This document shows positions 1 through 64,000 of a stretch of DNA of 64,000 bases, piece after piece. The stretch is from an uncultured Muribaculaceae bacterium (GTDB lineage Bacteria > Bacteroidota > Bacteroidia > Bacteroidales > UBA932). Position 1 is the first letter of the stretch. Every line of letters starts with the position of its first letter. The position numbers and the translations under genes are program-made. The notes under the pieces are model-generated. The model was not told where the DNA came from. It worked only from the letters and a program-made list of their open reading frames with translations, and did no database searches. The stretch covers positions 248 through 64,247 of the forward strand of contig CAZKVW010000004.1 in the NCBI GenBank assembly GCA_964556285.1. The letters run 5' to 3'.

Positions 1-1228
1 TGCCAATGAGAACCATTAGAAATGACGGCTTTTTCATCTTGGTGGTGTCAATCTTGTCGCTGAGCTTCTTGAGTGAATCAGCCCCTTCGTTTATGAGATT
101 GATGCCGCCGATTTTTATTTCCACAAGGCCATAGTTTCCGTCGCGCAGATGAACAACAGCGTCACATTCGAGGTTCGTTACATCACGGTAGTGGGCGACC
201 TTTCCCATCAGCGCGTCAGCGTATGTTCTTAAATCCCTTACGGCAAGGGCTTCGAACAACAGGCCAAAAGTATTGAAATCGTTCAGAAGGTCATTGGGGC
301 CTAAACCTAAACTTGCGGCAGCTATTGACGGGTCCGTGAAATATCTGGTGTTAGATGTTCGGATAGCGGTTTTGCTGCGCAGGTTGGGATTCCACGCTTC
401 TGACTCTTCAACAACAAAGAGTTTACGCAAGGCTGTGATGTAGGCGGCTATTGTATCGGTGTCAAGCGACTTTGGCTCGTTGGTCCTCATATCTTCGGCT
501 ATCGTCTCAAAAGTTGCTTGAGACGATTGATTACGAGCGTAGGAACGCATCAGGCGCCGCACTCTTTCAGGGTTTCTGTTTGTGTTATCTACACGGGACA
601 TGTCACGCTCTGCAATTGCGTCAACATAGTCAAAAGCCTTGTCCAATGCTATTTCCTTGTCCATTTCAAGAGCTTCGGGCCAACCGCCTCGGCAGATAAG
701 ATATGCAATGTCCTCTCGGGCAAGCCCGGGTTTTGCATAAATCATTTTAGGGGTCTTAAATAAATCGCCCAAGCTGATTGTTCCGTTGGATTCTCCTGAT
801 TCCCATAACGACATCGGACGCATTCTGAGCCAACCGAATCTGCCGGTTCCGGTGTGTCTTATTTTCTGATTTTCCGGTATTTCATCTCCCTCTTGAATAG
901 GGACAGAGGAGCCGGTGAGGATAAAATGTCCTTGCCCTTTCCGGTGATCTACTTCATAACGGATGGCATCCCAAAGCTGAGGCGCAATCTGCCATTCGTC
1001 CAACAGACGTGGGGTGTCTCCAATGAGCAAATCTCTCGGTCGCATATTTGCTATGGTGATACGTTCTGTGATTTTGTCCGGGTCATCCATGTATATGATG
1101 CTTCTTGCCAGCTGTTCGGCCGTTGTGGTTTTTCCGCACCATTTCGGCCCCTCCACCACAACTGCTCCGTTGCCTTTGAGTTTCCTCTTTAGAAGTGAAT
1201 CGGCTATTCTATATCTATATCTTTCCAT
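1..1228 (-). CDS. AAA family ATPase with DUF4143-type C-terminal domain (3' end runs off the window)
   Basis: Manual translation from ATG at 1228 stays open to base 1, so it is absent from the ORF track: MERYRYRIAD...EGPKWCGKTT (Walker A), LLDEWQ (Walker B), FILTGS, RMRPMSLWE, YFTDPSIA and a C-terminal ECDAVV...LVEIKIG PD-(D/E)xK-like motif. Confidence 0.85.
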   Translation of the reverse strand, partial: MERYRYRIADSLLKRKLKGNGAVVVEGPKWCGKTTTAEQLARSIIYMDDPDKITERITIANMRPRDLLIGDTPRLLDEWQIAPQLWDAIRYEVDHRKGQGHFILTGSSVPIQEGDEIPENQKIRHTGTGRFGWLRMRPMSLWESGESNGTISLGDLFKTPKMIYAKPGLAREDIAYLICRGGWPEALEMDKEIALDKAFDYVDAIAERDMSRVDNTNRNPERVRRLMRSYARNQSSQATFETIAEDMRTNEPKSLDTDTIAAYITALRKLFVVEESEAWNPNLRSKTAIRTSNTRYFTDPSIAAASLGLGPNDLLNDFNTFGLLFEALAVRDLRTYADALMGKVAHYRDVTNLECDAVVHLRDGNYGLVEIKIGGINLINEGADSLKKLSDKIDTTKMKKPSFLMVLIG

Positions 1229-1257
1229 ACCAAGTAATCTTGAGGGTAAAGATATCA

Positions 1258-1318
1258 AATTCGGCAAAAAGTCGAGAAAAAATTCGGCAAAAAGTATAAA
1301 AACTTTTCGGTAAAAAGT
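1258..1318. repeat. Three direct repeats TTCGG(C/T)AAAAAGT with exact 23-bp period
   Basis: Copies at 1260-1272, 1283-1295 and 1306-1318 (third has C>T), in the AT-rich region upstream of the ATPase start. Confidence 0.85.
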
Positions 1319-1414
1319 TGGTTAGTTGGCGGTAAATATTTGAATTACTTACGCTTATCTTGTTGCGGTGAAGTGAAAGGTTCGGAGGGGAGATACATCG
1401 GCCGTTTGCTCTCT

Positions 1415-1885
1415 TTATGCCTGCGCTTGCGCCTCTTCTGCCTGTGCGGAAGATGTGGGATGCAGGTGCGCGGTGAACTCGGCCGGAGTCATCACCGGGA
1501 CGGGGTCTGCCATATCAGGTATGCGAAATGCCCTGTCGCCGGACACTATGATGTCGCAACGCCTCCCGTCTGCGTAGAATGCCTGAGCGCAATCCTCAAT
1601 GTCGTTGATTTCCGTTGACTTGACGGCATTTGACAATGCTGAAATGTCAATGCCGCCAACGTTGACATATCTCAACAGCTCCCTCGCCGCATTGCGGAAT
1701 CTGCTGTTGTCATATCCCGGGCAACGGATGCACGCATACGCGGCATCTATTATACTCTGTGTGGTCATGTGCATTTCCAGTCCGCCGTCTCGGGCCAGAC
1801 GGAATATTATGGCAGATTCTGCAGCATATCTTCGTCCTGGCACCAGTACGTCCAGCAGGACATTGGTATCGGCGAACACTCTCAT
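1415..1885 (-). CDS. PIN-domain toxin (VapC/PIN_3-like)
   Basis: N-terminal VFADTNVLLD, later DIEDC and IVSGD acidic PIN motifs; 156 aa; 4-bp overlap with the upstream antitoxin. Confidence 0.85.
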   Translation of the reverse strand: MRVFADTNVLLDVLVPGRRYAAESAIIFRLARDGGLEMHMTTQSIIDAAYACIRCPGYDNSRFRNAARELLRYVNVGGIDISALSNAVKSTEINDIEDCAQAFYADGRRCDIIVSGDRAFRIPDMADPVPVMTPAEFTAHLHPTSSAQAEEAQAQA

Positions 1886-2154
1886 GCCCCCAAGATATGA
1901 GCCAGTCTCGGATCTTCGGACACGACATCCGGGTCTGGCATGGAGGTGCAGCAGGCCATGCTGTCAAGCCACGCGTCAGTGCCGTCATCTTGCGGCATGG
2001 AAGGCCATTCCAGCCCAGTCGCTCTCTCAAGCACTGATTCGACCAATTTGTTGACGGAGCAGCTTCGTCTTGCCGCCTCCCGTTTGAGTCTCCCGACCAG
2101 TTCCTGCCGCAGCCGGAATGCCGTCTGTACCCTATCTCCGCTGTGATACCTCAT
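1882..2154 (-). CDS. Putative ribbon-helix-helix antitoxin
   Basis: 90 aa from ATG 2154; QTAFRLRQELVGRLKREAARRSCSVNKLVESVLE fits the RHH pattern; acidic C-terminus; directly upstream of and overlapping the PIN gene. Confidence 0.7.
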   Translation of the reverse strand: MRYHSGDRVQTAFRLRQELVGRLKREAARRSCSVNKLVESVLERATGLEWPSMPQDDGTDAWLDSMACCTSMPDPDVVSEDPRLAHILGA

Positions 2155-2173
2155 ATTTGTGTTATCTTTTATG

Positions 2174-2205
2174 CAAAAATATAACATTTTTTCGAGCCTG
2201 TCAAA
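2174..2205 (-). promoter_or_regulatory. Bacteroidetes primary-sigma promoter of the TA operon
   Basis: Minus strand TTTG (2205-2202), 20-nt spacer, TATTTTTG (2181-2174). Confidence 0.7.
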
Positions 2206-2378
2206 TGATTCTTCCGCCGCTGGCCAGCCAATGGCTCACCTGCTGTCGTTTCCTGCAATTCACCCATCACGATTTCGGATTACAATTGCCAGCGAATCAG
2301 CGTGTTGCCTTTCGGGAATGTGACAGATGCGGTCAGGGGAGACGGTTATGGCATCAACATTTGGACGTGGCGCGGGCG

Positions 2379-2410
2379 TTTGCTATTTTGGGCGCAAGAT
2401 GTTATTTTTG
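2379..2410 (+). promoter_or_regulatory. Bacteroidetes primary-sigma promoter of fabF
   Basis: TTTG 2379-2382, 20-nt spacer, TATTTTTG 2403-2410, 22 nt before the ATG. Confidence 0.7.
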
Positions 2411-2432
2411 CATTCCTCCTAAATAGACGCAA

Positions 2433-3695
2433 ATGGATTACAGAAGAGTTGCAGTTACAGGAATGGGTGTGCTCTCGCCGCTTGGCAATGATGTGGCGGC
2501 ATTCTGGGACAACCTCAAGAACGGCGTATGCGGCATCGACTATATCACCGAATTCCCGACAGATAATCTTCCGGTCAAGATTGCAGGCAAGGTGCGGGAC
2601 TTCGACCCGGAGCGGTACGGCATGGACAAGCCCTTTGTCCGCAAGCAAGACAAATTCTCCATATACGCCGTAGCGTCGGCGTGGCAGGCGGTGGAGGACA
2701 GCGGCATCAGTGCCACGGGCGACGGACGCAACATCGACCCTTTCAGGCTTGGAGTGTATTACAGCTCGGGAGTGGGCGGCTTTGAGACAGTGTGCCGGGA
2801 GGTGGCCAAGTTCGTGGAAGACCCCTCCGGCAAATGGGTGTCGCCGCTCTTTATCCCCACCATGATAGAGAACATGGCCGCCGGCAACATTGCCATCAAA
2901 TTCGGGGCCGAGGGAGGCTGCATCAGCGTCGTCACAGCATGCGCCACTTCCACGCACACTATTGGGGAGGCATACCGGGCGATACGTCACGGCTACCTCG
3001 ACGCCGTCATCACAGGCGGCTGCGACTATGCCGCCGTCCCTCTTGGGCTGGCCGGCTTTGCCAATGCGAGAGCTCTCACCCGTGACGAAGACCCCAAGAC
3101 CGCATGCCGTCCGTTCAGCGCGGACAGGGGCGGTTTCGTAATGTCCGAGGGAGCCGGAGCAATGATATTGGAGGAGTATGAGCATGCGAGGGCGCGCGGG
3201 GCGCATATATATGCCGAGCTGGTCGGCTACGGCAGCACCTGTGACGCGTATCACGCCACCGCCCCGAGGCCGGATGGCACAACGCAGGCCCGCTGCATCA
3301 GTCTCGCGCTCGAGGAAGCCGGATACAATCCCGCCAAGGACAGGGTGTATGTCAATGCCCACGGCACCGGAACTCACCTCAACGACAGCACCGAGACCAA
3401 GGCGTTCAAGCTCGCGTTCGGCGAGGAGAACGCGCGCAAATGCCATATCAGCTCCACCAAGTCCATGCACGGGCACATGTTCGGCGGCACCGGAGTCGCG
3501 GAGGCCATCGCCACCATATATGCGCTCAACGAGGGGATTATCCCCCCGACCATCAATCTCCGTGTCCCGGATCCGGAATGCGACTTGGATTACACGCCCA
3601 ATGAGGCTGTCCGCGCCGAAGTTGATCTCGGGGTCAGCGACTCGTTCGGATTTGGCGGGCACAACGCCTGCCTGGCGTTCCGCAAGGCTCTCTGA
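2433..3695 (+). CDS. fabF: Beta-ketoacyl-ACP synthase II
   Basis: RRVAVTGMG start; Cys-His-His triad in TACATS, NAHGTGT and KSMHGHM; FGFGGHNA C-terminal motif. Confidence 0.92.
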   Translation: MDYRRVAVTGMGVLSPLGNDVAAFWDNLKNGVCGIDYITEFPTDNLPVKIAGKVRDFDPERYGMDKPFVRKQDKFSIYAVASAWQAVEDSGISATGDGRNIDPFRLGVYYSSGVGGFETVCREVAKFVEDPSGKWVSPLFIPTMIENMAAGNIAIKFGAEGGCISVVTACATSTHTIGEAYRAIRHGYLDAVITGGCDYAAVPLGLAGFANARALTRDEDPKTACRPFSADRGGFVMSEGAGAMILEEYEHARARGAHIYAELVGYGSTCDAYHATAPRPDGTTQARCISLALEEAGYNPAKDRVYVNAHGTGTHLNDSTETKAFKLAFGEENARKCHISSTKSMHGHMFGGTGVAEAIATIYALNEGIIPPTINLRVPDPECDLDYTPNEAVRAEVDLGVSDSFGFGGHNACLAFRKAL

Positions 3696-3724
3696 CGGAC
3701 TTGCGCCTTGCTGTCGGTGGCGTT

Positions 3725-5026
3725 CTATACGCCGCTGTAACGGCGTGGCAGGCGCAGCAGGATAGACAGAAGGGATACCAGCAGCAGTATCAGGGGGTAG
3801 TGCAGATGCGCGATGATGGCTGCGGCAGGGATGCCGGCCAGTCCGGAGGCCATGAGCAGCTGCGCCCCGTAGGGGATGACGCACTGCACGATGCATGAGA
3901 ATGTGTCGAGGATGCTGGCGGTCTTGCGCGGGTCGAGGCCATACCTTTCCGTTATCTTGCGGGCTATGCTCCCCGTGGTGATGATAGCTATGGTGTTGTT
4001 GGCTGTGCACAGGTTGGCAAGGCTCACCGTAGCGGCTATGCTCAGCTCTGCTCCGCGCTTGCCTCTGATTCCATTTGTAAGCCCACGGATGATGAGATCC
4101 AGCCCTCCGCCCTCCTTTATCAGCTCCAGCATCCCTCCCGCGAGCATCGTCACGATGATGAGGTCACCCATGCCGGCGATGCCAGACCCGATGCTCCCGA
4201 GAAAGCCTGTCCATCCGGTCGCGCGCGTGCCCAGGCCGATGGCCGCGTTTAGCGCTATTCCGATGGAGAGGACGGAGAGCACATTCATCCCGGTCAGGGA
4301 GAGGACGATGATGGAGAGATAGGGGATGAGCTTGAGCCACTCTACCTGCCCTATTTCGGGCACCCCCGTCATGCCGTGTCCCATGACTATGTACAGGGCC
4401 GCCGTGATGACCGCAGCCGGCCCCGCCACCCAAATGTTGGCCTTGAACTTGTCAGCCATGGAGCAGCCCTGCGTTCGCGTAGAGGCGATGGTGGTGTCGG
4501 AGATGAATGACAGGTTGTCCCCAAAGAACGCTCCTCCCACTATGACAGCCGTCGTGAGCGGGAGGCTGGCCCCGGACTGCCCGGCGATGCCGCTGGCTAT
4601 GGGGACGAGGGCGACTATTGTGCCAACGCTGGTGCCCATGGCCATGGAGACAAAGCATGCCGCCACGAACAGGCCGAAGAGCAGAAGCTGTCCCGGCAGT
4701 ATCATCAGGGTGGCGTTGACAGTGGAATCTATCGCCCCAATCTCCTTGGCGCTGCCCGCAAATGCCCCGGCCATCACGAATATCCATATCATCAGCAGGA
4801 CATTCTTGTCGGCAGCCCCCTTGGAGAATGTGCTGACACGCTCTTCCAAGCTGCCTCGCGCAGTGAGCACGGCATAGATGGCGGCGATGAGGAATGCCGA
4901 GGCCACGGGAACCTTGTAGAAGTCCCCAGCCGCCAGCGACGTCGCGAGGTACACAATGAGGAAAACGGCCAGCGGGCTCAACGCCAGCCAGCCGTTCGCC
5001 TTGTGACTATATGGCCAGATTGTCAT
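3725..5026 (-). CDS. Na+/H+ antiporter NhaC-family membrane protein
   Basis: 433 aa, multiple hydrophobic segments; MGTSVGT and GGAFFGDNLSFISDTTIA motifs typical of the NhaC family. Confidence 0.8.
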   Translation of the reverse strand: MTIWPYSHKANGWLALSPLAVFLIVYLATSLAAGDFYKVPVASAFLIAAIYAVLTARGSLEERVSTFSKGAADKNVLLMIWIFVMAGAFAGSAKEIGAIDSTVNATLMILPGQLLLFGLFVAACFVSMAMGTSVGTIVALVPIASGIAGQSGASLPLTTAVIVGGAFFGDNLSFISDTTIASTRTQGCSMADKFKANIWVAGPAAVITAALYIVMGHGMTGVPEIGQVEWLKLIPYLSIIVLSLTGMNVLSVLSIGIALNAAIGLGTRATGWTGFLGSIGSGIAGMGDLIIVTMLAGGMLELIKEGGGLDLIIRGLTNGIRGKRGAELSIAATVSLANLCTANNTIAIITTGSIARKITERYGLDPRKTASILDTFSCIVQCVIPYGAQLLMASGLAGIPAAAIIAHLHYPLILLLVSLLSILLRLPRRYSGV

Positions 5027-6354
5027 TTTGCCGTCCCGGCGCTGACAATTGCTGAATACTTGTCGTACTTTGTCTGGTAGGACGGGTCATCCTCGCGGAA
5101 GCGGTAGCAGGCGTTCTTGAGATACTCGCTGATGCTGACCTTGAGGCTGTCATCCTTGGTGGTCTCAAAAGCCTTTTCGAAGGGCTCGATGCAGGCCTTG
5201 AGCGAGGTCTCGAACTCCTTGACGAGAGCCATGTACTTGGCGTCGTCCAGCTCCTTGGAAGCCTCGTCCTGAATGTCGATGGCCTTGTTGTAGTACAGGA
5301 TGCCCTCCCCGATATAGCCGTACTCGTAGTTGGGGTTGATTTCGGCGCACTTGCGGTAGGCCTCAACCGCCTTGTCCAAGTCGCCGAGCTCCTTGTAGAT
5401 GTTGCCCTCGACATAGTAGAGCGAGGCGTTGTCCGGCTCATTGGCCTTGGCTGCGTTGATCAGCTCAAACAGCCGCCCCGTATCTTCGTGGTTGGTGACA
5501 TAGTAGTTGATCAGCCCGATGAGGATGAACTGGCTCTGCGGGTAGGCGGCAAATCCCTCCTCGAGATACTTCTTCTGGCTCTCTTTGTCTCCCTCCTGCT
5601 CTGCGATGCCGGCAAGGCGGGCGTAGACATCGCCGCTGCCCTCCGGCCCTGCGTAGCCGTAGTCGTTCAGGCACTTCACAAAGAGCCTCTTGGCGCTGGC
5701 GTTGTCGCCGGCCTGCGCGTAGAGGAATCCCGCGTTGTAGAACGAGCTGGTGTCCACAGCGGTGCAGGGAGGGACTGTTGACGCGTCCGCAGCCTGCTCA
5801 AACAGCCCGGCAGCCTTGCCGGTCTCCCCGAACGTGTAGGCGTTGTAGGCCTCGTTCTGGTACTTGCTGGAGATGTCGGAGATGGCGGCCGCGATGTCCT
5901 TGCTCTTGGATCCCTTGGCGTCCAGCTCGGCGGCATGCTTGTAGGCTTCCAGCCCCTGTCCCAGCGCGTCCTCGTAGTACGGCTTGGTAATCTCTATTAT
6001 AGCCAGCACGTTGTTGGCGTTGTAATAGTAGTTGAACGTAGGGTACACCTCCTTGGTGTATGTCTCCCCGGCGAGTGTGACAGTCTCTGCAGACAGGGGC
6101 TTGGTTCCGGAGAGCATCAAGTTGATCTCGGCCTTGCCGAGCCCGACCATGCCCGGGCCGGCCGAGGCGTTGTAGGCGTCAATGTATGCCTTGCCGAGCT
6201 TGACCCATGTGTCGGCTTTGGCGGCTTTCTTGGGGTTCTCGCTTGCCGCTTTGGCAGACTCGACGGCCTTGCGTACGGCAGACTCGGACTTGACCTGCGC
6301 ACCTGCTGTCAGCACAGAGGCCAGCAGCGCGATGGCTATAGCAATCTTTTTCAT
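5023..6354 (-). CDS. Secreted tetratricopeptide-repeat protein
   Basis: Signal peptide MKKIAIAIALLASVLTAGA-Q from ATG 6354; TPR-like helical repeats (e.g. LYYVEGNIYKELGDLDKAVEAYRKCAEINP); follows gyrA. Confidence 0.8.
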   Translation of the reverse strand: MKKIAIAIALLASVLTAGAQVKSESAVRKAVESAKAASENPKKAAKADTWVKLGKAYIDAYNASAGPGMVGLGKAEINLMLSGTKPLSAETVTLAGETYTKEVYPTFNYYYNANNVLAIIEITKPYYEDALGQGLEAYKHAAELDAKGSKSKDIAAAISDISSKYQNEAYNAYTFGETGKAAGLFEQAADASTVPPCTAVDTSSFYNAGFLYAQAGDNASAKRLFVKCLNDYGYAGPEGSGDVYARLAGIAEQEGDKESQKKYLEEGFAAYPQSQFILIGLINYYVTNHEDTGRLFELINAAKANEPDNASLYYVEGNIYKELGDLDKAVEAYRKCAEINPNYEYGYIGEGILYYNKAIDIQDEASKELDDAKYMALVKEFETSLKACIEPFEKAFETTKDDSLKVSISEYLKNACYRFREDDPSYQTKYDKYSAIVSAGTAK

Positions 6355-6376
6355 AATGATGGAGATTGATGAAATA

Positions 6377-8905
6377 TTATTGGTTTGTTGTTTCTGCGTT
6401 TTGCGCTCCGGCATCCTCCTCTTCCGCCGCGACGACTGATACTGCGGCTATGGAGTCGCCCTCGCGTATGTTGATGAGCTTGACGCCTTGAGTGACCCTG
6501 CCGGCGACCTTGATGTCACGCACATGCATGCGTATCGTCAGCCCGGAGCGGGTGATGATCATCAGGTCGTTGTCCTCGGTCACGGACTTGATGGCCACCA
6601 GCGGCCCGGTCTTGTCCGTGATGTTGAGGGCCTTGACCCCCTTGGCGCCGCGAGCGGTCTTGCGGTATTCGTCACCGCGGGAGCGCTTGCCGTAGCCGTT
6701 CTCGCTGACCACCAGCACGGTGCGGCCGTCGATGCCGGGATCTGTGACATCACAGCTGACAGCGCCCACTACCACATCGTCGTCTTCGAGACGTATGCCG
6801 CGCACGCCCATGGAGCTGCGCCCGACCTCTCGCGCCTCAATCTCGTCAAAGCGGCAGCAGTGCCCGCCTCGCGCGGCTACCATCAGCTCTTCGTGTCCGT
6901 TTGTCAGCAGCGCGTCGAGCAGGCCGTCACCATCCTTGAAGCTGATGGCGATGAGGCCTTTGTTGCGGCTGCGGGCATTGGCATATTCGCTCAGGCATGT
7001 CCTCTTGATGATGCCGCGCCTGGTCACCAGCGTCACGAAGTGCGTGTCCGTATAGCTCTTGTCCTCGATGCGGGCCGCATTGAGGTAGGTCTTGATCTTG
7101 TCCTCCGGGTCGATGGAGAGGATGTTCTGCACCGCGCGGCCCTTGGAAGTGCGTGACCCCTCGGGGATCTCATATACCTTGAGCCTGTAGCAGATGCCTT
7201 TCTCGGTGAAGAACAGCATGGTCGAGTGCATGTTGGCGACATAGATGTGCTCTATGAAGTCCTCGTCCCGGACAGCCCCGGCCTTGCGTCCCTGGCCTCC
7301 GCGGTTCTGGGAGTGGAACTCCGTCAGAGGAGTGCGTTTGATGTAGCCGAGATGCGAGATGGTGATGACGACATCCTCGTCCGCATAGAAGTCCTCGGGG
7401 TTAAACTCCTCGGCCGACATGACTATCTCGGTGCGGCGCTTGTCGCCGTACTTGCGTTTCATGTCAAGGGTCTCCTCTTTGACCACCCCGAGCTGCTCCT
7501 CCACGCTGGCGAGTATCTCGCGGCAGCGGGCGATGAACTTGGCGAGCTCGTCGTACTCCGTCTGCAGCTTGTCTTTTTCCAGTCCTGTCAGCTGCCCCAG
7601 ACGCATAGCCACGATGGCGGAAGCCTGCTCGTCGTCAAAGCCGAACTGCGATATGAGGCCCTCCTTGGCGGCATCCACGCTGCGCGACCCCCTGATCAGG
7701 GCTATGATCTCGTCGATGATGTCGATGGCCTTGAGCAGCCCCTCCAGGATGTGCTCCCTCTTAAGGGCCTTGTCCAGCTCAAACTTGGTGCGGCGCACCA
7801 CCACCTCGTGGCGGAACTCCACAAAGTACTTGATGATCTCCTTGAGGGAGAGGGTGCGGGGGCGCCCGCCGACCAGCGCGACATTGTTGTAGGCGAAGCT
7901 GGACTGCAGGGCCGTGTATTTGAAGAGGGTGTTGAGGACGACGTTGGCGTTAGCGTCCTTTTTGAGCAGGAACTCTATCCTGACCTCGCCCTTGGCGGAG
8001 AGGTCGCGGATGTCGGATATCCCCTCAATCTTCTTTTCGGAGACCATCTCGCCGATGCGCTTGATCATCTCCGCCTTGTTGACCATGTAGGGGATTTCGG
8101 TGACGACTATCGTCTCCCGCCCCTTGTCGTTCTCCTCTATCTCGGTGCGGGCGCGCACTGTCACCTTGCCGCGCCCGGTCTCGAACGCGTCAATGATGCC
8201 CTGCCGCCCCATGACGATGCCGCCGGTGGGGAAGTCAGGCCCCTTGATGTATTCCATCAGGCCCTCGGTGGTGATGTCGGGGTTGTCTATGTAGGCGCAT
8301 ATCGCGTCGCAGCACTCCGTCAGGTTGTGCGGGGCCATGTTGGTGGCCATTCCCACCGCGATGCCGGACGAGCCGTTGAGCAGCAGCAGGGGCACCTTGG
8401 TGGGGAGCACGGTGGGCTCAGGTATGGTGTCGTCGAAGTTGAGCTGGAAGTCCACCGTGTCCTTGTCGAGGTCCGACAGGATGTCCTCGGTCATCTTCAT
8501 CAGCTTGGCCTCGGTGTAACGCATAGCCGCGACGGGATCCCCGTCCATCGAGCCGAAGTTGCCCTGACCGAATACCAGGGGGTAGCGCTGGTTCCATTTC
8601 TGCGCGAGCCGGGCCATCGCGTCATAGACGCTGGAGTCGCCGTGGGGGTGGAACTTTCCGAGGACCTCTCCCACTATACGGGCGGACTTCTTGGTCTGCC
8701 CGCCCGAGCTCAGCCCGAGCCCGTCCATGCCGAACAGCACACGCCGCTGCACCGGCTTGAGCCCGTCCCTGACATCGGGCAGGGCCCTTGAGACTATGAC
8801 AGACATCGAGTAGTCGATGTAGGCTGTCCTCATCTCGTGGTCTATCTCCACCGGCTCAATGACGCCTGTCACCGCCGGCTCCACATTCATTTCCTCTCCA
8901 TTCAT
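6377..8905 (-). CDS. gyrA: DNA gyrase subunit A
   Basis: [34 protein letters not shown] (catalytic Tyr), GyrA box QNRGGQG and C-terminal pinwheel repeats. Confidence 0.97.
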
Positions 8906-8925
8906 ACATGTACGGTTAAAACATA

Positions 8926-8956
8926 CAAATATAGCAAAAAGATTTTGCTATTTTTG
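8926..8956. promoter_or_regulatory. Divergent -7 elements for gyrA and clpC
   Basis: TATATTTG on minus (8933-8926) and TATTTTTG on plus (8949-8956); 8-bp inverted repeat TAGCAAAA/TTTTGCTA between and overlapping them. Confidence 0.6.
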
Positions 8957-8964
8957 CCTTGCTT

Positions 8965-11331
8965 ATGGAAATGAACGTGTCAGACGAAATCGGCCGTATA
9001 GTCGCGTATGCGCTGGAGGAGGCGATGCGGACGGGATCCTATGAAATCACCGTTGACCACCTCCTGCTGGGCATCCTGCGAGAGGACGGCTGCGACGCTT
9101 ACAAGGCCTTGGAGGATCTGGGCGTGGATCCTATGCACCTCAAGCGTTACATTGATGCCGAGATAGCCGGGGGCGACCCCATCTCTTATACCGACATGGA
9201 TGAGGTCTCATATTCGCGTCAGGCGCGGGCGGCCATCAGCTTGAGCATCGCAGTGGCTTCCGCGCTGGGGCATTCGCAAGTCTCGTCGGTGCACCTGCTG
9301 CTCGCCATCAGCCGTTCGAGCGGGAGCGTGGGGCAGAGTTACCTGCTGGCCCGCGGAGTCAACCATTCGCGGCTGCTCTCGCATCTGCGCCGAAGCGGGA
9401 TGCTGGACGCGGCGGACAAGCATCCCAATGCGTCAGTGAGCTTTTCGGATGATGACGACAGCCCCTACGCCGATGTCAGCATCCGGCAGGCCGCTCCTGC
9501 GCAGGAGGACTCCGGGGAGCAGGATTCGCGGATAAGGGAGTTCGGCTACGACGTTACCGCAGCCGCTGCGGACGGCAAGCTGGATCCCGTGGTGGGGCGC
9601 GAGAGCGAGACGGACAGGGTGATAGAGATTCTCGGCCGCCGCAAGAAAAACAATCCCATGCTCATCGGGGAGCCGGGCGTAGGCAAGTCCGCAATCATAG
9701 AGGGCATAGCCCAGAGGATAGTCTCGGGGGACATCCCCTCCGTGCTTGCCGGCAAGCGCATTGTCTCCCTCGATGTGGCGTCGCTCGTGGCCGGCACCAA
9801 GTACAGGGGAGATTTTGAGAAGCGCATGAAGGAGCTCATCGCTGAGCTCAAGGCCAGCCCTGACGTGATACTCTTTATAGACGAGTTCCATACCATGGTG
9901 GGGGCCGGAGGGTCGCACGGCAGCTTGGACGCGGCGGGCATGCTCAAGCCCGCGCTCGCCCGGGGGGAGATCCAGTGCATCGGCGCGACGACCATGGACG
10001 AGTTCACCAAGATTGTGGAAAAGGACGGGGCTCTGGACAGGCGTTTCCAGAAAGTGGTGGTTGACCCCACCGACACCCGTTTGACACTCTCCATACTCGA
10101 GCATGTCAAGTCACGGTACGAGAGTTTCCACAAAGTGACATATACGGAGGCGGCCTTGGAGGCATGCGTGAGGCTTTCTGACAGGTATGTCACCGACCGG
10201 GCTCTCCCTGACAAGGCCGTGGACGCGATGGATGAGGCCGGCTCTATGGTGCGTCTGGGCCTGATCCGCAAGGGCGGCGCTCGCGGCAAGGCAGTTGTGG
10301 ATGCCGAGGATGTGGCGGCGGTGGTGTCCAAGATTACCGGCATTCCGGTCACCAAGGTGGCGGAGAGCGAGGGGACGCGACTGCTGAAGATGCCCCAGCG
10401 GCTCCGCGCCCGCATAGTCGGGCAGGACGAGGCGATTGACACGGTCGTGAGGGCTATCCGCAGGAACAGGGCTGGACTCAAAAGCCCCTCCAGGCCGATA
10501 GGCTCGTTCCTGTTTTTCGGGTCCACTGGGGTGGGGAAGACCCACCTCGCCAAGTGCCTTGCCGAATATCTGTTTGACAGCGAGGACAATATGGTGCGCA
10601 TCGACATGAGCGAATACAGCGAGGGCATTTCCACATCGAGGCTGATAGGCGCCCCTCCGGGCTATGTGGGCTATGAGGAGGGAGGCCAGCTCTCCGAGAG
10701 GGTGCGGCGCAAGCCGTACTGCGTGGTGCTGCTGGACGAGATTGAGAAGGCGCACCCGGATGTGTTCAACCTGCTGCTGCAGGTGCTGGACGAGGGGCGG
10801 CTGACGGACTCCATCGGCCGGACTGTGAGCTTTCGCAACACCATCGTGATAATGACTTCCAATGTGGGGTCGCGGGAGATGGAGGAGTACGGCAAGGGGA
10901 TAGGCTTTGCCGCAGCGGGCAAGGATATCTCGGCCGGCCGCCGCGCCGTGCTGGAAAAGGCGGTGCGCAAGGTGTTCCCCCCGGAGTTCGTCAACCGGGT
11001 GGATGAGAGGGTGTATTTCAACAGCCTGACCCGGGACGACATGTCCAAGATCATAGACATTGAGCTGGCGGGGCTCAAGAAGCGTGTGCTGGAGGCCGGC
11101 TACAGGATGACCGTGACGCCCTCCGCCAAACGCTTTATCGCCGATGCCGGCTACGATCCTGTATATGGGGCGCGTCCCCTCAAGCGGGCTGTGACACGCT
11201 ATGTGGAGGATCCTGTCTCGGAATATATTATCGCCGCCCGCATGAAGGGGGGCAAGGAGGGCGGCTCTCCTTTCTCCATCCGCCTGACCCTCACCCCTGA
11301 CAAGCGCGAGACCTGCGTCAACGCCGTATGA
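8965..11331 (+). CDS. clpC: ATP-dependent Clp protease ATPase subunit (ClpC/ClpA-like, no M-domain)
   Basis: Clp_N repeats; NBD1 GEPGVGKS/FIDEFH; NBD2 GSTGVGKT/LLDEIEK; GAPPGYVGY pore loop; GIGF ClpP-docking loop. Confidence 0.88.
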   Translation: MEMNVSDEIGRIVAYALEEAMRTGSYEITVDHLLLGILREDGCDAYKALEDLGVDPMHLKRYIDAEIAGGDPISYTDMDEVSYSRQARAAISLSIAVASALGHSQVSSVHLLLAISRSSGSVGQSYLLARGVNHSRLLSHLRRSGMLDAADKHPNASVSFSDDDDSPYADVSIRQAAPAQEDSGEQDSRIREFGYDVTAAAADGKLDPVVGRESETDRVIEILGRRKKNNPMLIGEPGVGKSAIIEGIAQRIVSGDIPSVLAGKRIVSLDVASLVAGTKYRGDFEKRMKELIAELKASPDVILFIDEFHTMVGAGGSHGSLDAAGMLKPALARGEIQCIGATTMDEFTKIVEKDGALDRRFQKVVVDPTDTRLTLSILEHVKSRYESFHKVTYTEAALEACVRLSDRYVTDRALPDKAVDAMDEAGSMVRLGLIRKGGARGKAVVDAEDVAAVVSKITGIPVTKVAESEGTRLLKMPQRLRARIVGQDEAIDTVVRAIRRNRAGLKSPSRPIGSFLFFGSTGVGKTHLAKCLAEYLFDSEDNMVRIDMSEYSEGISTSRLIGAPPGYVGYEEGGQLSERVRRKPYCVVLLDEIEKAHPDVFNLLLQVLDEGRLTDSIGRTVSFRNTIVIMTSNVGSREMEEYGKGIGFAAAGKDISAGRRAVLEKAVRKVFPPEFVNRVDERVYFNSLTRDDMSKIIDIELAGLKKRVLEAGYRMTVTPSAKRFIADAGYDPVYGARPLKRAVTRYVEDPVSEYIIAARMKGGKEGGSPFSIRLTLTPDKRETCVNAV

Positions 11332-11425
11332 CGGCGGGGAGATGTTTGGGAGAATGTCTTTTCCTGCCGGGTGCGCAAAAGTGCGCCATTTGTTGTAACT
11401 TTACCATTCAAAATGGTTGTGACAG

Positions 11426-12262
11426 ATGGATAACAAAGAGCTGGTGAGCAAAGCTGTCCTGGAGCAGGTCAGGACAATGATGGACAAGGTGATGGAGCGT
11501 GTTCTTTATGCCGACCCTTTTGTGGCTGAACACCATCATGCTTCAAAGCCGCTGTATGCCGCTCTGGTTCCCGATGAAATATTCAAAGGCTCCCATTTTG
11601 AAAGGAGATTTGTTACGCCGTTCGGGTCGATATGGGAGAAACTGACCGTTTCGGCGGCTACTGTCTATCACGGGAGCTGCATGCAGGGCTATCAGGTGCA
11701 TGGCACTGTAGGGGATGTCAGTTTGAGGCGGATACAGGAAGTGCTCAACAGGCTGGAACATCCCAGCGGCGGCGTGCGGACTCGGCCGGACTGGGACAAT
11801 GAATTGGCGTATATCAGGGCTGGTGGCGGCAATCCTGTTCCTGTTGATGTGGTTTGTGACATTTTCATACCAAGCGCCCGTACTGGAGAGAATTACGCTT
11901 TTGAGCTGAAAGGCCCCTTGCCCAACAGCGACCAGACTAAAGTGAGCAAGGAGAAGCTGTTCAAGCTTCTCTCAATGAATGAGCGTCCTGTCAAAAGCGC
12001 TTACTATGCCCTCCCGTACAACCCTTATGGCAGCAGAAGAGAGGATTACGCTTGGACTTTCCCGGCGCGCTGGTTTGATATGCGGCATGACAGTTCTGTC
12101 CTTATTGGAGAGGAATATTGGAACCTTGTGGGCGGAGAGGGAACATATCGTTTCTTCATTCGCGAGATTAACAGGCTCGGGGTGAAATACCGGGAGAGGA
12201 TTTACCGTGAGTACCTTGGCATTGAGCCGCCTGAAGGGTTTGATAATGACATTTTGAAGTGA
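11426..12262 (+). CDS. Type II restriction endonuclease, TdeIII/HgiCII-like family
   Basis: KPLYAALVPDEIFKGSHFERRFVTPFG and CDIF...FELKGP (PD-(D/E)xK) motifs recalled from this family; 4-bp overlap with a C5 methyltransferase. Confidence 0.75.
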   Translation: MDNKELVSKAVLEQVRTMMDKVMERVLYADPFVAEHHHASKPLYAALVPDEIFKGSHFERRFVTPFGSIWEKLTVSAATVYHGSCMQGYQVHGTVGDVSLRRIQEVLNRLEHPSGGVRTRPDWDNELAYIRAGGGNPVPVDVVCDIFIPSARTGENYAFELKGPLPNSDQTKVSKEKLFKLLSMNERPVKSAYYALPYNPYGSRREDYAWTFPARWFDMRHDSSVLIGEEYWNLVGGEGTYRFFIREINRLGVKYRERIYREYLGIEPPEGFDNDILK

Positions 12263-13791
12263 CAATGGCGGCACATTTCACATTCGTCGATTTGTTTGCA
12301 GGCATAGGAGGATTCCGTACCGCGCTATCTGATGCAGGAGGGGAGTGCTTGGGGTTCAGCGAGATTGCTCCGGATGCAATCAAGTATTACTGCACCAATT
12401 ACCATGAATCTGAATCATCCAATTTCGGTGACATAACGAAACTGGAGACTCTCCCCAAACATGATTTCATGACTGCGGGAGTGCCGTGCCAGAGCTGGTC
12501 AATCGCCGGGAAAAACTTGGGTTTTGATGATGACCGCGGGCAGCTGTGGAACGACACCATTTATTTGCTGAACAAAGTTCGCCCCAAGGCGTTCATATTC
12601 GAAAATGTCAAGGGGCTCTCTGATCCCAGAAACAGTGATGCTCTCAGATACATACTGTCCAGGATTGAGGAGGCCGGATACCATGCGGAGAAGTATATTC
12701 TTAACTCATTCGACTATGGTGTGCCCCAGAGCCGGGTTAGAATATACATCATCGGATTCAAGGAGGAGAAGTATCTCAAGCGTTTCCGTCTGCCCGCGAA
12801 ATGCCCCGGGGCGGTCAGATTGAGTGATGTCCTGGATGGAGCGAGGGCACAATCTCACCGCCCTCTGTCAGGAAGCGCTCCAAGGTGGAGCCTGTCTTGC
12901 AATGACGTGGGGCTGAACGATTATTTCTTGTTCAATGACATAAGGAACGGGAGCACCACTATTCACACTTGGGATATTGAGGACACTACTGAACGGGAAA
13001 AGCATATATGCAACCTGCTCCTTTCTAACAGGCGGAAGCGCGACTATGGCCCCCTGGACGGCAATCCTTTGTCTGTGGAGCATTTTCTCGCATTGGATTC
13101 ATCCGTCACCGCATCCGAGTTGGATGGGCTTGTCGAAAAGAATGTGCTCAAAAAAGTGCCCTATCTCTACAAGATTGCGGGCGATGGCGCGGAGTTGAAT
13201 GAAGATGAAAGAGTCGTTGCTTCGTTTGCGGTGTCCGGAACCGTTAATGTCGATGAGTTGAAGACGAGGCGCATTTTCCGGGTACGCAGGATAGGGATAA
13301 TGGACACGCTTGCGGCTCTTGAAGAAAGAGGGCTTGCCAAATGCGTCGAGTACCGGTATGATTTCAGGCACAGCCGTATCAGTGCAGGGCTGAACGGAAT
13401 TAACCGCATTTTCTTGCGTTCGTCCAAGATTTATCCTACCATGGTGGCAAGCGACACCAATGACTATATCGCCACTGTGGACATAGAGGCGAAAGATGTT
13501 AATGAGTTGCGTGAGCAATTTATGCGGAAAATATTCCGCCCTCACAATTATCGTCAAATTACCAAATCCGAGGCATGCCGTATTCAAGGGTTCCCGGATG
13601 ATTTCCAATTGCCTGAGGCTCGCCCGCGCTGGATGAAACTTATAGGTAACAGTGTCGCAGTGTCGCTGGTCAGGCGTTTGGCGCAGTCGGTTGTCAACAC
13701 GGGAGTCTTTGCGGAGGAGGATTATTCCCGTTGTCAGTGTAAGGAGATTTTGGAGACTGCCCCTGTACAAGGGACTCTAATTGGTTTTTGA
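12259..13791 (+). CDS. DNA (cytosine-5)-methyltransferase
   Basis: Motif I DLFAGIGG, IV GVPCQSWS, VI FENVKGL, VIII QSRVRIY, IX RIQGFP, X IGNSV; long variable region. Confidence 0.93.
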   Translation: MTMAAHFTFVDLFAGIGGFRTALSDAGGECLGFSEIAPDAIKYYCTNYHESESSNFGDITKLETLPKHDFMTAGVPCQSWSIAGKNLGFDDDRGQLWNDTIYLLNKVRPKAFIFENVKGLSDPRNSDALRYILSRIEEAGYHAEKYILNSFDYGVPQSRVRIYIIGFKEEKYLKRFRLPAKCPGAVRLSDVLDGARAQSHRPLSGSAPRWSLSCNDVGLNDYFLFNDIRNGSTTIHTWDIEDTTEREKHICNLLLSNRRKRDYGPLDGNPLSVEHFLALDSSVTASELDGLVEKNVLKKVPYLYKIAGDGAELNEDERVVASFAVSGTVNVDELKTRRIFRVRRIGIMDTLAALEERGLAKCVEYRYDFRHSRISAGLNGINRIFLRSSKIYPTMVASDTNDYIATVDIEAKDVNELREQFMRKIFRPHNYRQITKSEACRIQGFPDDFQLPEARPRWMKLIGNSVAVSLVRRLAQSVVNTGVFAEEDYSRCQCKEILETAPVQGTLIGF

Positions 13792-13879
13792 GTGGCCGGG
13801 TGAGTGCGCATGTGAATGCGGAGGCGTTGGGGCGCGGGCCAGTTGCTTTTTTGGGGGAGGACGGCTAAATTTGCGGACT

Positions 13880-14422
13880 ATGTGCTATAAATGTTTGACA
13901 GCCCTGGCGCTGGCTCTCTGCCTGATGGCGGCGGGCGGCTGCGATTTCCTGCGCAAGGTGGCAGGCCGTCCGACTTCGGAGGATCTCGCCGTGCTCTCGC
14001 AGCAGGCGCGTGAGCGTGAGCAGGAGGCTGCTGCGGCCCGTGACTCGGCTGCTGCGGCGCGGGAGGCTTCCATGCGGGCCCGCGCCCGTCAGGATGACTC
14101 TCTCTCTGCGGTAAGGGCTCTGCAGGACGGGACTCTTGCCGTTACCCCTCTGTCCAAGCTCGGCAATCTGCCTGTCGGAGCTCCGTCGGCGCGTTATTCG
14201 GTGGTGCTCGGCGCGTTCTCCAGCGAGGAGAATGTCAGGAGGCTCTCGTCCAAGGTGTCGGATGCCGGGTACTCTGTAGAGACCCTGGCTTACCGCAACG
14301 GCACAAAGGCTGTGCTGGCGGCATGCACTGACGACATAGTGGAGTTCAGCGGCTCTTTGCGGCGGCTGGTCTCGGAGCCGTTCTGCCCTCCGGACGCATG
14401 GATATTGGTCAATGGCTTGTGA
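13880..14422 (+). CDS. SPOR-domain lipoprotein
   Basis: Lipobox ...MAAGG-C from ATG 13880; alanine-rich coiled coil; YSVVLGAFSSEENVRRL SPOR-like motif. Confidence 0.7.
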   Translation: MCYKCLTALALALCLMAAGGCDFLRKVAGRPTSEDLAVLSQQAREREQEAAAARDSAAAAREASMRARARQDDSLSAVRALQDGTLAVTPLSKLGNLPVGAPSARYSVVLGAFSSEENVRRLSSKVSDAGYSVETLAYRNGTKAVLAACTDDIVEFSGSLRRLVSEPFCPPDAWILVNGL

Positions 14423-14429
14423 CAGCATT

Positions 14430-15773
14430 ATGACAAGGCATATACGTTTCTTTTTTGCTCTTGCCGCCGCGGTGACGACGGCGTTACCCTTGCTTGGACA
14501 GTACAGGACTCCATCCGTGCAGGATCTCGGGGACGGGGAGACCGTCTCCGCATTCAAGGACCACATCTCGTACCTCTGCTCCCCGGAGCTGGGAGGCCGG
14601 GCTGCGGGGTCTGAGGGAGAAAAGTCGGCCGCAAGCTACGTCACCAATGTGCTGAAATCGTATGACATCAGCATTCTCTCGGATGATGGCGGGGACATCT
14701 TCGGCATCAGGCAGCCGGACGGCGACACCCTGACTTCGCGCAATGTCATTGCATTCATCCCCGGCAGCGACAGGACTCTCAAGGAGCGTTACATAGTCAT
14801 CGGTGCGCGGATGGACGGCAGCGGCACACGTGAGATGACCATCAACGGGGACAAGGTGCAGGTGCTGCTGCCAGGGGCCAACGCCGGGGCTTCCGGAGTC
14901 GCGATGCTCCTTGAGCTGGGGCGCAGGCTGTCCACGTCGCAGCTCCTGCTCGGCCGTTCAGTGCTGCTCGTGGCGTTCGGAGCCTCGACGCAGACCTTTG
15001 CGGGCTCATGGTATTTTCTCAACCGCTCGTTCAGCGACGTGGCGGGCATTGACGCGATGATAGACCTTGAGGCGGTCGGCATGGGACGCTCCGGCCTGTA
15101 CGCGTACACCGCGTCCAACCCTGATCTCAATGCCCTGATAGAGTCGGTCAACTCGACCCTCCAGCCGGTCAAGCCCGAGATCACTTCGTCACAGATGTTC
15201 CCCTCTGACCAGATGGCATTCTATGACAAGGAGATACCCTCGGTGATGTTTACGACCGGGCCGTACTCCGAGTTCCAGACCCAGGGCGACACTCCCGACA
15301 TCATCCAGTACGATGAGATGGACAAGGCGATGGAATATATATTCAACTTCGCCGTCAGCCTGAGTTCCGCGCCCAAGCCGGTGTTTGACGTGGAGACGGC
15401 CCTGCGCGACCGCAAGGCTGACACTCCCGCCACCGTGCCTTACTACGACTGCGACCGCAAGCCATCCTTCCTCGGCAACACCGACCCGAGGGTGTTCCTG
15501 CGCAAATGGGTGTACCAGTATCTCAAATATCCCGAGAGCGCGGTCAGGGAGGGAGTGCAAGGGCGTGTGCTGGTGGATTTCGTCATTGACGAGAAAGGCA
15601 AGGTGACTGACGTCAAAGTCCTGAAAGGGGCGGACGGGCGCCTGGACGACGAGGCGGTGCGCGTGATAAGCGCCTCGCCGGACTGGAAGCCCGGGACGGT
15701 GAGGGGCAAGCCCGTCAGGGCGGAAATGTCCCTGTGGGTGGAATTCAGACTGGAGAAGAAAAACAAAAGATAA
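14430..15773 (+). CDS. Degenerate M28 peptidase-fold domain fused to a TonB C-terminal domain
   Basis: M28-like scaffold ([43 protein letters not shown]); C-terminal [28 protein letters not shown]...W.PG...G..V TonB_C pattern. Confidence 0.8.
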
Positions 15774-15778
15774 GAGTG

Positions 15779-18526
15779 ATGGATTACGATTTCAAGAGAA
15801 TAGAGAGCAAATGGCAGGCATGGTGGGCCGGGCATGACACTTTCAAGGTGACGGAGGACAGCCCCAAGCCCAAATGGTATGTCCTGGACATGTTCCCTTA
15901 CCCGTCCGGCGCGGGGCTGCATGTCGGTCATCCGCTGGGGTACATAGCCAGCGACATAGTGGCCCGCTACAAGAGGCTGTGCGGGTACAACGTCCTCCAT
16001 CCCATGGGATATGACGCCTTCGGCCTGCCTGCGGAGCAGTATGCCATACAGACCGGCCAGCATCCCGAAGTGACCACTACGGAAAACATAAAGCGATACC
16101 GCAGCCAGCTGGACAGGCTGGGATTCTCGTACGATTGGAGCAGGGAGGTGCGCACCTGCGACCCGGCCTACTACAAATGGACGCAGTGGGCGTTCATACA
16201 GATGTTCAACAGCTGGTATGACCCTGACCTGGACAAGGCGCGTCCGATCAGCGAGCTGGTGAGCCGCATAGAGACAGAGGGGTATGGCGGCATTTCCCCG
16301 GAACAGTGGCGCACGATGACGGAGGGGCAGCGTTCGGACGCGCTGATGCGCTGGCGCATAGCCTATCAGGGCGAGACCTCCGTCAACTGGTGTCCCAAGC
16401 TGGGCACCGTCCTCGCCAACGATGAGGTCAAGGAGGGGCTGTCTGTCAGGGGAGGCTACCCCGTAGTGCAAAAGAAGATGACACAGTGGCAGCTGAGGGT
16501 CTCCGCATACGCGCAGAGGCTGCTGGACTCGCTGGACACTCTGGACTGGACAGACTCCCTCAAGGAGATGCAGCGCAACTGGATAGGCCGTTCGGAAGGG
16601 ACAGAGGTGATATTCAAGTGCCTCAGCGGGGACAAGGAAGTGGACGTGCCGATATTCACGACCAGGGCGGACACCATGTTCGGAGTGACTTTCATGGTGC
16701 TTGCCCCGGAGTCTCCCCTTGTGGGCGAGCTGACCACGCCCGACAGGCGCGAAGCGGTGGACGAGTACGTGCGTGAGGTCTCCAGGAAGACCGAGCGCGA
16801 GCGCATCTCCGACACCAAGACGGTGACCGGGGTGTTCAGCGGGGCGTACGGGATCAATCCCATCAACGGGGCCAAGGTGCCCGTCTGGATATCCGAGTAC
16901 GTGCTCTCCGGCTATGGCACTGGGGCCATCATGGCTGTGCCCGCGCATGACAGCAGGGACTGGGCTTTCGCCCGGAAGTTCTCCCTGCCGGTCATTCCCC
17001 TCATCGAGGGATGCGACGTGTCGGAGTCGAGCTATGACGCCAAGGAGGGGGTCATGTGCAACTCCGGATTTATGAACGGCATGAGCGTGGCGCAGGCCAT
17101 TGAGGCCGCCAAGGACTATGTCGAGGCCAAGGGCATAGGCCACCGCAAGACCAACTTCCGACTGCGAGACGCGATATTTTCCAGGCAGAGGTACTGGGGC
17201 GAGCCGTTCCCGATATACTACAAGGACGGCATCCCGACCCCGCTTCCGCTGGACAGGCTGCCCCTCACCCTGCCCGAGATAGACGAGTTCAAGCCCACCG
17301 AGACGGGCGAGCCGCCGCTTGCCCGCGCCAAGGGCTGGACATACGATGGATGGCCGCTGGAGACGAGCACGATGCCGGGCTTTGCCGGGTCGAGCGCCTA
17401 CTACCTCAGGTACATGGACCCGCACGACGACAAGGCTCTCGTGTCTCGTGAGGCGGACGAGTACTGGCGCGACGTGGATCTCTACATCGGCGGCACGGAG
17501 CATGCCACGGGGCATCTGATATATTCCAGGTTCTGGGACAAGTTCCTCTATGACATCGGCTGCGTGTGCGAGGACGAGCCTTTCCGCAAGCTTGTCAACC
17601 AGGGCATGATACAGGGCAGGTCCAGCTTTGTGTACCGCATACAAGGCACCAACACATTTGTGTCCTGCGGACTCAAGGACTCTTACAAGACCACCGAGAT
17701 ACATGTCGATGTCAACATCGTGCACAATGACAGGCTGGACATTGAGGCGTTCCGCAAATGGAGGCCGGAGTATGCCGACGCGGAGTTTGTATTGGAGAAC
17801 GGGGAGTACATCTGCGGATGGGCCGTGGAGAAGATGAGCAAGTCCATGTACAATGTCGTCAACCCTGACGACATCTGCGACCGCTACGGGGCTGACACGC
17901 TCAGGCTCTACGAGATGTTCCTCGGGCCGCTGGAGCAGAGCAAGCCTTGGGATACCAAGGGCATTGACGGCGTGCACAGGTTCCTCAAACGCTTCTGGAG
18001 AATGTTCTTTGACGGGGACAAGCTGATTGTCACCGATGACAAGGCCAGCCGGGAGGAGCTGGGGATATTGCACCGCCTCATCCGCAAGGAGCGGGAGGAC
18101 ATCGAGGCGTTCTCGTTCAACACCACCGTCAGCGCGTTCATGATTGCCCTCAACGATCTGACCGCGCTGGGGGCGGGCAGCAAGAGGGAAATCCTCGAGC
18201 CGATGGTGGTGCTGCTGTCGCCGTTCGCCCCGCACATAGCGGAGGAGCTGTGGCAGGCTCTCGGCCACGAGGGCAGCGTCAGCTACGCCAAGTTCCCCGA
18301 GTACATCGAGGCATATACGCTTGAGGACAGCTGCACGTATGCTGTCTCGTTCAACGGCAAGACCCGCTTCACTGCGGGCCTGCCCAAGAGCCTGTCCCGC
18401 GAGGAGGTCGAGGCCAAGGTGCTTGCAATGCCCCAGACGGCCAAATACATCGCCGGCCAGACCATAGTCAAGGTCATAGTGGTGCCGGGCAAGATTGTCA
18501 ACATAGTGGTCCGGCCTAATGCTTAA
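15779..18526 (+). CDS. leuS: Leucine-tRNA ligase
   Basis: [14 protein letters not shown] (HIGH), editing domain [18 protein letters not shown]-terminal VPGKIVNIV; ATG at 15779. Confidence 0.97.
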
Positions 18527-19424
18527 GAAAGTCTCAGAGTACGCGATAATGACCTTTGGCGTGGCGTTGTACGCTTTCGCCTGGGACGCGTTCATGATTC
18601 CCAACAACTTCTCCAGCGGGGGCATGACCGGCCTCTGCACCGTGATACAGTACGCCACGGGAGGGGCGGTTGAGGTCTCCACGTCATATGCGGTCATCAA
18701 CGTGTTCCTGCTGATTTTCTCCGTATTCATCTTTGGCGGACGTTTCGGAATCAAGACCATATGGTGCATAGCGGCGAGCGCATTTTTCCTGTGGCTGTTC
18801 CCGCAGTGGGACTGTATCAAGTCCGTGCCCGGGCATTTCCTGTACGTGCCGGAGACGGTGCTTGTCCCCATCATAGCGGGCTTGCTTGAGGGGACGGGGC
18901 TGGCCATAACGTTCATGTGCGGGGGAAGCACGGGGGGCAGCGACATCATTGCCCTGTCCATCAGCAAGTACTGGCCCATTTCCACCGGCAAGGCGCTGAT
19001 GATGCTGGATGCCGTGATCATAGCGTCCATCCTCCTGCTGCCCGGCAGGATGTTCGCCGACCTCATCTACGGCTTGCTGATGATGATAGCCTCATCGCTG
19101 ACCGTGGACCTGTGGATGCTGGGACGGCAGTCCTCCGCCAAAATGCTAATATTCTCGGAACGTTACGAAGAGATAGGTGACTATATTGTGAATGAGATGG
19201 GCAGGGGACTGACCGCGATAAACACTGTCGGATGGTACACCAAGCAGGAGCACAAGCTGCTTCTGCTGCTCATTCGCCGCTCCGAGGTCTCGCAGGTCAC
19301 CTACAAGGTCAAGGAGCTGGACCCGAACGCTTTTGTCTCGGTGTCCCAGGCCAGCAGCGTGTTCGGTGAGGGCTTTGACACCATAAGGACGGGCGTTCAT
19401 CGTAAAAAACATAAAAAACAGTAA
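18519..19424 (+). CDS. YitT family membrane protein
   Basis: SGGMTGL and [11 protein letters not shown] motifs, hydrophobic segments, C-terminal DPNAFV...SVFGEGF (DUF2179-like). Confidence 0.85.
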
Positions 19425-19453
19425 GAAACATTGCAAATTTTTTTATAGACCCG

Positions 19454-19483
19454 AGGCCGCATTGTCAGGATGCGGCCTTTTTT
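19454..19483 (+). terminator. Intrinsic terminator after leuS-yitT
   Basis: 9-bp stem AGGCCGCAT/ATGCGGCCT, 7-nt loop, followed by a T run. Confidence 0.8.
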
Positions 19484-19537
19484 ATAATTTGCCGGGAAAA
19501 CCGCATAACAAATGAGCCTTTTATAATCGAACCTCTT

Positions 19538-20599
19538 ATGCTGATCATCGTTTTCTATGTGCTGTTGGTCCTGTGTCTGATCACGTTTGACTGTCTGTAT
19601 TACCGGTTCTTTCCTGGCAAGGCCCCTTTTGTGTACAAGCTGTGCACTCTCGCCGCCCCTCTGCTGCTGTTTGCCGCCGACATGCTCACGGGCATGGCCC
19701 GGACGGCTATGGCATGTGTGCCGGCAGACCTGATAGTGGGCACGGCTCTGGCGGCGTTCCACCCAGACCCCAAATATCCTGCGTGGCTGTCTTTGGCGTT
19801 TTCCGGCGGGCTGCTGGCTGCGGCATTGGCAGTGACGCTGCTGTATCTGGCCTCGCCCTCCGCCGCCGTCACCCTCAAGACCGAGTGCCTGCCGTTGGGC
19901 ACGGCTATGTCCGTGCTGGTGTACCAGGGAGTGCGCTTTCGTCTCAAGTGCCGCAAGGTGACGCCCCTGTTCAGCAATGACGAGGTGTGGCTCAACATGA
20001 TGTGGATCAGCGGCGCTCTGTATGTGGGGCTGATGGATCTTTCTGTCATCGTGCTCGGCTTTGCTGACGGCGAGAGCATGGGGCTGTATTGCTCGTCCGC
20101 CCTTTCGATGGTGGCGACAGGGTCGCTCTATGTCAGGAAAAGCTCCGGCAAGACCCTTGTGCTGACTCCCGCCAAGGAGCGGGCTATCAAGGTCATCGTC
20201 AAAGGCAGCCTGCGCAGCGCGGACATGGAGGGAGGGTTTGACGACCGCAAGATGGGCGCGCTGTACCGCAGGGTGATGTCGTTTATGAATGAGCAGCAGC
20301 CCTATCTGGACAGCTCGGTGGACTTGGAGTTCTTTGCCCGAAAGCTCTTTACCAACCGGGTCTACCTCTCGCGCACAATCAACGTGTTCTCGGGACGCAA
20401 CTTCCGCCAGTTCATCAACTGGCACCGGATAGAGTACTCGCTCTCGCTGATGAAGAAAGACCCTCACCTGCGGCTGGAGGAGGTCTCGCAGATGTCAGGC
20501 TTCAACTCCACCGTGTCGTTCAACATGTCGTTCAAGATGTTCAAGGGCATGACTCCACGCGAATGGCTGGACACCTACAGGGAAGCGGTGGGGATATAG
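19538..20599 (+). CDS. Membrane-anchored AraC family transcriptional regulator
   Basis: Several N-terminal TM segments; C-terminal PYLD...TNRVYLSRTIN...NFRQFINWHRIE...SGFNS...FNMSFK..GMTPREW AraC domain. Confidence 0.88.
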   Translation: MLIIVFYVLLVLCLITFDCLYYRFFPGKAPFVYKLCTLAAPLLLFAADMLTGMARTAMACVPADLIVGTALAAFHPDPKYPAWLSLAFSGGLLAAALAVTLLYLASPSAAVTLKTECLPLGTAMSVLVYQGVRFRLKCRKVTPLFSNDEVWLNMMWISGALYVGLMDLSVIVLGFADGESMGLYCSSALSMVATGSLYVRKSSGKTLVLTPAKERAIKVIVKGSLRSADMEGGFDDRKMGALYRRVMSFMNEQQPYLDSSVDLEFFARKLFTNRVYLSRTINVFSGRNFRQFINWHRIEYSLSLMKKDPHLRLEEVSQMSGFNSTVSFNMSFKMFKGMTPREWLDTYREAVGI

Positions 20600-21297
20600 A
20601 ACTTGGCCCACGACTCGGGCAGCGGGGCCGTCACGTCGATGTCCGCGCCGCTTACGGGGTGGACGAAACTGACTCTGCGCGAGTGCAGGCAGATGCTGCC
20701 GTCCGGGTTAGAGCGGGGCGCCCCATACTTGAGGTCTCCCTTGATGTGGCATCCGATATGCGCCAGCTGGCAGCGTATCTGGTGATGCCGCCCTGTCAGC
20801 AGCTCCACTTCGACCAGATGGTAACGTTCGGTGTCATGGATCAGGCGGTAGCGCAGCCGGGCCTGCTTTGCCCCTGCTGTCCCCGCGCCGCAAACGAACG
20901 ACTTGTTGAGCCTCTCGTTGCGGACGAGCCAGTCGGAGAGCTCGCCTTGCGGCGGGTCAGGGGATTCGTGGCACAGAGCCCAGTAGGTCTTGCGCACCTC
21001 CCCCTCACGGAACATCCGGGACATCCTCTCCAGGGCCTTGGAGGTCTTGGCAAGCGTCACTATGCCGCTTACGGGGCGGTCCAGCCTGTGCGGCACGCCC
21101 AGGAACACATGGCCTCTCTTGCCGTCCCTAATGGCGATGAGCGCCTTGAACGTGTCGGCGAGGCATTCGTCTCCCGTCCTGTCACCTTGGGTGATTTCCC
21201 CGGCTCTCTTGTTCACGATGAGCAGGTGGTTGTCCTCGTAGAGTATCCGCTGTGCAAGAGCGGCGTATTCGTCCTCTGAAAGTCGTCTGTAAGCCAT
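20575..21297 (-). CDS. RluA family pseudouridine synthase
   Basis: HRLDRPVSG catalytic Asp motif, [16 protein letters not shown]; ATG 21297. Confidence 0.92.
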
Positions 21298-21353
21298 ACG
21301 GCTGCAAATATAATGAACTGCGCCGAATATGCGTCCGCGCACGTGTCTTCCTC

Positions 21354-21393
21354 TGTCAAAATGTCAGTCCTCTCCGTGCTGGCACGGCATTGG
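21354..21393 (+). promoter_or_regulatory. Putative heat-shock promoter/operator upstream of dnaK
   Basis: TGTCA-AAA-TGTCA, 14 nt, then GGCACGGCATTGG; a similar bipartite motif sits upstream of htpG. Confidence 0.5.
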
Positions 21394-21470
21394 ATATCCC
21401 GTCCTGCGTCCGCGGGCGCATGACACCTGCGGCGGGACGTTTAACAGAAACAATAAAGTACAAATACATT

Positions 21471-23351
21471 ATGGGAAAGATTATCGGAATCGACCTCGGC
21501 ACCACGAACTCCTGCGTGGCTGTCATGGAAGGCAACCAGCCTACGGTCATTATCAACAGCGAGGGTGAGCGGACCACTCCGTCCGTCGTGGCTTTTACCG
21601 ACGGCGGAGAGCGCAAGATAGGCAACCCTGCCAAACGTCAGGCCATCACCAACCCCAAGAACACGGTGTTCTCCATCAAGAGGTTTATGGGCGAGACCTA
21701 CGACCAGGTCGGCAAGGAAGTCGCGCGTGTGCCGTACAAGGTGGTGAGGGGTGACAACAACACTCCGCGCGTGGACATCAACGGCCGCCTGTACTCGCCT
21801 CAGGAGATTTCCGCAATCATATTGCAGAAGATGAAGAAGATAGCGGAGGACTACCTGCGCCAGGATGTGACGGAAGCCGTCATCACGGTGCCTGCGTATT
21901 TCTCTGACTCGCAGCGTCAGGCTACCAAGGAGGCCGGCAAGATAGCCGGGCTGGATGTCAAGCGTATCATCAACGAGCCGACTGCGGCCGCGCTCGCGTA
22001 CGGTTTGGACAAGAAGAACAAGAACATGAAGGTGGCCGTCTATGACCTTGGCGGCGGCACGTTCGATATCTCCATACTGGAGCTCGGTGACGGCGTGTTT
22101 GAGGTCAAGTCCACCAATGGCGACACCCACCTCGGCGGTGATGACTTCGACCAGAAGATCATCGACTGGCTTGCCAGCGAGTTCGCCTCCGAGAACGGCG
22201 GCATCGACCTCAAGAAAGACCCTATGGCTCTCCAGAGGCTCAAGGAGGCTGCGGAGAAGGCCAAGATAGAGCTTTCCAGCCAGACTTCGGCGGAGATCAA
22301 CCTCCCTTACATCATGCCTGTGGACGGCATCCCCAAGCATCTGGTCAAGACGCTTACCCGCGCCAAGTTTGAGCAGCTCTGCGACGACCTCTTCGAGCGC
22401 AGCATCGAACCTTGCCGCAAGGCTCTCGCGGACGCTCATCTCTCAACTTCGGACATTGACGAGGTGCTCCTCGTGGGCGGTTCGACCCGTATTCCCAAAG
22501 TGCAGGAGCTGGTCAAGAACTTCTTCGGCAAAGAGCCCAACAAGAGCGTCAACCCGGATGAGGTGGTCGCCATCGGCGCTGCCATACAGGGCGGTGTGCT
22601 TGCGGGCGATGTCAAGGATGTCCTCCTGCTGGATGTGACCCCGCTGTCTCTCGGCATCGAGACCCTCGGCGGAGTGATGACCAAGCTCATCGAGTCCAAC
22701 ACCACCATTCCTGTGCAGAAGTCCCAGGTGTTCTCCACGGCGGCTGACAACCAGCCCAGCGTAGAGATCAGGGTGCTTCAGGGCGAGCGTCCCATGGCCA
22801 AGGACAACAAGCAGATAGGCGTGTTCCATCTGGACGGCATAGCCCCCGCTCCGAGAGGCATCCCTCAGATTGAGGTTTCATTCGACATTGACGCCAACGG
22901 CATTCTCAATGTCAAGGCGACCGACAAGGCTACCGGCAAGGAGCAGAAGATCCGTATCGAGGCTTCGAGCGGGCTGAGCGAGGCTGAAATCCAGCGCATG
23001 CGGGACGAGGCCAAAGCCAATGAGGCTGCGGACGCCGCGGAGAAGGAGCGCGTGGACAAGGTCAACAACGGTGACGCCCTGGCGTTCCAGGCCGAGAAGT
23101 TCCTCAGGGACAACGGGGACAAAGTGCCCGCTGACAAGAAGTCAGCCATCGAGGCCCCTCTGGCTTCCCTCAAGGAGGCGGTCAAGAATCAGAATGTCTC
23201 TGACATCGACCGCTATACCGAGGAGATCAACAGGCTTATGGGCGAGCTGTACCAGAGCATGAGCGGGACTCAGGGCGGAGCCCAAGGCCCTCAGCAGGGG
23301 CCTCAGGGGCCGCAAGGGCCTCAGGATCCCGGGACTCCTGACGAGCAGTAA
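21471..23351 (+). CDS. dnaK: Chaperone DnaK
   Basis: [52 protein letters not shown]; ATG 21471. Confidence 0.98.
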
Positions 23352-23366
23352 AAGTCCCCGGCTGCC

Positions 23367-23924
23367 TCACATGAGGAAGCTTGAAATATCGGCGCCTCTC
23401 TTCTGCGCCTCCCTGATTTGTGTCGAGGAGATGTTGCAGAGAGGGGCGTCGATTATTTGTATCCTGTAGCGGCTGTCCTCATCTTGCAGCTGCCTCTTCA
23501 GGAGATGCGCGTCGTACCCCTCCCTCGGGTACACGGCCACCCCGTACTCAAGCAGCAGCCGCCTGTAGTCCCTCCACCTGCGCATGCTGTCCAGGTTGTC
23601 AGCCCCGATGACCAGCGTGAAATCGTTGTCCGGCTCCCGCGCCTTGAGGGCGTCCAGGGTGCGTATGGTGTAGTGGGGCGGGGGCATATGCAGCTCGATG
23701 TCATCCACGCTGACGCGCAGATGGGGGTGTCTGGACACGGCCTCTATCGCCGCCTGGTAACGCGTCTGCCCGCTCAGGGCGAGGCTTTCGTGCTTGAACG
23801 GGCTCTGCGGGGAGACGACCAGATATGTCCAGCCGAACTCCCTGTCACGGGACAGCTCCTCCATTATCGCCAGATGCCCGATATGGAGAGGGTCGAACGA
23901 TCCGGAATAGACAGCGATGCGCAT
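23367..23924 (-). CDS. nadD: Nicotinate-nucleotide adenylyltransferase
   Basis: YSGSFDPLHIGH, TIRTL, LVIGADN, ISSTQIR; follows gmk. Confidence 0.92.
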   Translation of the reverse strand: MRIAVYSGSFDPLHIGHLAIMEELSRDREFGWTYLVVSPQSPFKHESLALSGQTRYQAAIEAVSRHPHLRVSVDDIELHMPPPHYTIRTLDALKAREPDNDFTLVIGADNLDSMRRWRDYRRLLLEYGVAVYPREGYDAHLLKRQLQDEDSRYRIQIIDAPLCNISSTQIREAQKRGADISSFLM

Positions 23925-23939
23925 GAAAGGCAGGGACGG

Positions 23940-24512
23940 TTATTGCCGGAGAAAAGAGCCTACCATGTCTTCGGCCTCCCGCAGCGTGTCCTCCAGCACA
24001 TCGTTGACGAGGGTGCGGTCAAACTTGCCTTGGGCGTAGTCCATCTCCGCCTGGGCCTTGTCAAGCCTCTCGCGTATGGAAGCCTCGCTGTCGGTGCCGC
24101 GCCCCCGGAGCCTGCGCTCCAGCTCGGCGATGCTGGGAGGAAGTATCAGAATGGAGAGGGCGTTGCCGCCGAAATACCGCTTGAGATTGCAGCCTCCCTT
24201 GACATCCACATCAAACACCACGACATGCCCGGAGTCCCAGATGCGCCGCAGCTCGGACTTGAGAGTGCCGTAGTACCTGTCCTTGTATACCTCCTCATAT
24301 TCGACAAACGCGTCCTGCGCTATCAGGTCTCTGAACTTGTCCGCATCAATGAAATAGTAGTCTGTCCCGTCCTTCTCGTCCCCCCGCGGCGCTCTGGATG
24401 TGGCGCTGACGGAGAATTCGAACTCCGGGTGGAGTCCGAGCAGATGGTGCACGACCGTACTCTTGCCGGCGCCTGACGGGGCCGAGAAAATGACTGCCTT
24501 GCCGTTGTCCAT
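23940..24512 (-). CDS. gmk: Guanylate kinase
   Basis: SAPSGAGKS P-loop, SATSRAPR, YYGT, DVDVKG; ATG 24512. Confidence 0.95.
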   Translation of the reverse strand: MDNGKAVIFSAPSGAGKSTVVHHLLGLHPEFEFSVSATSRAPRGDEKDGTDYYFIDADKFRDLIAQDAFVEYEEVYKDRYYGTLKSELRRIWDSGHVVVFDVDVKGGCNLKRYFGGNALSILILPPSIAELERRLRGRGTDSEASIRERLDKAQAEMDYAQGKFDRTLVNDVLEDTLREAEDMVGSFLRQ

Positions 24513-24531
24513 TGCGTGTTTAATATTTCCC

Positions 24532-24549
24532 CAAAAATAACTATTTTTG
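24532..24549. promoter_or_regulatory. Back-to-back -7 elements for gmk and fba
   Basis: CAAAAATA-AC-TATTTTTG: TANNTTTG on each strand, 2 bp apart. Confidence 0.65.
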
Positions 24550-24593
24550 CGCGACTTTTGTAGTGGATTGCTTATCATTTATATCTCAAAGAT

Positions 24594-25595
24594 ATGGTTT
24601 CGTACAAAGAACTTGGCCTTGTGAACACCCGTGAGATGTTCGCCAAGGCAGTCAAAGGCGGGTATGCCATCCCCGCATTCAATTTCAACAATATGGAGCA
24701 GCTCCAGGCCATCATCCAGGCCGCTGCCGAGACCAAATCCCCGGTCATCCTGCAAGTGAGCAAGGGCGCGCGCAACTACGCCAACCCTACGCTCTTGCGC
24801 TACATGGCCGAGGGCGCTGTCCAGTATGCCAAGGAGCTGGGCTGGGAGCATCCCCAGATAGTCCTGCACCTCGATCACGGCGACTCGTTCGAACTCTGCA
24901 AGAGCTGCGTGGACTTGGGCTTCTCCTCTGTGATGATTGACGGGTCGGCTCTTCCTTACGAGGACAATATCGCCCTCTCCAAGAAAGTCGCCGACTACGC
25001 CCACCAGTACGATGTGACCGTGGAGGCCGAGCTTGGGGTGCTCGCCGGAGTGGAGGAGGAAGTCTCCGCCGAGGAGTCTCACTACACCCGCCCGGAGGAG
25101 GTCATTGATTTTTCGACCCGCACCGGCTGCGACTCTCTCGCCATATCGGTCGGCACTTCGCATGGCGCTTACAAGTTCAAGCCCGAGCAGTGCACCCGTG
25201 ACCCCAAGACCGGACGCCTCGTTCCGCCGCCGCTCGCATTCAACGTGCTGCACGAGATCGAGAAGAAGCTCCCCGGATTCCCTATCGTCTTGCACGGCTC
25301 GTCCTCGGTGCCTCAGGAGTATGTGGACATGATTAACGCCCACGGCGGCAAGATGCCTGACGCGGTCGGCATCCCTGAGGAGCAGCTTCGCGAGGCCGCA
25401 AAGAGCGCGGTGTGCAAGATCAACATCGACTCTGACTCCCGTCTGGCCATGACAGCCACGATACGCAGGATATTCGACGAGAAGCCCAGCGAGTTTGACC
25501 CTCGCAAGTATCTCGGCCCTGCCCGCGACGAGATGAAGAAGCTCTACATCCACAAGATCAAGGAAGTCCTCGGTTCCGACGGCAAAGCCCTGTAG
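24594..25595 (+). CDS. fba: Class II fructose-1,6-bisphosphate aldolase
   Basis: AFNFNN, LHLDHG, SVMIDGS, VEAELG, GTSHG, VLHGSS, KINIDSD. Confidence 0.95.
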   Translation: MVSYKELGLVNTREMFAKAVKGGYAIPAFNFNNMEQLQAIIQAAAETKSPVILQVSKGARNYANPTLLRYMAEGAVQYAKELGWEHPQIVLHLDHGDSFELCKSCVDLGFSSVMIDGSALPYEDNIALSKKVADYAHQYDVTVEAELGVLAGVEEEVSAEESHYTRPEEVIDFSTRTGCDSLAISVGTSHGAYKFKPEQCTRDPKTGRLVPPPLAFNVLHEIEKKLPGFPIVLHGSSSVPQEYVDMINAHGGKMPDAVGIPEEQLREAAKSAVCKINIDSDSRLAMTATIRRIFDEKPSEFDPRKYLGPARDEMKKLYIHKIKEVLGSDGKAL

Positions 25596-25605
25596 CGTCA
25601 GGTCT

Positions 25606-26436
25606 GTGGGCGTGACTCTTATAGTGGAGGCCGGGGCCACCAAGTCAGAATGGAGCCTCATCAGTCCGGACGGCGAATTGAGCCGTATCCGGACTGGAGG
25701 CATAAATGTGGCGTCCATGCCGCGCGAGGCCGTGCAGGCTGTCGTCAGGGAGGCGTACATGCGTCTGGACGTGTCGCCGTCAGCCATCAAGGAGGTGCAT
25801 TTCTATGCGGCCGGGATGCTGGACAGCGAGATGGCGGAGTATTTCCCGTATTCCTATGTGGAATGCGCCTCTGACAGTCTGGCGGCGGCGCGCGCCCTCT
25901 TCGGGCACAAGGCTGGCGTTGCCGCAATCCTCGGCACCGGATCCAACTGCTGCCTGTACGACGGGGACAAAGTCGTAAGGACTGTCTTGTCCGGCGGTTT
26001 TATCCTCGGGGATGAGGGCGGCACGGCCGTGCTCGGGCGGCGTTTCCTGGCGGATTATCTCAAGGGGCTGGCGCCGGAGGCGCTGGCCTCTGAGTTTGCC
26101 GCCTCGTTCAATGCCGATTACCCGTCAATCGTGGCGGCTGTGTACCGCAGCGCGACGCCTGCGGCGTACCTTGGCTCGTTCGCCCCGTGGCTGGTACGGC
26201 ATGTGCCGCAGAGCGAGTACGTCAGAGGGCTTGTGGAGGACAATTTCCGCTCGTTCTTTGAGCGCTCGGTGAGCCAGTTCCCCGGGCGTGACGTGGGTGT
26301 CGTGGGCGGATACGCCTACGAGCTGCGCGACATGCTGCGTGACATCGCCGCCGGGTGCGGGGTGCATCTGACGGAGATACTCTCCTCGCCGGCGGACAGG
26401 CTGGTGGAGTTCCACAGCGGAGGGATGCGGGCATGA
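25606..26436 (+). CDS. BadF/BcrA-like ASKHA sugar kinase (N-acetylglucosamine kinase-like)
   Basis: LIVEAGATKSEW, ILGTGSN and GFILGDEGG motifs; GTG start. Confidence 0.75.
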   Translation: MGVTLIVEAGATKSEWSLISPDGELSRIRTGGINVASMPREAVQAVVREAYMRLDVSPSAIKEVHFYAAGMLDSEMAEYFPYSYVECASDSLAAARALFGHKAGVAAILGTGSNCCLYDGDKVVRTVLSGGFILGDEGGTAVLGRRFLADYLKGLAPEALASEFAASFNADYPSIVAAVYRSATPAAYLGSFAPWLVRHVPQSEYVRGLVEDNFRSFFERSVSQFPGRDVGVVGGYAYELRDMLRDIAAGCGVHLTEILSSPADRLVEFHSGGMRA

Positions 26437-27050
26437 GCGAAAAGTATCCCTCACAGCTGCTGGAGAACGCCGTGGAGGCCATCTCCTCCCTGCCGGGCGT
26501 GGGGCGGCGGAGCGCCCTGCGGCTTGCCTTGCACTTGCTCGGGCAGCCCAAGGAGAATGTGCATTATTTCACCCGCAGCATAGACGCCCTCGTGGATGAC
26601 GTCAAGTACTGCCGCGAATGCATGATGGTCTCCGACGATGACCTGTGCAGCATCTGCTCCGACCCGCGCCGTGACCATGACACCATCTGCGTCGTCCAGA
26701 GCGTGAGGGACGTGATGAGCATTGAGGCTACCGGGCAGTATTCCGGGGTCTATCATATCCTCGGCGGCATCATATCCCCGATCAACGGGGTGGGGCCCTC
26801 GGATCTCAACATCGGCCGCCTTGTCGAGAGGCTTCGCGGGAGGGACTGCTCCTCTGTGGAGGTTATACTCGCCCTCAGCGGGGATGTCGAGGGGGAGACA
26901 ACGTCATTCTACATCTACCGGCAGATACAGTCCGCCGGGGTCAAGGTCACCACGCTGGCGCGAGGCCTGGGATTCGGGGATGACCTGGAGTACGCGGACT
27001 CTCTTACGCTGGGCAGGTCCATTGCCGGGCGGCAGCCGTTCAAGCCATGA
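26433..27050 (+). CDS. recR: Recombination mediator RecR
   Basis: HhH LPGVGRRSALRL, C4 zinc finger CREC...CSIC, Toprim YHILGGIISP, EGETT; ATG 26433. Confidence 0.95.
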   Translation: MSEKYPSQLLENAVEAISSLPGVGRRSALRLALHLLGQPKENVHYFTRSIDALVDDVKYCRECMMVSDDDLCSICSDPRRDHDTICVVQSVRDVMSIEATGQYSGVYHILGGIISPINGVGPSDLNIGRLVERLRGRDCSSVEVILALSGDVEGETTSFYIYRQIQSAGVKVTTLARGLGFGDDLEYADSLTLGRSIAGRQPFKP

Positions 27051-27616
27051 CAGAGATGAGCGGATTTCTCGAAGTGCTGGCCGTGCTTGTGTTTGCGGCC
27101 TCGCTTTGTGCGGACTGTTTTGCAGTGTCTATTTGCTCAAGCGTTACTCTGAAGCGCGTAGACGTCCGCTCCGTGAGCGTGGTCGCCATAGTGTTCGGCG
27201 TGGTGCAGGCAGGACTGCTGCTGCTTGGCTACGCGTTCGGTGACCTCTTTGTGGGAGTCGCGGGGAGGTTTGCCAAGTGGATAGGCACCCTGCTGCTGAC
27301 GTATGTCGGCGGGTCTATGGTGGCGGACGCGCTGCGCAAGGGCGGCGAGGTGCGCAACCTCGACGGGATACGCAACGTTGTGATAGGGGCGCTGGCGACC
27401 AGCATTGACGCCTTTGTCGCGGGAGCGTCGCTGTCCATGGGCAATGAGTCATGGGGAATGATGGCCGCCAACTCGGCGGCGGTGCTTGTGATGACGATGC
27501 TCGCCGTGGCGGCGGGCATGGCGTTCGGCCACAGGCTTGGTCACAGGTTCGGCAAAGTCGCGGAGGGCATCGGGGGCGCGGTGCTCATCTTCCTTGCGGC
27601 GGGGATGCTTTTTTGA
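27047..27616 (+). CDS. mntP: MntP-family manganese efflux pump
   Basis: Duplicated DCFAVS / SIDAFVAG motifs in a six-helix membrane protein. Confidence 0.8.
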   Translation: MTEMSGFLEVLAVLVFAASLCADCFAVSICSSVTLKRVDVRSVSVVAIVFGVVQAGLLLLGYAFGDLFVGVAGRFAKWIGTLLLTYVGGSMVADALRKGGEVRNLDGIRNVVIGALATSIDAFVAGASLSMGNESWGMMAANSAAVLVMTMLAVAAGMAFGHRLGHRFGKVAEGIGGAVLIFLAAGMLF

Positions 27617-27627
27617 GATAATTTTTT

Positions 27628-27635
27628 TACCTTTG
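27628..27635 (+). promoter_or_regulatory. -7 promoter element for corA
   Basis: TACCTTTG in an AT-rich patch about 100 nt before the corA ATG. Confidence 0.5.
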
Positions 27636-27736
27636 CCGCGCCGGCTGCTCCGTAGCCGGCGGATATTTTGTGCCAAGCCGTTTTTGGAGGCCACATAACC
27701 ATTCCGACGACACGCCGGACCAACAGCAGGAAGGCT

Positions 27737-28684
27737 ATGATCAAGATTTTCTACAGACGCGGCAGTGAGATTGTTTTCACACAGTCAGAAACGGAGTTTG
27801 CCGCCATCAGCAAGGAGAATACCCTCTGGATAGACCTCCTCGAGCCCACCGGCGAAGAGAAGAGGGCGGCGGAGGCGTTTATTGGCACAGAGATCCAGAG
27901 CCGTGCGCAGGCCGAGGAGATTGAGAGCTCGTCCCGTTTCTCGGAGAATGACGTGGCCATGTTCGCCAACACCAATTTCATGTCCCCGGAGGGGGATGAG
28001 ATGTCGATGGACCCGGTGTCATTTGTGCTCAGCGGCACGGTGCTCACCACGTTGCGGGAGACGCGGCTGCGTTCGTTTGACTCCCTGCAGACCAAGATGC
28101 TGGCCCGCCCCGGGCTGTTTCTCAACGGATTCATGGTCTTTGTAGCCATCATGGACCGGCGCGTGGACCTGGACGCGGACATCATTGAGCTGCTGGCCAA
28201 GAACGCGTCCCAGTTCAGCAAGCGGATCAACCAGGAAGAGGATATCAACGAGGAGTTCCTCCTGGACATCAACCAGCTGCAGGAGAATGCCATGGTCGTC
28301 CGCGAGAACATGGTGGACAAGCAGCGCCTGATCACCAACATCCTCAAGAGCGACAGCTGCCCGGACTACCTGGACAAGCGGCTGGGAGTCATCTTGCAGG
28401 ACATCTCCTCGCTGATTAACCATGTCAACTTCACGTTCGAGAGGCTCGAGTACTTGCAGGACACCGTGCTCGGCATCATCAACCTCGACCAGAACAAGAT
28501 CATGAAGATATTCACGTTCATCTCCCTGCTGCTCATGCCGGCGACCCTCATAGCGAGCTTCTACGGCATGAACGTCACCCTGCCGTTTGCCGGGTACAGG
28601 TGGGCGTGGATAGCCATATTGGCGCTCATGGCGCTGCTGATATGCGTGTTCTGGATACTCTTCAAGCGCAAGCGCATGCTGTAG
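27737..28684 (+). CDS. corA: Mg2+/Co2+ transporter CorA family
   Basis: YGMN signature between two C-terminal TM helices; ATG 27737. Confidence 0.9.
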   Translation: MIKIFYRRGSEIVFTQSETEFAAISKENTLWIDLLEPTGEEKRAAEAFIGTEIQSRAQAEEIESSSRFSENDVAMFANTNFMSPEGDEMSMDPVSFVLSGTVLTTLRETRLRSFDSLQTKMLARPGLFLNGFMVFVAIMDRRVDLDADIIELLAKNASQFSKRINQEEDINEEFLLDINQLQENAMVVRENMVDKQRLITNILKSDSCPDYLDKRLGVILQDISSLINHVNFTFERLEYLQDTVLGIINLDQNKIMKIFTFISLLLMPATLIASFYGMNVTLPFAGYRWAWIAILALMALLICVFWILFKRKRML

Positions 28685-28700
28685 GGGGCTCTCTTGAGCG

Positions 28701-29216
28701 ATGGATGAAAAACTTTTCGACGGGGCTTTCCGGATGTTCTATCCCAGGCTCAAGGCCTATGCGGGACATTTCCTCTCCTCGGAGGAGAGGGCGGAAGATG
28801 TCGTTCAGGATTGTTTTGTCCGCCTGTGGGAGTGCGGGGACAGGTATGAGGAAGCTTCGCTCGGAGGCCTGTTGTACAGGATGGTGCGCAATGCCTGCAT
28901 CAATGAGAGGAAGCGCGAGCTGGCGCGGGGAGGCTTCCGGCTGGACATTCCGGACGGAGCGGACAGCTTTGAGAGGATGTATAACCTCGATTTCGGGGAG
29001 GATGCTGATGCGTTGTGCATCTGGGCGGAGCTGCGCTCCGAGATAGACGCAGCCGTGGATAGCCTGCCGGGGCGCTGCACAGAAGTGTTCCGCTTGAGCC
29101 GTGTGGAGGGCCTGCGCAACAGGGAGATAGCACGGCGTCTCGGCATCTCGGATGCCGCCGTGCACAAGCACCTCAGGCGTGCAATTTCCGAGCTCAAGGC
29201 GAAGATTCTTCATTAG
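28701..29216 (+). CDS. ECF RNA polymerase sigma-70 factor
   Basis: AEDVVQDCFVRLWE (region 2) and LPGRCTEVFRLSRVEGLRNREIARRLGIS (region 4). Confidence 0.92.
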   Translation: MDEKLFDGAFRMFYPRLKAYAGHFLSSEERAEDVVQDCFVRLWECGDRYEEASLGGLLYRMVRNACINERKRELARGGFRLDIPDGADSFERMYNLDFGEDADALCIWAELRSEIDAAVDSLPGRCTEVFRLSRVEGLRNREIARRLGISDAAVHKHLRRAISELKAKILH

Positions 29217-29258
29217 CCGGGTTAAAAACCGGCTCTCCGGATTGTTATTAAATAGGCA

Positions 29259-30233
29259 ATGGAAAAGGAAAGATTCAATATCCTCGCCCGGGCGTATCTG
29301 TCCGGCCGGGCCTCCACCAGCCAAGTGGAGGAGCTGCTCTCTGCGGTGGAGTCAGATGTCGGCGCCCTGTCCGCGTTGAAGCGGATGGAGGCGGCCATGG
29401 GCCGTCCCGGGGAGGAGGAATGGAGAGTGCAGGAGTCCCTTAGTGAGGTGAAGCGGCGCATCCGTCGTGCCGTCCCGGCCCGCAGCAAGGGGGTTGGGCG
29501 CGGCATTTTCGTGTGGGTGTGCGCTGCTGCTGTAGCGGCTCTCGTGGCCATCGGCATTTGGTATTTGCGCACTCCTGACGACCAGCAATGGCACGAGGTC
29601 ACTTGCCAGTCAGGCAGCCACGCCAATGTCACGCTCCCGGACGGGAGCGCTGTGAGCTTGCGGGGGGACAGCTGGATCCGCTACAGTTCCAGATTCTCGC
29701 AGAAGCGGCGCAGTGTGGAGTTCTCGGGGGAGGCGTATTTCAACATCTCGTCTGATGCCGCCCACCCGTTCTCGATCAATATGGATGGGTGCTCGATTGT
29801 CGTGAAGGGTACACGCTTCGATGTGCGGGAGAATGCCGCTACTGGCGATGTCAGGACAACCCTGCTCTCCGGCGCGGTGGAGTTCAGGACGGATGCCAGT
29901 GAAGTTTATGCGCTGGAGCCTGGGCATTCCCTCAGGTACAACCGCTTCGACGGCGCGGGAGTCGTCGCCCAGATCAACGCCCCAGCATATCAGGCCCTCA
30001 TGGACGGCAATCTGGAGTACCTCAATGTCCCACTTCGGCGTCTCACGGCATTCCTCTCCGAGCTCTACGGCAAGACCATATATCTGGATGAGGGGCTGGA
30101 TGGCCTTGACCGGACTATCTCGCTCAAGCTGCACAATCAGGAGACCTTTGATGATGTCCTTGCAGCCCTGGCCTTGATAGTGCCGATGTCCATCCGCTCT
30201 GAGGGCGATGTAGTATGGCTCTCCCCTGAATGA
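29259..30233 (+). CDS. FecR-family anti-sigma factor
   Basis: Single TM; VTLPDGSAVSL, GEAYFNI...PF, VKGTRFDV and TTLLSGAV FecR motifs. Confidence 0.9.
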   Translation: MEKERFNILARAYLSGRASTSQVEELLSAVESDVGALSALKRMEAAMGRPGEEEWRVQESLSEVKRRIRRAVPARSKGVGRGIFVWVCAAAVAALVAIGIWYLRTPDDQQWHEVTCQSGSHANVTLPDGSAVSLRGDSWIRYSSRFSQKRRSVEFSGEAYFNISSDAAHPFSINMDGCSIVVKGTRFDVRENAATGDVRTTLLSGAVEFRTDASEVYALEPGHSLRYNRFDGAGVVAQINAPAYQALMDGNLEYLNVPLRRLTAFLSELYGKTIYLDEGLDGLDRTISLKLHNQETFDDVLAALALIVPMSIRSEGDVVWLSPE

Positions 30234-30296
30234 GAGCCTCCGGCATCCGGGCCCGGCAAGAGATTATGACCAAGATTAATTAGTAACACTGCAATA

Positions 30297-33200
30297 TTGA
30301 TGACACGATTTCACCTGATAAGGACACTGGCGGCTGCCGCGCTGCTGTCATTGGCGTGCGTGCGCCTCGCAGCCCAGAGCCAGCTTGTCACAGTTGAGTT
30401 CCGTGACACTCCTCTATCGGAGGCGCTGCAACAGATTGAGAGCAAGTCGGGGCTCTCGCTTATCTATGACTCCGGCTCGTTTGACCCGTCCCGCAAGGTC
30501 ACCGCAAGCTTTGTTGACGTGCCCGTGCCCGAGGCTCTCAAACGCTTGTTCGGTGACGGCTATGAGGTTGCGTTACGGGGCAGCATGGCGGTCATCTGGC
30601 GCAAGGGGCAGCCAGAGCCCGCACCGGCCGCGCAGCCAGTGCCGAAGACCTCGCCCCAGCCGTCCGACGGGAGATTTACCGTGACCGGGACGGTGTATGA
30701 CGAGAACGGGGAAACGCTCATCGGAGCCTCAATTATAGACTCCAGCACTTCTGATGGCGCGATTACCGACCTGGACGGCCGTTTTTCGCTGTCCGGGGTG
30801 TCGGAGGGGGATGTGCTCAGCTGCGAGTTCATAGGATACAGCATCCGGCGTTCCGTGGCATCGGCTAGTTCCCCGGTCATCAATTTCCAGTTGTTCCCGA
30901 CAGCTAATGTGCTGGATGAGGTGGTCGTCGTCGGTTACGGCGTGCAGCGCAAGGAAAGCGTCGTCGGGGCGATCACGGCCGTCAAAGGGGATGCCCTCGT
31001 CGAGAGCGGCTCGTCCAACATCACCAGCGCGATAGCGGGCAAGCTCTCCGGCGTGATGACCATACAGACCAGCGGCCAGCCGGGGCAGAATGACGCCGAG
31101 ATCCTCGTCAGGGGAGTGTCCAGCTTCAACAATTCCAGCCCTCTCGTGCTCGTGGACGGGGTAGAGAGGGATTTCGCGTCAATAGACCCCAATGAGGTTG
31201 CGGACATCTCCGTCCTCAAGGATGCCTCGGCGACGGCCGTGTTCGGCGCCAAGGGGGCGAACGGAGTGATAATAGTCTCCACCAAGAGCGGGCAGGAGGG
31301 CCGTCCCAAGATGGACCTGTCATTCTCCACGGGACTGTCTGATCCCATCAACATGGCCAGGCATGTGGACGCGTACACCACCATGAACACATTGAATGTC
31401 GCTATGATGAATGACCAGAACTTCACCGCCCTGGTCTCCGATGAGGAGCTGCAGGAGTACCGGCACCCGTCTTCGAGGCTCAATTCGCTCCGCTATCCGG
31501 ATGTGGACTGGCTGGGGGAGCTGACCCGGGACTTCGCCCGCACTTACAACGCCAATTTCAACATTTCCGGAGGCACCAAGTTCGTCAAGTATTTCGCTTC
31601 GGTGGGGTACACCCACGAGGGATCCATATTCAAGAGCTTCAGCGACGGCAAGGTCAACTCCTCGTACTCGTATGACAGGGTCAATTTCCGCACTAATTTC
31701 GACTTCAATGTCACGCGCAGCACCCAGGTGTCGTTCAAGCTCGGGGGCAATGTCGGCATCAAGAACAAGCCTGTCTCCACAGACGGGGACGAGGGCATGT
31801 GGAAATACATCTTCGGCAGCTCCTCCACAAAGTACCCCATGTACTATCCGGCCTGGGTGCTGGAGGAAGTCCCCGATACGGATTATCCGGACGCGCACTC
31901 GTCCAGGCTCGAGAGCGAGGCTGACCAGACGACAGGCAACCCTTACTACCAGCTGATGAAAGGCAGCTTCATCCAGCTGACAGACACCAAGATATTCTCC
32001 GACATCATAGCCAAGCAGGGGCTGGGCTTCATCACTGACGGCCTGTCATTGCAGGGCAAGGTGTCGCTCAGCACATACTACAAGTACAGCACCCTGACCA
32101 CCTCCTACAACCGCCCGAGCTGGGTCCTCAATTTTGACAAGATCGGATCCGGCGAGAACCCTTGGAGCCGCACCAACACGGACGGGTTCTATTATGTGGA
32201 GCTGCCCATGTACACCTCGGCGGACAACACTTTGCAGGGCGGCTACTACCTGGACTTGTATTATGACCTGTCGCTCAATTATGACAGGACATTCGGCAAT
32301 CACACTGTGACGGGTCTCTTCCTCTTCAACAGGCAGGAGCAGGACAAGGGGTCTGACTTCCCTTATTACAATGAGGCCCTCGTCGGGCGTGCCACCTGGG
32401 ACTATGCCCATAAGTATCTGGCCGAAGTCAACATAGGCTACACCGGCTCGGAGAGGTTCTCGCCCAAGAACAGGTTTGGGCTTTTCCCGGCGGGGGCTCT
32501 CGGATGGGTCGTATCGGAGGAGAAGTTTTTCGCGCCGCTCAAGCCTTGGTTCAGCAAGCTTAAGCTGCGTTTCTCTGAGGGGCTGGTCGGCAGCGACTAC
32601 GCCAACAACCGCTGGCTCTACGTCAGTGAATATTCCAAGGACTCTAACGGCTACATCAAGGAGGACAGCTCCGCCAACCTGTATGTCCAGTGGGAGGAGG
32701 CTCTCAAGCGTGACTTGGGCATTGAGATGGGATTTTTTGGCAACGAGCTCACCGTCAATGTGGATCTCTTTGACGAGCACCGTGACAAGATGCTCATGTC
32801 CGTCTCCAACAACACTCCGATATGGGTGGGCAACAGTTCCAAGGAACTCAACAAGGGCAAGGTCAAGAAGCATGGCCTCGAGGTGGAGGCTGACTGGACG
32901 CGTCGCATCGGCACGGACATGCGCCTGAGGCTCGGAGGCAACTTCTCGTTCAACGAGAACCGCATCCTGGCCTACGATGACGCGCCGTATTCCCTTGAGC
33001 ACCAGAAGAAAGTCGGCACACCGCTCGGCTCCCAGACCAGCGGGGCGTACCTGATTGACGGGGAGTACCTGACCTCCGTTGATGACATCCACTCCAATTT
33101 CCTGCCTGTCAGCGTGAGCAATGTGGTTGTAGGGGACTACAAGTTTCTGGACTACACCTCGGACGGCATCATAGACAAGGATGACCTCACGAGGATGAAA

Positions 33201-33740
33201 GGCTCCCTGTACCCGCCGGTCTCTTATGCCCTTAAAGCCGGATTCTCGTGGAAAGGCCTGGATGTCAATGTCCTCTTCCAAGGCTATGCCGGCAAGTATG
33301 TGGTGTTTGACCAGATGTACGAATGGGAGTTCTACAAGGGCAACTGGCGATTGCACACATCTTCGGCGGACTATTGGTCTCCTGCCAACACGGACGGGAC
33401 TCACGCCACGGTGCACTACTCGGCCTCGTCATTCGCCAATATGGCATGGTCGGGATACGGCGAGTCCTCCACCACCGGAGGATATTCCGGCAAGCTGCTC
33501 GGGCATTCCTGGAGGAACGCTGACTTCCTGCGTCTCAAGGAGCTGAACATCAGCTACAACTGGAAGACCCCCGGCATGCGCAAGATGATGGGGGTGGATG
33601 CTGTGAGGCTCTATCTGACGGGCAACAACCTGCTGACATTCACGGGGCTGTTGGAGGGCGACCCGGAGCAGAAATATCTCGTGTGGGGCGAATACCCCCA
33701 GATGAGGACAGTCAAGCTTGGCTGCCAGCTGACATTCTGA
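30297..33740 (+). CDS. SusC/RagA TonB-dependent transporter with N-terminal signalling (STN-like) domain
   Basis: N-terminal VEFRDTPLSEALQQIE extension, LDEVVVVGYGVQRK, SVLKDASATAVFGAKGANGVI plug motif, terminal aromatic F. Confidence 0.95.
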   Translation: MMTRFHLIRTLAAAALLSLACVRLAAQSQLVTVEFRDTPLSEALQQIESKSGLSLIYDSGSFDPSRKVTASFVDVPVPEALKRLFGDGYEVALRGSMAVIWRKGQPEPAPAAQPVPKTSPQPSDGRFTVTGTVYDENGETLIGASIIDSSTSDGAITDLDGRFSLSGVSEGDVLSCEFIGYSIRRSVASASSPVINFQLFPTANVLDEVVVVGYGVQRKESVVGAITAVKGDALVESGSSNITSAIAGKLSGVMTIQTSGQPGQNDAEILVRGVSSFNNSSPLVLVDGVERDFASIDPNEVADISVLKDASATAVFGAKGANGVIIVSTKSGQEGRPKMDLSFSTGLSDPINMARHVDAYTTMNTLNVAMMNDQNFTALVSDEELQEYRHPSSRLNSLRYPDVDWLGELTRDFARTYNANFNISGGTKFVKYFASVGYTHEGSIFKSFSDGKVNSSYSYDRVNFRTNFDFNVTRSTQVSFKLGGNVGIKNKPVSTDGDEGMWKYIFGSSSTKYPMYYPAWVLEEVPDTDYPDAHSSRLESEADQTTGNPYYQLMKGSFIQLTDTKIFSDIIAKQGLGFITDGLSLQGKVSLSTYYKYSTLTTSYNRPSWVLNFDKIGSGENPWSRTNTDGFYYVELPMYTSADNTLQGGYYLDLYYDLSLNYDRTFGNHTVTGLFLFNRQEQDKGSDFPYYNEALVGRATWDYAHKYLAEVNIGYTGSERFSPKNRFGLFPAGALGWVVSEEKFFAPLKPWFSKLKLRFSEGLVGSDYANNRWLYVSEYSKDSNGYIKEDSSANLYVQWEEALKRDLGIEMGFFGNELTVNVDLFDEHRDKMLMSVSNNTPIWVGNSSKELNKGKVKKHGLEVEADWTRRIGTDMRLRLGGNFSFNENRILAYDDAPYSLEHQKKVGTPLGSQTSGAYLIDGEYLTSVDDIHSNFLPVSVSNVVVGDYKFLDYTSDGIIDKDDLTRMKGSLYPPVSYALKAGFSWKGLDVNVLFQGYAGKYVVFDQMYEWEFYKGNWRLHTSSADYWSPANTDGTHATVHYSASSFANMAWSGYGESSTTGGYSGKLLGHSWRNADFLRLKELNISYNWKTPGMRKMMGVDAVRLYLTGNNLLTFTGLLEGDPEQKYLVWGEYPQMRTVKLGCQLTF

Positions 33741-33757
33741 CGATGGAGGAAAAATTC

Positions 33758-35608
33758 ATGAAGAAGACCGCATTATATTTAGCGCTTGCGCTGGCCCTCG
33801 GCTCCGTGTGCCTTACGGGATGCCTCAATGATTATCTGGACAAGGCTCCGGACGCGGGGCTGTCGGAGGATGAGGTGTTCACCAAGTACGCCAATTTCAA
33901 GAGCTATTTCTTCTCGGTGTATGGCGGGGCCAGCTTTAACATCCGCTGCCATTATCCGCTGCACTGGTGCATGAACAGCCAGAAATGCACTCTGGAGGAG
34001 CTGACTGACATGTGCGACAAGAGCCGCATCCAGCGCATCCAGTCCATCAAGCAGGGCACCGGCTCGGACGCGATATGGCTCATCGGCTATATGGAGGGCG
34101 ACTCCAACTATCCCAACAACGCCAAAGTGCCCAACACCTGGAAGTCCATCCGCGTGTGCAACAACGCCATCGAAAAGGCGTCCATGATACGGGACTGCAC
34201 CGAGGAGGAGCGCAATGACCTGATTGGGCAGGCGTATTTCGTCAGGGCGTTCTGCCATTTTGAGCTGTTCAGGCTCTACGGGTCGCTGCCCTATGTGGAC
34301 AAGGTGCTGGGGGCCGAGGACGAGTGGGACTTGACCCCGCTGGACGACTATGAGTTCCTCAAACGCTGCGCCGAGGACTATTATACGGCTTACGAGTATT
34401 TCAACGAGGCAGGGCTGGTGCGCAGGGACCCCTCTTCCGGGGCTGGCAACCTGTCTGACGCCAATCAGGACAAGCCCAACGGTGTGGCGGCCCTGGCGAT
34501 GAGGGGGCGTGTGCTCCTGTACGCCGCCAGCCCGCTCAACAACCCCTCCGGCGATGTCTCCCGCTGGGAGGATGCCGCAGAGGCCAACGCCCTGGCCCTT
34601 AATGTGGCTCTGGGCAAGGGCTATGTGCTGCTCTCCCAGGGCAACTACGCCCGCAACTTCTACGGCAATCGTTACACCAACGAGCAGATATGGGCGTATT
34701 CGACGAGCAGCACGACCAATTACAATGCCGCCACGGTACAGTCTTTTGTTGGCTATCCTTTCTCCAACAATGCGTTCAGCGCCTCCCAGTGCCCCACGCA
34801 GAATTTCGTGGACAAGTTTGAGACTCTGGACGGCTATGCCCTCAACACGGAGGAGCAACGCGCCGTGGCAGAGGCGGCAGGCTCCTACAACGAGCAGAAC
34901 CCCTATATCAACCGTGACCCCCGATTTGAGAATGCGGTCATTTACAACCAGTGCACTTTCCAGGGATACACTCCGGCTTCGCTGTACCTCAACGAGGACG
35001 GGTCCAAGCCTTCGGGATCTCTGCTGACCCTGCCCAACGGGGCTTCGGACGGGGTGACGGAGACATTCTATTACGAGCGCAAACGCACCGGGGCGCTGTC
35101 CAACAAGGGCAACCAGAATGTCGTCCTGACCGACCCCATCATCCGTCTCGCCGAGGTGTATCTCAACTACGCCGAGGCCGCGAATGAGGCATGGGGACCC
35201 GACGGCAAGGCCCCCTCTGCGACCTTGACCTCGCTGGAGGCGGTAAATGTGATCAGGGCCAGGGTGGGAATGCCTGCGGTGCGTGACGAGTACACCGTGT
35301 CCAAGGACACTTTCCGCGACCGCATCAAGAATGAGCGCACTGTGGAGCTGTGCTTTGAGGGCAACCATTACTGGTGCGACATCCGTCGCTGGAAAGACGC
35401 GCCCGAGATAGGCCGCTCTACGCTCTACGGCATGCGGGCCACCAAGACTGCGGTGTCGGAGCAGTATCCGACGGGATTCCGCTATGAGCGTTTCGCGCTG
35501 CCTGCCAGCCGCCAGATAGGCTGGAAGAATGACGGGATGTACTGGTTCCGCTTCCAGAACAGCGACCTGCTCAAAATGAAGAACTACACTCCAAAGATGG
35601 ACTGGTAA
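33758..35608 (+). CDS. SusD/RagB lipoprotein
   Basis: Lipobox LTG-C-LNDYLDK; GQAYFVRAFCHFEL, DPRF, RLAEVYLNYAEA, NERTVELCFEG..WCDIRRW. Confidence 0.93.
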   Translation: MKKTALYLALALALGSVCLTGCLNDYLDKAPDAGLSEDEVFTKYANFKSYFFSVYGGASFNIRCHYPLHWCMNSQKCTLEELTDMCDKSRIQRIQSIKQGTGSDAIWLIGYMEGDSNYPNNAKVPNTWKSIRVCNNAIEKASMIRDCTEEERNDLIGQAYFVRAFCHFELFRLYGSLPYVDKVLGAEDEWDLTPLDDYEFLKRCAEDYYTAYEYFNEAGLVRRDPSSGAGNLSDANQDKPNGVAALAMRGRVLLYAASPLNNPSGDVSRWEDAAEANALALNVALGKGYVLLSQGNYARNFYGNRYTNEQIWAYSTSSTTNYNAATVQSFVGYPFSNNAFSASQCPTQNFVDKFETLDGYALNTEEQRAVAEAAGSYNEQNPYINRDPRFENAVIYNQCTFQGYTPASLYLNEDGSKPSGSLLTLPNGASDGVTETFYYERKRTGALSNKGNQNVVLTDPIIRLAEVYLNYAEAANEAWGPDGKAPSATLTSLEAVNVIRARVGMPAVRDEYTVSKDTFRDRIKNERTVELCFEGNHYWCDIRRWKDAPEIGRSTLYGMRATKTAVSEQYPTGFRYERFALPASRQIGWKNDGMYWFRFQNSDLLKMKNYTPKMDW

Positions 35609-35623
35609 CGGCATGATGAGGAT

Positions 35624-38600
35624 ATGATGACAAAGGCTATTAATACACTTGTATGCGCGGCGTTCACATCCCTTTGCATGTTGGCGTTCGCGCTGCCTGC
35701 GGCGGCGCAGGGACAGGCTGCGGGGGAGCGGTCCGCCATACGCTTTGCCGTGGTTGACAGCGACGGATCCCCTCTGCCCGGGGCGCAGGTGACGGTCGGA
35801 GAGGGGCTGGCCCACTATGAGAGCTATGAGGACGGCTCCGTCAGCGTGACCTGCTCTCCGAGGGAATATGTGAGCGTCTCCAAGGACGGGTACAAGAGCG
35901 TGCGTCTGCGCGCTGATGTACTCGCCGACACCGGGACTGCGGTGCTCGTTGCGGAGATGATGTTTGCAGGGGAGGGTGATGACGTGCAGCTGCCGTTCAA
36001 GACTGAGAAGAGGCGCTGGTCTCTCGGCTCTACGGTGACCGTTAGCGGGGATGAGCTTGCGAGATATTCCTCCGTGGACATCAGGAACGCGCTGACCGGG
36101 GTCATTCCCGGAGTCGAGGTGCGCGAGAACTACGGCCAGGTGGGCGTCAGCCCGCTGGAGCACACCGGACAGTACGGCGCGACCGCAGCCATGTCGGTCA
36201 CTTCGCGCGGGCGTTCCCTCATGTATATGGTGGATGACGTGCCTGTGCAGATCAACGAAATGCCGCTCGCCCCCGAGCAGATAGAGTCCGTAACCGTCAT
36301 CCGGGACGGGCTGGAGAAGACCCTGTACGGGCCGACTGCGGCGGACGGCATCATCTCCATCAAGACCAAGAAAGGCTCTTACAATGACCGCTATCTCAAC
36401 GTGTCCGTGGAGAGCGGGGTCAACACTGTGGACAGGATGCCCAAGTACGCCAATGCGGCACAATATGCGCAGCTCAACAACATAGCCCGCAACAACAGCG
36501 GCCTCTCCATGCTCTACAGCCGCAGCGACGTGGCCGCCTATGCGCTTGGCGACCCGGACAGCAAGACCCATCCGGCAGTGGATTTCAGGTCGATGCTGCT
36601 CAAAAACACCATGATGTACGACCGCGAGAGCGTGTCCTCAGGCGGCGGCAATGATGTGGTCAAGTACTACGCCCACCTCGGGCATACGGGGCAGGATGAC
36701 ATCTATGACATGGGGCCCGCGTCGGGATACAACCATGTCAACCTGAACGGCAACCTCGACATCAGGCTCAACCGCTTTATCGGGGCGCAGTTCGGCATTC
36801 TCTCCTCCATTGGCGTGCGCAAGTCCAACAACTACGGCTACGGCACTCTCAACGCCACGGAGCTGCCCTCCATTCTGGATGACATCAACACCATCCCGCC
36901 GCTCTCGTTCCCCATCTATGCGGACAATTCCGATGACCTCGAGACCCCGTGGTATGCTGTCACTTCGCAGTACACGCAGAATCCGGTAGCCAACATCCTT
37001 GAGAACGGCTCCTATACCGAGACCATACGGGGTGCGATGTTCAACATCAAGCTGGACGTGGACTTGCCGTTCGTGCTCAAGGGGCTCAAATCCACGACAT
37101 ACGCCTCTTACGCGTCCACCAACCTCGTGCGACTTGGCACGAGCGAGGACTATGCGGCGTACATTCTCACGGAGGGCTATGACGCTGACGGCAATGCGGT
37201 CGTGACCCCGGTGCAGAGCGCGAGCCACACGGTACGTCAGTCAAGCTCCAAGTCAAGGCTGCTGGACTACTACTCCAACCGCTTCTATCTGGTCGAAAAG
37301 TTGGACTGGTCCAAGACGGTGGGGGAGCATGATTTCAGCATCGGCGCGGACTACATGATCACCAAACGCAGCCAGAAGTTCATCTCCGAGCACCGCAGAG
37401 AAATCAATTTCGGCTTGGACGCGTCCTACGCCTACGCCGGCAAGTATCTCGCGAGCCTGGCTCTCAATGAGCACGGCACCTACTCCCTGCTGGACTCCTG
37501 GTCATTCTCGCCCGCCGTGGGGCTGGGATGGATAGTGTCCAATGAGGACTTTATGAGCGGCTCGGCAGCGATAGACTTCCTCAAGCTCAGGGTGCAGGGC
37601 AGCCTGCTGCGCTACGACTCCCTGACCAGCGCCAACCGTGACACGGACAACTATTCCTGGAACAGCAACGGGCAGCGTTTCGGCCCGTACACCACTGGCC
37701 AGTGGTTCGGCAGCACCACAGGCTCCAGTGTCAACCGCACTTACGCCTCCATGCTCGGCAACCCCGACCTGCATCTGGAGACCCGCAAGGAGATTTCCGG
37801 CGGGGTTGACCTGAGGGCGTTCGGAGGGCGGCTGGATGTCTCCGTGACCGGGTACAACTTTGTGCGTGACGGCATCATCACCCAGATGTCCAATGTCGTG
37901 CCGCTGCTTGCCGGCACATCCACCGGCTCCCTGTACATGAACTGGGACAAGTACTCATACTCCGGCCTGGAAATCAGCGCGGGCTGGAAAGACAAGCTTG
38001 GGCCTGTGGACTGGAGCGTGAGCGGCTGGGTCAGTGCGCAGCGTTCCAAGATCCTCAAGATTGACGAGCTGGACTATGCGGAGGATTACCGCTCGCGCGT
38101 GGGCAAGTCGGTGTCCGCCATCTGGGGGCTCAAATACCTTGGGCAATTCAGCTCGGACGAGGAGACCCTTGCCATTCCGCAGCTCTATGATGACAATCTC
38201 AAGGCCGGCGACTTCAAATATCAGGACATGAACGGGGACGGCTATGTGGATGCCTCTGACCAGTGTGTCATCGGCGACAGCATGCCCAAGCTCATCGGGG
38301 CGGTCAACGCCAAGCTGGGGTGGAATGGATTTGACCTGGCTCTGACCGGGACATTCAGGGCGTTCTATGACGCGCAGCTCACCAACAGCTGGTTCTGGAA
38401 CGGATGGGGCGACTCCAATTACTCTTACTATGTGATGAAGAATCTCGGCAAGGCTGACGCCCCGAGGCTCACCTACAACAAGGTCAACAACAACTACCAG
38501 CTCTCGGAGCGGTGGATCCGGGACGGGTCTTTCTTCAAGCTGCAGTGCGTCGAGATTGGATACAGCCTCCCGCTGTCGTCCCTGCGCGCCGGCGGGCTTA

Positions 38601-38746
38601 TCCGTCAGGCGAGGATATGGTGCCGTGCCAACAACCTGCTGACTTTGAGTGGGATAGAGGATGTTGATCCGGAAGCGCTCAGCTCCGGGATTACCAACTA
38701 TCCCCTGATGCGTTCGTTTACTGGCGGGGTCAAGTTGACATTCTAA
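35624..38746 (+). CDS. Second SusC/RagA transporter (no signalling domain)
   Basis: Plug YGPTAADGIISIKTK, barrel motifs LGNPDL, GDFKYQDMNGDG, IEDVDPE, YPLMRSFTGGVKLTF. Confidence 0.9.
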   Translation: MMTKAINTLVCAAFTSLCMLAFALPAAAQGQAAGERSAIRFAVVDSDGSPLPGAQVTVGEGLAHYESYEDGSVSVTCSPREYVSVSKDGYKSVRLRADVLADTGTAVLVAEMMFAGEGDDVQLPFKTEKRRWSLGSTVTVSGDELARYSSVDIRNALTGVIPGVEVRENYGQVGVSPLEHTGQYGATAAMSVTSRGRSLMYMVDDVPVQINEMPLAPEQIESVTVIRDGLEKTLYGPTAADGIISIKTKKGSYNDRYLNVSVESGVNTVDRMPKYANAAQYAQLNNIARNNSGLSMLYSRSDVAAYALGDPDSKTHPAVDFRSMLLKNTMMYDRESVSSGGGNDVVKYYAHLGHTGQDDIYDMGPASGYNHVNLNGNLDIRLNRFIGAQFGILSSIGVRKSNNYGYGTLNATELPSILDDINTIPPLSFPIYADNSDDLETPWYAVTSQYTQNPVANILENGSYTETIRGAMFNIKLDVDLPFVLKGLKSTTYASYASTNLVRLGTSEDYAAYILTEGYDADGNAVVTPVQSASHTVRQSSSKSRLLDYYSNRFYLVEKLDWSKTVGEHDFSIGADYMITKRSQKFISEHRREINFGLDASYAYAGKYLASLALNEHGTYSLLDSWSFSPAVGLGWIVSNEDFMSGSAAIDFLKLRVQGSLLRYDSLTSANRDTDNYSWNSNGQRFGPYTTGQWFGSTTGSSVNRTYASMLGNPDLHLETRKEISGGVDLRAFGGRLDVSVTGYNFVRDGIITQMSNVVPLLAGTSTGSLYMNWDKYSYSGLEISAGWKDKLGPVDWSVSGWVSAQRSKILKIDELDYAEDYRSRVGKSVSAIWGLKYLGQFSSDEETLAIPQLYDDNLKAGDFKYQDMNGDGYVDASDQCVIGDSMPKLIGAVNAKLGWNGFDLALTGTFRAFYDAQLTNSWFWNGWGDSNYSYYVMKNLGKADAPRLTYNKVNNNYQLSERWIRDGSFFKLQCVEIGYSLPLSSLRAGGLIRQARIWCRANNLLTLSGIEDVDPEALSSGITNYPLMRSFTGGVKLTF

Positions 38747-38763
38747 AAAGGATTGCGCAAAAT

Positions 38764-40584
38764 ATGAAGCAGACTATATACAATACGGTTTCATTGGCGG
38801 CCGCCCTGCTCGCGGCGGCCTCGTGCAGCGACTTCCTGGACCCGTACCCCAGCGCCATCAGAGATGAGGAGTATGTGCTGTCCAGCCCGCTGACGATGCA
38901 GGGGCTGATAGGCCAGTGCTACGAGTGGATGCCGTCCAACTACAACACCAACGAGGGGGCGTACATGGACTGCCTGACGGACAATGCCGTGATGACATCC
39001 AGGACTGACGCCATTTCCCGCATGGCCACTGGCGTCAACTCGACGGCAAGCTACCCGTTCCAGACTTTCTGGACCCGGGACTATGAGGGCATATACAACA
39101 CCAATCTCTTCCTCCAGAACGGCAACGGGCGCAATGTGCGTTACATGCTTGACACTCGGCTCGACTCTCTCCTGCGGGATATGCTGTGGGGGGAGGCGTA
39201 TGCTTTGAGGGCATGGTTTGAGTGGGACCTGCTGCAGAAGTTCGGCGGGCGCGGCCTGGACGGGCAGCTGCTCGGGTTCCCGATACTCACTGAGCCTGTC
39301 AAGGTATGGAAGATGAGCGCGGAGGAGATGGGGGATATCGATTTTGTACGCGCACCTTACGATGACTGCGTGGCCCAGATACTTGCCGACTGCGACTCGG
39401 CTTACCGCTACCTGCCCATAGCGCACAGGGACTTCCTCGTTGACAACACCGAAGACCTCACTGTGCTGGGGTCGCGCAACTGGGGACGGATAGACGGCAT
39501 CACTACGGTGGCCATCAAGGCTCTGGTGTACCAGACTTGGGCTAGCCCCCGCTTCAACCCGGACGGTGACGTGACGCGCTGGGAGAATGCCGCCAAGTGC
39601 GCCAAGGAGGTCATGGACTTCAAGGAGAATGTGGACGGCTCGGTGTCTGGGGGCTTTGACCGCCGCAAGGCCATTAACTGGTTTGACCCCAACAGCCCTG
39701 AGATTGTGTTCGGCTCGCGCTACAACTCCTCCTCGGAGACCATGGAGAAGATGTTCTATCCAGGGGGCTTCCAAGGCGACGGCGCCGTGGGCGCGACACA
39801 GGACTTTGTGGACGCGTTCGGGATGGCGGACGGATACCCTGCCGGGCAGTCGCCGGCGTATGCTTACGATGAGCAGGACCCCTATGTCAATCGAGACCCG
39901 CGCCTGTACAGCAACATATTCTACAATGGACGCACCATCACCACAGGGGCTTCTGGCAGGACATACACATTCGAGTGCTGGACAGGGGGCAAGGATGAGG
40001 CCGAAGTCTCCAGTGACAACACCCGCACGGGCTATTACATCAAGAAATTTGTCTATAGCGGCCTCAACTGGTCAGAGAGCAGCGTGAGCCGCATGCCGCA
40101 CAGCAAGTTCTTTATCCGCTGGACTCACATGGCCCTGTGCTTTGCCGAGGCCGCCAATCATATCGCCGGCCCCACAGGGAATGTTGAGGGCTTGAGCGCC
40201 AAGGAGGTGATATCCTGGGTACGCAGCCGCGAGACTTATGACGGCAGCCCCGGCATCACGGATGACCAGTACCTGGAACAAGTCTCGCTAATGGGCGAGA
40301 AGGCCTTTGACGAGTTCCTGCGCAATGAGCGCCGCATCGAGACGGCGTTTGAGGGGACATGGTTCTACGACCTGCGCCGCTGGGGCACGACTCTCGAAGG
40401 CCTCAACGGGACGCTGTACAGGCCGACGATTACCCGCCGCGCCAACGGCACATATGTGTACGACTACTCCACTCCTGTGGAGGACAGGGAGTTCACCTCC
40501 GCTTACCTGCCCATACCGTACAAGGAGATGGTCAATGTCTCCGGCCTGGTACAGAATGAGGGATGGGAGAGCTGGACAAGATAA
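38764..40584 (+). CDS. Second SusD/RagB lipoprotein
   Basis: Lipobox AAS-C-SDFLDP; GEAYALRAWF, RDPRL, TGYYIKK, FAEAAN, RNERRIETAFEG..YDLRRW, QNEGW. Confidence 0.93.
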   Translation: MKQTIYNTVSLAAALLAAASCSDFLDPYPSAIRDEEYVLSSPLTMQGLIGQCYEWMPSNYNTNEGAYMDCLTDNAVMTSRTDAISRMATGVNSTASYPFQTFWTRDYEGIYNTNLFLQNGNGRNVRYMLDTRLDSLLRDMLWGEAYALRAWFEWDLLQKFGGRGLDGQLLGFPILTEPVKVWKMSAEEMGDIDFVRAPYDDCVAQILADCDSAYRYLPIAHRDFLVDNTEDLTVLGSRNWGRIDGITTVAIKALVYQTWASPRFNPDGDVTRWENAAKCAKEVMDFKENVDGSVSGGFDRRKAINWFDPNSPEIVFGSRYNSSSETMEKMFYPGGFQGDGAVGATQDFVDAFGMADGYPAGQSPAYAYDEQDPYVNRDPRLYSNIFYNGRTITTGASGRTYTFECWTGGKDEAEVSSDNTRTGYYIKKFVYSGLNWSESSVSRMPHSKFFIRWTHMALCFAEAANHIAGPTGNVEGLSAKEVISWVRSRETYDGSPGITDDQYLEQVSLMGEKAFDEFLRNERRIETAFEGTWFYDLRRWGTTLEGLNGTLYRPTITRRANGTYVYDYSTPVEDREFTSAYLPIPYKEMVNVSGLVQNEGWESWTR

Positions 40585-40599
40585 ATGCAACGAAGCGAC

Positions 40600-41601
40600 A
40601 TGATCAAGACATTCAAGATAATCGGGGCCTTTGCGGCTGCAGTGTGCGCCGTGTCCTCGTGCTATGACGACTATGTAGGGGACTATTCGGAAGTGGCCTG
40701 CGGATTTGCCAACCAGACGGATGTGCGCAGCTTGATAGTGGGCGAGGGCATGCGGTTTTCCACAGGGGTCGCTCTTGGCGGGACCATCGACAATGGTGAG
40801 GACAGGTACATATCCTTTGAGACGGACTATTCGCTTGTCAACAGCAGCACCTTGTCTGCGCTCACGACCCACACATTCTCCTACATCACTAACATCATGA
40901 AGAATGTGCCCTCTATCGAGGCCATGCCGGCGGACATGTACAGTTTTGAGACTGGCAGCGGCCGCCCGGGGCAGGCTCTGATAGCCAAGGGGACTCACCT
41001 CGGGCAGATAGGCATACAGATTGACTCGGCCCGCTTCCTTGCGGACGAGGGCAACCTCTACCCCAAATATGTCATCCCCATTACCCTGACGGACGGGCAC
41101 GGCACCGGTCTCATATCCGGACGGGAGTCCACCGTCATAGGGGTGCATTACGAAAATATGCTCTTCGGCAACTGGTATCACGGGGGATATGCGGAGGTCA
41201 CGGACGCTTCAGGCGTCGCGCTCCGTACTGACGTATACGCCACGACCGTGCCTCAGGACGAGAGCCGGGTGTGGTCGCTCACCACGGTCGCACCGTTCAG
41301 CCTGACCGCCAACGGGGTCGGGGCGGGCAACAGCGGCTCGACAGCCCAGATGAAGCTCACGCTCAACTCCGATGACAGCATCACCATTGAGCCGGTCTCC
41401 GGCGCCTCTTATACTGTTGAGCCGGACGGCGAGAGCCGCTTTGTGCGCAGCCGCTTGCTGCAGGACCGCAAGATAGTCCTCAATTACAAGTACACCTCCG
41501 GCGGGGAGGTGTATCACGCACATGACACATTGTCATTCCGCAACCGCATCCGTGACGGTGTGAATGAATGGCAGGACGAGAACACTTCACATTATGAATA
41601 G
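40600..41601 (+). CDS. PUL accessory lipoprotein (DUF1735-type N-terminal domain)
   Basis: Lipobox VSS-C-YDD; AMPADMYS and KYVIPITL recall DUF1735; C-terminal GNWY...RDGV..W domain; position after susD. Confidence 0.65.
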   Translation: MIKTFKIIGAFAAAVCAVSSCYDDYVGDYSEVACGFANQTDVRSLIVGEGMRFSTGVALGGTIDNGEDRYISFETDYSLVNSSTLSALTTHTFSYITNIMKNVPSIEAMPADMYSFETGSGRPGQALIAKGTHLGQIGIQIDSARFLADEGNLYPKYVIPITLTDGHGTGLISGRESTVIGVHYENMLFGNWYHGGYAEVTDASGVALRTDVYATTVPQDESRVWSLTTVAPFSLTANGVGAGNSGSTAQMKLTLNSDDSITIEPVSGASYTVEPDGESRFVRSRLLQDRKIVLNYKYTSGGEVYHAHDTLSFRNRIRDGVNEWQDENTSHYE

Positions 41602-43084
41602 GATGTTTGGCACTATATTGGCCCTATGCGCGGCCATCTGCTCCGTCCATGCTTGCTCGGGCGGGGAAACTTTCGTCATACCTGACGTCTATCCGGACGA
41701 CGGGCCGTCGCAGGGCGGGGACACCCTCGCTGTGAGAGACCCCTATGAGGTGGATTGCAAAAAGACGGTGTCCACTTCCACATGGACGACCTACAAGGCC
41801 TATACCGTGGACTGCATAGAGGGATTCTCCCCGTCATCAGACCCCGACACAGACCAGTATGGGGGGTGGCAGAGGACTATAGGCAACACGGACGGCTATT
41901 TCCGTGTGCAGCAGCATGACGGGAGGTGGTGGCTAGTGGATCCGGACGGCAACCTCTTCTTGAGCAAGGCTGTGGCCGTGTTCTCTCCTGGAGGTTCTGA
42001 ACGCCAGGCGGCGAACATCGCCTCCAAATTCGGCAGCAACTACAGGTGGGCGCAGACCGAGACCACATTCCTGAGGGAGCAGGGCTTCAATTCGCTCGGA
42101 GCCTGGTCATCCGTGGATTTGGTGCGGACGCTCCCTGAACCCATGCCGTATACCGTGATCCTCAGCCCTATGGGGAGCTACAACGGGGCTCTCAAGGCGT
42201 CCGGCGCGGAGAGTGACGGGTACGCAGCCGCCGGATGGGAGGGGTATCCCTATGATTTCGCCATGGTGTTTGACGAGCAGTTTGACACTTATGTGGAGTC
42301 CGTGATGAGCAATGCCGACAAGTACAAGACGGACAAATACCTGATAGGATACTTCATCGACAACGAGATACCGTGGAAAGACTATGCGCTGGAGAATTGC
42401 CTGACCAAATGGCCTTCCACACACATCAACCACCAGAAGGCGCAGGCATGGCTCGATGCCCGCAAGGGCAAGAGCGGCTGTACCATCGACGATGCCACGG
42501 CTGCGGACAAAAAGGCGTTCATTGCGTACTGCTATGAGACCTACCTCTCCAAGGTGGTCACCGCGCTCAAAAAGTATGACCCCAACCACCTTGTCCTCGG
42601 CGACAGGTTCAACCAGTGGAATTACGAACTGCAGAACGAGGAGATGTTCAAGGTCGCCGGGCAGTGGTGCGATGTCATCTCTGTCAACCATTACCAGAAA
42701 TGGCAGCCGACTCTGGCGGACATGCGCAATTGGGAGAGCTGGAGCGGCAGGCCGTTCATCGTGACTGAGTTCTATGTCAAGGGGCTGGACTCCGGCATGG
42801 GCAACACCACCGGGGCCGGCTGGGTGGTCAAGACCCAGCATGAGAGGGGGCTCTTCTACCAGAACTTTGTCAATGAGCTGCTCAAGAGCGGGGTGTGCGT
42901 CGGCTGGCACTGGTTCACTTATATGGACAACGACCCGACCAACCCTGACTCGGACTCGTCCAACAGGGATTCCAACAAGGGCATAGTGCAGTGGGACTGC
43001 ACACGCTATGACGCCCTGATTGAGCAGATGAAGCAGATAAATGACTGCACCTACAACCTTGCCCGCTTCTATGACGCGCAGTAA
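41594..43084 (+). CDS. Clan GH-A glycoside hydrolase lipoprotein (GH50/GH42-like, often labelled agarase); substrate unknown
   Basis: Lipobox VHA-C; GYFRV...GRWWLVDPDG, GFNSLGAWS, GYFIDNEIPW (acid/base Glu), DPNHLVLGDRF, PFIVTEF (nucleophile Glu), VGWHWF. Confidence 0.75.
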   Translation: MNRMFGTILALCAAICSVHACSGGETFVIPDVYPDDGPSQGGDTLAVRDPYEVDCKKTVSTSTWTTYKAYTVDCIEGFSPSSDPDTDQYGGWQRTIGNTDGYFRVQQHDGRWWLVDPDGNLFLSKAVAVFSPGGSERQAANIASKFGSNYRWAQTETTFLREQGFNSLGAWSSVDLVRTLPEPMPYTVILSPMGSYNGALKASGAESDGYAAAGWEGYPYDFAMVFDEQFDTYVESVMSNADKYKTDKYLIGYFIDNEIPWKDYALENCLTKWPSTHINHQKAQAWLDARKGKSGCTIDDATAADKKAFIAYCYETYLSKVVTALKKYDPNHLVLGDRFNQWNYELQNEEMFKVAGQWCDVISVNHYQKWQPTLADMRNWESWSGRPFIVTEFYVKGLDSGMGNTTGAGWVVKTQHERGLFYQNFVNELLKSGVCVGWHWFTYMDNDPTNPDSDSSNRDSNKGIVQWDCTRYDALIEQMKQINDCTYNLARFYDAQ

Positions 43085-43113
43085 GGCTTAAGACAAGACT
43101 TGGAGGATATGAG

Positions 43114-44478
43114 ATGAGACTTGCGATACACAAAATTATGCTGCCGCTGGCTGCTGCCGCTGCCTTTGCAGCTTTCTGCGCTTGCGAGGAAGATTCGCAG
43201 CCTGTGCGCTACGCCGCGCCGCAGGTGAGCTTTACCATGCCGTCGTCCGATGCCGTCTCCGCAGCCGTGGGAGACACGGTCGAGTTCTCGGCTGCGGCAG
43301 TGTCAGGGGACAAGGTGTCCGTGTCTTGGTACATTGACGGGACGCTTGTGTCGAGCGCGTGGAGCTTCGGCTATGTCTTTGAGGCTCCCGGGAGCTATAC
43401 AGTCCTTTTTGACGCGCACAACGGGGCCGGCTCCGTCACGCGGGAGTACAGCGTTGAGGTGTCAGACCGCCTGGACATCAGCCTGTCGGTGGGGGACTCC
43501 ACATCTGTGCACCGGCTTCAGCTGGACCTGCTCAAGGTGGCTGCCATAGTAAATCTCGGTTCGGGAGTGATGCACCAGTGGAGCGTGGACGGCGAGGTGC
43601 AGGGACACGAGGCTTTCTTCGGCTCGTTCGCCCTGTCGGAGGCCCGCTCGTATGAGGTCAGCTACAGGGGCAGCAATGACGCGGGTGTCTTTGAGAGGAC
43701 ATTCACTGTGATTGCGGACGAGCGTCCGCTTGAGATATCATTCTCTGTCACAGATGAGTCCATAGCGATACTCTCCAACAACAGCATATCCATCACGGCT
43801 AATGTGCTGTATGGCGGCAGCGGCCTCAGCCAGAGCTGGTATGTGGACGGGGAGATGGCCGGTGACGGGAGCACATTCGTGCGGTATTTCAACTTGGCGG
43901 GGGACTATGTCATCCGCTATGAGGCGGTCAACGGCAAGGGGGAGACGGTCTCCAGGACATGGAATGTGAGCGTGACAGCCTCTGGCGACCTGATGGACGA
44001 CTTTGAGGATTCTGCGATAGGCTCATGGTTCAATCTCGGGGAGAACAGCCCGGGCATCCATCTTGTGACCAACCCCCTGCCAGAGGGGCTCAACACCAGT
44101 GCGCAGGTGCTGTGCGACCAGGTCGCCGGATCCGGCAGCACTTCGGGGTATTTCACTCTCAAGGCTTCAAAGCTGCTCTCTGACAAGGGTTTTGACGTGT
44201 CCAAGTATTCGGGGATACGCTTCAAAGTCTATCTCGGGAACAACAAGTATTATCCGAGGGTTGACTACGGAGGGACGAAATACGCGCCCGTGTCTGCGCC
44301 CAAGTTCCAGAACGAGTGGGAGACGCTGGAGTACAAGCTGCCTGTCGGCAAGTTTGACAACGGCAAGAACATCGTGTTCCGCATGATGTACAATGAGAGC
44401 GGTTCCAACATCTCGGGATACGACGAGGCGACCAACAACAGGACTGTGTACATAGATGACATTGAATTCTTTGAGTAA
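43114..44478 (+). CDS. Surface lipoprotein: three Ig/PKD-like repeats plus C-terminal putative glycan-binding domain
   Basis: Lipobox FCA-C-EED; three ~85-aa repeats with W.[IV]DG and Y.V...A.N motifs; C-terminal domain ending VYIDDIEF. Confidence 0.7.
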   Translation: MRLAIHKIMLPLAAAAAFAAFCACEEDSQPVRYAAPQVSFTMPSSDAVSAAVGDTVEFSAAAVSGDKVSVSWYIDGTLVSSAWSFGYVFEAPGSYTVLFDAHNGAGSVTREYSVEVSDRLDISLSVGDSTSVHRLQLDLLKVAAIVNLGSGVMHQWSVDGEVQGHEAFFGSFALSEARSYEVSYRGSNDAGVFERTFTVIADERPLEISFSVTDESIAILSNNSISITANVLYGGSGLSQSWYVDGEMAGDGSTFVRYFNLAGDYVIRYEAVNGKGETVSRTWNVSVTASGDLMDDFEDSAIGSWFNLGENSPGIHLVTNPLPEGLNTSAQVLCDQVAGSGSTSGYFTLKASKLLSDKGFDVSKYSGIRFKVYLGNNKYYPRVDYGGTKYAPVSAPKFQNEWETLEYKLPVGKFDNGKNIVFRMMYNESGSNISGYDEATNNRTVYIDDIEFFE

Positions 44479-44479
44479 T

Positions 44480-45940
44480 ATGAAAGACTTTTGCAGGCTG
44501 GCCGCTGCTGCGGCTCTGCTGACATGTCTGGCTGCGGCGTGCTCCGACAAAGGGGAGCCGCAGGCCGCCCCCGCCGCTCCCAAGGTGGAGTTCACGATAG
44601 AGGATGACTTCCTGTCAGTGCCGGTGGACAGCTCGGTGCGATTTGTGGCCAACATCATTGAGGGGACAGACCTCTCCACAGGATGGTGGGTGGATGATGT
44701 CAAGATAGCTGAGACTCCCGGGGTGACATGGACATTCTCGCAGCTGGGCACATTTGTTGTACGCTTTGAGGCTGCCAATTCACTCGGAACTGTGGAAAAG
44801 TCTTATTCGGTCACGGTAAACGGCATACCCTTGCAGGTGGAGTACTCCGACCCTTCGGAAGAGGTCTCTGCTGTGGTGGGGACTGCGCTGGAGCTGTCCG
44901 TCACCGTCACCGGAGGCGACAAGTCCGTGCAGCACCTGTGGACGCTGGACGGGGAGAGCGTGTCCGACGGGACGGCATTTTCGTATACATTCTCCGAAGC
45001 GGAGGCTGGCGTGCATAGCGTAGCATACTATGGAGTCAACAGCGACGGCATGAGCGCGTCCCACGCGTGGACGGTGAACGTGTCCGACTTGCCGCTGGAG
45101 TTCTCGTTCATCCCTTCCGGGACGGATGTGAGTGCGACAGAGGGGGATGCCGTGGAGTTCTCCGCGACCGTCCTGCACGGCTCCAAAGGGCTGTCATGCA
45201 GCTGGACGCTGGACGGGACGGAGGTGTCTTCCGGCACTTCGTACAGCTATGAGTGCACCGCTACAGGCACTTTCACTATTGCGTTCAGCGCGTCCAATGC
45301 CGCAGGGGAGAGCGTCTCCAGGAGCTGGACTCTGAACGTCACGGAGCACGTGGAACAGACATACATGTTCCTCGACGCGGAGAATCTGTCCGCAGTGCCG
45401 TCATTTGTCACCGGCAACAATGTGGGCGGGGTATCTGTCGTCCAGCTTGTCACCAACCCGTATGTCACTGCCGCCAATTCCGGCACGAGGGCGTTTATCG
45501 ATGACCTCCGTCCGACCTCCTGGGCCAATTCGGGATATGTCCAGTTCATGACATCGTCCGTGCCCGGCTCGGAGCTTGCGAAGTACACTGCCATAAGGGT
45601 CAAGGTGTGGATTGGGACGAGCGAGTATGTGCCTCACATGACTCTCGTGCGGTCCGGCAACGAATCCAGTCTGCCGACCAAGGTCAACGGGGAGGACTTC
45701 TATCCAAGTGCCTCTACTCAGGCCAATTGGGAGAGCCTGATACGCAGGGACGACTGGAATGTGCTGGAGTACAGCGTCGTGACCGGCAATTATCCCAAGG
45801 CTGCGGCGACTTCGCTCGCTGACATCGACCAGTTCCAGTTCAGGATGACCGTGGGCTGGTCTAACGGCAGCGCCTCCAAGGATGCCTCGTCCACCAATTT
45901 GAGGTATGTGTACTTCGATGATGTCGAATTTGTGGAATAG
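44480..45940 (+). CDS. Surface lipoprotein paralog: three Ig/PKD-like repeats plus the same C-terminal domain
   Basis: Lipobox AAA-C-SDK from ATG 44480; three repeats with W..D[DG]; C-terminal domain ending VYFDDVEF. Confidence 0.7.
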   Translation: MKDFCRLAAAAALLTCLAAACSDKGEPQAAPAAPKVEFTIEDDFLSVPVDSSVRFVANIIEGTDLSTGWWVDDVKIAETPGVTWTFSQLGTFVVRFEAANSLGTVEKSYSVTVNGIPLQVEYSDPSEEVSAVVGTALELSVTVTGGDKSVQHLWTLDGESVSDGTAFSYTFSEAEAGVHSVAYYGVNSDGMSASHAWTVNVSDLPLEFSFIPSGTDVSATEGDAVEFSATVLHGSKGLSCSWTLDGTEVSSGTSYSYECTATGTFTIAFSASNAAGESVSRSWTLNVTEHVEQTYMFLDAENLSAVPSFVTGNNVGGVSVVQLVTNPYVTAANSGTRAFIDDLRPTSWANSGYVQFMTSSVPGSELAKYTAIRVKVWIGTSEYVPHMTLVRSGNESSLPTKVNGEDFYPSASTQANWESLIRRDDWNVLEYSVVTGNYPKAAATSLADIDQFQFRMTVGWSNGSASKDASSTNLRYVYFDDVEFVE

Positions 45941-45950
45941 TCTCTCCTGC

Positions 45951-46012
45951 TGTCATTCTGAACGAAGTGAAGAATCTCGAGGTGAAGAATCTTAAAACAA
46001 AGTGAAGAATCT
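45951..46012 (+). repeat. REP-like palindromic element with two extra partial copies
   Basis: TGTCATTCTGAACGAAGTGAAGAATCT (45951-45977; ATTCT/AGAAT stem, AC-GAA-GT inner hairpin), then GTGAAGAATCT again at 45982-45992 and 46002-46012. Confidence 0.75.
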
Positions 46013-46044
46013 GTGAAATGATTATGTTAAAACTACATACTATT

Positions 46045-46203
46045 ATGACAATGAAAAGATTACAAAATCTCGTAGGGGGGGGTGAATACGAGACCCCCTG
46101 GCTTGAGCTGGCTGATTTCGGCCCAGGCGCGTCTGTCAATTGTGTCAGCACAGGCACGGAGTCGTTTGAGAGCGACGACGAGGAGTATTTATTGCTTGGT
46201 TGA
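46045..46203 (+). CDS. Small ~52-aa peptide with YxxPxL motif, Cys and acidic tail; contains a G8 tract
   Basis: MTMKRLQNLVGGGEYETPWLELADFGPGASVNCVSTGTESFESDDEEYLLLG; AT-rich upstream region; stop 12 nt before the next gene; alternative ATGs at 46018, 46024 and 46051. Confidence 0.6.
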   Translation: MTMKRLQNLVGGGEYETPWLELADFGPGASVNCVSTGTESFESDDEEYLLLG

Positions 46204-46215
46204 GGAGGATGTGCC

Positions 46216-47646
46216 ATGAAGACTGTTAATACCACTATGGCCGCTCTTGCGCTGGCAGCGCTTGCTCTTGCGGCTTGCAGCAAAGAGAACGAAGCCGGGC
46301 AAGGCTTCTCATCAGACGGCATCCAGCGTTATCCCGTCAGCTTTGAGGCTGTGGGAGAGGGAGGCGGAGTCAAGACGACGCTCGGCGAGTCACGCAGTGT
46401 CGTCTGGACTGCGGGTGACGCGATTTCCCTGCTCTATGTAAACGACGGCGCCACCGCCAACGACAAGCTGACGACCACGGCTGGAGGGGCTGCCTCCGCG
46501 ACATTCTCCGGAGATGCCGGCACGGCCACTGACGGGGTGTACTATGCCGTATATCCTTATGCCGATGGCACGAGCCTGAGCGACGGGGTGTTGAGCTACA
46601 CCGTGAGCAACGGCACACAGGCAATCGGCGCCGCGGGCTCGTTTGGCAGCGGCTACAACGTGTCTGTCGCCAAGACCAGCGGCAGCTCGCTCTACTTCCG
46701 CAACCTCAACGCTCTGGTCAAGTTCACCATCCCGGAGGAGCTGGACAACATCAAGAGGATAGACTTCTTCCCCAACGGGGCGAGCGAGTCGTTCCGTGGC
46801 ACATATTCGGTCACGCCGTCGGAAGATGGCGAGCCGGTCATCTCTTTTGCTCCAAACACTGACGCCCGTAATGTAGGCGTGGAGTACGGGGACGGCAGCG
46901 CGTGTTTCCCTGCCGGGACGTACTACTTCACCTGCCCTCCGGTGTCCCTGGCCTACGGGTTCCGCGCCAAGGTGCTGTATTCAGACGATTCTATACAGTT
47001 CGACATCTCCGGGACACCTCTCACGCTGGTGCGCAACAAGGTGTATAACATCGGCACATTCGCTTACAAGGACTCGTTTGTATACGACGACTTCGAGGAT
47101 ACCGAAGTCATTTATGGTCAGACCTCCTTGACTACAGCTGCTGGGTCTTATGGAGGGAATTCAGGGGCTCTGTCCATCGTGGCAAATCCGTACGGAGGCG
47201 AGGGGATGTCCAATACCAGCGGCAAGGTGCTTAGGGATGACATGTCTTCATCCTCAACCGGCACCTCCGGCTATGTCACTTTGACCCTCAGCCAGAGCAG
47301 GCTGCCTGGGAACGCGCGTTCCAATTTCAAGGGCATGCGCGTCAAGGTGTATCTTGGGAGTGCGGCTTATTACCCTTATTTCCAGTTTGGCAGCACGAAA
47401 TGTCTCCCCTCAAAGGTGAACGGCACTTCCATCTCGTCCGCAGATGATTATGCCGCTCTGACTCTCAAGAGCAATGATTGGAATGTTTTTGAGGTTACAT
47501 TTCCCAGCGGCTTCAGCCTAGGCAATAATGATCAAGTGCAGCTGCGCCCCTTCTCAAAGAGCGACGGCAGCAGCATAGCGGCTGGCGCAGCTTCAGACAC
47601 CAACCCCCGCGTCTGCTGGATAGACGACTGGGAGTTTACCTGGTAG
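46216..47646 (+). CDS. Fimbrillin-like (type V pilin-like) lipoprotein with C-terminal putative glycan-binding domain
   Basis: Lipobox LAA-C-SKENE; VK|TTL...VVWTAGDAI, ATFSG, YYAVYPY and LYFRNLNALVKFTI motifs recalled from Bacteroidales fimbrillins; C-terminus ends CWIDDWEF. Confidence 0.65.
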   Translation: MKTVNTTMAALALAALALAACSKENEAGQGFSSDGIQRYPVSFEAVGEGGGVKTTLGESRSVVWTAGDAISLLYVNDGATANDKLTTTAGGAASATFSGDAGTATDGVYYAVYPYADGTSLSDGVLSYTVSNGTQAIGAAGSFGSGYNVSVAKTSGSSLYFRNLNALVKFTIPEELDNIKRIDFFPNGASESFRGTYSVTPSEDGEPVISFAPNTDARNVGVEYGDGSACFPAGTYYFTCPPVSLAYGFRAKVLYSDDSIQFDISGTPLTLVRNKVYNIGTFAYKDSFVYDDFEDTEVIYGQTSLTTAAGSYGGNSGALSIVANPYGGEGMSNTSGKVLRDDMSSSSTGTSGYVTLTLSQSRLPGNARSNFKGMRVKVYLGSAAYYPYFQFGSTKCLPSKVNGTSISSADDYAALTLKSNDWNVFEVTFPSGFSLGNNDQVQLRPFSKSDGSSIAAGAASDTNPRVCWIDDWEFTW

Positions 47647-47697
47647 TCTTCCATTCTGCACGCGGCGCGGCTTGACGCCGCCGCCCTTGGTGACTGC

Positions 47698-47743
47698 GAG
47701 GATGACCCGCGAGCCTTGAGGCTTGGGGTCATCCTCTTTTTTT
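47698..47743 (+). terminator. Intrinsic terminator closing the PUL
   Basis: 11-bp stem GAGGATGACCC/GGGTCATCCTC with inner GAGCC-TTGA-GGCTT pairing, followed by T7. Confidence 0.88.
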
Positions 47744-47825
47744 GTGGCGAAGGCTTCCGGAGGGGACTGCCTGACGCATCTCTGGCGGGTCGGAATATGG
47801 AGAGGTGCGGGCGGGTGAAGAATTA

Positions 47826-47857
47826 TTTGCTGATATTCACAAAATTGTCTAAATTCG
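47826..47857 (+). promoter_or_regulatory. Probable rpsA promoter
   Basis: TTTG 47826-47829, 20-nt spacer, TAAATTCG (one mismatch to TANNTTTG). Confidence 0.5.
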
Positions 47858-47947
47858 CCCCGCCTTTTGGGGGCGGGCCGGCGTGACAGCCGGACGTGTC
47901 CCGTGGCACAAGACATAAAGTTACACCCACTAGTTTTTTGAGACATT

Positions 47948-49747
47948 ATGGCAGAAAACAACGAAAACATCAAGCAGCAGGAGACGCTCAACGCGTCCAT
48001 TGCCCCGGAGTCATTCGACTGGGACAAGTTTGAGAGCGGGGACGTCTATGGCGAGGAGGACAAGGCTTCCATAGAGGAGGCCTACGGAAAGACTCTCTCC
48101 CGGGTGGTCGAGAATGAGGTGGTAGAGGGCGAGGTCACAGAGGTCAACAAGCGCGAAGTCGTGGTGACCATCGGCGGCAAGAGCGAGGGCGTCATCCCTG
48201 CGCAGGAGTTCCGCTACAATCCTGACCTCAAGGTCGGCGACAAGGTGGAAGTCTATGTGGAGTCCGCCGAGGACAAGAAAGGCCAGCTCGTGCTCTCCCA
48301 CAAAAAGGCGCGCGCCATCAAGGCCTGGGACAAGGTCAATCAGGCCTATGAGGCTGGCGAGGTTGTCAAGGGCTACGTCAAGACCCGTACCAAGGGCGGC
48401 ATGATTGTCGACGTGTTCGGCATTGAGGCGTTCCTCCCCGGCTCGCAAATAGATATCAAGCCCATACGTGACTACGACGTGTATGTGGGCCAGACCATGG
48501 ACTTCAAGATTGTCAAGATCAACCAGGGATTCCGCAACGTGGTCGTCTCGCACAAGGCTCTGCTTGAAGCCGAGCAGGAGCAGAGGAGAGCGGAGCTCAT
48601 CAGCAAGCTCGAAAAGGGACAGGTCCTCGAAGGGGTCGTCAAGAACATCACCAACTACGGAGTGTTCGTGGACCTTGGCGGAGTGGACGGTCTCATACAT
48701 ATCACTGATCTCTCTTGGGGACGTGTCAACCATCCCGAAGAGGTGGTCCAGCTCGACGAGAAGATCAAGGTCGTTGTGCTCGACTTCAATGAGCAGCAGA
48801 AGCGTATCGCTCTCGGTCTCAAGCAGCTGACTCCTCATCCTTGGGAGAGCCTCGATCCGGATCTCAAGGTGGGCGATGTCGTCAAGGGCAAGGTCGTGCT
48901 GATTGCCGACTACGGCGCATTCGTGGAGGTCAAGCCCGGCGTGGAGGGACTTATCCATGTCTCGGAGATGTCCTGGTCCCCCAGGCTGCACTCCGCGCAT
49001 GAGTTCCTCAAGGTCGGCGACGAGGTGGAGGCCAAGATACTCAGCCTCGACCGTGAGGCCCGCAAGATGAGCCTCGGCCTCAAGCAGCTCATGCCCAACC
49101 CTTGGGAGAACATCCGCGAGAAATATCCCATCGGCAGCAGGCATCAGGCCATTGTGCGCAACATCACCACATTCGGGGTGTTCGCCGAGCTTGAGGACGG
49201 CGTTGAGGGGCTGATTCATATCAGCGACCTCTCCTGGAACAAGATCAAGCACCCTTCGGAGCTTGTCTCTCCCGGTGACACGATTGAAGTGCAGATACTC
49301 GACTTTGACGAGGCCAACCACAAGCTCAGCCTCGGCCGCAAGCAGCTTCTGCCCAACCCTTGGGATGAGGTGGAGGCCAAGTTCCCCGTCGGCTCGGTCG
49401 TGGAGGGCAAGATAGTCTCCATGACAGACAAGGGCGCGACCATCTCCTTTGAGGGCTCCGAGGTTGAGGGATTCGCGTTCTCGCGTGAGCTCGTCAAGGA
49501 GGACGGCAAGCCCGCCGCTGTCGGGGAGACACTTCCGTTCAAGGTCATCGAACTGCGCCGCAGCACCCGCCGCGTGCTCGTCTCTCACCTCCGCACATAC
49601 ACCGAGGTCAAGGAGAAAGCCGCCGCAGCGGAGTCCGAAAGCACCAAGCGCGCTGTCAAGAAGATCAACTCCAACGTAGAGAAGACCACCCTTGGCGACA
49701 TCGACGCCCTGGCCGCTCTCAAGGACAAGCTCGAGAAAGGCGAGTAG
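47948..49747 (+). CDS. rpsA: 30S ribosomal protein S1
   Basis: Six S1 repeats (e.g. YGVFVDLGGVDGLIHITDLSW), 599 aa. Confidence 0.97.
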   Translation: MAENNENIKQQETLNASIAPESFDWDKFESGDVYGEEDKASIEEAYGKTLSRVVENEVVEGEVTEVNKREVVVTIGGKSEGVIPAQEFRYNPDLKVGDKVEVYVESAEDKKGQLVLSHKKARAIKAWDKVNQAYEAGEVVKGYVKTRTKGGMIVDVFGIEAFLPGSQIDIKPIRDYDVYVGQTMDFKIVKINQGFRNVVVSHKALLEAEQEQRRAELISKLEKGQVLEGVVKNITNYGVFVDLGGVDGLIHITDLSWGRVNHPEEVVQLDEKIKVVVLDFNEQQKRIALGLKQLTPHPWESLDPDLKVGDVVKGKVVLIADYGAFVEVKPGVEGLIHVSEMSWSPRLHSAHEFLKVGDEVEAKILSLDREARKMSLGLKQLMPNPWENIREKYPIGSRHQAIVRNITTFGVFAELEDGVEGLIHISDLSWNKIKHPSELVSPGDTIEVQILDFDEANHKLSLGRKQLLPNPWDEVEAKFPVGSVVEGKIVSMTDKGATISFEGSEVEGFAFSRELVKEDGKPAAVGETLPFKVIELRRSTRRVLVSHLRTYTEVKEKAAAAESESTKRAVKKINSNVEKTTLGDIDALAALKDKLEKGE

Positions 49748-49759
49748 GGACTCTCTCGG

Positions 49760-50569
49760 ATGCATTTTACCCTGAACGTACTGGGCGTGGCTTCGGCCAA
49801 GCCCGATGCTGACAGAAATTCAAGCGCCCAAGTGCTCAATGTGCACGGGCGCTTGTTTTTGATAGACTGCGGCGAGGGAGTGTCCAGGAGCATGTGCCGC
49901 ATGGGACTGTCGCCGCTCAAGCTGGATGCCGTGTGCCTGTCGCACATGCACGGGGATCATGTGTTTGGCATTTTCGGCCTCCTGTCCGCAATGGGCATGT
50001 ACAGGCGCAGCCAGCCTCTGCACATATACGCTCCGGAGGCATTTTCCGGCATGCTGGACTGGTACATGGGCATGTACGGCTGCGGCTTTGATGTGGTGCA
50101 TCATGCGCTCGCCATGGCCGCCCCTCAGGAGCTTCTGCGCACCGGGCAGCTGCGGATGTCTGCATTCCCGCTTCGGCATGGGGTGGAGTGCTACGGATTC
50201 CGTTTTGACGAGATACCCTCTGCCAAGGCTCCCGGGGAGACGAGGCTCTCTCCGGCGAGCTATGCCTATTGCAGTGACACGGAACCGTTCGCGGAGCTTG
50301 CGCAATGGGTGCACGGAGTGCATACCCTCTACCATGAGGCCACCTATACGCAGGAGTATGCGGACAAGGCCAGGCTTCATCACCACAGCACCGCCATGGA
50401 GGCGGCCCGCTGCGCGAGGGATGCCGGGGCAGGACGGCTGCTGATAGGGCACTACAGTTCCCGTGTGAGGGACAAGTCAGTGTATGAGGCTGAGGCGAGG
50501 AGCGTCTTCCCCCAGACATTCGCCGCCGAGGACGGGGACGTGTTTGAAATCCGGCAAAAACATGGCTGA
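49760..50569 (+). CDS. rnz: Ribonuclease Z-like metallo-beta-lactamase (short, arm-less)
   Basis: FLIDCGEG, HMHGDH, YCSDT, HEAT, HHST and GHYSSR motifs. Confidence 0.82.
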   Translation: MHFTLNVLGVASAKPDADRNSSAQVLNVHGRLFLIDCGEGVSRSMCRMGLSPLKLDAVCLSHMHGDHVFGIFGLLSAMGMYRRSQPLHIYAPEAFSGMLDWYMGMYGCGFDVVHHALAMAAPQELLRTGQLRMSAFPLRHGVECYGFRFDEIPSAKAPGETRLSPASYAYCSDTEPFAELAQWVHGVHTLYHEATYTQEYADKARLHHHSTAMEAARCARDAGAGRLLIGHYSSRVRDKSVYEAEARSVFPQTFAAEDGDVFEIRQKHG

Positions 50570-50614
50570 CATCTTGCCGGGGATTTTTGAAGTTTGCTAT
50601 ATTTGGGATTGCAT

Positions 50615-51721
50615 ATGAGCAGAAAGTTGTCAATAGCAGTCCCGCTTGCGCTGGCCGCCTTGGCGTCGGCGTTTGCTGCGGCGAGGCTCGCCCCTGCGGG
50701 TGACTCCCCGCAGGAGAGGTATATCGCCCGCTATGCCGCAACGGCAGTGCAGGAGATGTACCGCAGCGGCGTGCCAGCCAGCATTACCCTGGCACAAGGG
50801 CTGCTTGAGTCGCGCTACGGCATGTCCGAGCTGGCGGTCAAGGGCAACAACCATTTCGGCATCAAGTGCCATGACTGGAAGGGACGCACCATGCGGGTGG
50901 ATGACGAGCGCAAAGGGGAGTGCTTCCGGGTCTATGGCGACGCTTCCGAGTCGTATGCCGACCACAGCGACTTCCTGCGCTACAGGACGCGTTACAGGCT
51001 CCTGTTCGACTTGGAGGTCACGGATTACAAGGGCTGGGCATACGGCTTGAGCAAGGCCGGGTATGCGACCGATCCCCAGTATGCCTCCAAGCTGATCAGG
51101 ATAATAGAGGACTATGGCCTGTCCCGTTTTGATGCCGTGACAGACCCCGCCCAGATGCCGGAGGAGAAGGGGGAGGCGTATTCTGATGCTTCCGCCGCGC
51201 CAGGCAAGGCGGTAAAGCCCGGCAAAGGCGGCAAGGCTGAGAGAAAGCTTGCGCGGGAGTCCAGACGGGCGCGGCGGAGCGCCAGGCGGCATCCGCAAAT
51301 CCCGGATCCCCCGTCCGCGCTGGACCGTCCGGAGATGGTGCCAAGAGCCACGGCCGATGAGGAGTTCCGTTTCCCGCTCACCCGCAAGGTGTACCGGCAG
51401 AACGGGGTCCCGTTTGTGTACAGCGAAGAGGGCGAGACGTACGCGAGCATTGCCGAGAGCAACGGCATGTTTGAGGATGAGCTGCTTCGCTGCAATGACC
51501 TCAAGCGTCCCGGGCCTCTTCCTGCGGGGACGGCGGTCTATATCCGCCACAAGAAAGCCCGCGCCGCCAAGGGGCTGGACAAATATATAGTGGATCATGA
51601 CGGCGAGTCGCTCAGGGACATCTGCCAGCACTATGCCGTTAAGATGAAGTCCATTGCCAAGCTCAATGACCTCAAACCCGGGCATGTGCTCCGGGAGGGG
51701 GACACAATCCTGCTCAGATAA
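50615..51721 (+). CDS. GH73 glucosaminidase-domain peptidoglycan hydrolase with LysM repeats
   Basis: VPASITLAQGLLES, NNHFGIKC, AGYATDPQYA; two C-terminal LysM-like repeats. Confidence 0.9.
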   Translation: MSRKLSIAVPLALAALASAFAAARLAPAGDSPQERYIARYAATAVQEMYRSGVPASITLAQGLLESRYGMSELAVKGNNHFGIKCHDWKGRTMRVDDERKGECFRVYGDASESYADHSDFLRYRTRYRLLFDLEVTDYKGWAYGLSKAGYATDPQYASKLIRIIEDYGLSRFDAVTDPAQMPEEKGEAYSDASAAPGKAVKPGKGGKAERKLARESRRARRSARRHPQIPDPPSALDRPEMVPRATADEEFRFPLTRKVYRQNGVPFVYSEEGETYASIAESNGMFEDELLRCNDLKRPGPLPAGTAVYIRHKKARAAKGLDKYIVDHDGESLRDICQHYAVKMKSIAKLNDLKPGHVLREGDTILLR

Positions 51722-52773
51722 TGCCGAGACGCAAGAAAAAGACCTCAAAATCCCTTGTCATATTAGGGACAGCAGCCGCCCTGCTGCTGGCGGCTGCTGC
51801 TGTGTTTACCTTGAGATGGCTCAGCGACAACAAACTGCCCAATTTCCGCCGTCCGGCCGTTGTGCTGGTCTATCCCAACACTACTGCGGATGAGGTGTAT
51901 GCAATGCTCATCAATGAGGCCGGTGTCAAGAGGCCCTACAGCCTCAAGAGAGCTTTCCGGGCAAAGCAGGTGAAGACCTACATGCAGCCCGGCCGGTATG
52001 AAATCCGTCCCTCATACACGAGCGTATATGTGGCGCGAATGCTCAACAACTGCTGGCAGAGCCCTGCCAGGCTTGTCCTGAACGGCAACATCCGGCGCAA
52101 TTCCCAGATAGCGCAGAAAGTGTCTTCCCAGCTGATGATTGACTCTGTGTCAGTGATTAAGGCCCTGGAGAGCGCCCCTTATCTCGCGCAGTTCGGGGTG
52201 ACCCCGCAGACGGTGTTCTCCATCATCATGCCGGACACCTACGAGATGTTCTGGACGGCCGGCATGGATGAGGTGCTGAAGAGCCAGAAAGCAGCCACGG
52301 ACGCATTCTGGACAGCGGAACGCCGGGCCAAGGCCAAGGCGCAGGGGCTGACCCCTCTGGAGGTCTCAATACTGGCCTCCATCGTGAGGGAGGAGACCAA
52401 CTACGAGCCGGAAATGCCCAAGATAGCGGGCGTGTACCTCAACAGGCTGCACTCCGGCATGAAGCTGCAGGCCGACCCGACGGTAGCGTTCTGCTATGAC
52501 TACAGTCTCGGGAGGATATTGCGCAGACATCTGCAAGTGGATTCCCCGTACAACACCTACAAGTACGCCGGCCTCCCGCCGGGCCCCATTTCAGTGCCTA
52601 CGCGGGCGAGCCTGGAGGCCGTGCTTGCCCCCGAGGGGGAGTACCTGTACTTCTGCGCCAGCTCCGCGTTTGACGGCACGCACCTCTTCGCTAGGACTTA
52701 CGCCGAGCATCTGCGGAATGCAAGGGCTTTCCAGAAGGCGCTGACCCGGAGGCAGGTTTCTCCTGCCAAATGA
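51721..52773 (+). CDS. mltG: Endolytic transglycosylase MltG
   Basis: N-terminal TM; LASIVREET, GMKLQADPTV, SPYNTYKYAGLPPGPI. Confidence 0.93.
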   Translation: MPRRKKKTSKSLVILGTAAALLLAAAAVFTLRWLSDNKLPNFRRPAVVLVYPNTTADEVYAMLINEAGVKRPYSLKRAFRAKQVKTYMQPGRYEIRPSYTSVYVARMLNNCWQSPARLVLNGNIRRNSQIAQKVSSQLMIDSVSVIKALESAPYLAQFGVTPQTVFSIIMPDTYEMFWTAGMDEVLKSQKAATDAFWTAERRAKAKAQGLTPLEVSILASIVREETNYEPEMPKIAGVYLNRLHSGMKLQADPTVAFCYDYSLGRILRRHLQVDSPYNTYKYAGLPPGPISVPTRASLEAVLAPEGEYLYFCASSAFDGTHLFARTYAEHLRNARAFQKALTRRQVSPAK

Positions 52774-54607
52774 CCCTCTGCACACGGTAGGGGTATCGCT
52801 GCTTGAGGCCCGGGGCATTGGGGCAGTCCTCGCGGTGGATCTTGATGCCGTCCGTGCGGGTCACAAATCCGAACACTTTGTCCCCGTACTGGGGGTTGCA
52901 GCACCCGGCCATCTTGTATTCCAGCCCCTTGACCCCCTTGGCGTTGATGACGAGGATGTCGTCCGGGCTGTCGTGCCGGGCATGGGTCTCTTGCTTTTTC
53001 TCCGTGTGCTCCGTCTTGTAGACCAGCATGCCGGGGTTGAGCAGCCAGGTCTTGATGTCATTGACATCTATGACCCCGTCCGCGATTGCCGCCATGAACG
53101 ATATCACTGAGGTGTACTTGAGATAGTGCATGATGTCGTTGAGCACATCATCCTCCATCGTCAGCTTCCAGTTCTTGAGGCGGCGCTCCAGCAGCTCACG
53201 TCCGGCGGCGGCCTTTTTGCGTATTACTGCATCGAGCTCCACCTTGATCTTGGAGCGGGCCTTGCCTGTCACGACGCATTCGAGCCAGTCTGCGCTGGGA
53301 GTCTGGTTCTTGGAGGTGAGGACTTCCACCACGTCGCCGGTGTGCAGCTTTTCCCGCAGCGAGACCGCCTTGCCGCCTATGCGGCCGCCTGTGCATCGGC
53401 AGCCTACCGCCGTATGTATGCTGAACGCGAAATCCAGTACGCTCGCCCCCGCCGGGAGTATCTTCAGCTCGCCTGTGGGGGTGAACACAAATATCTCGCT
53501 CTCCGGCGGCCGGGGCAGGTCCTCGGTCTTGGTCTCGTAGGGATGCTCCAGGGTGTAGCGGACGCTGCTGAGCCATTTGTCAAGGTTCTGCTCATGCTTG
53601 ATTCCCTTGTAAGACCAGTGCGCGGCACGGCCGTTCTCCGCTTCTGCATCCATCCGCTTGGTGCGGATCTGCACTTCGATGTAAGCCCCGTCGGAGTTCT
53701 TGACGGTGATGTGCAGGGACTCATATCCGTTGGCCTTGGGGGTGGTGAGCCAGTCCCGCAGCCTGGATGTGTCAGGTTCGTACTCCTCGGTCACGTAGGA
53801 GTAGACTTTCCAGCATAGGGCTTTCTCCTGGGCGTGGTCGTCGGGGTCGCAGTCTATGATGAAACGGATGGCGAACACATCGTATACCCCCTCGAACGGC
53901 ACTTTTTGCGCCTGCATCTTCTTGAAGATGGAGTATGCCGTCTTGGTGCGTATCTTGAGGTGGTAGCGGATGCCCTCGGCATCTATCTTGGCCTCCAGGG
54001 GACGGATGAACTCGTTGAGGAGCTTCTCTCTGTCCCGCTCCCCGGCCTTGAGCTTGCGGGTGATGATGCGGTACTGCTCCGGCTCGGCGTAGCGGAAGTA
54101 TATGTCTTCCAGTTCGCTTTTGACATTGTACAGGCCGAGCTGGTGGGCGAGCGGGATGTACAGCATGAGGGTCTCCAGCACCCTCTGCTCCCTTGCCGCG
54201 CGCGGGAATATTGAGAGGTTGCGCATCACCTCCAGCCTGTCCGCAATCTTGAGGACGGTGACTCTCGGGTCACGGGAGTACGAGACGATGAGCTTCTTGT
54301 AGTTCTCGGCTTCGAGACGGGTGTCCTTGGGACGGATAGTGGCTATCTTGTTAAGCCCCTCCACCATGACCCTCACATCTGAAGGGAACGCGCTGATATC
54401 CACCTCGGGGTGGAAACGCGTCGCTTCGTGCAGGTACACGGCAGCCACGCATTCGGGCGGCAGCCCCATCTCGTCCTCCGCTATGCGGGCCACACCGTCG
54501 GCGTGCTCCAGCATGGGATGGCCGTTGCTGCGGACATCCTCTTTGAGGGCTTCTGCGGCAACCGCTCTCGCACGGGCGGTCAGGCTGTCTGGGGAATCAG
54601 TGGTCAT
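52691..54607 (-). CDS. relA: Long RelA/SpoT homolog, degenerate hydrolase, no ACT domain
   Basis: KIADRL, RTKTAYSIFKKM, PKANGYESLH, EVQIRT, AAHWSYK, TGS (FAFSIHTAVG) and zinc-finger CC..HxxDC; ATG 54607. Confidence 0.85.
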   Translation of the reverse strand: MTTDSPDSLTARARAVAAEALKEDVRSNGHPMLEHADGVARIAEDEMGLPPECVAAVYLHEATRFHPEVDISAFPSDVRVMVEGLNKIATIRPKDTRLEAENYKKLIVSYSRDPRVTVLKIADRLEVMRNLSIFPRAAREQRVLETLMLYIPLAHQLGLYNVKSELEDIYFRYAEPEQYRIITRKLKAGERDREKLLNEFIRPLEAKIDAEGIRYHLKIRTKTAYSIFKKMQAQKVPFEGVYDVFAIRFIIDCDPDDHAQEKALCWKVYSYVTEEYEPDTSRLRDWLTTPKANGYESLHITVKNSDGAYIEVQIRTKRMDAEAENGRAAHWSYKGIKHEQNLDKWLSSVRYTLEHPYETKTEDLPRPPESEIFVFTPTGELKILPAGASVLDFAFSIHTAVGCRCTGGRIGGKAVSLREKLHTGDVVEVLTSKNQTPSADWLECVVTGKARSKIKVELDAVIRKKAAAGRELLERRLKNWKLTMEDDVLNDIMHYLKYTSVISFMAAIADGVIDVNDIKTWLLNPGMLVYKTEHTEKKQETHARHDSPDDILVINAKGVKGLEYKMAGCCNPQYGDKVFGFVTRTDGIKIHREDCPNAPGLKQRYPYRVQRVIWQEKPASGSAPSGKPLHSADARRKS

Positions 54608-54653
54608 GCGAGTCAAATATAGTGAATATTTGTGATTCGCTCTCTCTCCCGGG

Positions 54654-56834
54654 CTATCCTTTCCAGACCTTGAGATACTGCTGGAGGGCCCACATCTCGT
54701 CTCGGAATTTGGCGGCTGCCCCGAAGTCCAGCTCCGCCGCCGCCTTGGTCATCTTGCGCTTGCTCTCCTCGACCATTTTCTCGACCTGGGGACGGGAGAG
54801 GCTGCGGATGACGGGGTCTTGGAGGACGGCCGCGAGGTCTGCCTGTATGTAGCCGTCCACCATGGACGAGGGCGATTCCCGGACCGAGTCATGCCCGAGC
54901 CCCACTGAGACGCTCCCTCTCCCGAGGTCTGACGGGTCGGGGATGTAGTGCGGCGCGTCGTAGGAGTTGGCGGCGCTGAAACGCCCTGTGGTGCCGCCCG
55001 CGAGGACGGGGTTGCGCTGCTTGCCGGACGGCTGCTGGCCTATCTCCCCCAGCATGATGTTGTGCTTGACGCTCACCTGGGTCGGAGTGATGTGATTCCT
55101 TTCGTTGTACTCTATCTGCTTGGCCCTGCGCCGTTCGGTCTCCCGGATTGTGGCCGCCATTGATGGGGTGATGTGGTCGGCGTACATGATTACCAGGCCG
55201 TTGACGTTGCGGGCGGCGCGTCCGGCGGTCTGCGTCAGGGACTTCTCCGTGCGCAGGAATCCCTCCTTGTCAGCGTCGAGGATGGCCACGAGCGATACCG
55301 TAGGCAGGTCCAGCCCTTCCCTGAGGAGGTTGACCCCGATGAGCACGTCGAAGAGGCCGTTCTTGAAGTCCTCTATGATCTCCACGCGCTCCGTGGTGTC
55401 CACGTCGGAATGGATGTACCTGCAGCGGACTCCCATCTTGCTCATGTATTCGTAGAGTTCTTCCGCCATCCGCTTGGTCAGGGTGGTGACGAGCACACGC
55501 TCATCCCTCTCGGCGCGGACGCGTATCTCCTCCATCAGGTCATCCACCTGATGCTCTATGGGGCGCACTTCTATGGGAGGGTCGAGCAGCCCGGTGGGCC
55601 GCACGACCTGCTCCACGACCAGGCCGCCGGACTTCTCCAGCTCGTAGTCGGAGGGAGTCGCGCTGACATAGACTTTCTGCCCCGTGAGGCTCTCGAATTC
55701 GTCAAAGGTGAGCGGGCGGTTGTCAGACGCGGCGGGCAGACGGAAGCCGTACTCCACGAGCACTTCCTTGCGGCTGTGGTCTCCGCCGTACATGGCATGT
55801 ATCTGCGGCAGGGTCACGTGGCTCTCGTCTATGAATGTCACGAAATCCTTGGGGAAATAGTCTATCAGGCAGAACGGCCTCTCCCCGGGCTTGCGCCCGT
55901 CAAAGTAGCGGGAATAGTTCTCGATGCCCGGGCAGTACCCCATCTCCTTGATCATCTCCAGGTCGTACTCCACGCGCTGCTTGAGCCTCTTGGCCTCCAG
56001 GCCTTTGCCGAGTTCCTCAAAATGCCGCACCTGCCTCACAAGGTCGTCCTGTATCTGGCTGACGGCGCGGATGCCGCGCTCCTTGGTGGTGACAAAGTTG
56101 TTGGCCGGGTAGATGCTGATTTCCTCCACATCCTCCAGCCTCGCCCCCGTGAGAGGGTCGATGACGCTGATGGCGTCCACCTCGTCCCCGAAGAACTCAA
56201 TCCTCACGGCATTGTCCGCCCCCGCGAGATACACGTCCACGGTATCGCCCTTGACCCGGAACGTGCCGCGTTTGAACTCCACTTCCGTCCGGCTGTACAG
56301 AGCGTCCACGAGCTTGTACAGCAGCCCTGTGAGAGTGCGCCGCTCGCCGGCTCTCACGGTGACGGTCTGCTCGTGGAAGTCGTCCGGGTTGCCTATGCCG
56401 TAGAGGCAGCTCACCGAGGAAATGACGATGACGTCGCGCCTCCCGCTGAGCAGGGCAGACGCGGCCGAGAGCCTGAGCTTCTCTATCTGGTCGTTGATGC
56501 TGAGGTCTTTCTCTATGTAGGTGTCGCTGGAGGGGATGTACGCCTCCGGCTGGTAGTAGTCGTAGTAGGAGACGAAGTACTCCACCGCGTTGTCAGGGAA
56601 GAACGACTTGAACTCCCCGTACAGCTGGGCGGCAAGGGTCTTGTTGTGGCTCAGTATGAGGGCGGGACGCTGGAGGTTCCGGATCACGTTGGCCATGGTG
56701 AACGTCTTGCCGGATCCGGTCACGCCGAGCAGGGTGATGTCACTGACGCCCTCGCGGAGCGCGGATGTGAGCTGGCGTATCGCCTCCGGCTGGTCTCCGC
56801 TCGGGGTGTAGTCTGATTTGAGATTGAATTCCAC
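54654..56834 (-). CDS. uvrB: Excinuclease ABC subunit B
   Basis: [40 protein letters not shown]-terminal UVR domain; GTG start. Confidence 0.97.
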
Positions 56835-56843
56835 TGGATATTC

Positions 56844-58736
56844 CTATTTGAGGGTCACTGCGACTCCTCCGATCATCCATATCCCCGGCATTTTGAGGCC
56901 GCCGTAGTCGAAGTAGTTTGTGGAGAGGATGTTGTTCGCATTCACATACCATTCGGCGGAGCCGAGCTTGTACGAAAGGCGGGCGTTGAGCAGGGAGTAG
57001 GGCTTGTAGCTCACGGTCTGCCCGGAGAGGTCCGAATAGTTGCCTGCCCTGTCATAGCAGGACAGATCCGCATTGAGGCTCAGGCGCTCCCAGAGGCGGA
57101 ACTCCGCGATAAGAGACCCTTTGAGGTGCATGTAGTCCATGGCGTATTTGGAGATGAGCCCTTGCGCCGACTTGTCAGCATCCGTCCATCCGCCCAGCAG
57201 CGTCACCCTCTCCAGCATTCCGGCGTCTGCGGGATGCCATGAGACCGTGATGTCGGCTCCGGTGGTATTCATGGTGGTAATCTGGCGGCTCTCCCAGTTG
57301 GAGTCCGCGCTCTGGCGCACCCAGTCGATGATGTCCTGCCCGTGACGGTAGTACACGTCTCCGTCCAGGCTCCATTCCCCGTGCATCCATGCCGCTGCCG
57401 CCTTGACGGTGGCAGCCTTTTCAGGCTTGAGGTCGGGGTTACCGACATAGCCCGTCGCGGTGTAGTAGAGGTCGGTGAATGTCGGAAGCCGCATCGTCCG
57501 CGCCGCCATCAGGTTGACGCGCAGGCTGGCGTCAGGAAGCCAGTCAACCCCCGCGCTCCACAGGGGAGTGAAGCCGTAGGTGGAGAAATCCCCCTCCACT
57601 GCCCCCTTGACGATGAAATGCTCCCAGCGTTTCTGATGGCGCAATTGGACATCTCCCCAGCTGCGGCTCTTGCCCTTGGTGTACCATCGCCCGCTTGCGC
57701 CCTCGACCCGTTTGGGGTGGCTGCGCTCGTCCCCCAGCACGGTGCTGAGTATGTCGCCGCTGTGCCAGTGCCCGCTGACGCTGGTGCGCCCGGCGGCCCA
57801 GACCTTGGACAAGGAGGCATACGCGCCCCAGGTGTTCGTGAGGTGCCAGTTGAACGGTACAGTCTCCTCGCTGCCCCGAATCAGCTCAAAGCGGTCGCTG
57901 TTGTGGCGGTACGACGCGTACGCGTCCAGCATCCATGTGCCCGCTGTCTTGCTCCACCTCAGGGAGCCGAGCGTGGTGCCGGTGCGCTCGTACTGGTCAG
58001 GATAACGGAGGGAGTAGAATCCGTTCGCTCCGAAGCCCCTGTCCTGCCTGCCTGCCTGGAGGTCAAATGTCCCCGCCGCCGGATGTTCGTATCTGACGGT
58101 GGCGTAGAGGTTGGTGTTGATGAAATCCGTGCTCTGCCTGTAGCCGTCGGAACGCCGCAGAGATGCGGCCTCGAATATCTGCAGCCGCCCCCGCCGCTGC
58201 ACCGTGGCGGCCCCGCTGACATTGGCGTAGACATATCCCCAGGAGCCGCCGGAAACGTTGGCTCTCAGGTACTGGTCCGCGAGCGGGCGCACGGTCATGT
58301 CCAGAGCCCCGCTCAAGCCCCTGTTGCCGCCGTCAAGCACACGCACCGAGGACAGGATGTCTGCGTCCACTGGCAGGCTGTGGGTCTGGTGCCCCGTGCG
58401 TATATCCGTGAAATCCACACCGTTGAGCAGCAGTGCGGTCTGGTCGGCGCTGCCTCCCCTGATGCCTATGTCGGTCTGGATGCTCATCCCTCCGCGCTCC
58501 CTCACATCGACATAAGGTGTCAGGCGGAGCATCTGTTCCGTTGTCACGCTTGGGGAATGCAGGACAGCGTCCGGAACTTGGGTGCCGAAGGCGGAGAGGG
58601 AACTCTCGTACAGGCTGTACGCTGACACGACAGCCGAATCTATTCGCACCGGCTGCTGAGCCGATGCGCCCACGCCCGTGAGGGCTGCCAGCAGGGCAGC
58701 CGCCACGGGCGCGCACGCTCTATGAGTCATTTTCAT
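56844..58736 (-). CDS. TonB-dependent receptor (BtuB-like size), ligand unknown
   Basis: Signal peptide, TonB-box-like IDSAVVSA, plug IRGG...LLNGV, GNPDLKPEKA, C-terminal NANNILSTNY motif. Confidence 0.85.
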   Translation of the reverse strand: MKMTHRACAPVAAALLAALTGVGASAQQPVRIDSAVVSAYSLYESSLSAFGTQVPDAVLHSPSVTTEQMLRLTPYVDVRERGGMSIQTDIGIRGGSADQTALLLNGVDFTDIRTGHQTHSLPVDADILSSVRVLDGGNRGLSGALDMTVRPLADQYLRANVSGGSWGYVYANVSGAATVQRRGRLQIFEAASLRRSDGYRQSTDFINTNLYATVRYEHPAAGTFDLQAGRQDRGFGANGFYSLRYPDQYERTGTTLGSLRWSKTAGTWMLDAYASYRHNSDRFELIRGSEETVPFNWHLTNTWGAYASLSKVWAAGRTSVSGHWHSGDILSTVLGDERSHPKRVEGASGRWYTKGKSRSWGDVQLRHQKRWEHFIVKGAVEGDFSTYGFTPLWSAGVDWLPDASLRVNLMAARTMRLPTFTDLYYTATGYVGNPDLKPEKAATVKAAAAWMHGEWSLDGDVYYRHGQDIIDWVRQSADSNWESRQITTMNTTGADITVSWHPADAGMLERVTLLGGWTDADKSAQGLISKYAMDYMHLKGSLIAEFRLWERLSLNADLSCYDRAGNYSDLSGQTVSYKPYSLLNARLSYKLGSAEWYVNANNILSTNYFDYGGLKMPGIWMIGGVAVTLK

Positions 58737-58743
58737 CGTAAAG

Positions 58744-60603
58744 TCATTTGCCGAGCAAGGCTTGGCTGCGGGCAATGAAATCGGACAGGCCCTTGCCTTT
58801 GAGCATCCCGTTCTCCAGCAGGGCGAGGTCGCATACCTGGTGCAGCAGCTCGCTCTCTGGCTTGCGCTCCGCCCATATCTTCTGGATCAGGGGATTCTCC
58901 ATGTTGACGAGAATGTTGTATGTCTTGGGCATCTCGCCGTAAAAATTCATCCCTCCGCCAAGGGCGCTCATTTCGCGCCAGCGGCGCATGAACTCGCTCT
59001 GGGTGATGACCACCGGCTCGCCGGCCTCGCCCATGTTGCGGGCCTCCACCTCGTACTCGTTGCCGGAGGGGAGGACGGCCTTGAACAGCTCGGAGAGGGC
59101 TTTCTTGTCATCGTCCGACATCTCCAGCTTGACGGCTTCCTCTTTGGGGATGAGCTTGTCCGCGCTGTCCGAATCTACCCGGGCGAAACGGCTGTCGGTG
59201 AGCTTCTGCTCCAGCAGGTTGACGAAATGGCTGTCCAGCTCGCAGTCCATCAGCAGCACATCGTAGCCCTTTGCCTTTGCCTGCTCTATCCAGCTGTATT
59301 GTGTCTCCGTGTCGGTCGCGTAGAGATAGACCAGCTTGCCGTCCTTGTCCTTTTGCGCCGGCTCAATGGCCGTCTTGTACTCGTCCAGGCTGAAATACTT
59401 GCCGTCGGTATTCTTGAGCAGGGCGAACTTGAGAGCTCTCTCGCAGAACTTTTCATCGGAGAGCATGCCGTACTCGATAAAGAGCTTGATGTTGTCCCAT
59501 TTCTCCTCGTAGGACTTGCGGTTCTCCTTGAATATTTCCTCCAGACGGTCTGCGACTTTTTTGGTGATGTAGGTGCTGATCTTCTTGACGTTGGAGTCGC
59601 TCTGCAAGTAGCTGCGGCTGACGTTGAGAGGAATGTCGGGGGAGTCAATCACGCCGTACAGCAGCGTCAGGAAGTCAGGGACGATGTTCTCCACATGGTC
59701 GGTGACATACATCTGGTTGCAGTAGAGCTGTATCTTGTTGCGGCTGATTGCCATGCGCTCCTTGATTTTGGGGAAGTACAGGATGCCGGTCAGATGGAAG
59801 GGGTAGTCCACGTTGAGGTGGATGTAGAACATGGGATCCTCGTCCATCGGGTACAGGGCGTGGAAGAACTTGAGGTAGTCCTCGTCCTTGAGATCGGCGG
59901 GCTTGCGCGTCCACAGCGGCTCTATGTCGTTGATTACATTGTCCTCATCGGTCTCCACGGACTTGCCGTCCTTCCATTCGGTCTTCTTGCCGAACACGAC
60001 CGGGACGGGCATGAACTTGCAGTATTTGCCCAGCAGGGTGGTAATCATCCCCTTGTGCGAGAACTCCTCCGCGTCGTCGTCAAGGAAGAGGGTGATGACA
60101 GTCCCTCGCGTGGCTTTCTTGCTGGCTGTCATGCTGAACTCCGGAGACCCGTCACAAGACCATTTGACTGCCTTGGCGCCCTCTTTCCAGCTGAGGGTGT
60201 CGATGGTGACTTTCTTGGCCACCATGAATGCGGAGTAGAATCCCAGCCCGAAGTGCCCGATGAGGCCGGGGGCCTGATCCTTGTATTTCTCAAGGAATTC
60301 TCCGGCAGAGGAGAACGCTATCTGGTTGATGTATTTGTCCACTTCCTCCTCGGTCATGCCAATGCCGCTGTCGATGACTTTGAGCACTTTCTTGTCCTCG
60401 TCCAGCTCGATGCGCACCTTGAGGTCGCCGAGCTCTCCCTTGAACTCGCCGCTTGATGCGAGCGCCTTCATCTTCTGCGTGGCATCCACCGCATTGGCTA
60501 CCAGCTCGCGCAGGAATATCTCATGATCCGAATAGAGAAACTGCTTGATGACCGGGAATATGTTCTCGGTCGTAACTCCAATATTGCCTTTTGTCATGGT
60601 CAT
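58744..60603 (-). CDS. htpG: Chaperone HtpG (Hsp90)
   Basis: FLRELVANAVDA, DSGIGMT, IGHFGLGFYSAF, SPDIPLNVSRS. Confidence 0.96.
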   Translation of the reverse strand: MTMTKGNIGVTTENIFPVIKQFLYSDHEIFLRELVANAVDATQKMKALASSGEFKGELGDLKVRIELDEDKKVLKVIDSGIGMTEEEVDKYINQIAFSSAGEFLEKYKDQAPGLIGHFGLGFYSAFMVAKKVTIDTLSWKEGAKAVKWSCDGSPEFSMTASKKATRGTVITLFLDDDAEEFSHKGMITTLLGKYCKFMPVPVVFGKKTEWKDGKSVETDEDNVINDIEPLWTRKPADLKDEDYLKFFHALYPMDEDPMFYIHLNVDYPFHLTGILYFPKIKERMAISRNKIQLYCNQMYVTDHVENIVPDFLTLLYGVIDSPDIPLNVSRSYLQSDSNVKKISTYITKKVADRLEEIFKENRKSYEEKWDNIKLFIEYGMLSDEKFCERALKFALLKNTDGKYFSLDEYKTAIEPAQKDKDGKLVYLYATDTETQYSWIEQAKAKGYDVLLMDCELDSHFVNLLEQKLTDSRFARVDSDSADKLIPKEEAVKLEMSDDDKKALSELFKAVLPSGNEYEVEARNMGEAGEPVVITQSEFMRRWREMSALGGGMNFYGEMPKTYNILVNMENPLIQKIWAERKPESELLHQVCDLALLENGMLKGKGLSDFIARSQALLGK

Positions 60604-60614
60604 ATTATATTTGA

Positions 60615-60668
60615 TGCCCCTGCGCAGTACAAAAGACATTCCGCAGGGGCACCGGTGACAAAATGTCA
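60615..60668 (-). promoter_or_regulatory. Putative heat-shock motif and 10-bp inverted repeat upstream of htpG
   Basis: Minus strand TGACA-TTT-TGTCA (60668-60656), 13 nt, GGAATGTCTTTTG; TGCCCCTGCG/CGCAGGGGCA inverted repeat (60615-60624 / 60642-60651). Confidence 0.5.
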
Positions 60669-60686
60669 GATGAGGGGGAGGGGCGC

Positions 60687-62330
60687 CTACTTGTACAGGT
60701 AGCGCTTGATGCTCATCTTGGGGGTCTTCTCAAATGGGGTGAGCACGACCTCCACCTTGGCTATCTGGCTGTAGGCGGGGAGGCTTCTGTTGCTGCGCTG
60801 CCGGATATGCTCCGGAATGCCGGAGACTGCCTCCGGGTCGAGCCCGCTGCGCTTGATGGCATCATTGTCCAGATACACAAGGGCAACGAGTTTGCCGGCC
60901 CGGTCCACGACCACGGACTCGCTGACATAGTCCTGAGAGTTGACAGCTGTCTCGACCTCCTCGGGGTAGATGTTCTGCCCGTTGGCGGAGAGGATCATGT
61001 TCTTGCTGCGGCCACGGATGGTGATGTTGCCGGCCTTGTCCATAGTGCCGAGGTCTCCGGTGTGGAGGAACCCGTCATCAGTGAACGCCCCTGCGCTGGC
61101 CTCGGGGTTCTTGAAGTAGCCGCTGCAGATATTGACTCCCTTGGCCTGTATCTCTCCTGCAATGCGCTCCGGGTCTTCGGAGTCGATGCGAACCTCGGCC
61201 ATGTCCACTTTGAGCCCGCAGGAGCCGGGGACATAGTTCCAGGGCTCGGCGTACGCGAGCAGGGGGGAGGCCTCCGTCATGCCGTAGCCCACCGTGTAGG
61301 GGAGGCGTATCTTGCGGAAGACTTTCTCTACGTCAGGGTTGAGCGCGGCCCCGCCCATGACGAACTGCTGCACATTGCCGCCGAACGTGGTTATCAGGCG
61401 GCTGCGTATGACATTGTATATGACCCGCCTGATTCCCGGGATGGAGGTGAGCAGCCGCATCTGCCATTTGGATAGGACTGGCTTGAGGGCTGACTTGTAG
61501 ATTTTTTCCATGACCAGCGGGACGGTGATGATGATGTAGGGCTTGACCTCGCCGACGGCTTTGAGCAGCGTGGAGGCGGCCGGGGCCTTGCCGAGGAAAT
61601 GCACCGTCACCCCGTGGGACAGCGGATAGAGGAATTCGAACACCATGCCGTAAATGTGCCCCATCGGGAGCATGGAGACTATGCTGTCCGCCTCGGAACA
61701 GAGGATGTGCCTGATGGCGAAGTCAATGCCCGCGCTGAAGCACTCATAGCGCAGCATCACCCCCTTGGGGTCGCTCGTCGTGCCGGAGGTGTAGTTGATT
61801 ACGGCGAGGTCACCGTCGTTGCCGGTGGGGAAGTGCACGTCCGCAGCCGTATAGCCGTCAGGGTATTTGGCGCGGAAGTCCGCGTCCATGGAAGCGAACG
61901 CCTCCGCTATGCTGCCCTCGCTGCTCCAGAGCAGGCTGTAGTCGGCGTTGTTGATGACGAACTTGACACCGGGGAGCATCTCCGGGGATATCTTGTCCCA
62001 AGTGGATTTGTCCACAAAGAGGCCGACGGACTCGGAGTGCACTGTGAGCGCGGCTGCGCTCTCCGGCAGGAAGTCGCCCAGCAGCGGCACTACGACCGCC
62101 TCGTAGGTGTTGACGGCGAGGAATGAGATGGCCCAGTGGGCGCTGTTGGCAGCGCAGATGGCTATCTTGTCTCCTTTGCGGATGCCGGCCTTGGCGAAGA
62201 AGATGTGAAACTTCTCGATGCCCTCGGCCACCTGGGCGTAGGTGTATTTGTCTCCGCCGTAGTTGCAGACGGCATATCTGTCCCACAGCCGTTTTGTGGC
62301 TGTCTCCAGTGAATGCAGGTAGTGTTCCAT
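60687..62330 (-). CDS. Long-chain acyl-CoA synthetase (AMP-binding family)
   Basis: YTSGTTSDPKG, GYGMTE, HTGDLG, ITIRGR, GQNIYPEE; ATG 62330. Confidence 0.9.
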   Translation of the reverse strand: MEHYLHSLETATKRLWDRYAVCNYGGDKYTYAQVAEGIEKFHIFFAKAGIRKGDKIAICAANSAHWAISFLAVNTYEAVVVPLLGDFLPESAAALTVHSESVGLFVDKSTWDKISPEMLPGVKFVINNADYSLLWSSEGSIAEAFASMDADFRAKYPDGYTAADVHFPTGNDGDLAVINYTSGTTSDPKGVMLRYECFSAGIDFAIRHILCSEADSIVSMLPMGHIYGMVFEFLYPLSHGVTVHFLGKAPAASTLLKAVGEVKPYIIITVPLVMEKIYKSALKPVLSKWQMRLLTSIPGIRRVIYNVIRSRLITTFGGNVQQFVMGGAALNPDVEKVFRKIRLPYTVGYGMTEASPLLAYAEPWNYVPGSCGLKVDMAEVRIDSEDPERIAGEIQAKGVNICSGYFKNPEASAGAFTDDGFLHTGDLGTMDKAGNITIRGRSKNMILSANGQNIYPEEVETAVNSQDYVSESVVVDRAGKLVALVYLDNDAIKRSGLDPEAVSGIPEHIRQRSNRSLPAYSQIAKVEVVLTPFEKTPKMSIKRYLYK

Positions 62331-62471
62331 TTGCTGTTTTCTGTTTCCGGAGGCAAAATTAGCGGATGCCGCCCGCTTTCGCCAAGCTCTTGCGGCGCAA
62401 TGTGGTGAAGCGTTTTGGAGAATGTGGCGAATTTGACGATATTTGGGGCGAACCAATTATGCCTGTGGCGA

Positions 62472-63299
62472 ATGAAAAGACCTATAGCGGCTCTCATTTA
62501 TGATTTTGACGGCACGTTGTCACCGGGCAACATGCAGGAGTTCGGCTTCATCCAGGCGGTGGGGTCAACGCCCTCGGAGTTCTGGGAGGAGAGCAACAAG
62601 ATAGCCGTGGGGCAGGACGCGAGCAATGTGCTGGCGTACATGAAGCTGATGTTTGACACCGCCCGGGCCAAGGGCATCAAGCTGCGCAAAGACGATTTCC
62701 TGGCATTCGGCCGGGATGTGGAGCTGTTTGAGGGGGTGCGGGAGTGGTTCGGGCTGATTAACTCCTACGGGCGTTCGAGAGGGGTTAGGGTGGAGCATTA
62801 CATCAATTCCAGCGGCCTGACCGAGATTGTGGAGGGTACGCCGATTGCGGGGGAGTTCAAGCACATATTCTCCGGCACTTTCATATATAATGAGGAAGGT
62901 GAGGCCGTCTGGCCCGGGATAGCGGTGGACTCGACCAACAAGACGCAGTTCCTCTTCAAGATCAACAAGGGGATATTCAGCAACCACGACAACGAGAAGC
63001 TCAACAGCTCGGTAGCGGAGGATAAGAAGAGGGTGCCGTTCACCAATATGATATATTTCGGCGACGGGGAGACGGACGTACCGTGCATGAAGATTGTGGG
63101 CATGTTCGGAGGCGCCCCGGTGGCGGTGTACAACCCGTCCAACGAGAGGAAAAGGGCCACGGCCGAGAAGCTCAAGCGGCAGGGGAGGGTCAAATACACC
63201 GCCCCGGCGGATTACAGGCTCGGCGGCAGGCTGTACAGGCTGGTGTGCGCCATTATCGACAAGATCAGCGCGGACTGCGCACTGGCCGAGTTTGAGTGA
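62472..63299 (+). CDS. HAD-superfamily hydrolase
   Basis: Motif I YDFDGT, motif II NSSG, motif IV FGDGETD; ATG 62472. Confidence 0.85.
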   Translation: MKRPIAALIYDFDGTLSPGNMQEFGFIQAVGSTPSEFWEESNKIAVGQDASNVLAYMKLMFDTARAKGIKLRKDDFLAFGRDVELFEGVREWFGLINSYGRSRGVRVEHYINSSGLTEIVEGTPIAGEFKHIFSGTFIYNEEGEAVWPGIAVDSTNKTQFLFKINKGIFSNHDNEKLNSSVAEDKKRVPFTNMIYFGDGETDVPCMKIVGMFGGAPVAVYNPSNERKRATAEKLKRQGRVKYTAPADYRLGGRLYRLVCAIIDKISADCALAEFE

Positions 63300-63305
63300 G
63301 GGCTG

Positions 63306-63896
63306 CTATTGGCGGATGAGGTTGAGGAATTCGTTGCGGGTGCGCGATGATGTCAGGAACGCCCCGCTGAATGCCGAAGTCGTAGTCACCGCGTTGGATT
63401 TCTGTACGCCCCTGATCTGCATGCAGGTGTGCACCGCCTCGATGACGACCGCCACCCCAAGCGGATGCAGGGCCTCGTCTATGCAGTCCCTTATCTGCAC
63501 GGTCAGGCGCTCCTGGACTTGCAGCCGCCTCGCGTAGGTCTCCACCACCCGCGCCACCTTGCTGAGGCCGGTAATCTTGCCGTCGGGAATGTAGGCTACA
63601 TGGCATTTGCCCACAAAGGGCATCAAATGGTGCTCGCAGGTGGAGTACAGCTCGATGTCCCGCACGAGCACCATCTGCTTGTACTGCTCGTCAAACATGG
63701 CGGAGCGCACGATCTCCACGCCGTCTTCGCCATACCCCTTGGTCACGAACTGCAGCGCCTTTGCCACCCGCTGCGGCGTCTTGCGCAGTCCTTCCCTGCC
63801 GGGATCCTCTCCGAGCAGCCGCAGTATCTCCTCCACGTGTGAGGCAATCTCCCCGGTGACCTGGGGGTCGTATATTTCTTGCTGCCTGTATGCCAT
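63306..63896 (-). CDS. folE: GTP cyclohydrolase I
   Basis: [40 protein letters not shown]. Confidence 0.96.
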
Positions 63897-64000
63897 ATCT
63901 CTGAATGTGCTAATTGTTTGTCTCGCTTTTGCCGCGCTGCGACGCTCCGGACGCGTCCGGTTGCGAAAATAAGTAAAATTTTGCAGCCCGTGGAACAGCT

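Follow-up and report, generated by a model that had tools for sequence, protein, structure and literature searches.

Three consecutive lipoprotein genes (43114–47646) were found in a window of 64,000 nucleotides from an uncultured Muribaculaceae bacterium, downstream of two SusC/SusD pairs (30297–40584) and on the same strand throughout. Their products share a C-terminal module that is carried by two types of N-terminal domain, one of which has the fold of a type V pilin. The locus raises the question of whether all three proteins are lipid-anchored glycan binders of a PUL, or whether the third presents its module at the tip of a pilus, as an earlier note on this DNA had proposed.

Organization of the PUL

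All genes of the PUL lie on the plus strand. An ECF-type sigma factor gene at its head (28701–29216), assigned from its sequence and its position directly before a FecR gene, is followed by the FecR-type anti-sigma factor (29259–30233; Pfam FecR, 9.5e-17). The first SusC-like TonB-dependent transporter (30297–33740) was matched by Plug (7.7e-14) and CarbopepD_reg_2 (8.5e-13), and weakly by STN (3.3e-05; 24.1 bits, below the 28.4-bit cut-off), and precedes a SusD-like protein (33683–35608; SusD_RagB, 9e-41). The second SusC-like transporter (35624–38746) gave weak Pfam matches, every one under its cut-off, and was recognized by 46–69% identity to the SusC proteins of related cassettes; the second SusD-like protein (38764–40584) matched SusD_RagB at 1.2e-39. 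A BT_3987-like_N (DUF1735-type) lipoprotein (40585–41601; PF08522, 9.9e-07), present in all related loci, and a GH50-like clan GH-A lipoprotein (41564–43084, with a likely start at 41594) lead to the three genes in question, which encode P0001 (P1; 454 aa, 43114–44478), P0002 (P2; 494 aa, 44456–45940) and P0003 (P3; 476 aa, 46216–47646). The true start of gene 2 is probably the ATG at 44480 (MKDF…), immediately past the stop of gene 1. A lipobox is present in all three (…FCAC/EED, …LAAAC/SDK and …LAAC/SKE, respectively).

The GH50-like protein had no match in Pfam, and its nearest solved relative is BpGH50 from the porphyran PUL of Bacteroides plebeius (PDB 5T3B; E 3.8e-43, ~30–40% identity), with GH50 beta-agarases at ~1e-24. 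BpGH50 is the counterpart of this neighbouring gene, not of the three lipoproteins, and the companion agar enzymes of the porphyran PUL are missing here. In the literature, neither the substrate of BpGH50 nor the activity of the GH50-like subfamily has been demonstrated. The module co-travels with GH50-like enzymes: this genome has four module genes and three GH50-like genes, all of them within two PULs, and the fourth module gene, which is of the fimbrillin type, directly adjoins a GH50-like gene.

The shared C-terminal module

That the three C-termini form one family, as the earlier note had supposed, was borne out by BLASTP. The C-terminal 165–195 residues are homologous across all three proteins (P1/P3, 32% identity over 207 columns, E 4e-16; P2/P3, 34% over 180 columns, E 3e-17), and P1 and P2 align at full length (29% identity over 461, E 9e-50). 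A three-way alignment of the module contains 33 invariant columns, including the previously noticed motifs NP, SGY, R.KV..G...Y.P, W...E and TN.R....DD.EF. Module HMM envelopes (P1, aa 288–454; P2, 299–494; P3, 284–476) enclosed the limits that had been drawn before, and the module was placed at aa 289–454 of P1 (43978–44475), 297–494 of P2 (45344–45937) and 285–476 of P3 (47068–47643).

The module matched no family in Pfam or NCBIfam, and sequence and profile searches of the PDB returned nothing significant. AlphaFold2 modelled it as a confident beta-jelly-roll (pLDDT 95.9), and Foldseek placed it nearest to type-B carbohydrate-binding modules (CBMs), in agreement at the level of fold with the CBM-like jelly roll that the note had anticipated. 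The CBM matches, all with probability 1.00, comprised X584 (8qx6, laminarin-binding), CBM4, CBM8, CBM27, CBM29 and CBM61, with stand-alone CBM chains at TM 0.45–0.58 by either normalisation; the N-domain of chondroitinase ABC was also among the nearest structures. These fold matches are weak (TM ≤0.58, best E 1e-4). The second-ranked match by E-value, 8qx6, was the best of the top matches by two-sided TM-score (TMq 0.56, TMt 0.57). This recently recognised CBM occurs in multimodular proteins of marine Bacteroidota, which are PUL-linked; it differs from the present module in its partner enzymes and habitat and, at 18% identity, has no sequence-level relationship to it. From its predicted structure, the module may be considered a candidate new CBM family. 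Since pairwise identity among the three modules is only 30–41% and the P1-type module constitutes a separate clade that is maintained across genomes, their specificities may well have diverged, which we regard as at least as likely as recognition of one common ligand.

PKD stalks of the first and second lipoproteins

In P1 and P2, the module caps a three-repeat stalk, as had been noted before. Each stalk consists of three PKD-like repeats of ~85 aa (P1, aa 34–288, Pfam PKD_3 1.6e-13; P2, aa 40–296, 4.1e-15), and the six segments can be aligned with an invariant W..D...N..G. The resulting order of lipobox, three PKD repeats and a C-terminal binding-type domain resembles that of SGBP-B-type proteins of Bacteroides PULs, exemplified by SGBP-B of the xyloglucan locus (Pfam PF18329, SGBP_B_XBD). 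These are likewise PUL lipoproteins encoded after SusC/SusD, in which a single beta-sandwich binding domain forms the C-terminus after several Ig/PKD-like domains, and a locus may encode two or more paralogues. The present proteins differ in that the module, a putative binding domain, is matched in sequence by neither PF18329 nor any other Pfam or NCBIfam family, and in that one paralogue carries a fimbrillin fold in place of the Ig repeats.

The fimbrillin-like domain of the third lipoprotein

The N-terminal domain of P3 (aa 39–284) was found to have a two-domain fimbrillin (type V pilin) fold. The best Foldseek matches were 4k4k, 3t2l and 3ufi (E 8e-8 to 7e-7), and further matches included 4eps, 4rdb, the Mfa3 tip pilin 5nf4 and 4ecn. 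The last is a BT_0210-type LRR lipoprotein; proteins of this type and other Bacteroidales lipoproteins combine a related fimbrillin-like N-domain with unrelated C-terminal domains (LRR, CotH) and have no link to a GH50-like gene. Profile comparison by hhalign aligned the P3 N-domain with the genome's own Mfa_like_1 proteins (96.4% probability, E 1.2e-9). P3 scored 11.7 bits against Pfam Mfa_like_1, under the cut-off of 27, and the Mfa_like_1, FimA or Mfa2 models of Pfam matched only 5 of 35 family members (E ≤0.01).

The lipobox cysteine (Cys21) is invariant across the 35 family members. Strand A1 (aa 39–47) is directly followed by a low-pLDDT loop that contains Lys53 (46372–46374), a position occupied by Lys or Arg in at least 90% of the family. 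Lys53 is the Lys of the VK/TTL site that the earlier note had pointed out; its fimbrillin-like domain and lipobox were likewise borne out. A conserved Lys in this place is what a pilin propeptide cleavage site would resemble, and a cut there would strip the lipid anchor from the protein.

The intergenic gap and the micro-ORF

Genes 2 and 3 are separated by an AT-rich gap of 275 bp. It contains three exact copies of GTGAAGAATCT (45967–46012, plus strand), a triplication missing from the orthologous locus, and a conserved acidic micro-ORF of 52 aa (46045–46203, plus strand), after which come an SD-like GGAGGA and the ATG of gene 3. The micro-ORF product, with the pattern Y-E-T-P…C-x-S-T-G… and an acidic tail, is ~60% identical to its orthologue and matched nothing in Pfam or NCBIfam. 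Relatives of the micro-ORF precede every fimbrillin-type gene examined, a pairing that a simple stalk model leaves unexplained.

Related loci and exchange of stalks

The core of the cassette, SusC-SusD-DUF1735-GH50-like enzyme followed by two PKD-module genes, is kept in Alistipes timonensis, other Alistipes spp., and rumen and horse-gut Bacteroidales MAGs. The full cassette, including the micro-ORF and the fimbrillin-module gene, is kept at 74% and 37% identity, and the rumen and Alistipes versions are devoid of gene 3. The design is real and recurs beyond this genome. The earlier note had professed to know of no described PUL with this domain shuffling; none was found in the literature consulted, but the cassette is not unique to this genome.

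PKD and fimbrillin-like carriers are equal in length, the module beginning at about residue 285 in both. On the module tree, the two carrier labels require 9–10 changes, and a tree that held the fimbrillin rows together was rejected (AU test, p = 2.6e-5), indicating that the carriers were exchanged repeatedly. As judged from the sequences, domain shuffling of module and stalks, which the note had suspected, is real and recurrent. Elsewhere, the gene 3-type N-domain precedes C-terminal domains of other kinds, LRR and CotH among them, and one such protein is encoded in a mannan PUL with GH26 and GH130, as the neighbour of a canonical SGBP_B_XBD protein.

Functional interpretation

We consider it reasonably probable that the three genes encode SGBP-type surface glycan-binding lipoproteins, in which the module is a candidate CBM and the fimbrillin fold an alternative lipid-anchored stalk. 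The homology and fold of the module, the SGBP-B-like architecture, the conservation of the cassette, the link to GH50-like enzymes, the interchangeability of the carriers, the use of the gene 3-type N-domain under other C-terminal domains and the lack of partner pilin genes (see below) all argue for this reading, while the weak fold matches, the sharing of this fold with non-glycan binders, the conserved Lys53, the remote pilin clusters and the pairing with the micro-ORF count against it. The PUL, which has one GH50-like enzyme alongside its two SusC/SusD pairs, would be under ECF-sigma/anti-sigma control. Each lipoprotein would be exported, lipidated at its lipobox cysteine and displayed on the outer membrane, where the ~285-residue N-terminal stalk would keep the jelly-roll module clear of the membrane. 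The modules might then capture a polysaccharide, or distinct epitopes of it, that is cut by the GH50-like enzyme and imported by SusCD. The two-domain fimbrillin fold of P3 would most likely serve as an alternative lipid-anchored stalk, rather than as a polymerising pilin.

The proposal that P3 is a type V pilin precursor, with its module shown at the tip of a pilus, appears unlikely. It would require a cut after Lys53 following export, with loss of the lipid and strand A1, and the acceptance of a C-terminal donor strand from a stalk or anchor pilin whose gene lies elsewhere. The FimA/Mfa-superfamily fold, with its match to the Mfa3 tip pilin, the profile homology with the genome's own Mfa_like_1 proteins, and the lipobox together with a near-invariant Lys/Arg in a flexible loop past A1, are consistent with such a route. 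Furthermore, an extra C-terminal domain is topologically permitted in a tip subunit only, and tip adhesins whose C-terminal head binds a ligand set a precedent. Type V tip pilins such as P. gingivalis Mfa3 and the Bacteroides tip adhesins, some of them DGR-diversified, resemble P3 in being lipoprotein precursors with a pilin-fold N-terminal part, and in having a conserved basic residue past the first strand; however, their genes close operons that also encode the anchor and the stalk, and their heads are C-type-lectin or other (bioRxiv 10.1101/2024.11.15.621889). Here, the head is a jelly-roll in a PUL context with an upstream micro-ORF, and neither this PUL, nor the rest of the window, nor any of the roughly dozen related loci examined (including L001–L003, L008 and L028–L031) was found to contain a stalk or anchor pilin gene. 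No Mfa2-type anchor (PF08842) was detected in the genome, which is 91% complete. A search for Peptidase_C25 found none either, but its control was silent too, which deprives that negative of weight. Moreover, the N-domain has been swapped in evolution with a PKD stalk of the same length that does not polymerise, P3 falls below the Mfa_like_1 threshold, and hhalign placed Lys53 four residues off the Arg of the 'TRA' motif of Mfa_like_1 proteins. A place for P3 in a pilus, as the earlier note had envisaged, is accordingly not supported, the missing partner genes, the equal-length exchange and the varied C-termini of the N-domain all speaking against it. Clusters of Mfa_like_1/FimA-type genes do occur elsewhere in the genome (contigs C3, C55 and C21), and could provide stalk subunits.

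In a broader form that we hold to be similarly doubtful, P3 and its ~35 relatives would be PUL-encoded heads for glycan binding, released by a cut behind the conserved Lys and strand-exchanged onto type V pili or another partner, with the micro-ORF product as helper or regulator. If true, Lys-cut heads on pili would couple long-range substrate capture to SusCD import.

Lipid-anchored glycan binding must also be weighed against the improbable alternative that the module docks or adheres to a partner other than a glycan, for instance a protein of another cell, a peptide of host mucin or the complex of SusCD and the GH50-like enzyme, which would make the proteins utilisome scaffolds or adhesins. 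The fold class is shared with non-glycan binders, namely the protein-binding K2 adhesin domain of Kgp (3km5), the MAM domain 8yt7 and domain III of Cry toxins, the mucin-binding domain of StcE gave a weak, non-significant profile match (E 0.3), and the module sequence matches no known CBM family. However, most of the best fold matches are CBMs, the PUL context is strict, with co-inheritance of a glycoside hydrolase family, and the architecture mirrors that of characterised SGBP-B proteins.

Finally, the 275-bp gap with its SD-like site, the cassettes without gene 3, and the occurrence of the micro-ORF-fimbrillin unit in other PUL types and alone would fit an independently regulated two-gene unit whose position at the PUL's 3′ end is fortuitous and whose role is apart from the PUL substrate, which is very improbable given that genes 1, 2 and 3 have the module in common, that the order PKD-module, PKD-module, micro-ORF, fimbrillin-module persists at only 37% identity, and that the fourth module gene, also fimbrillin-type, sits next to a GH50-like gene.

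Three lipoproteins share a C-terminal module

The C-terminal 165-195 residues of three consecutively encoded lipoproteins (P1, 43114-44478; P2, 44456-45940; P3, 46216-47646) are homologous, with BLASTP E-values of 4e-16 for P1/P3 and 3e-17 for P2/P3; for P1/P2, the alignment extends over the whole proteins (E 9e-50). An earlier note on this DNA had described such a shared module, and this core observation is real: the motifs it listed were recovered in a three-way alignment with 33 invariant columns, and the module boundaries it gave fall inside the HMM envelopes of the three proteins (residues 288-454, 299-494, and 284-476). Mutual identity among the three paralogous modules in this alignment is just 30-41%.

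Neither as a single sequence nor as a 42-sequence profile did the module match Pfam, NCBIfam, or PDB sequences, and PDB sequence searches with P3, using single sequences and profiles, were likewise without significant result. Searching 1.84 billion representative proteins with a profile returned 132 module clusters at 50% identity, 88 of them at E <= 1e-10. Nearly all of these proteins are 440-490 residues long, with the module starting at residue ~285, and the sole name carried by public homologues is “PKD domain-containing protein”. The AlphaFold2 model of the P1 module, built with the 42-sequence alignment, had a pLDDT of 95.9 and a pTM of 0.90. Foldseek placed it near the laminarin-binding X584, CBM4, CBM8, CBM27, CBM29, and CBM61, as well as the N-terminal domain of chondroitinase ABC, with TM-scores no higher than 0.45-0.58 and a best E-value of ~1e-4. 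The CBM-like β-jelly-roll anticipated for the module was thus recovered by modeling. Given these structural neighbors and the negative searches of Pfam, NCBIfam, and PDB sequences, the module is CBM-like in its predicted fold but lies outside every described family, making it a candidate new CBM family.

We consider it reasonably probable that the three genes encode binders of the SGBP type whose module, linked to GH50-like enzymes, represents a candidate new CBM family, and that the pilin fold serves as an alternative stalk. The three lipoproteins would bind glycan through the module, and the pilin fold would have been recruited in P3 to carry it.

Two carriers for one module

P1 and P2 each contain three PKD-like repeats, as seen in Pfam matches and in a six-segment alignment, and a lipobox was found in all three proteins. 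The fimbrillin-like domain proposed for P3 was borne out by structure prediction. A model of P3 built with 35 relatives (pLDDT 87.7, pTM 0.80) matched, over its N-terminal ~250 residues, the FimA/Mfa-superfamily structures 4k4k, 3t2l, and 3ufi (Foldseek E-values of 8e-8 to 7e-7), which are JCSG “putative cell adhesion” structures, and also 4eps, 4rdb, 4dgu, and the Mfa3 tip pilin 5nf4. P3 itself falls below the Pfam Mfa_like_1 threshold; profile-profile comparison with Mfa_like_1 proteins of its own genome gave a probability of 96% (E 1.2e-9). The lipobox cysteine is invariant across the P3 family, and the lysine of the VK|TTL site (K53), which had been likened to propeptide cleavage sites of type V pilins, is at least 90% K/R. 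In the model, this residue sits in a low-confidence loop immediately after the first strand. Structural matches, profile-profile match, and K/R conservation together indicate that the fimbrillin fold and the conserved basic residue are real.

From these features, the earlier note concluded that P3 is a pilus-tip adhesin. A pure stalk model indeed leaves the conserved K/R unexplained, and the genome does contain real pilin clusters (contigs C3, C55, and C21), but we regard the pilus-tip assignment as improbable. Among 94 non-redundant modules, 40 are carried by PKD stalks and 35 by the fimbrillin-like domain, and the module begins equally far from the N-terminus on both. Carrier labels require 9-10 changes on the module tree, and a constraint that unites the fimbrillin rows lowers the log-likelihood by 171.7 units (AU p 2.6e-5, with groups named after the first module tree had been seen), indicating that the two carriers were swapped repeatedly. 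Known tip pilins are encoded at the ends of anchor-stalk operons (bioRxiv 10.1101/2024.11.15.621889), but a stalk or anchor pilin gene beside the fimbrillin-type module gene is absent from all loci examined: the window, the orthologue with 74% identity (L001/L002), the related loci L003, L028, L029, and L030, and a second PUL of the same genome on contig C9. The P3-type N-domain also carries other C-termini, among them LRR and CotH domains. In one metagenomic mannan PUL (L031), it belongs to a 513-residue lipoprotein with a different, unannotated C-terminal region, encoded between GH26, GH3, and GH130 genes and near a canonical SGBP_B_XBD protein. A search of the genome for Peptidase_C25 was empty, but its controls were silent too, so that this result is not readable as absence.

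The alternative-stalk reading is therefore preferred, and the repeated swapping suggests that the two carriers do the same job. A one-off domain shuffle in this genome was rejected, as both architectures are widespread. The type V pilin fold and Ig-like stalks would then be interchangeable in PUL lipoproteins, giving the pilin fold a role in nutrient acquisition; nothing relevant on fimbrillin-like SGBPs in PULs was found in the literature searched. More roles are worth considering for many “fimbrillin-like” lipoproteins of gut Bacteroidales, and not every one of them should be annotated as a pilin.

The PUL, its GH50-like enzyme, and the ligand

The three module genes (43114-47646) form the 3′ end of a plus-strand polysaccharide utilization locus (PUL) that begins with an ECF sigma factor ORF (28701-29216) and a FecR anti-sigma factor (29259-30233). 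These are followed by a SusC with a weak, sub-threshold STN match (30297-33740), a SusD (33683-35608), a second SusC/SusD pair (35624-38746 and 38764-40584), a BT_3987-like_N lipoprotein (40585-41601), and a GH50-like lipoprotein (41564-43084); rpsA starts at 47948. The longest ORF of gene 2 (from 44456) overlaps the end of gene 1. Judged from the sequence, its start is most likely ATG 44480, which directly follows the gene 1 stop and gives a normal lipoprotein signal, MKDFCRLAAAAALLTCLAAAC|S. The AT-rich gap after gene 2 contains three exact copies of GTGAAGAATCT (45967-46012; spacing 15 and 20 nt), with no further exact copies within the 64-kb window and none in the 74%-identical orthologous locus.

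The GH50-like lipoprotein is the only recognizable hydrolase of the PUL. It has no Pfam match, is closest to BpGH50 (PDB 5T3B, E 3.8e-43), and is more distantly related to GH50 β-agarases. For BpGH50, its nearest solved relative, no demonstrated substrate was found in the literature. All four module genes and all three GH50-like genes of the genome lie within two PULs. The second (contig C9, about 23-41 kb) encodes, in order, a Reg_prop/Y_Y_Y/AraC regulator, a micro-ORF, a fimbrillin-type module protein, a GH50-like protein, SusC, SusD, and an 812-residue protein whose match to Fib_succ_major is weak and falls below the threshold; the third GH50-like gene is at C9:23104-24354. Related loci often carry two GH50-like copies and a ~615-residue GH2. 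Since the module is tied to this GH50-like subfamily, ligand screening with it could help to identify the substrate of BpGH50-type enzymes.

An agarose PUL was rejected, as companion agar enzymes are missing and the host bacteria live in the rumen, the horse gut, and the human gut. Neighboring genes in related loci include GH2, GH3, GH109, DUF2961, and UxuA, from which a galactose- or uronate-bearing target glycan might be speculated. In a between-species comparison over the six closest loci, identity is higher for the P1-type module (57-72%) than for its stalk (49-59%), whereas the P2-type module shows no such excess. Together with the low identity among paralogues, this makes distinct specificities of the three modules plausible on sequence grounds, as an alternative to the one shared ligand that the earlier note supposed.

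Distribution of the cassette

The core SusC-SusD-DUF1735-GH50L-PKDmod-PKDmod was found in Alistipes timonensis JC136 and further Alistipes as well as in MAGs of Bacteroidales from rumen and horse gut, in a search from a 3-row module alignment that returned P1-type loci only. The named type strain A. timonensis DSM 25383 carries this core and offers a route to experiments. The full cassette is present in the orthologous locus and in a 37% relative (L030). Of 151 genomes from the same family, 2 had module hits at E <= 1e-15, and an order-wide sample of 301 genomes gave, outside the source genome, distant hits only (E 1e-6 to 1e-10). This patchy distribution fits an accessory, probably exchanged PUL.

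A micro-ORF precedes the fimbrillin-type genes

Each of the fimbrillin-type lipoprotein genes examined has an acidic ORF of 45-55 residues immediately upstream, which in these loci never precedes PKD-type genes. This ORF occurs at 46045-46203 (plus strand) in the window, L001:6672-6836, L003:3598-3744 and 3772-3918 (two copies), L008:11269-11535 (the contig C9 PUL, minus strand), L028:14271-14414, L029:1760-1897, L030:9536-9679, L031:5822-5989 (upstream of the 513-residue lipoprotein), and L032:464-610. The products lack a signal peptide. Their sequences, which found no match in Pfam or NCBIfam, have a Y-x-[ST/x]-P motif and an acidic tail as well as a short run of hydrophobic residues and, often, C/T-S-G. 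A lasso-peptide-type reading of the YxxP motif was discarded, as all loci lack a maturase gene in the vicinity. Shine-Dalgarno-like GGAGGA sequences are unusual for Bacteroidales. One is located between the micro-ORF stop and the lipoprotein ATG in the window (46203-46215) and in its orthologue (L001:6833-6848), which suggests that the two genes may be translationally coupled.
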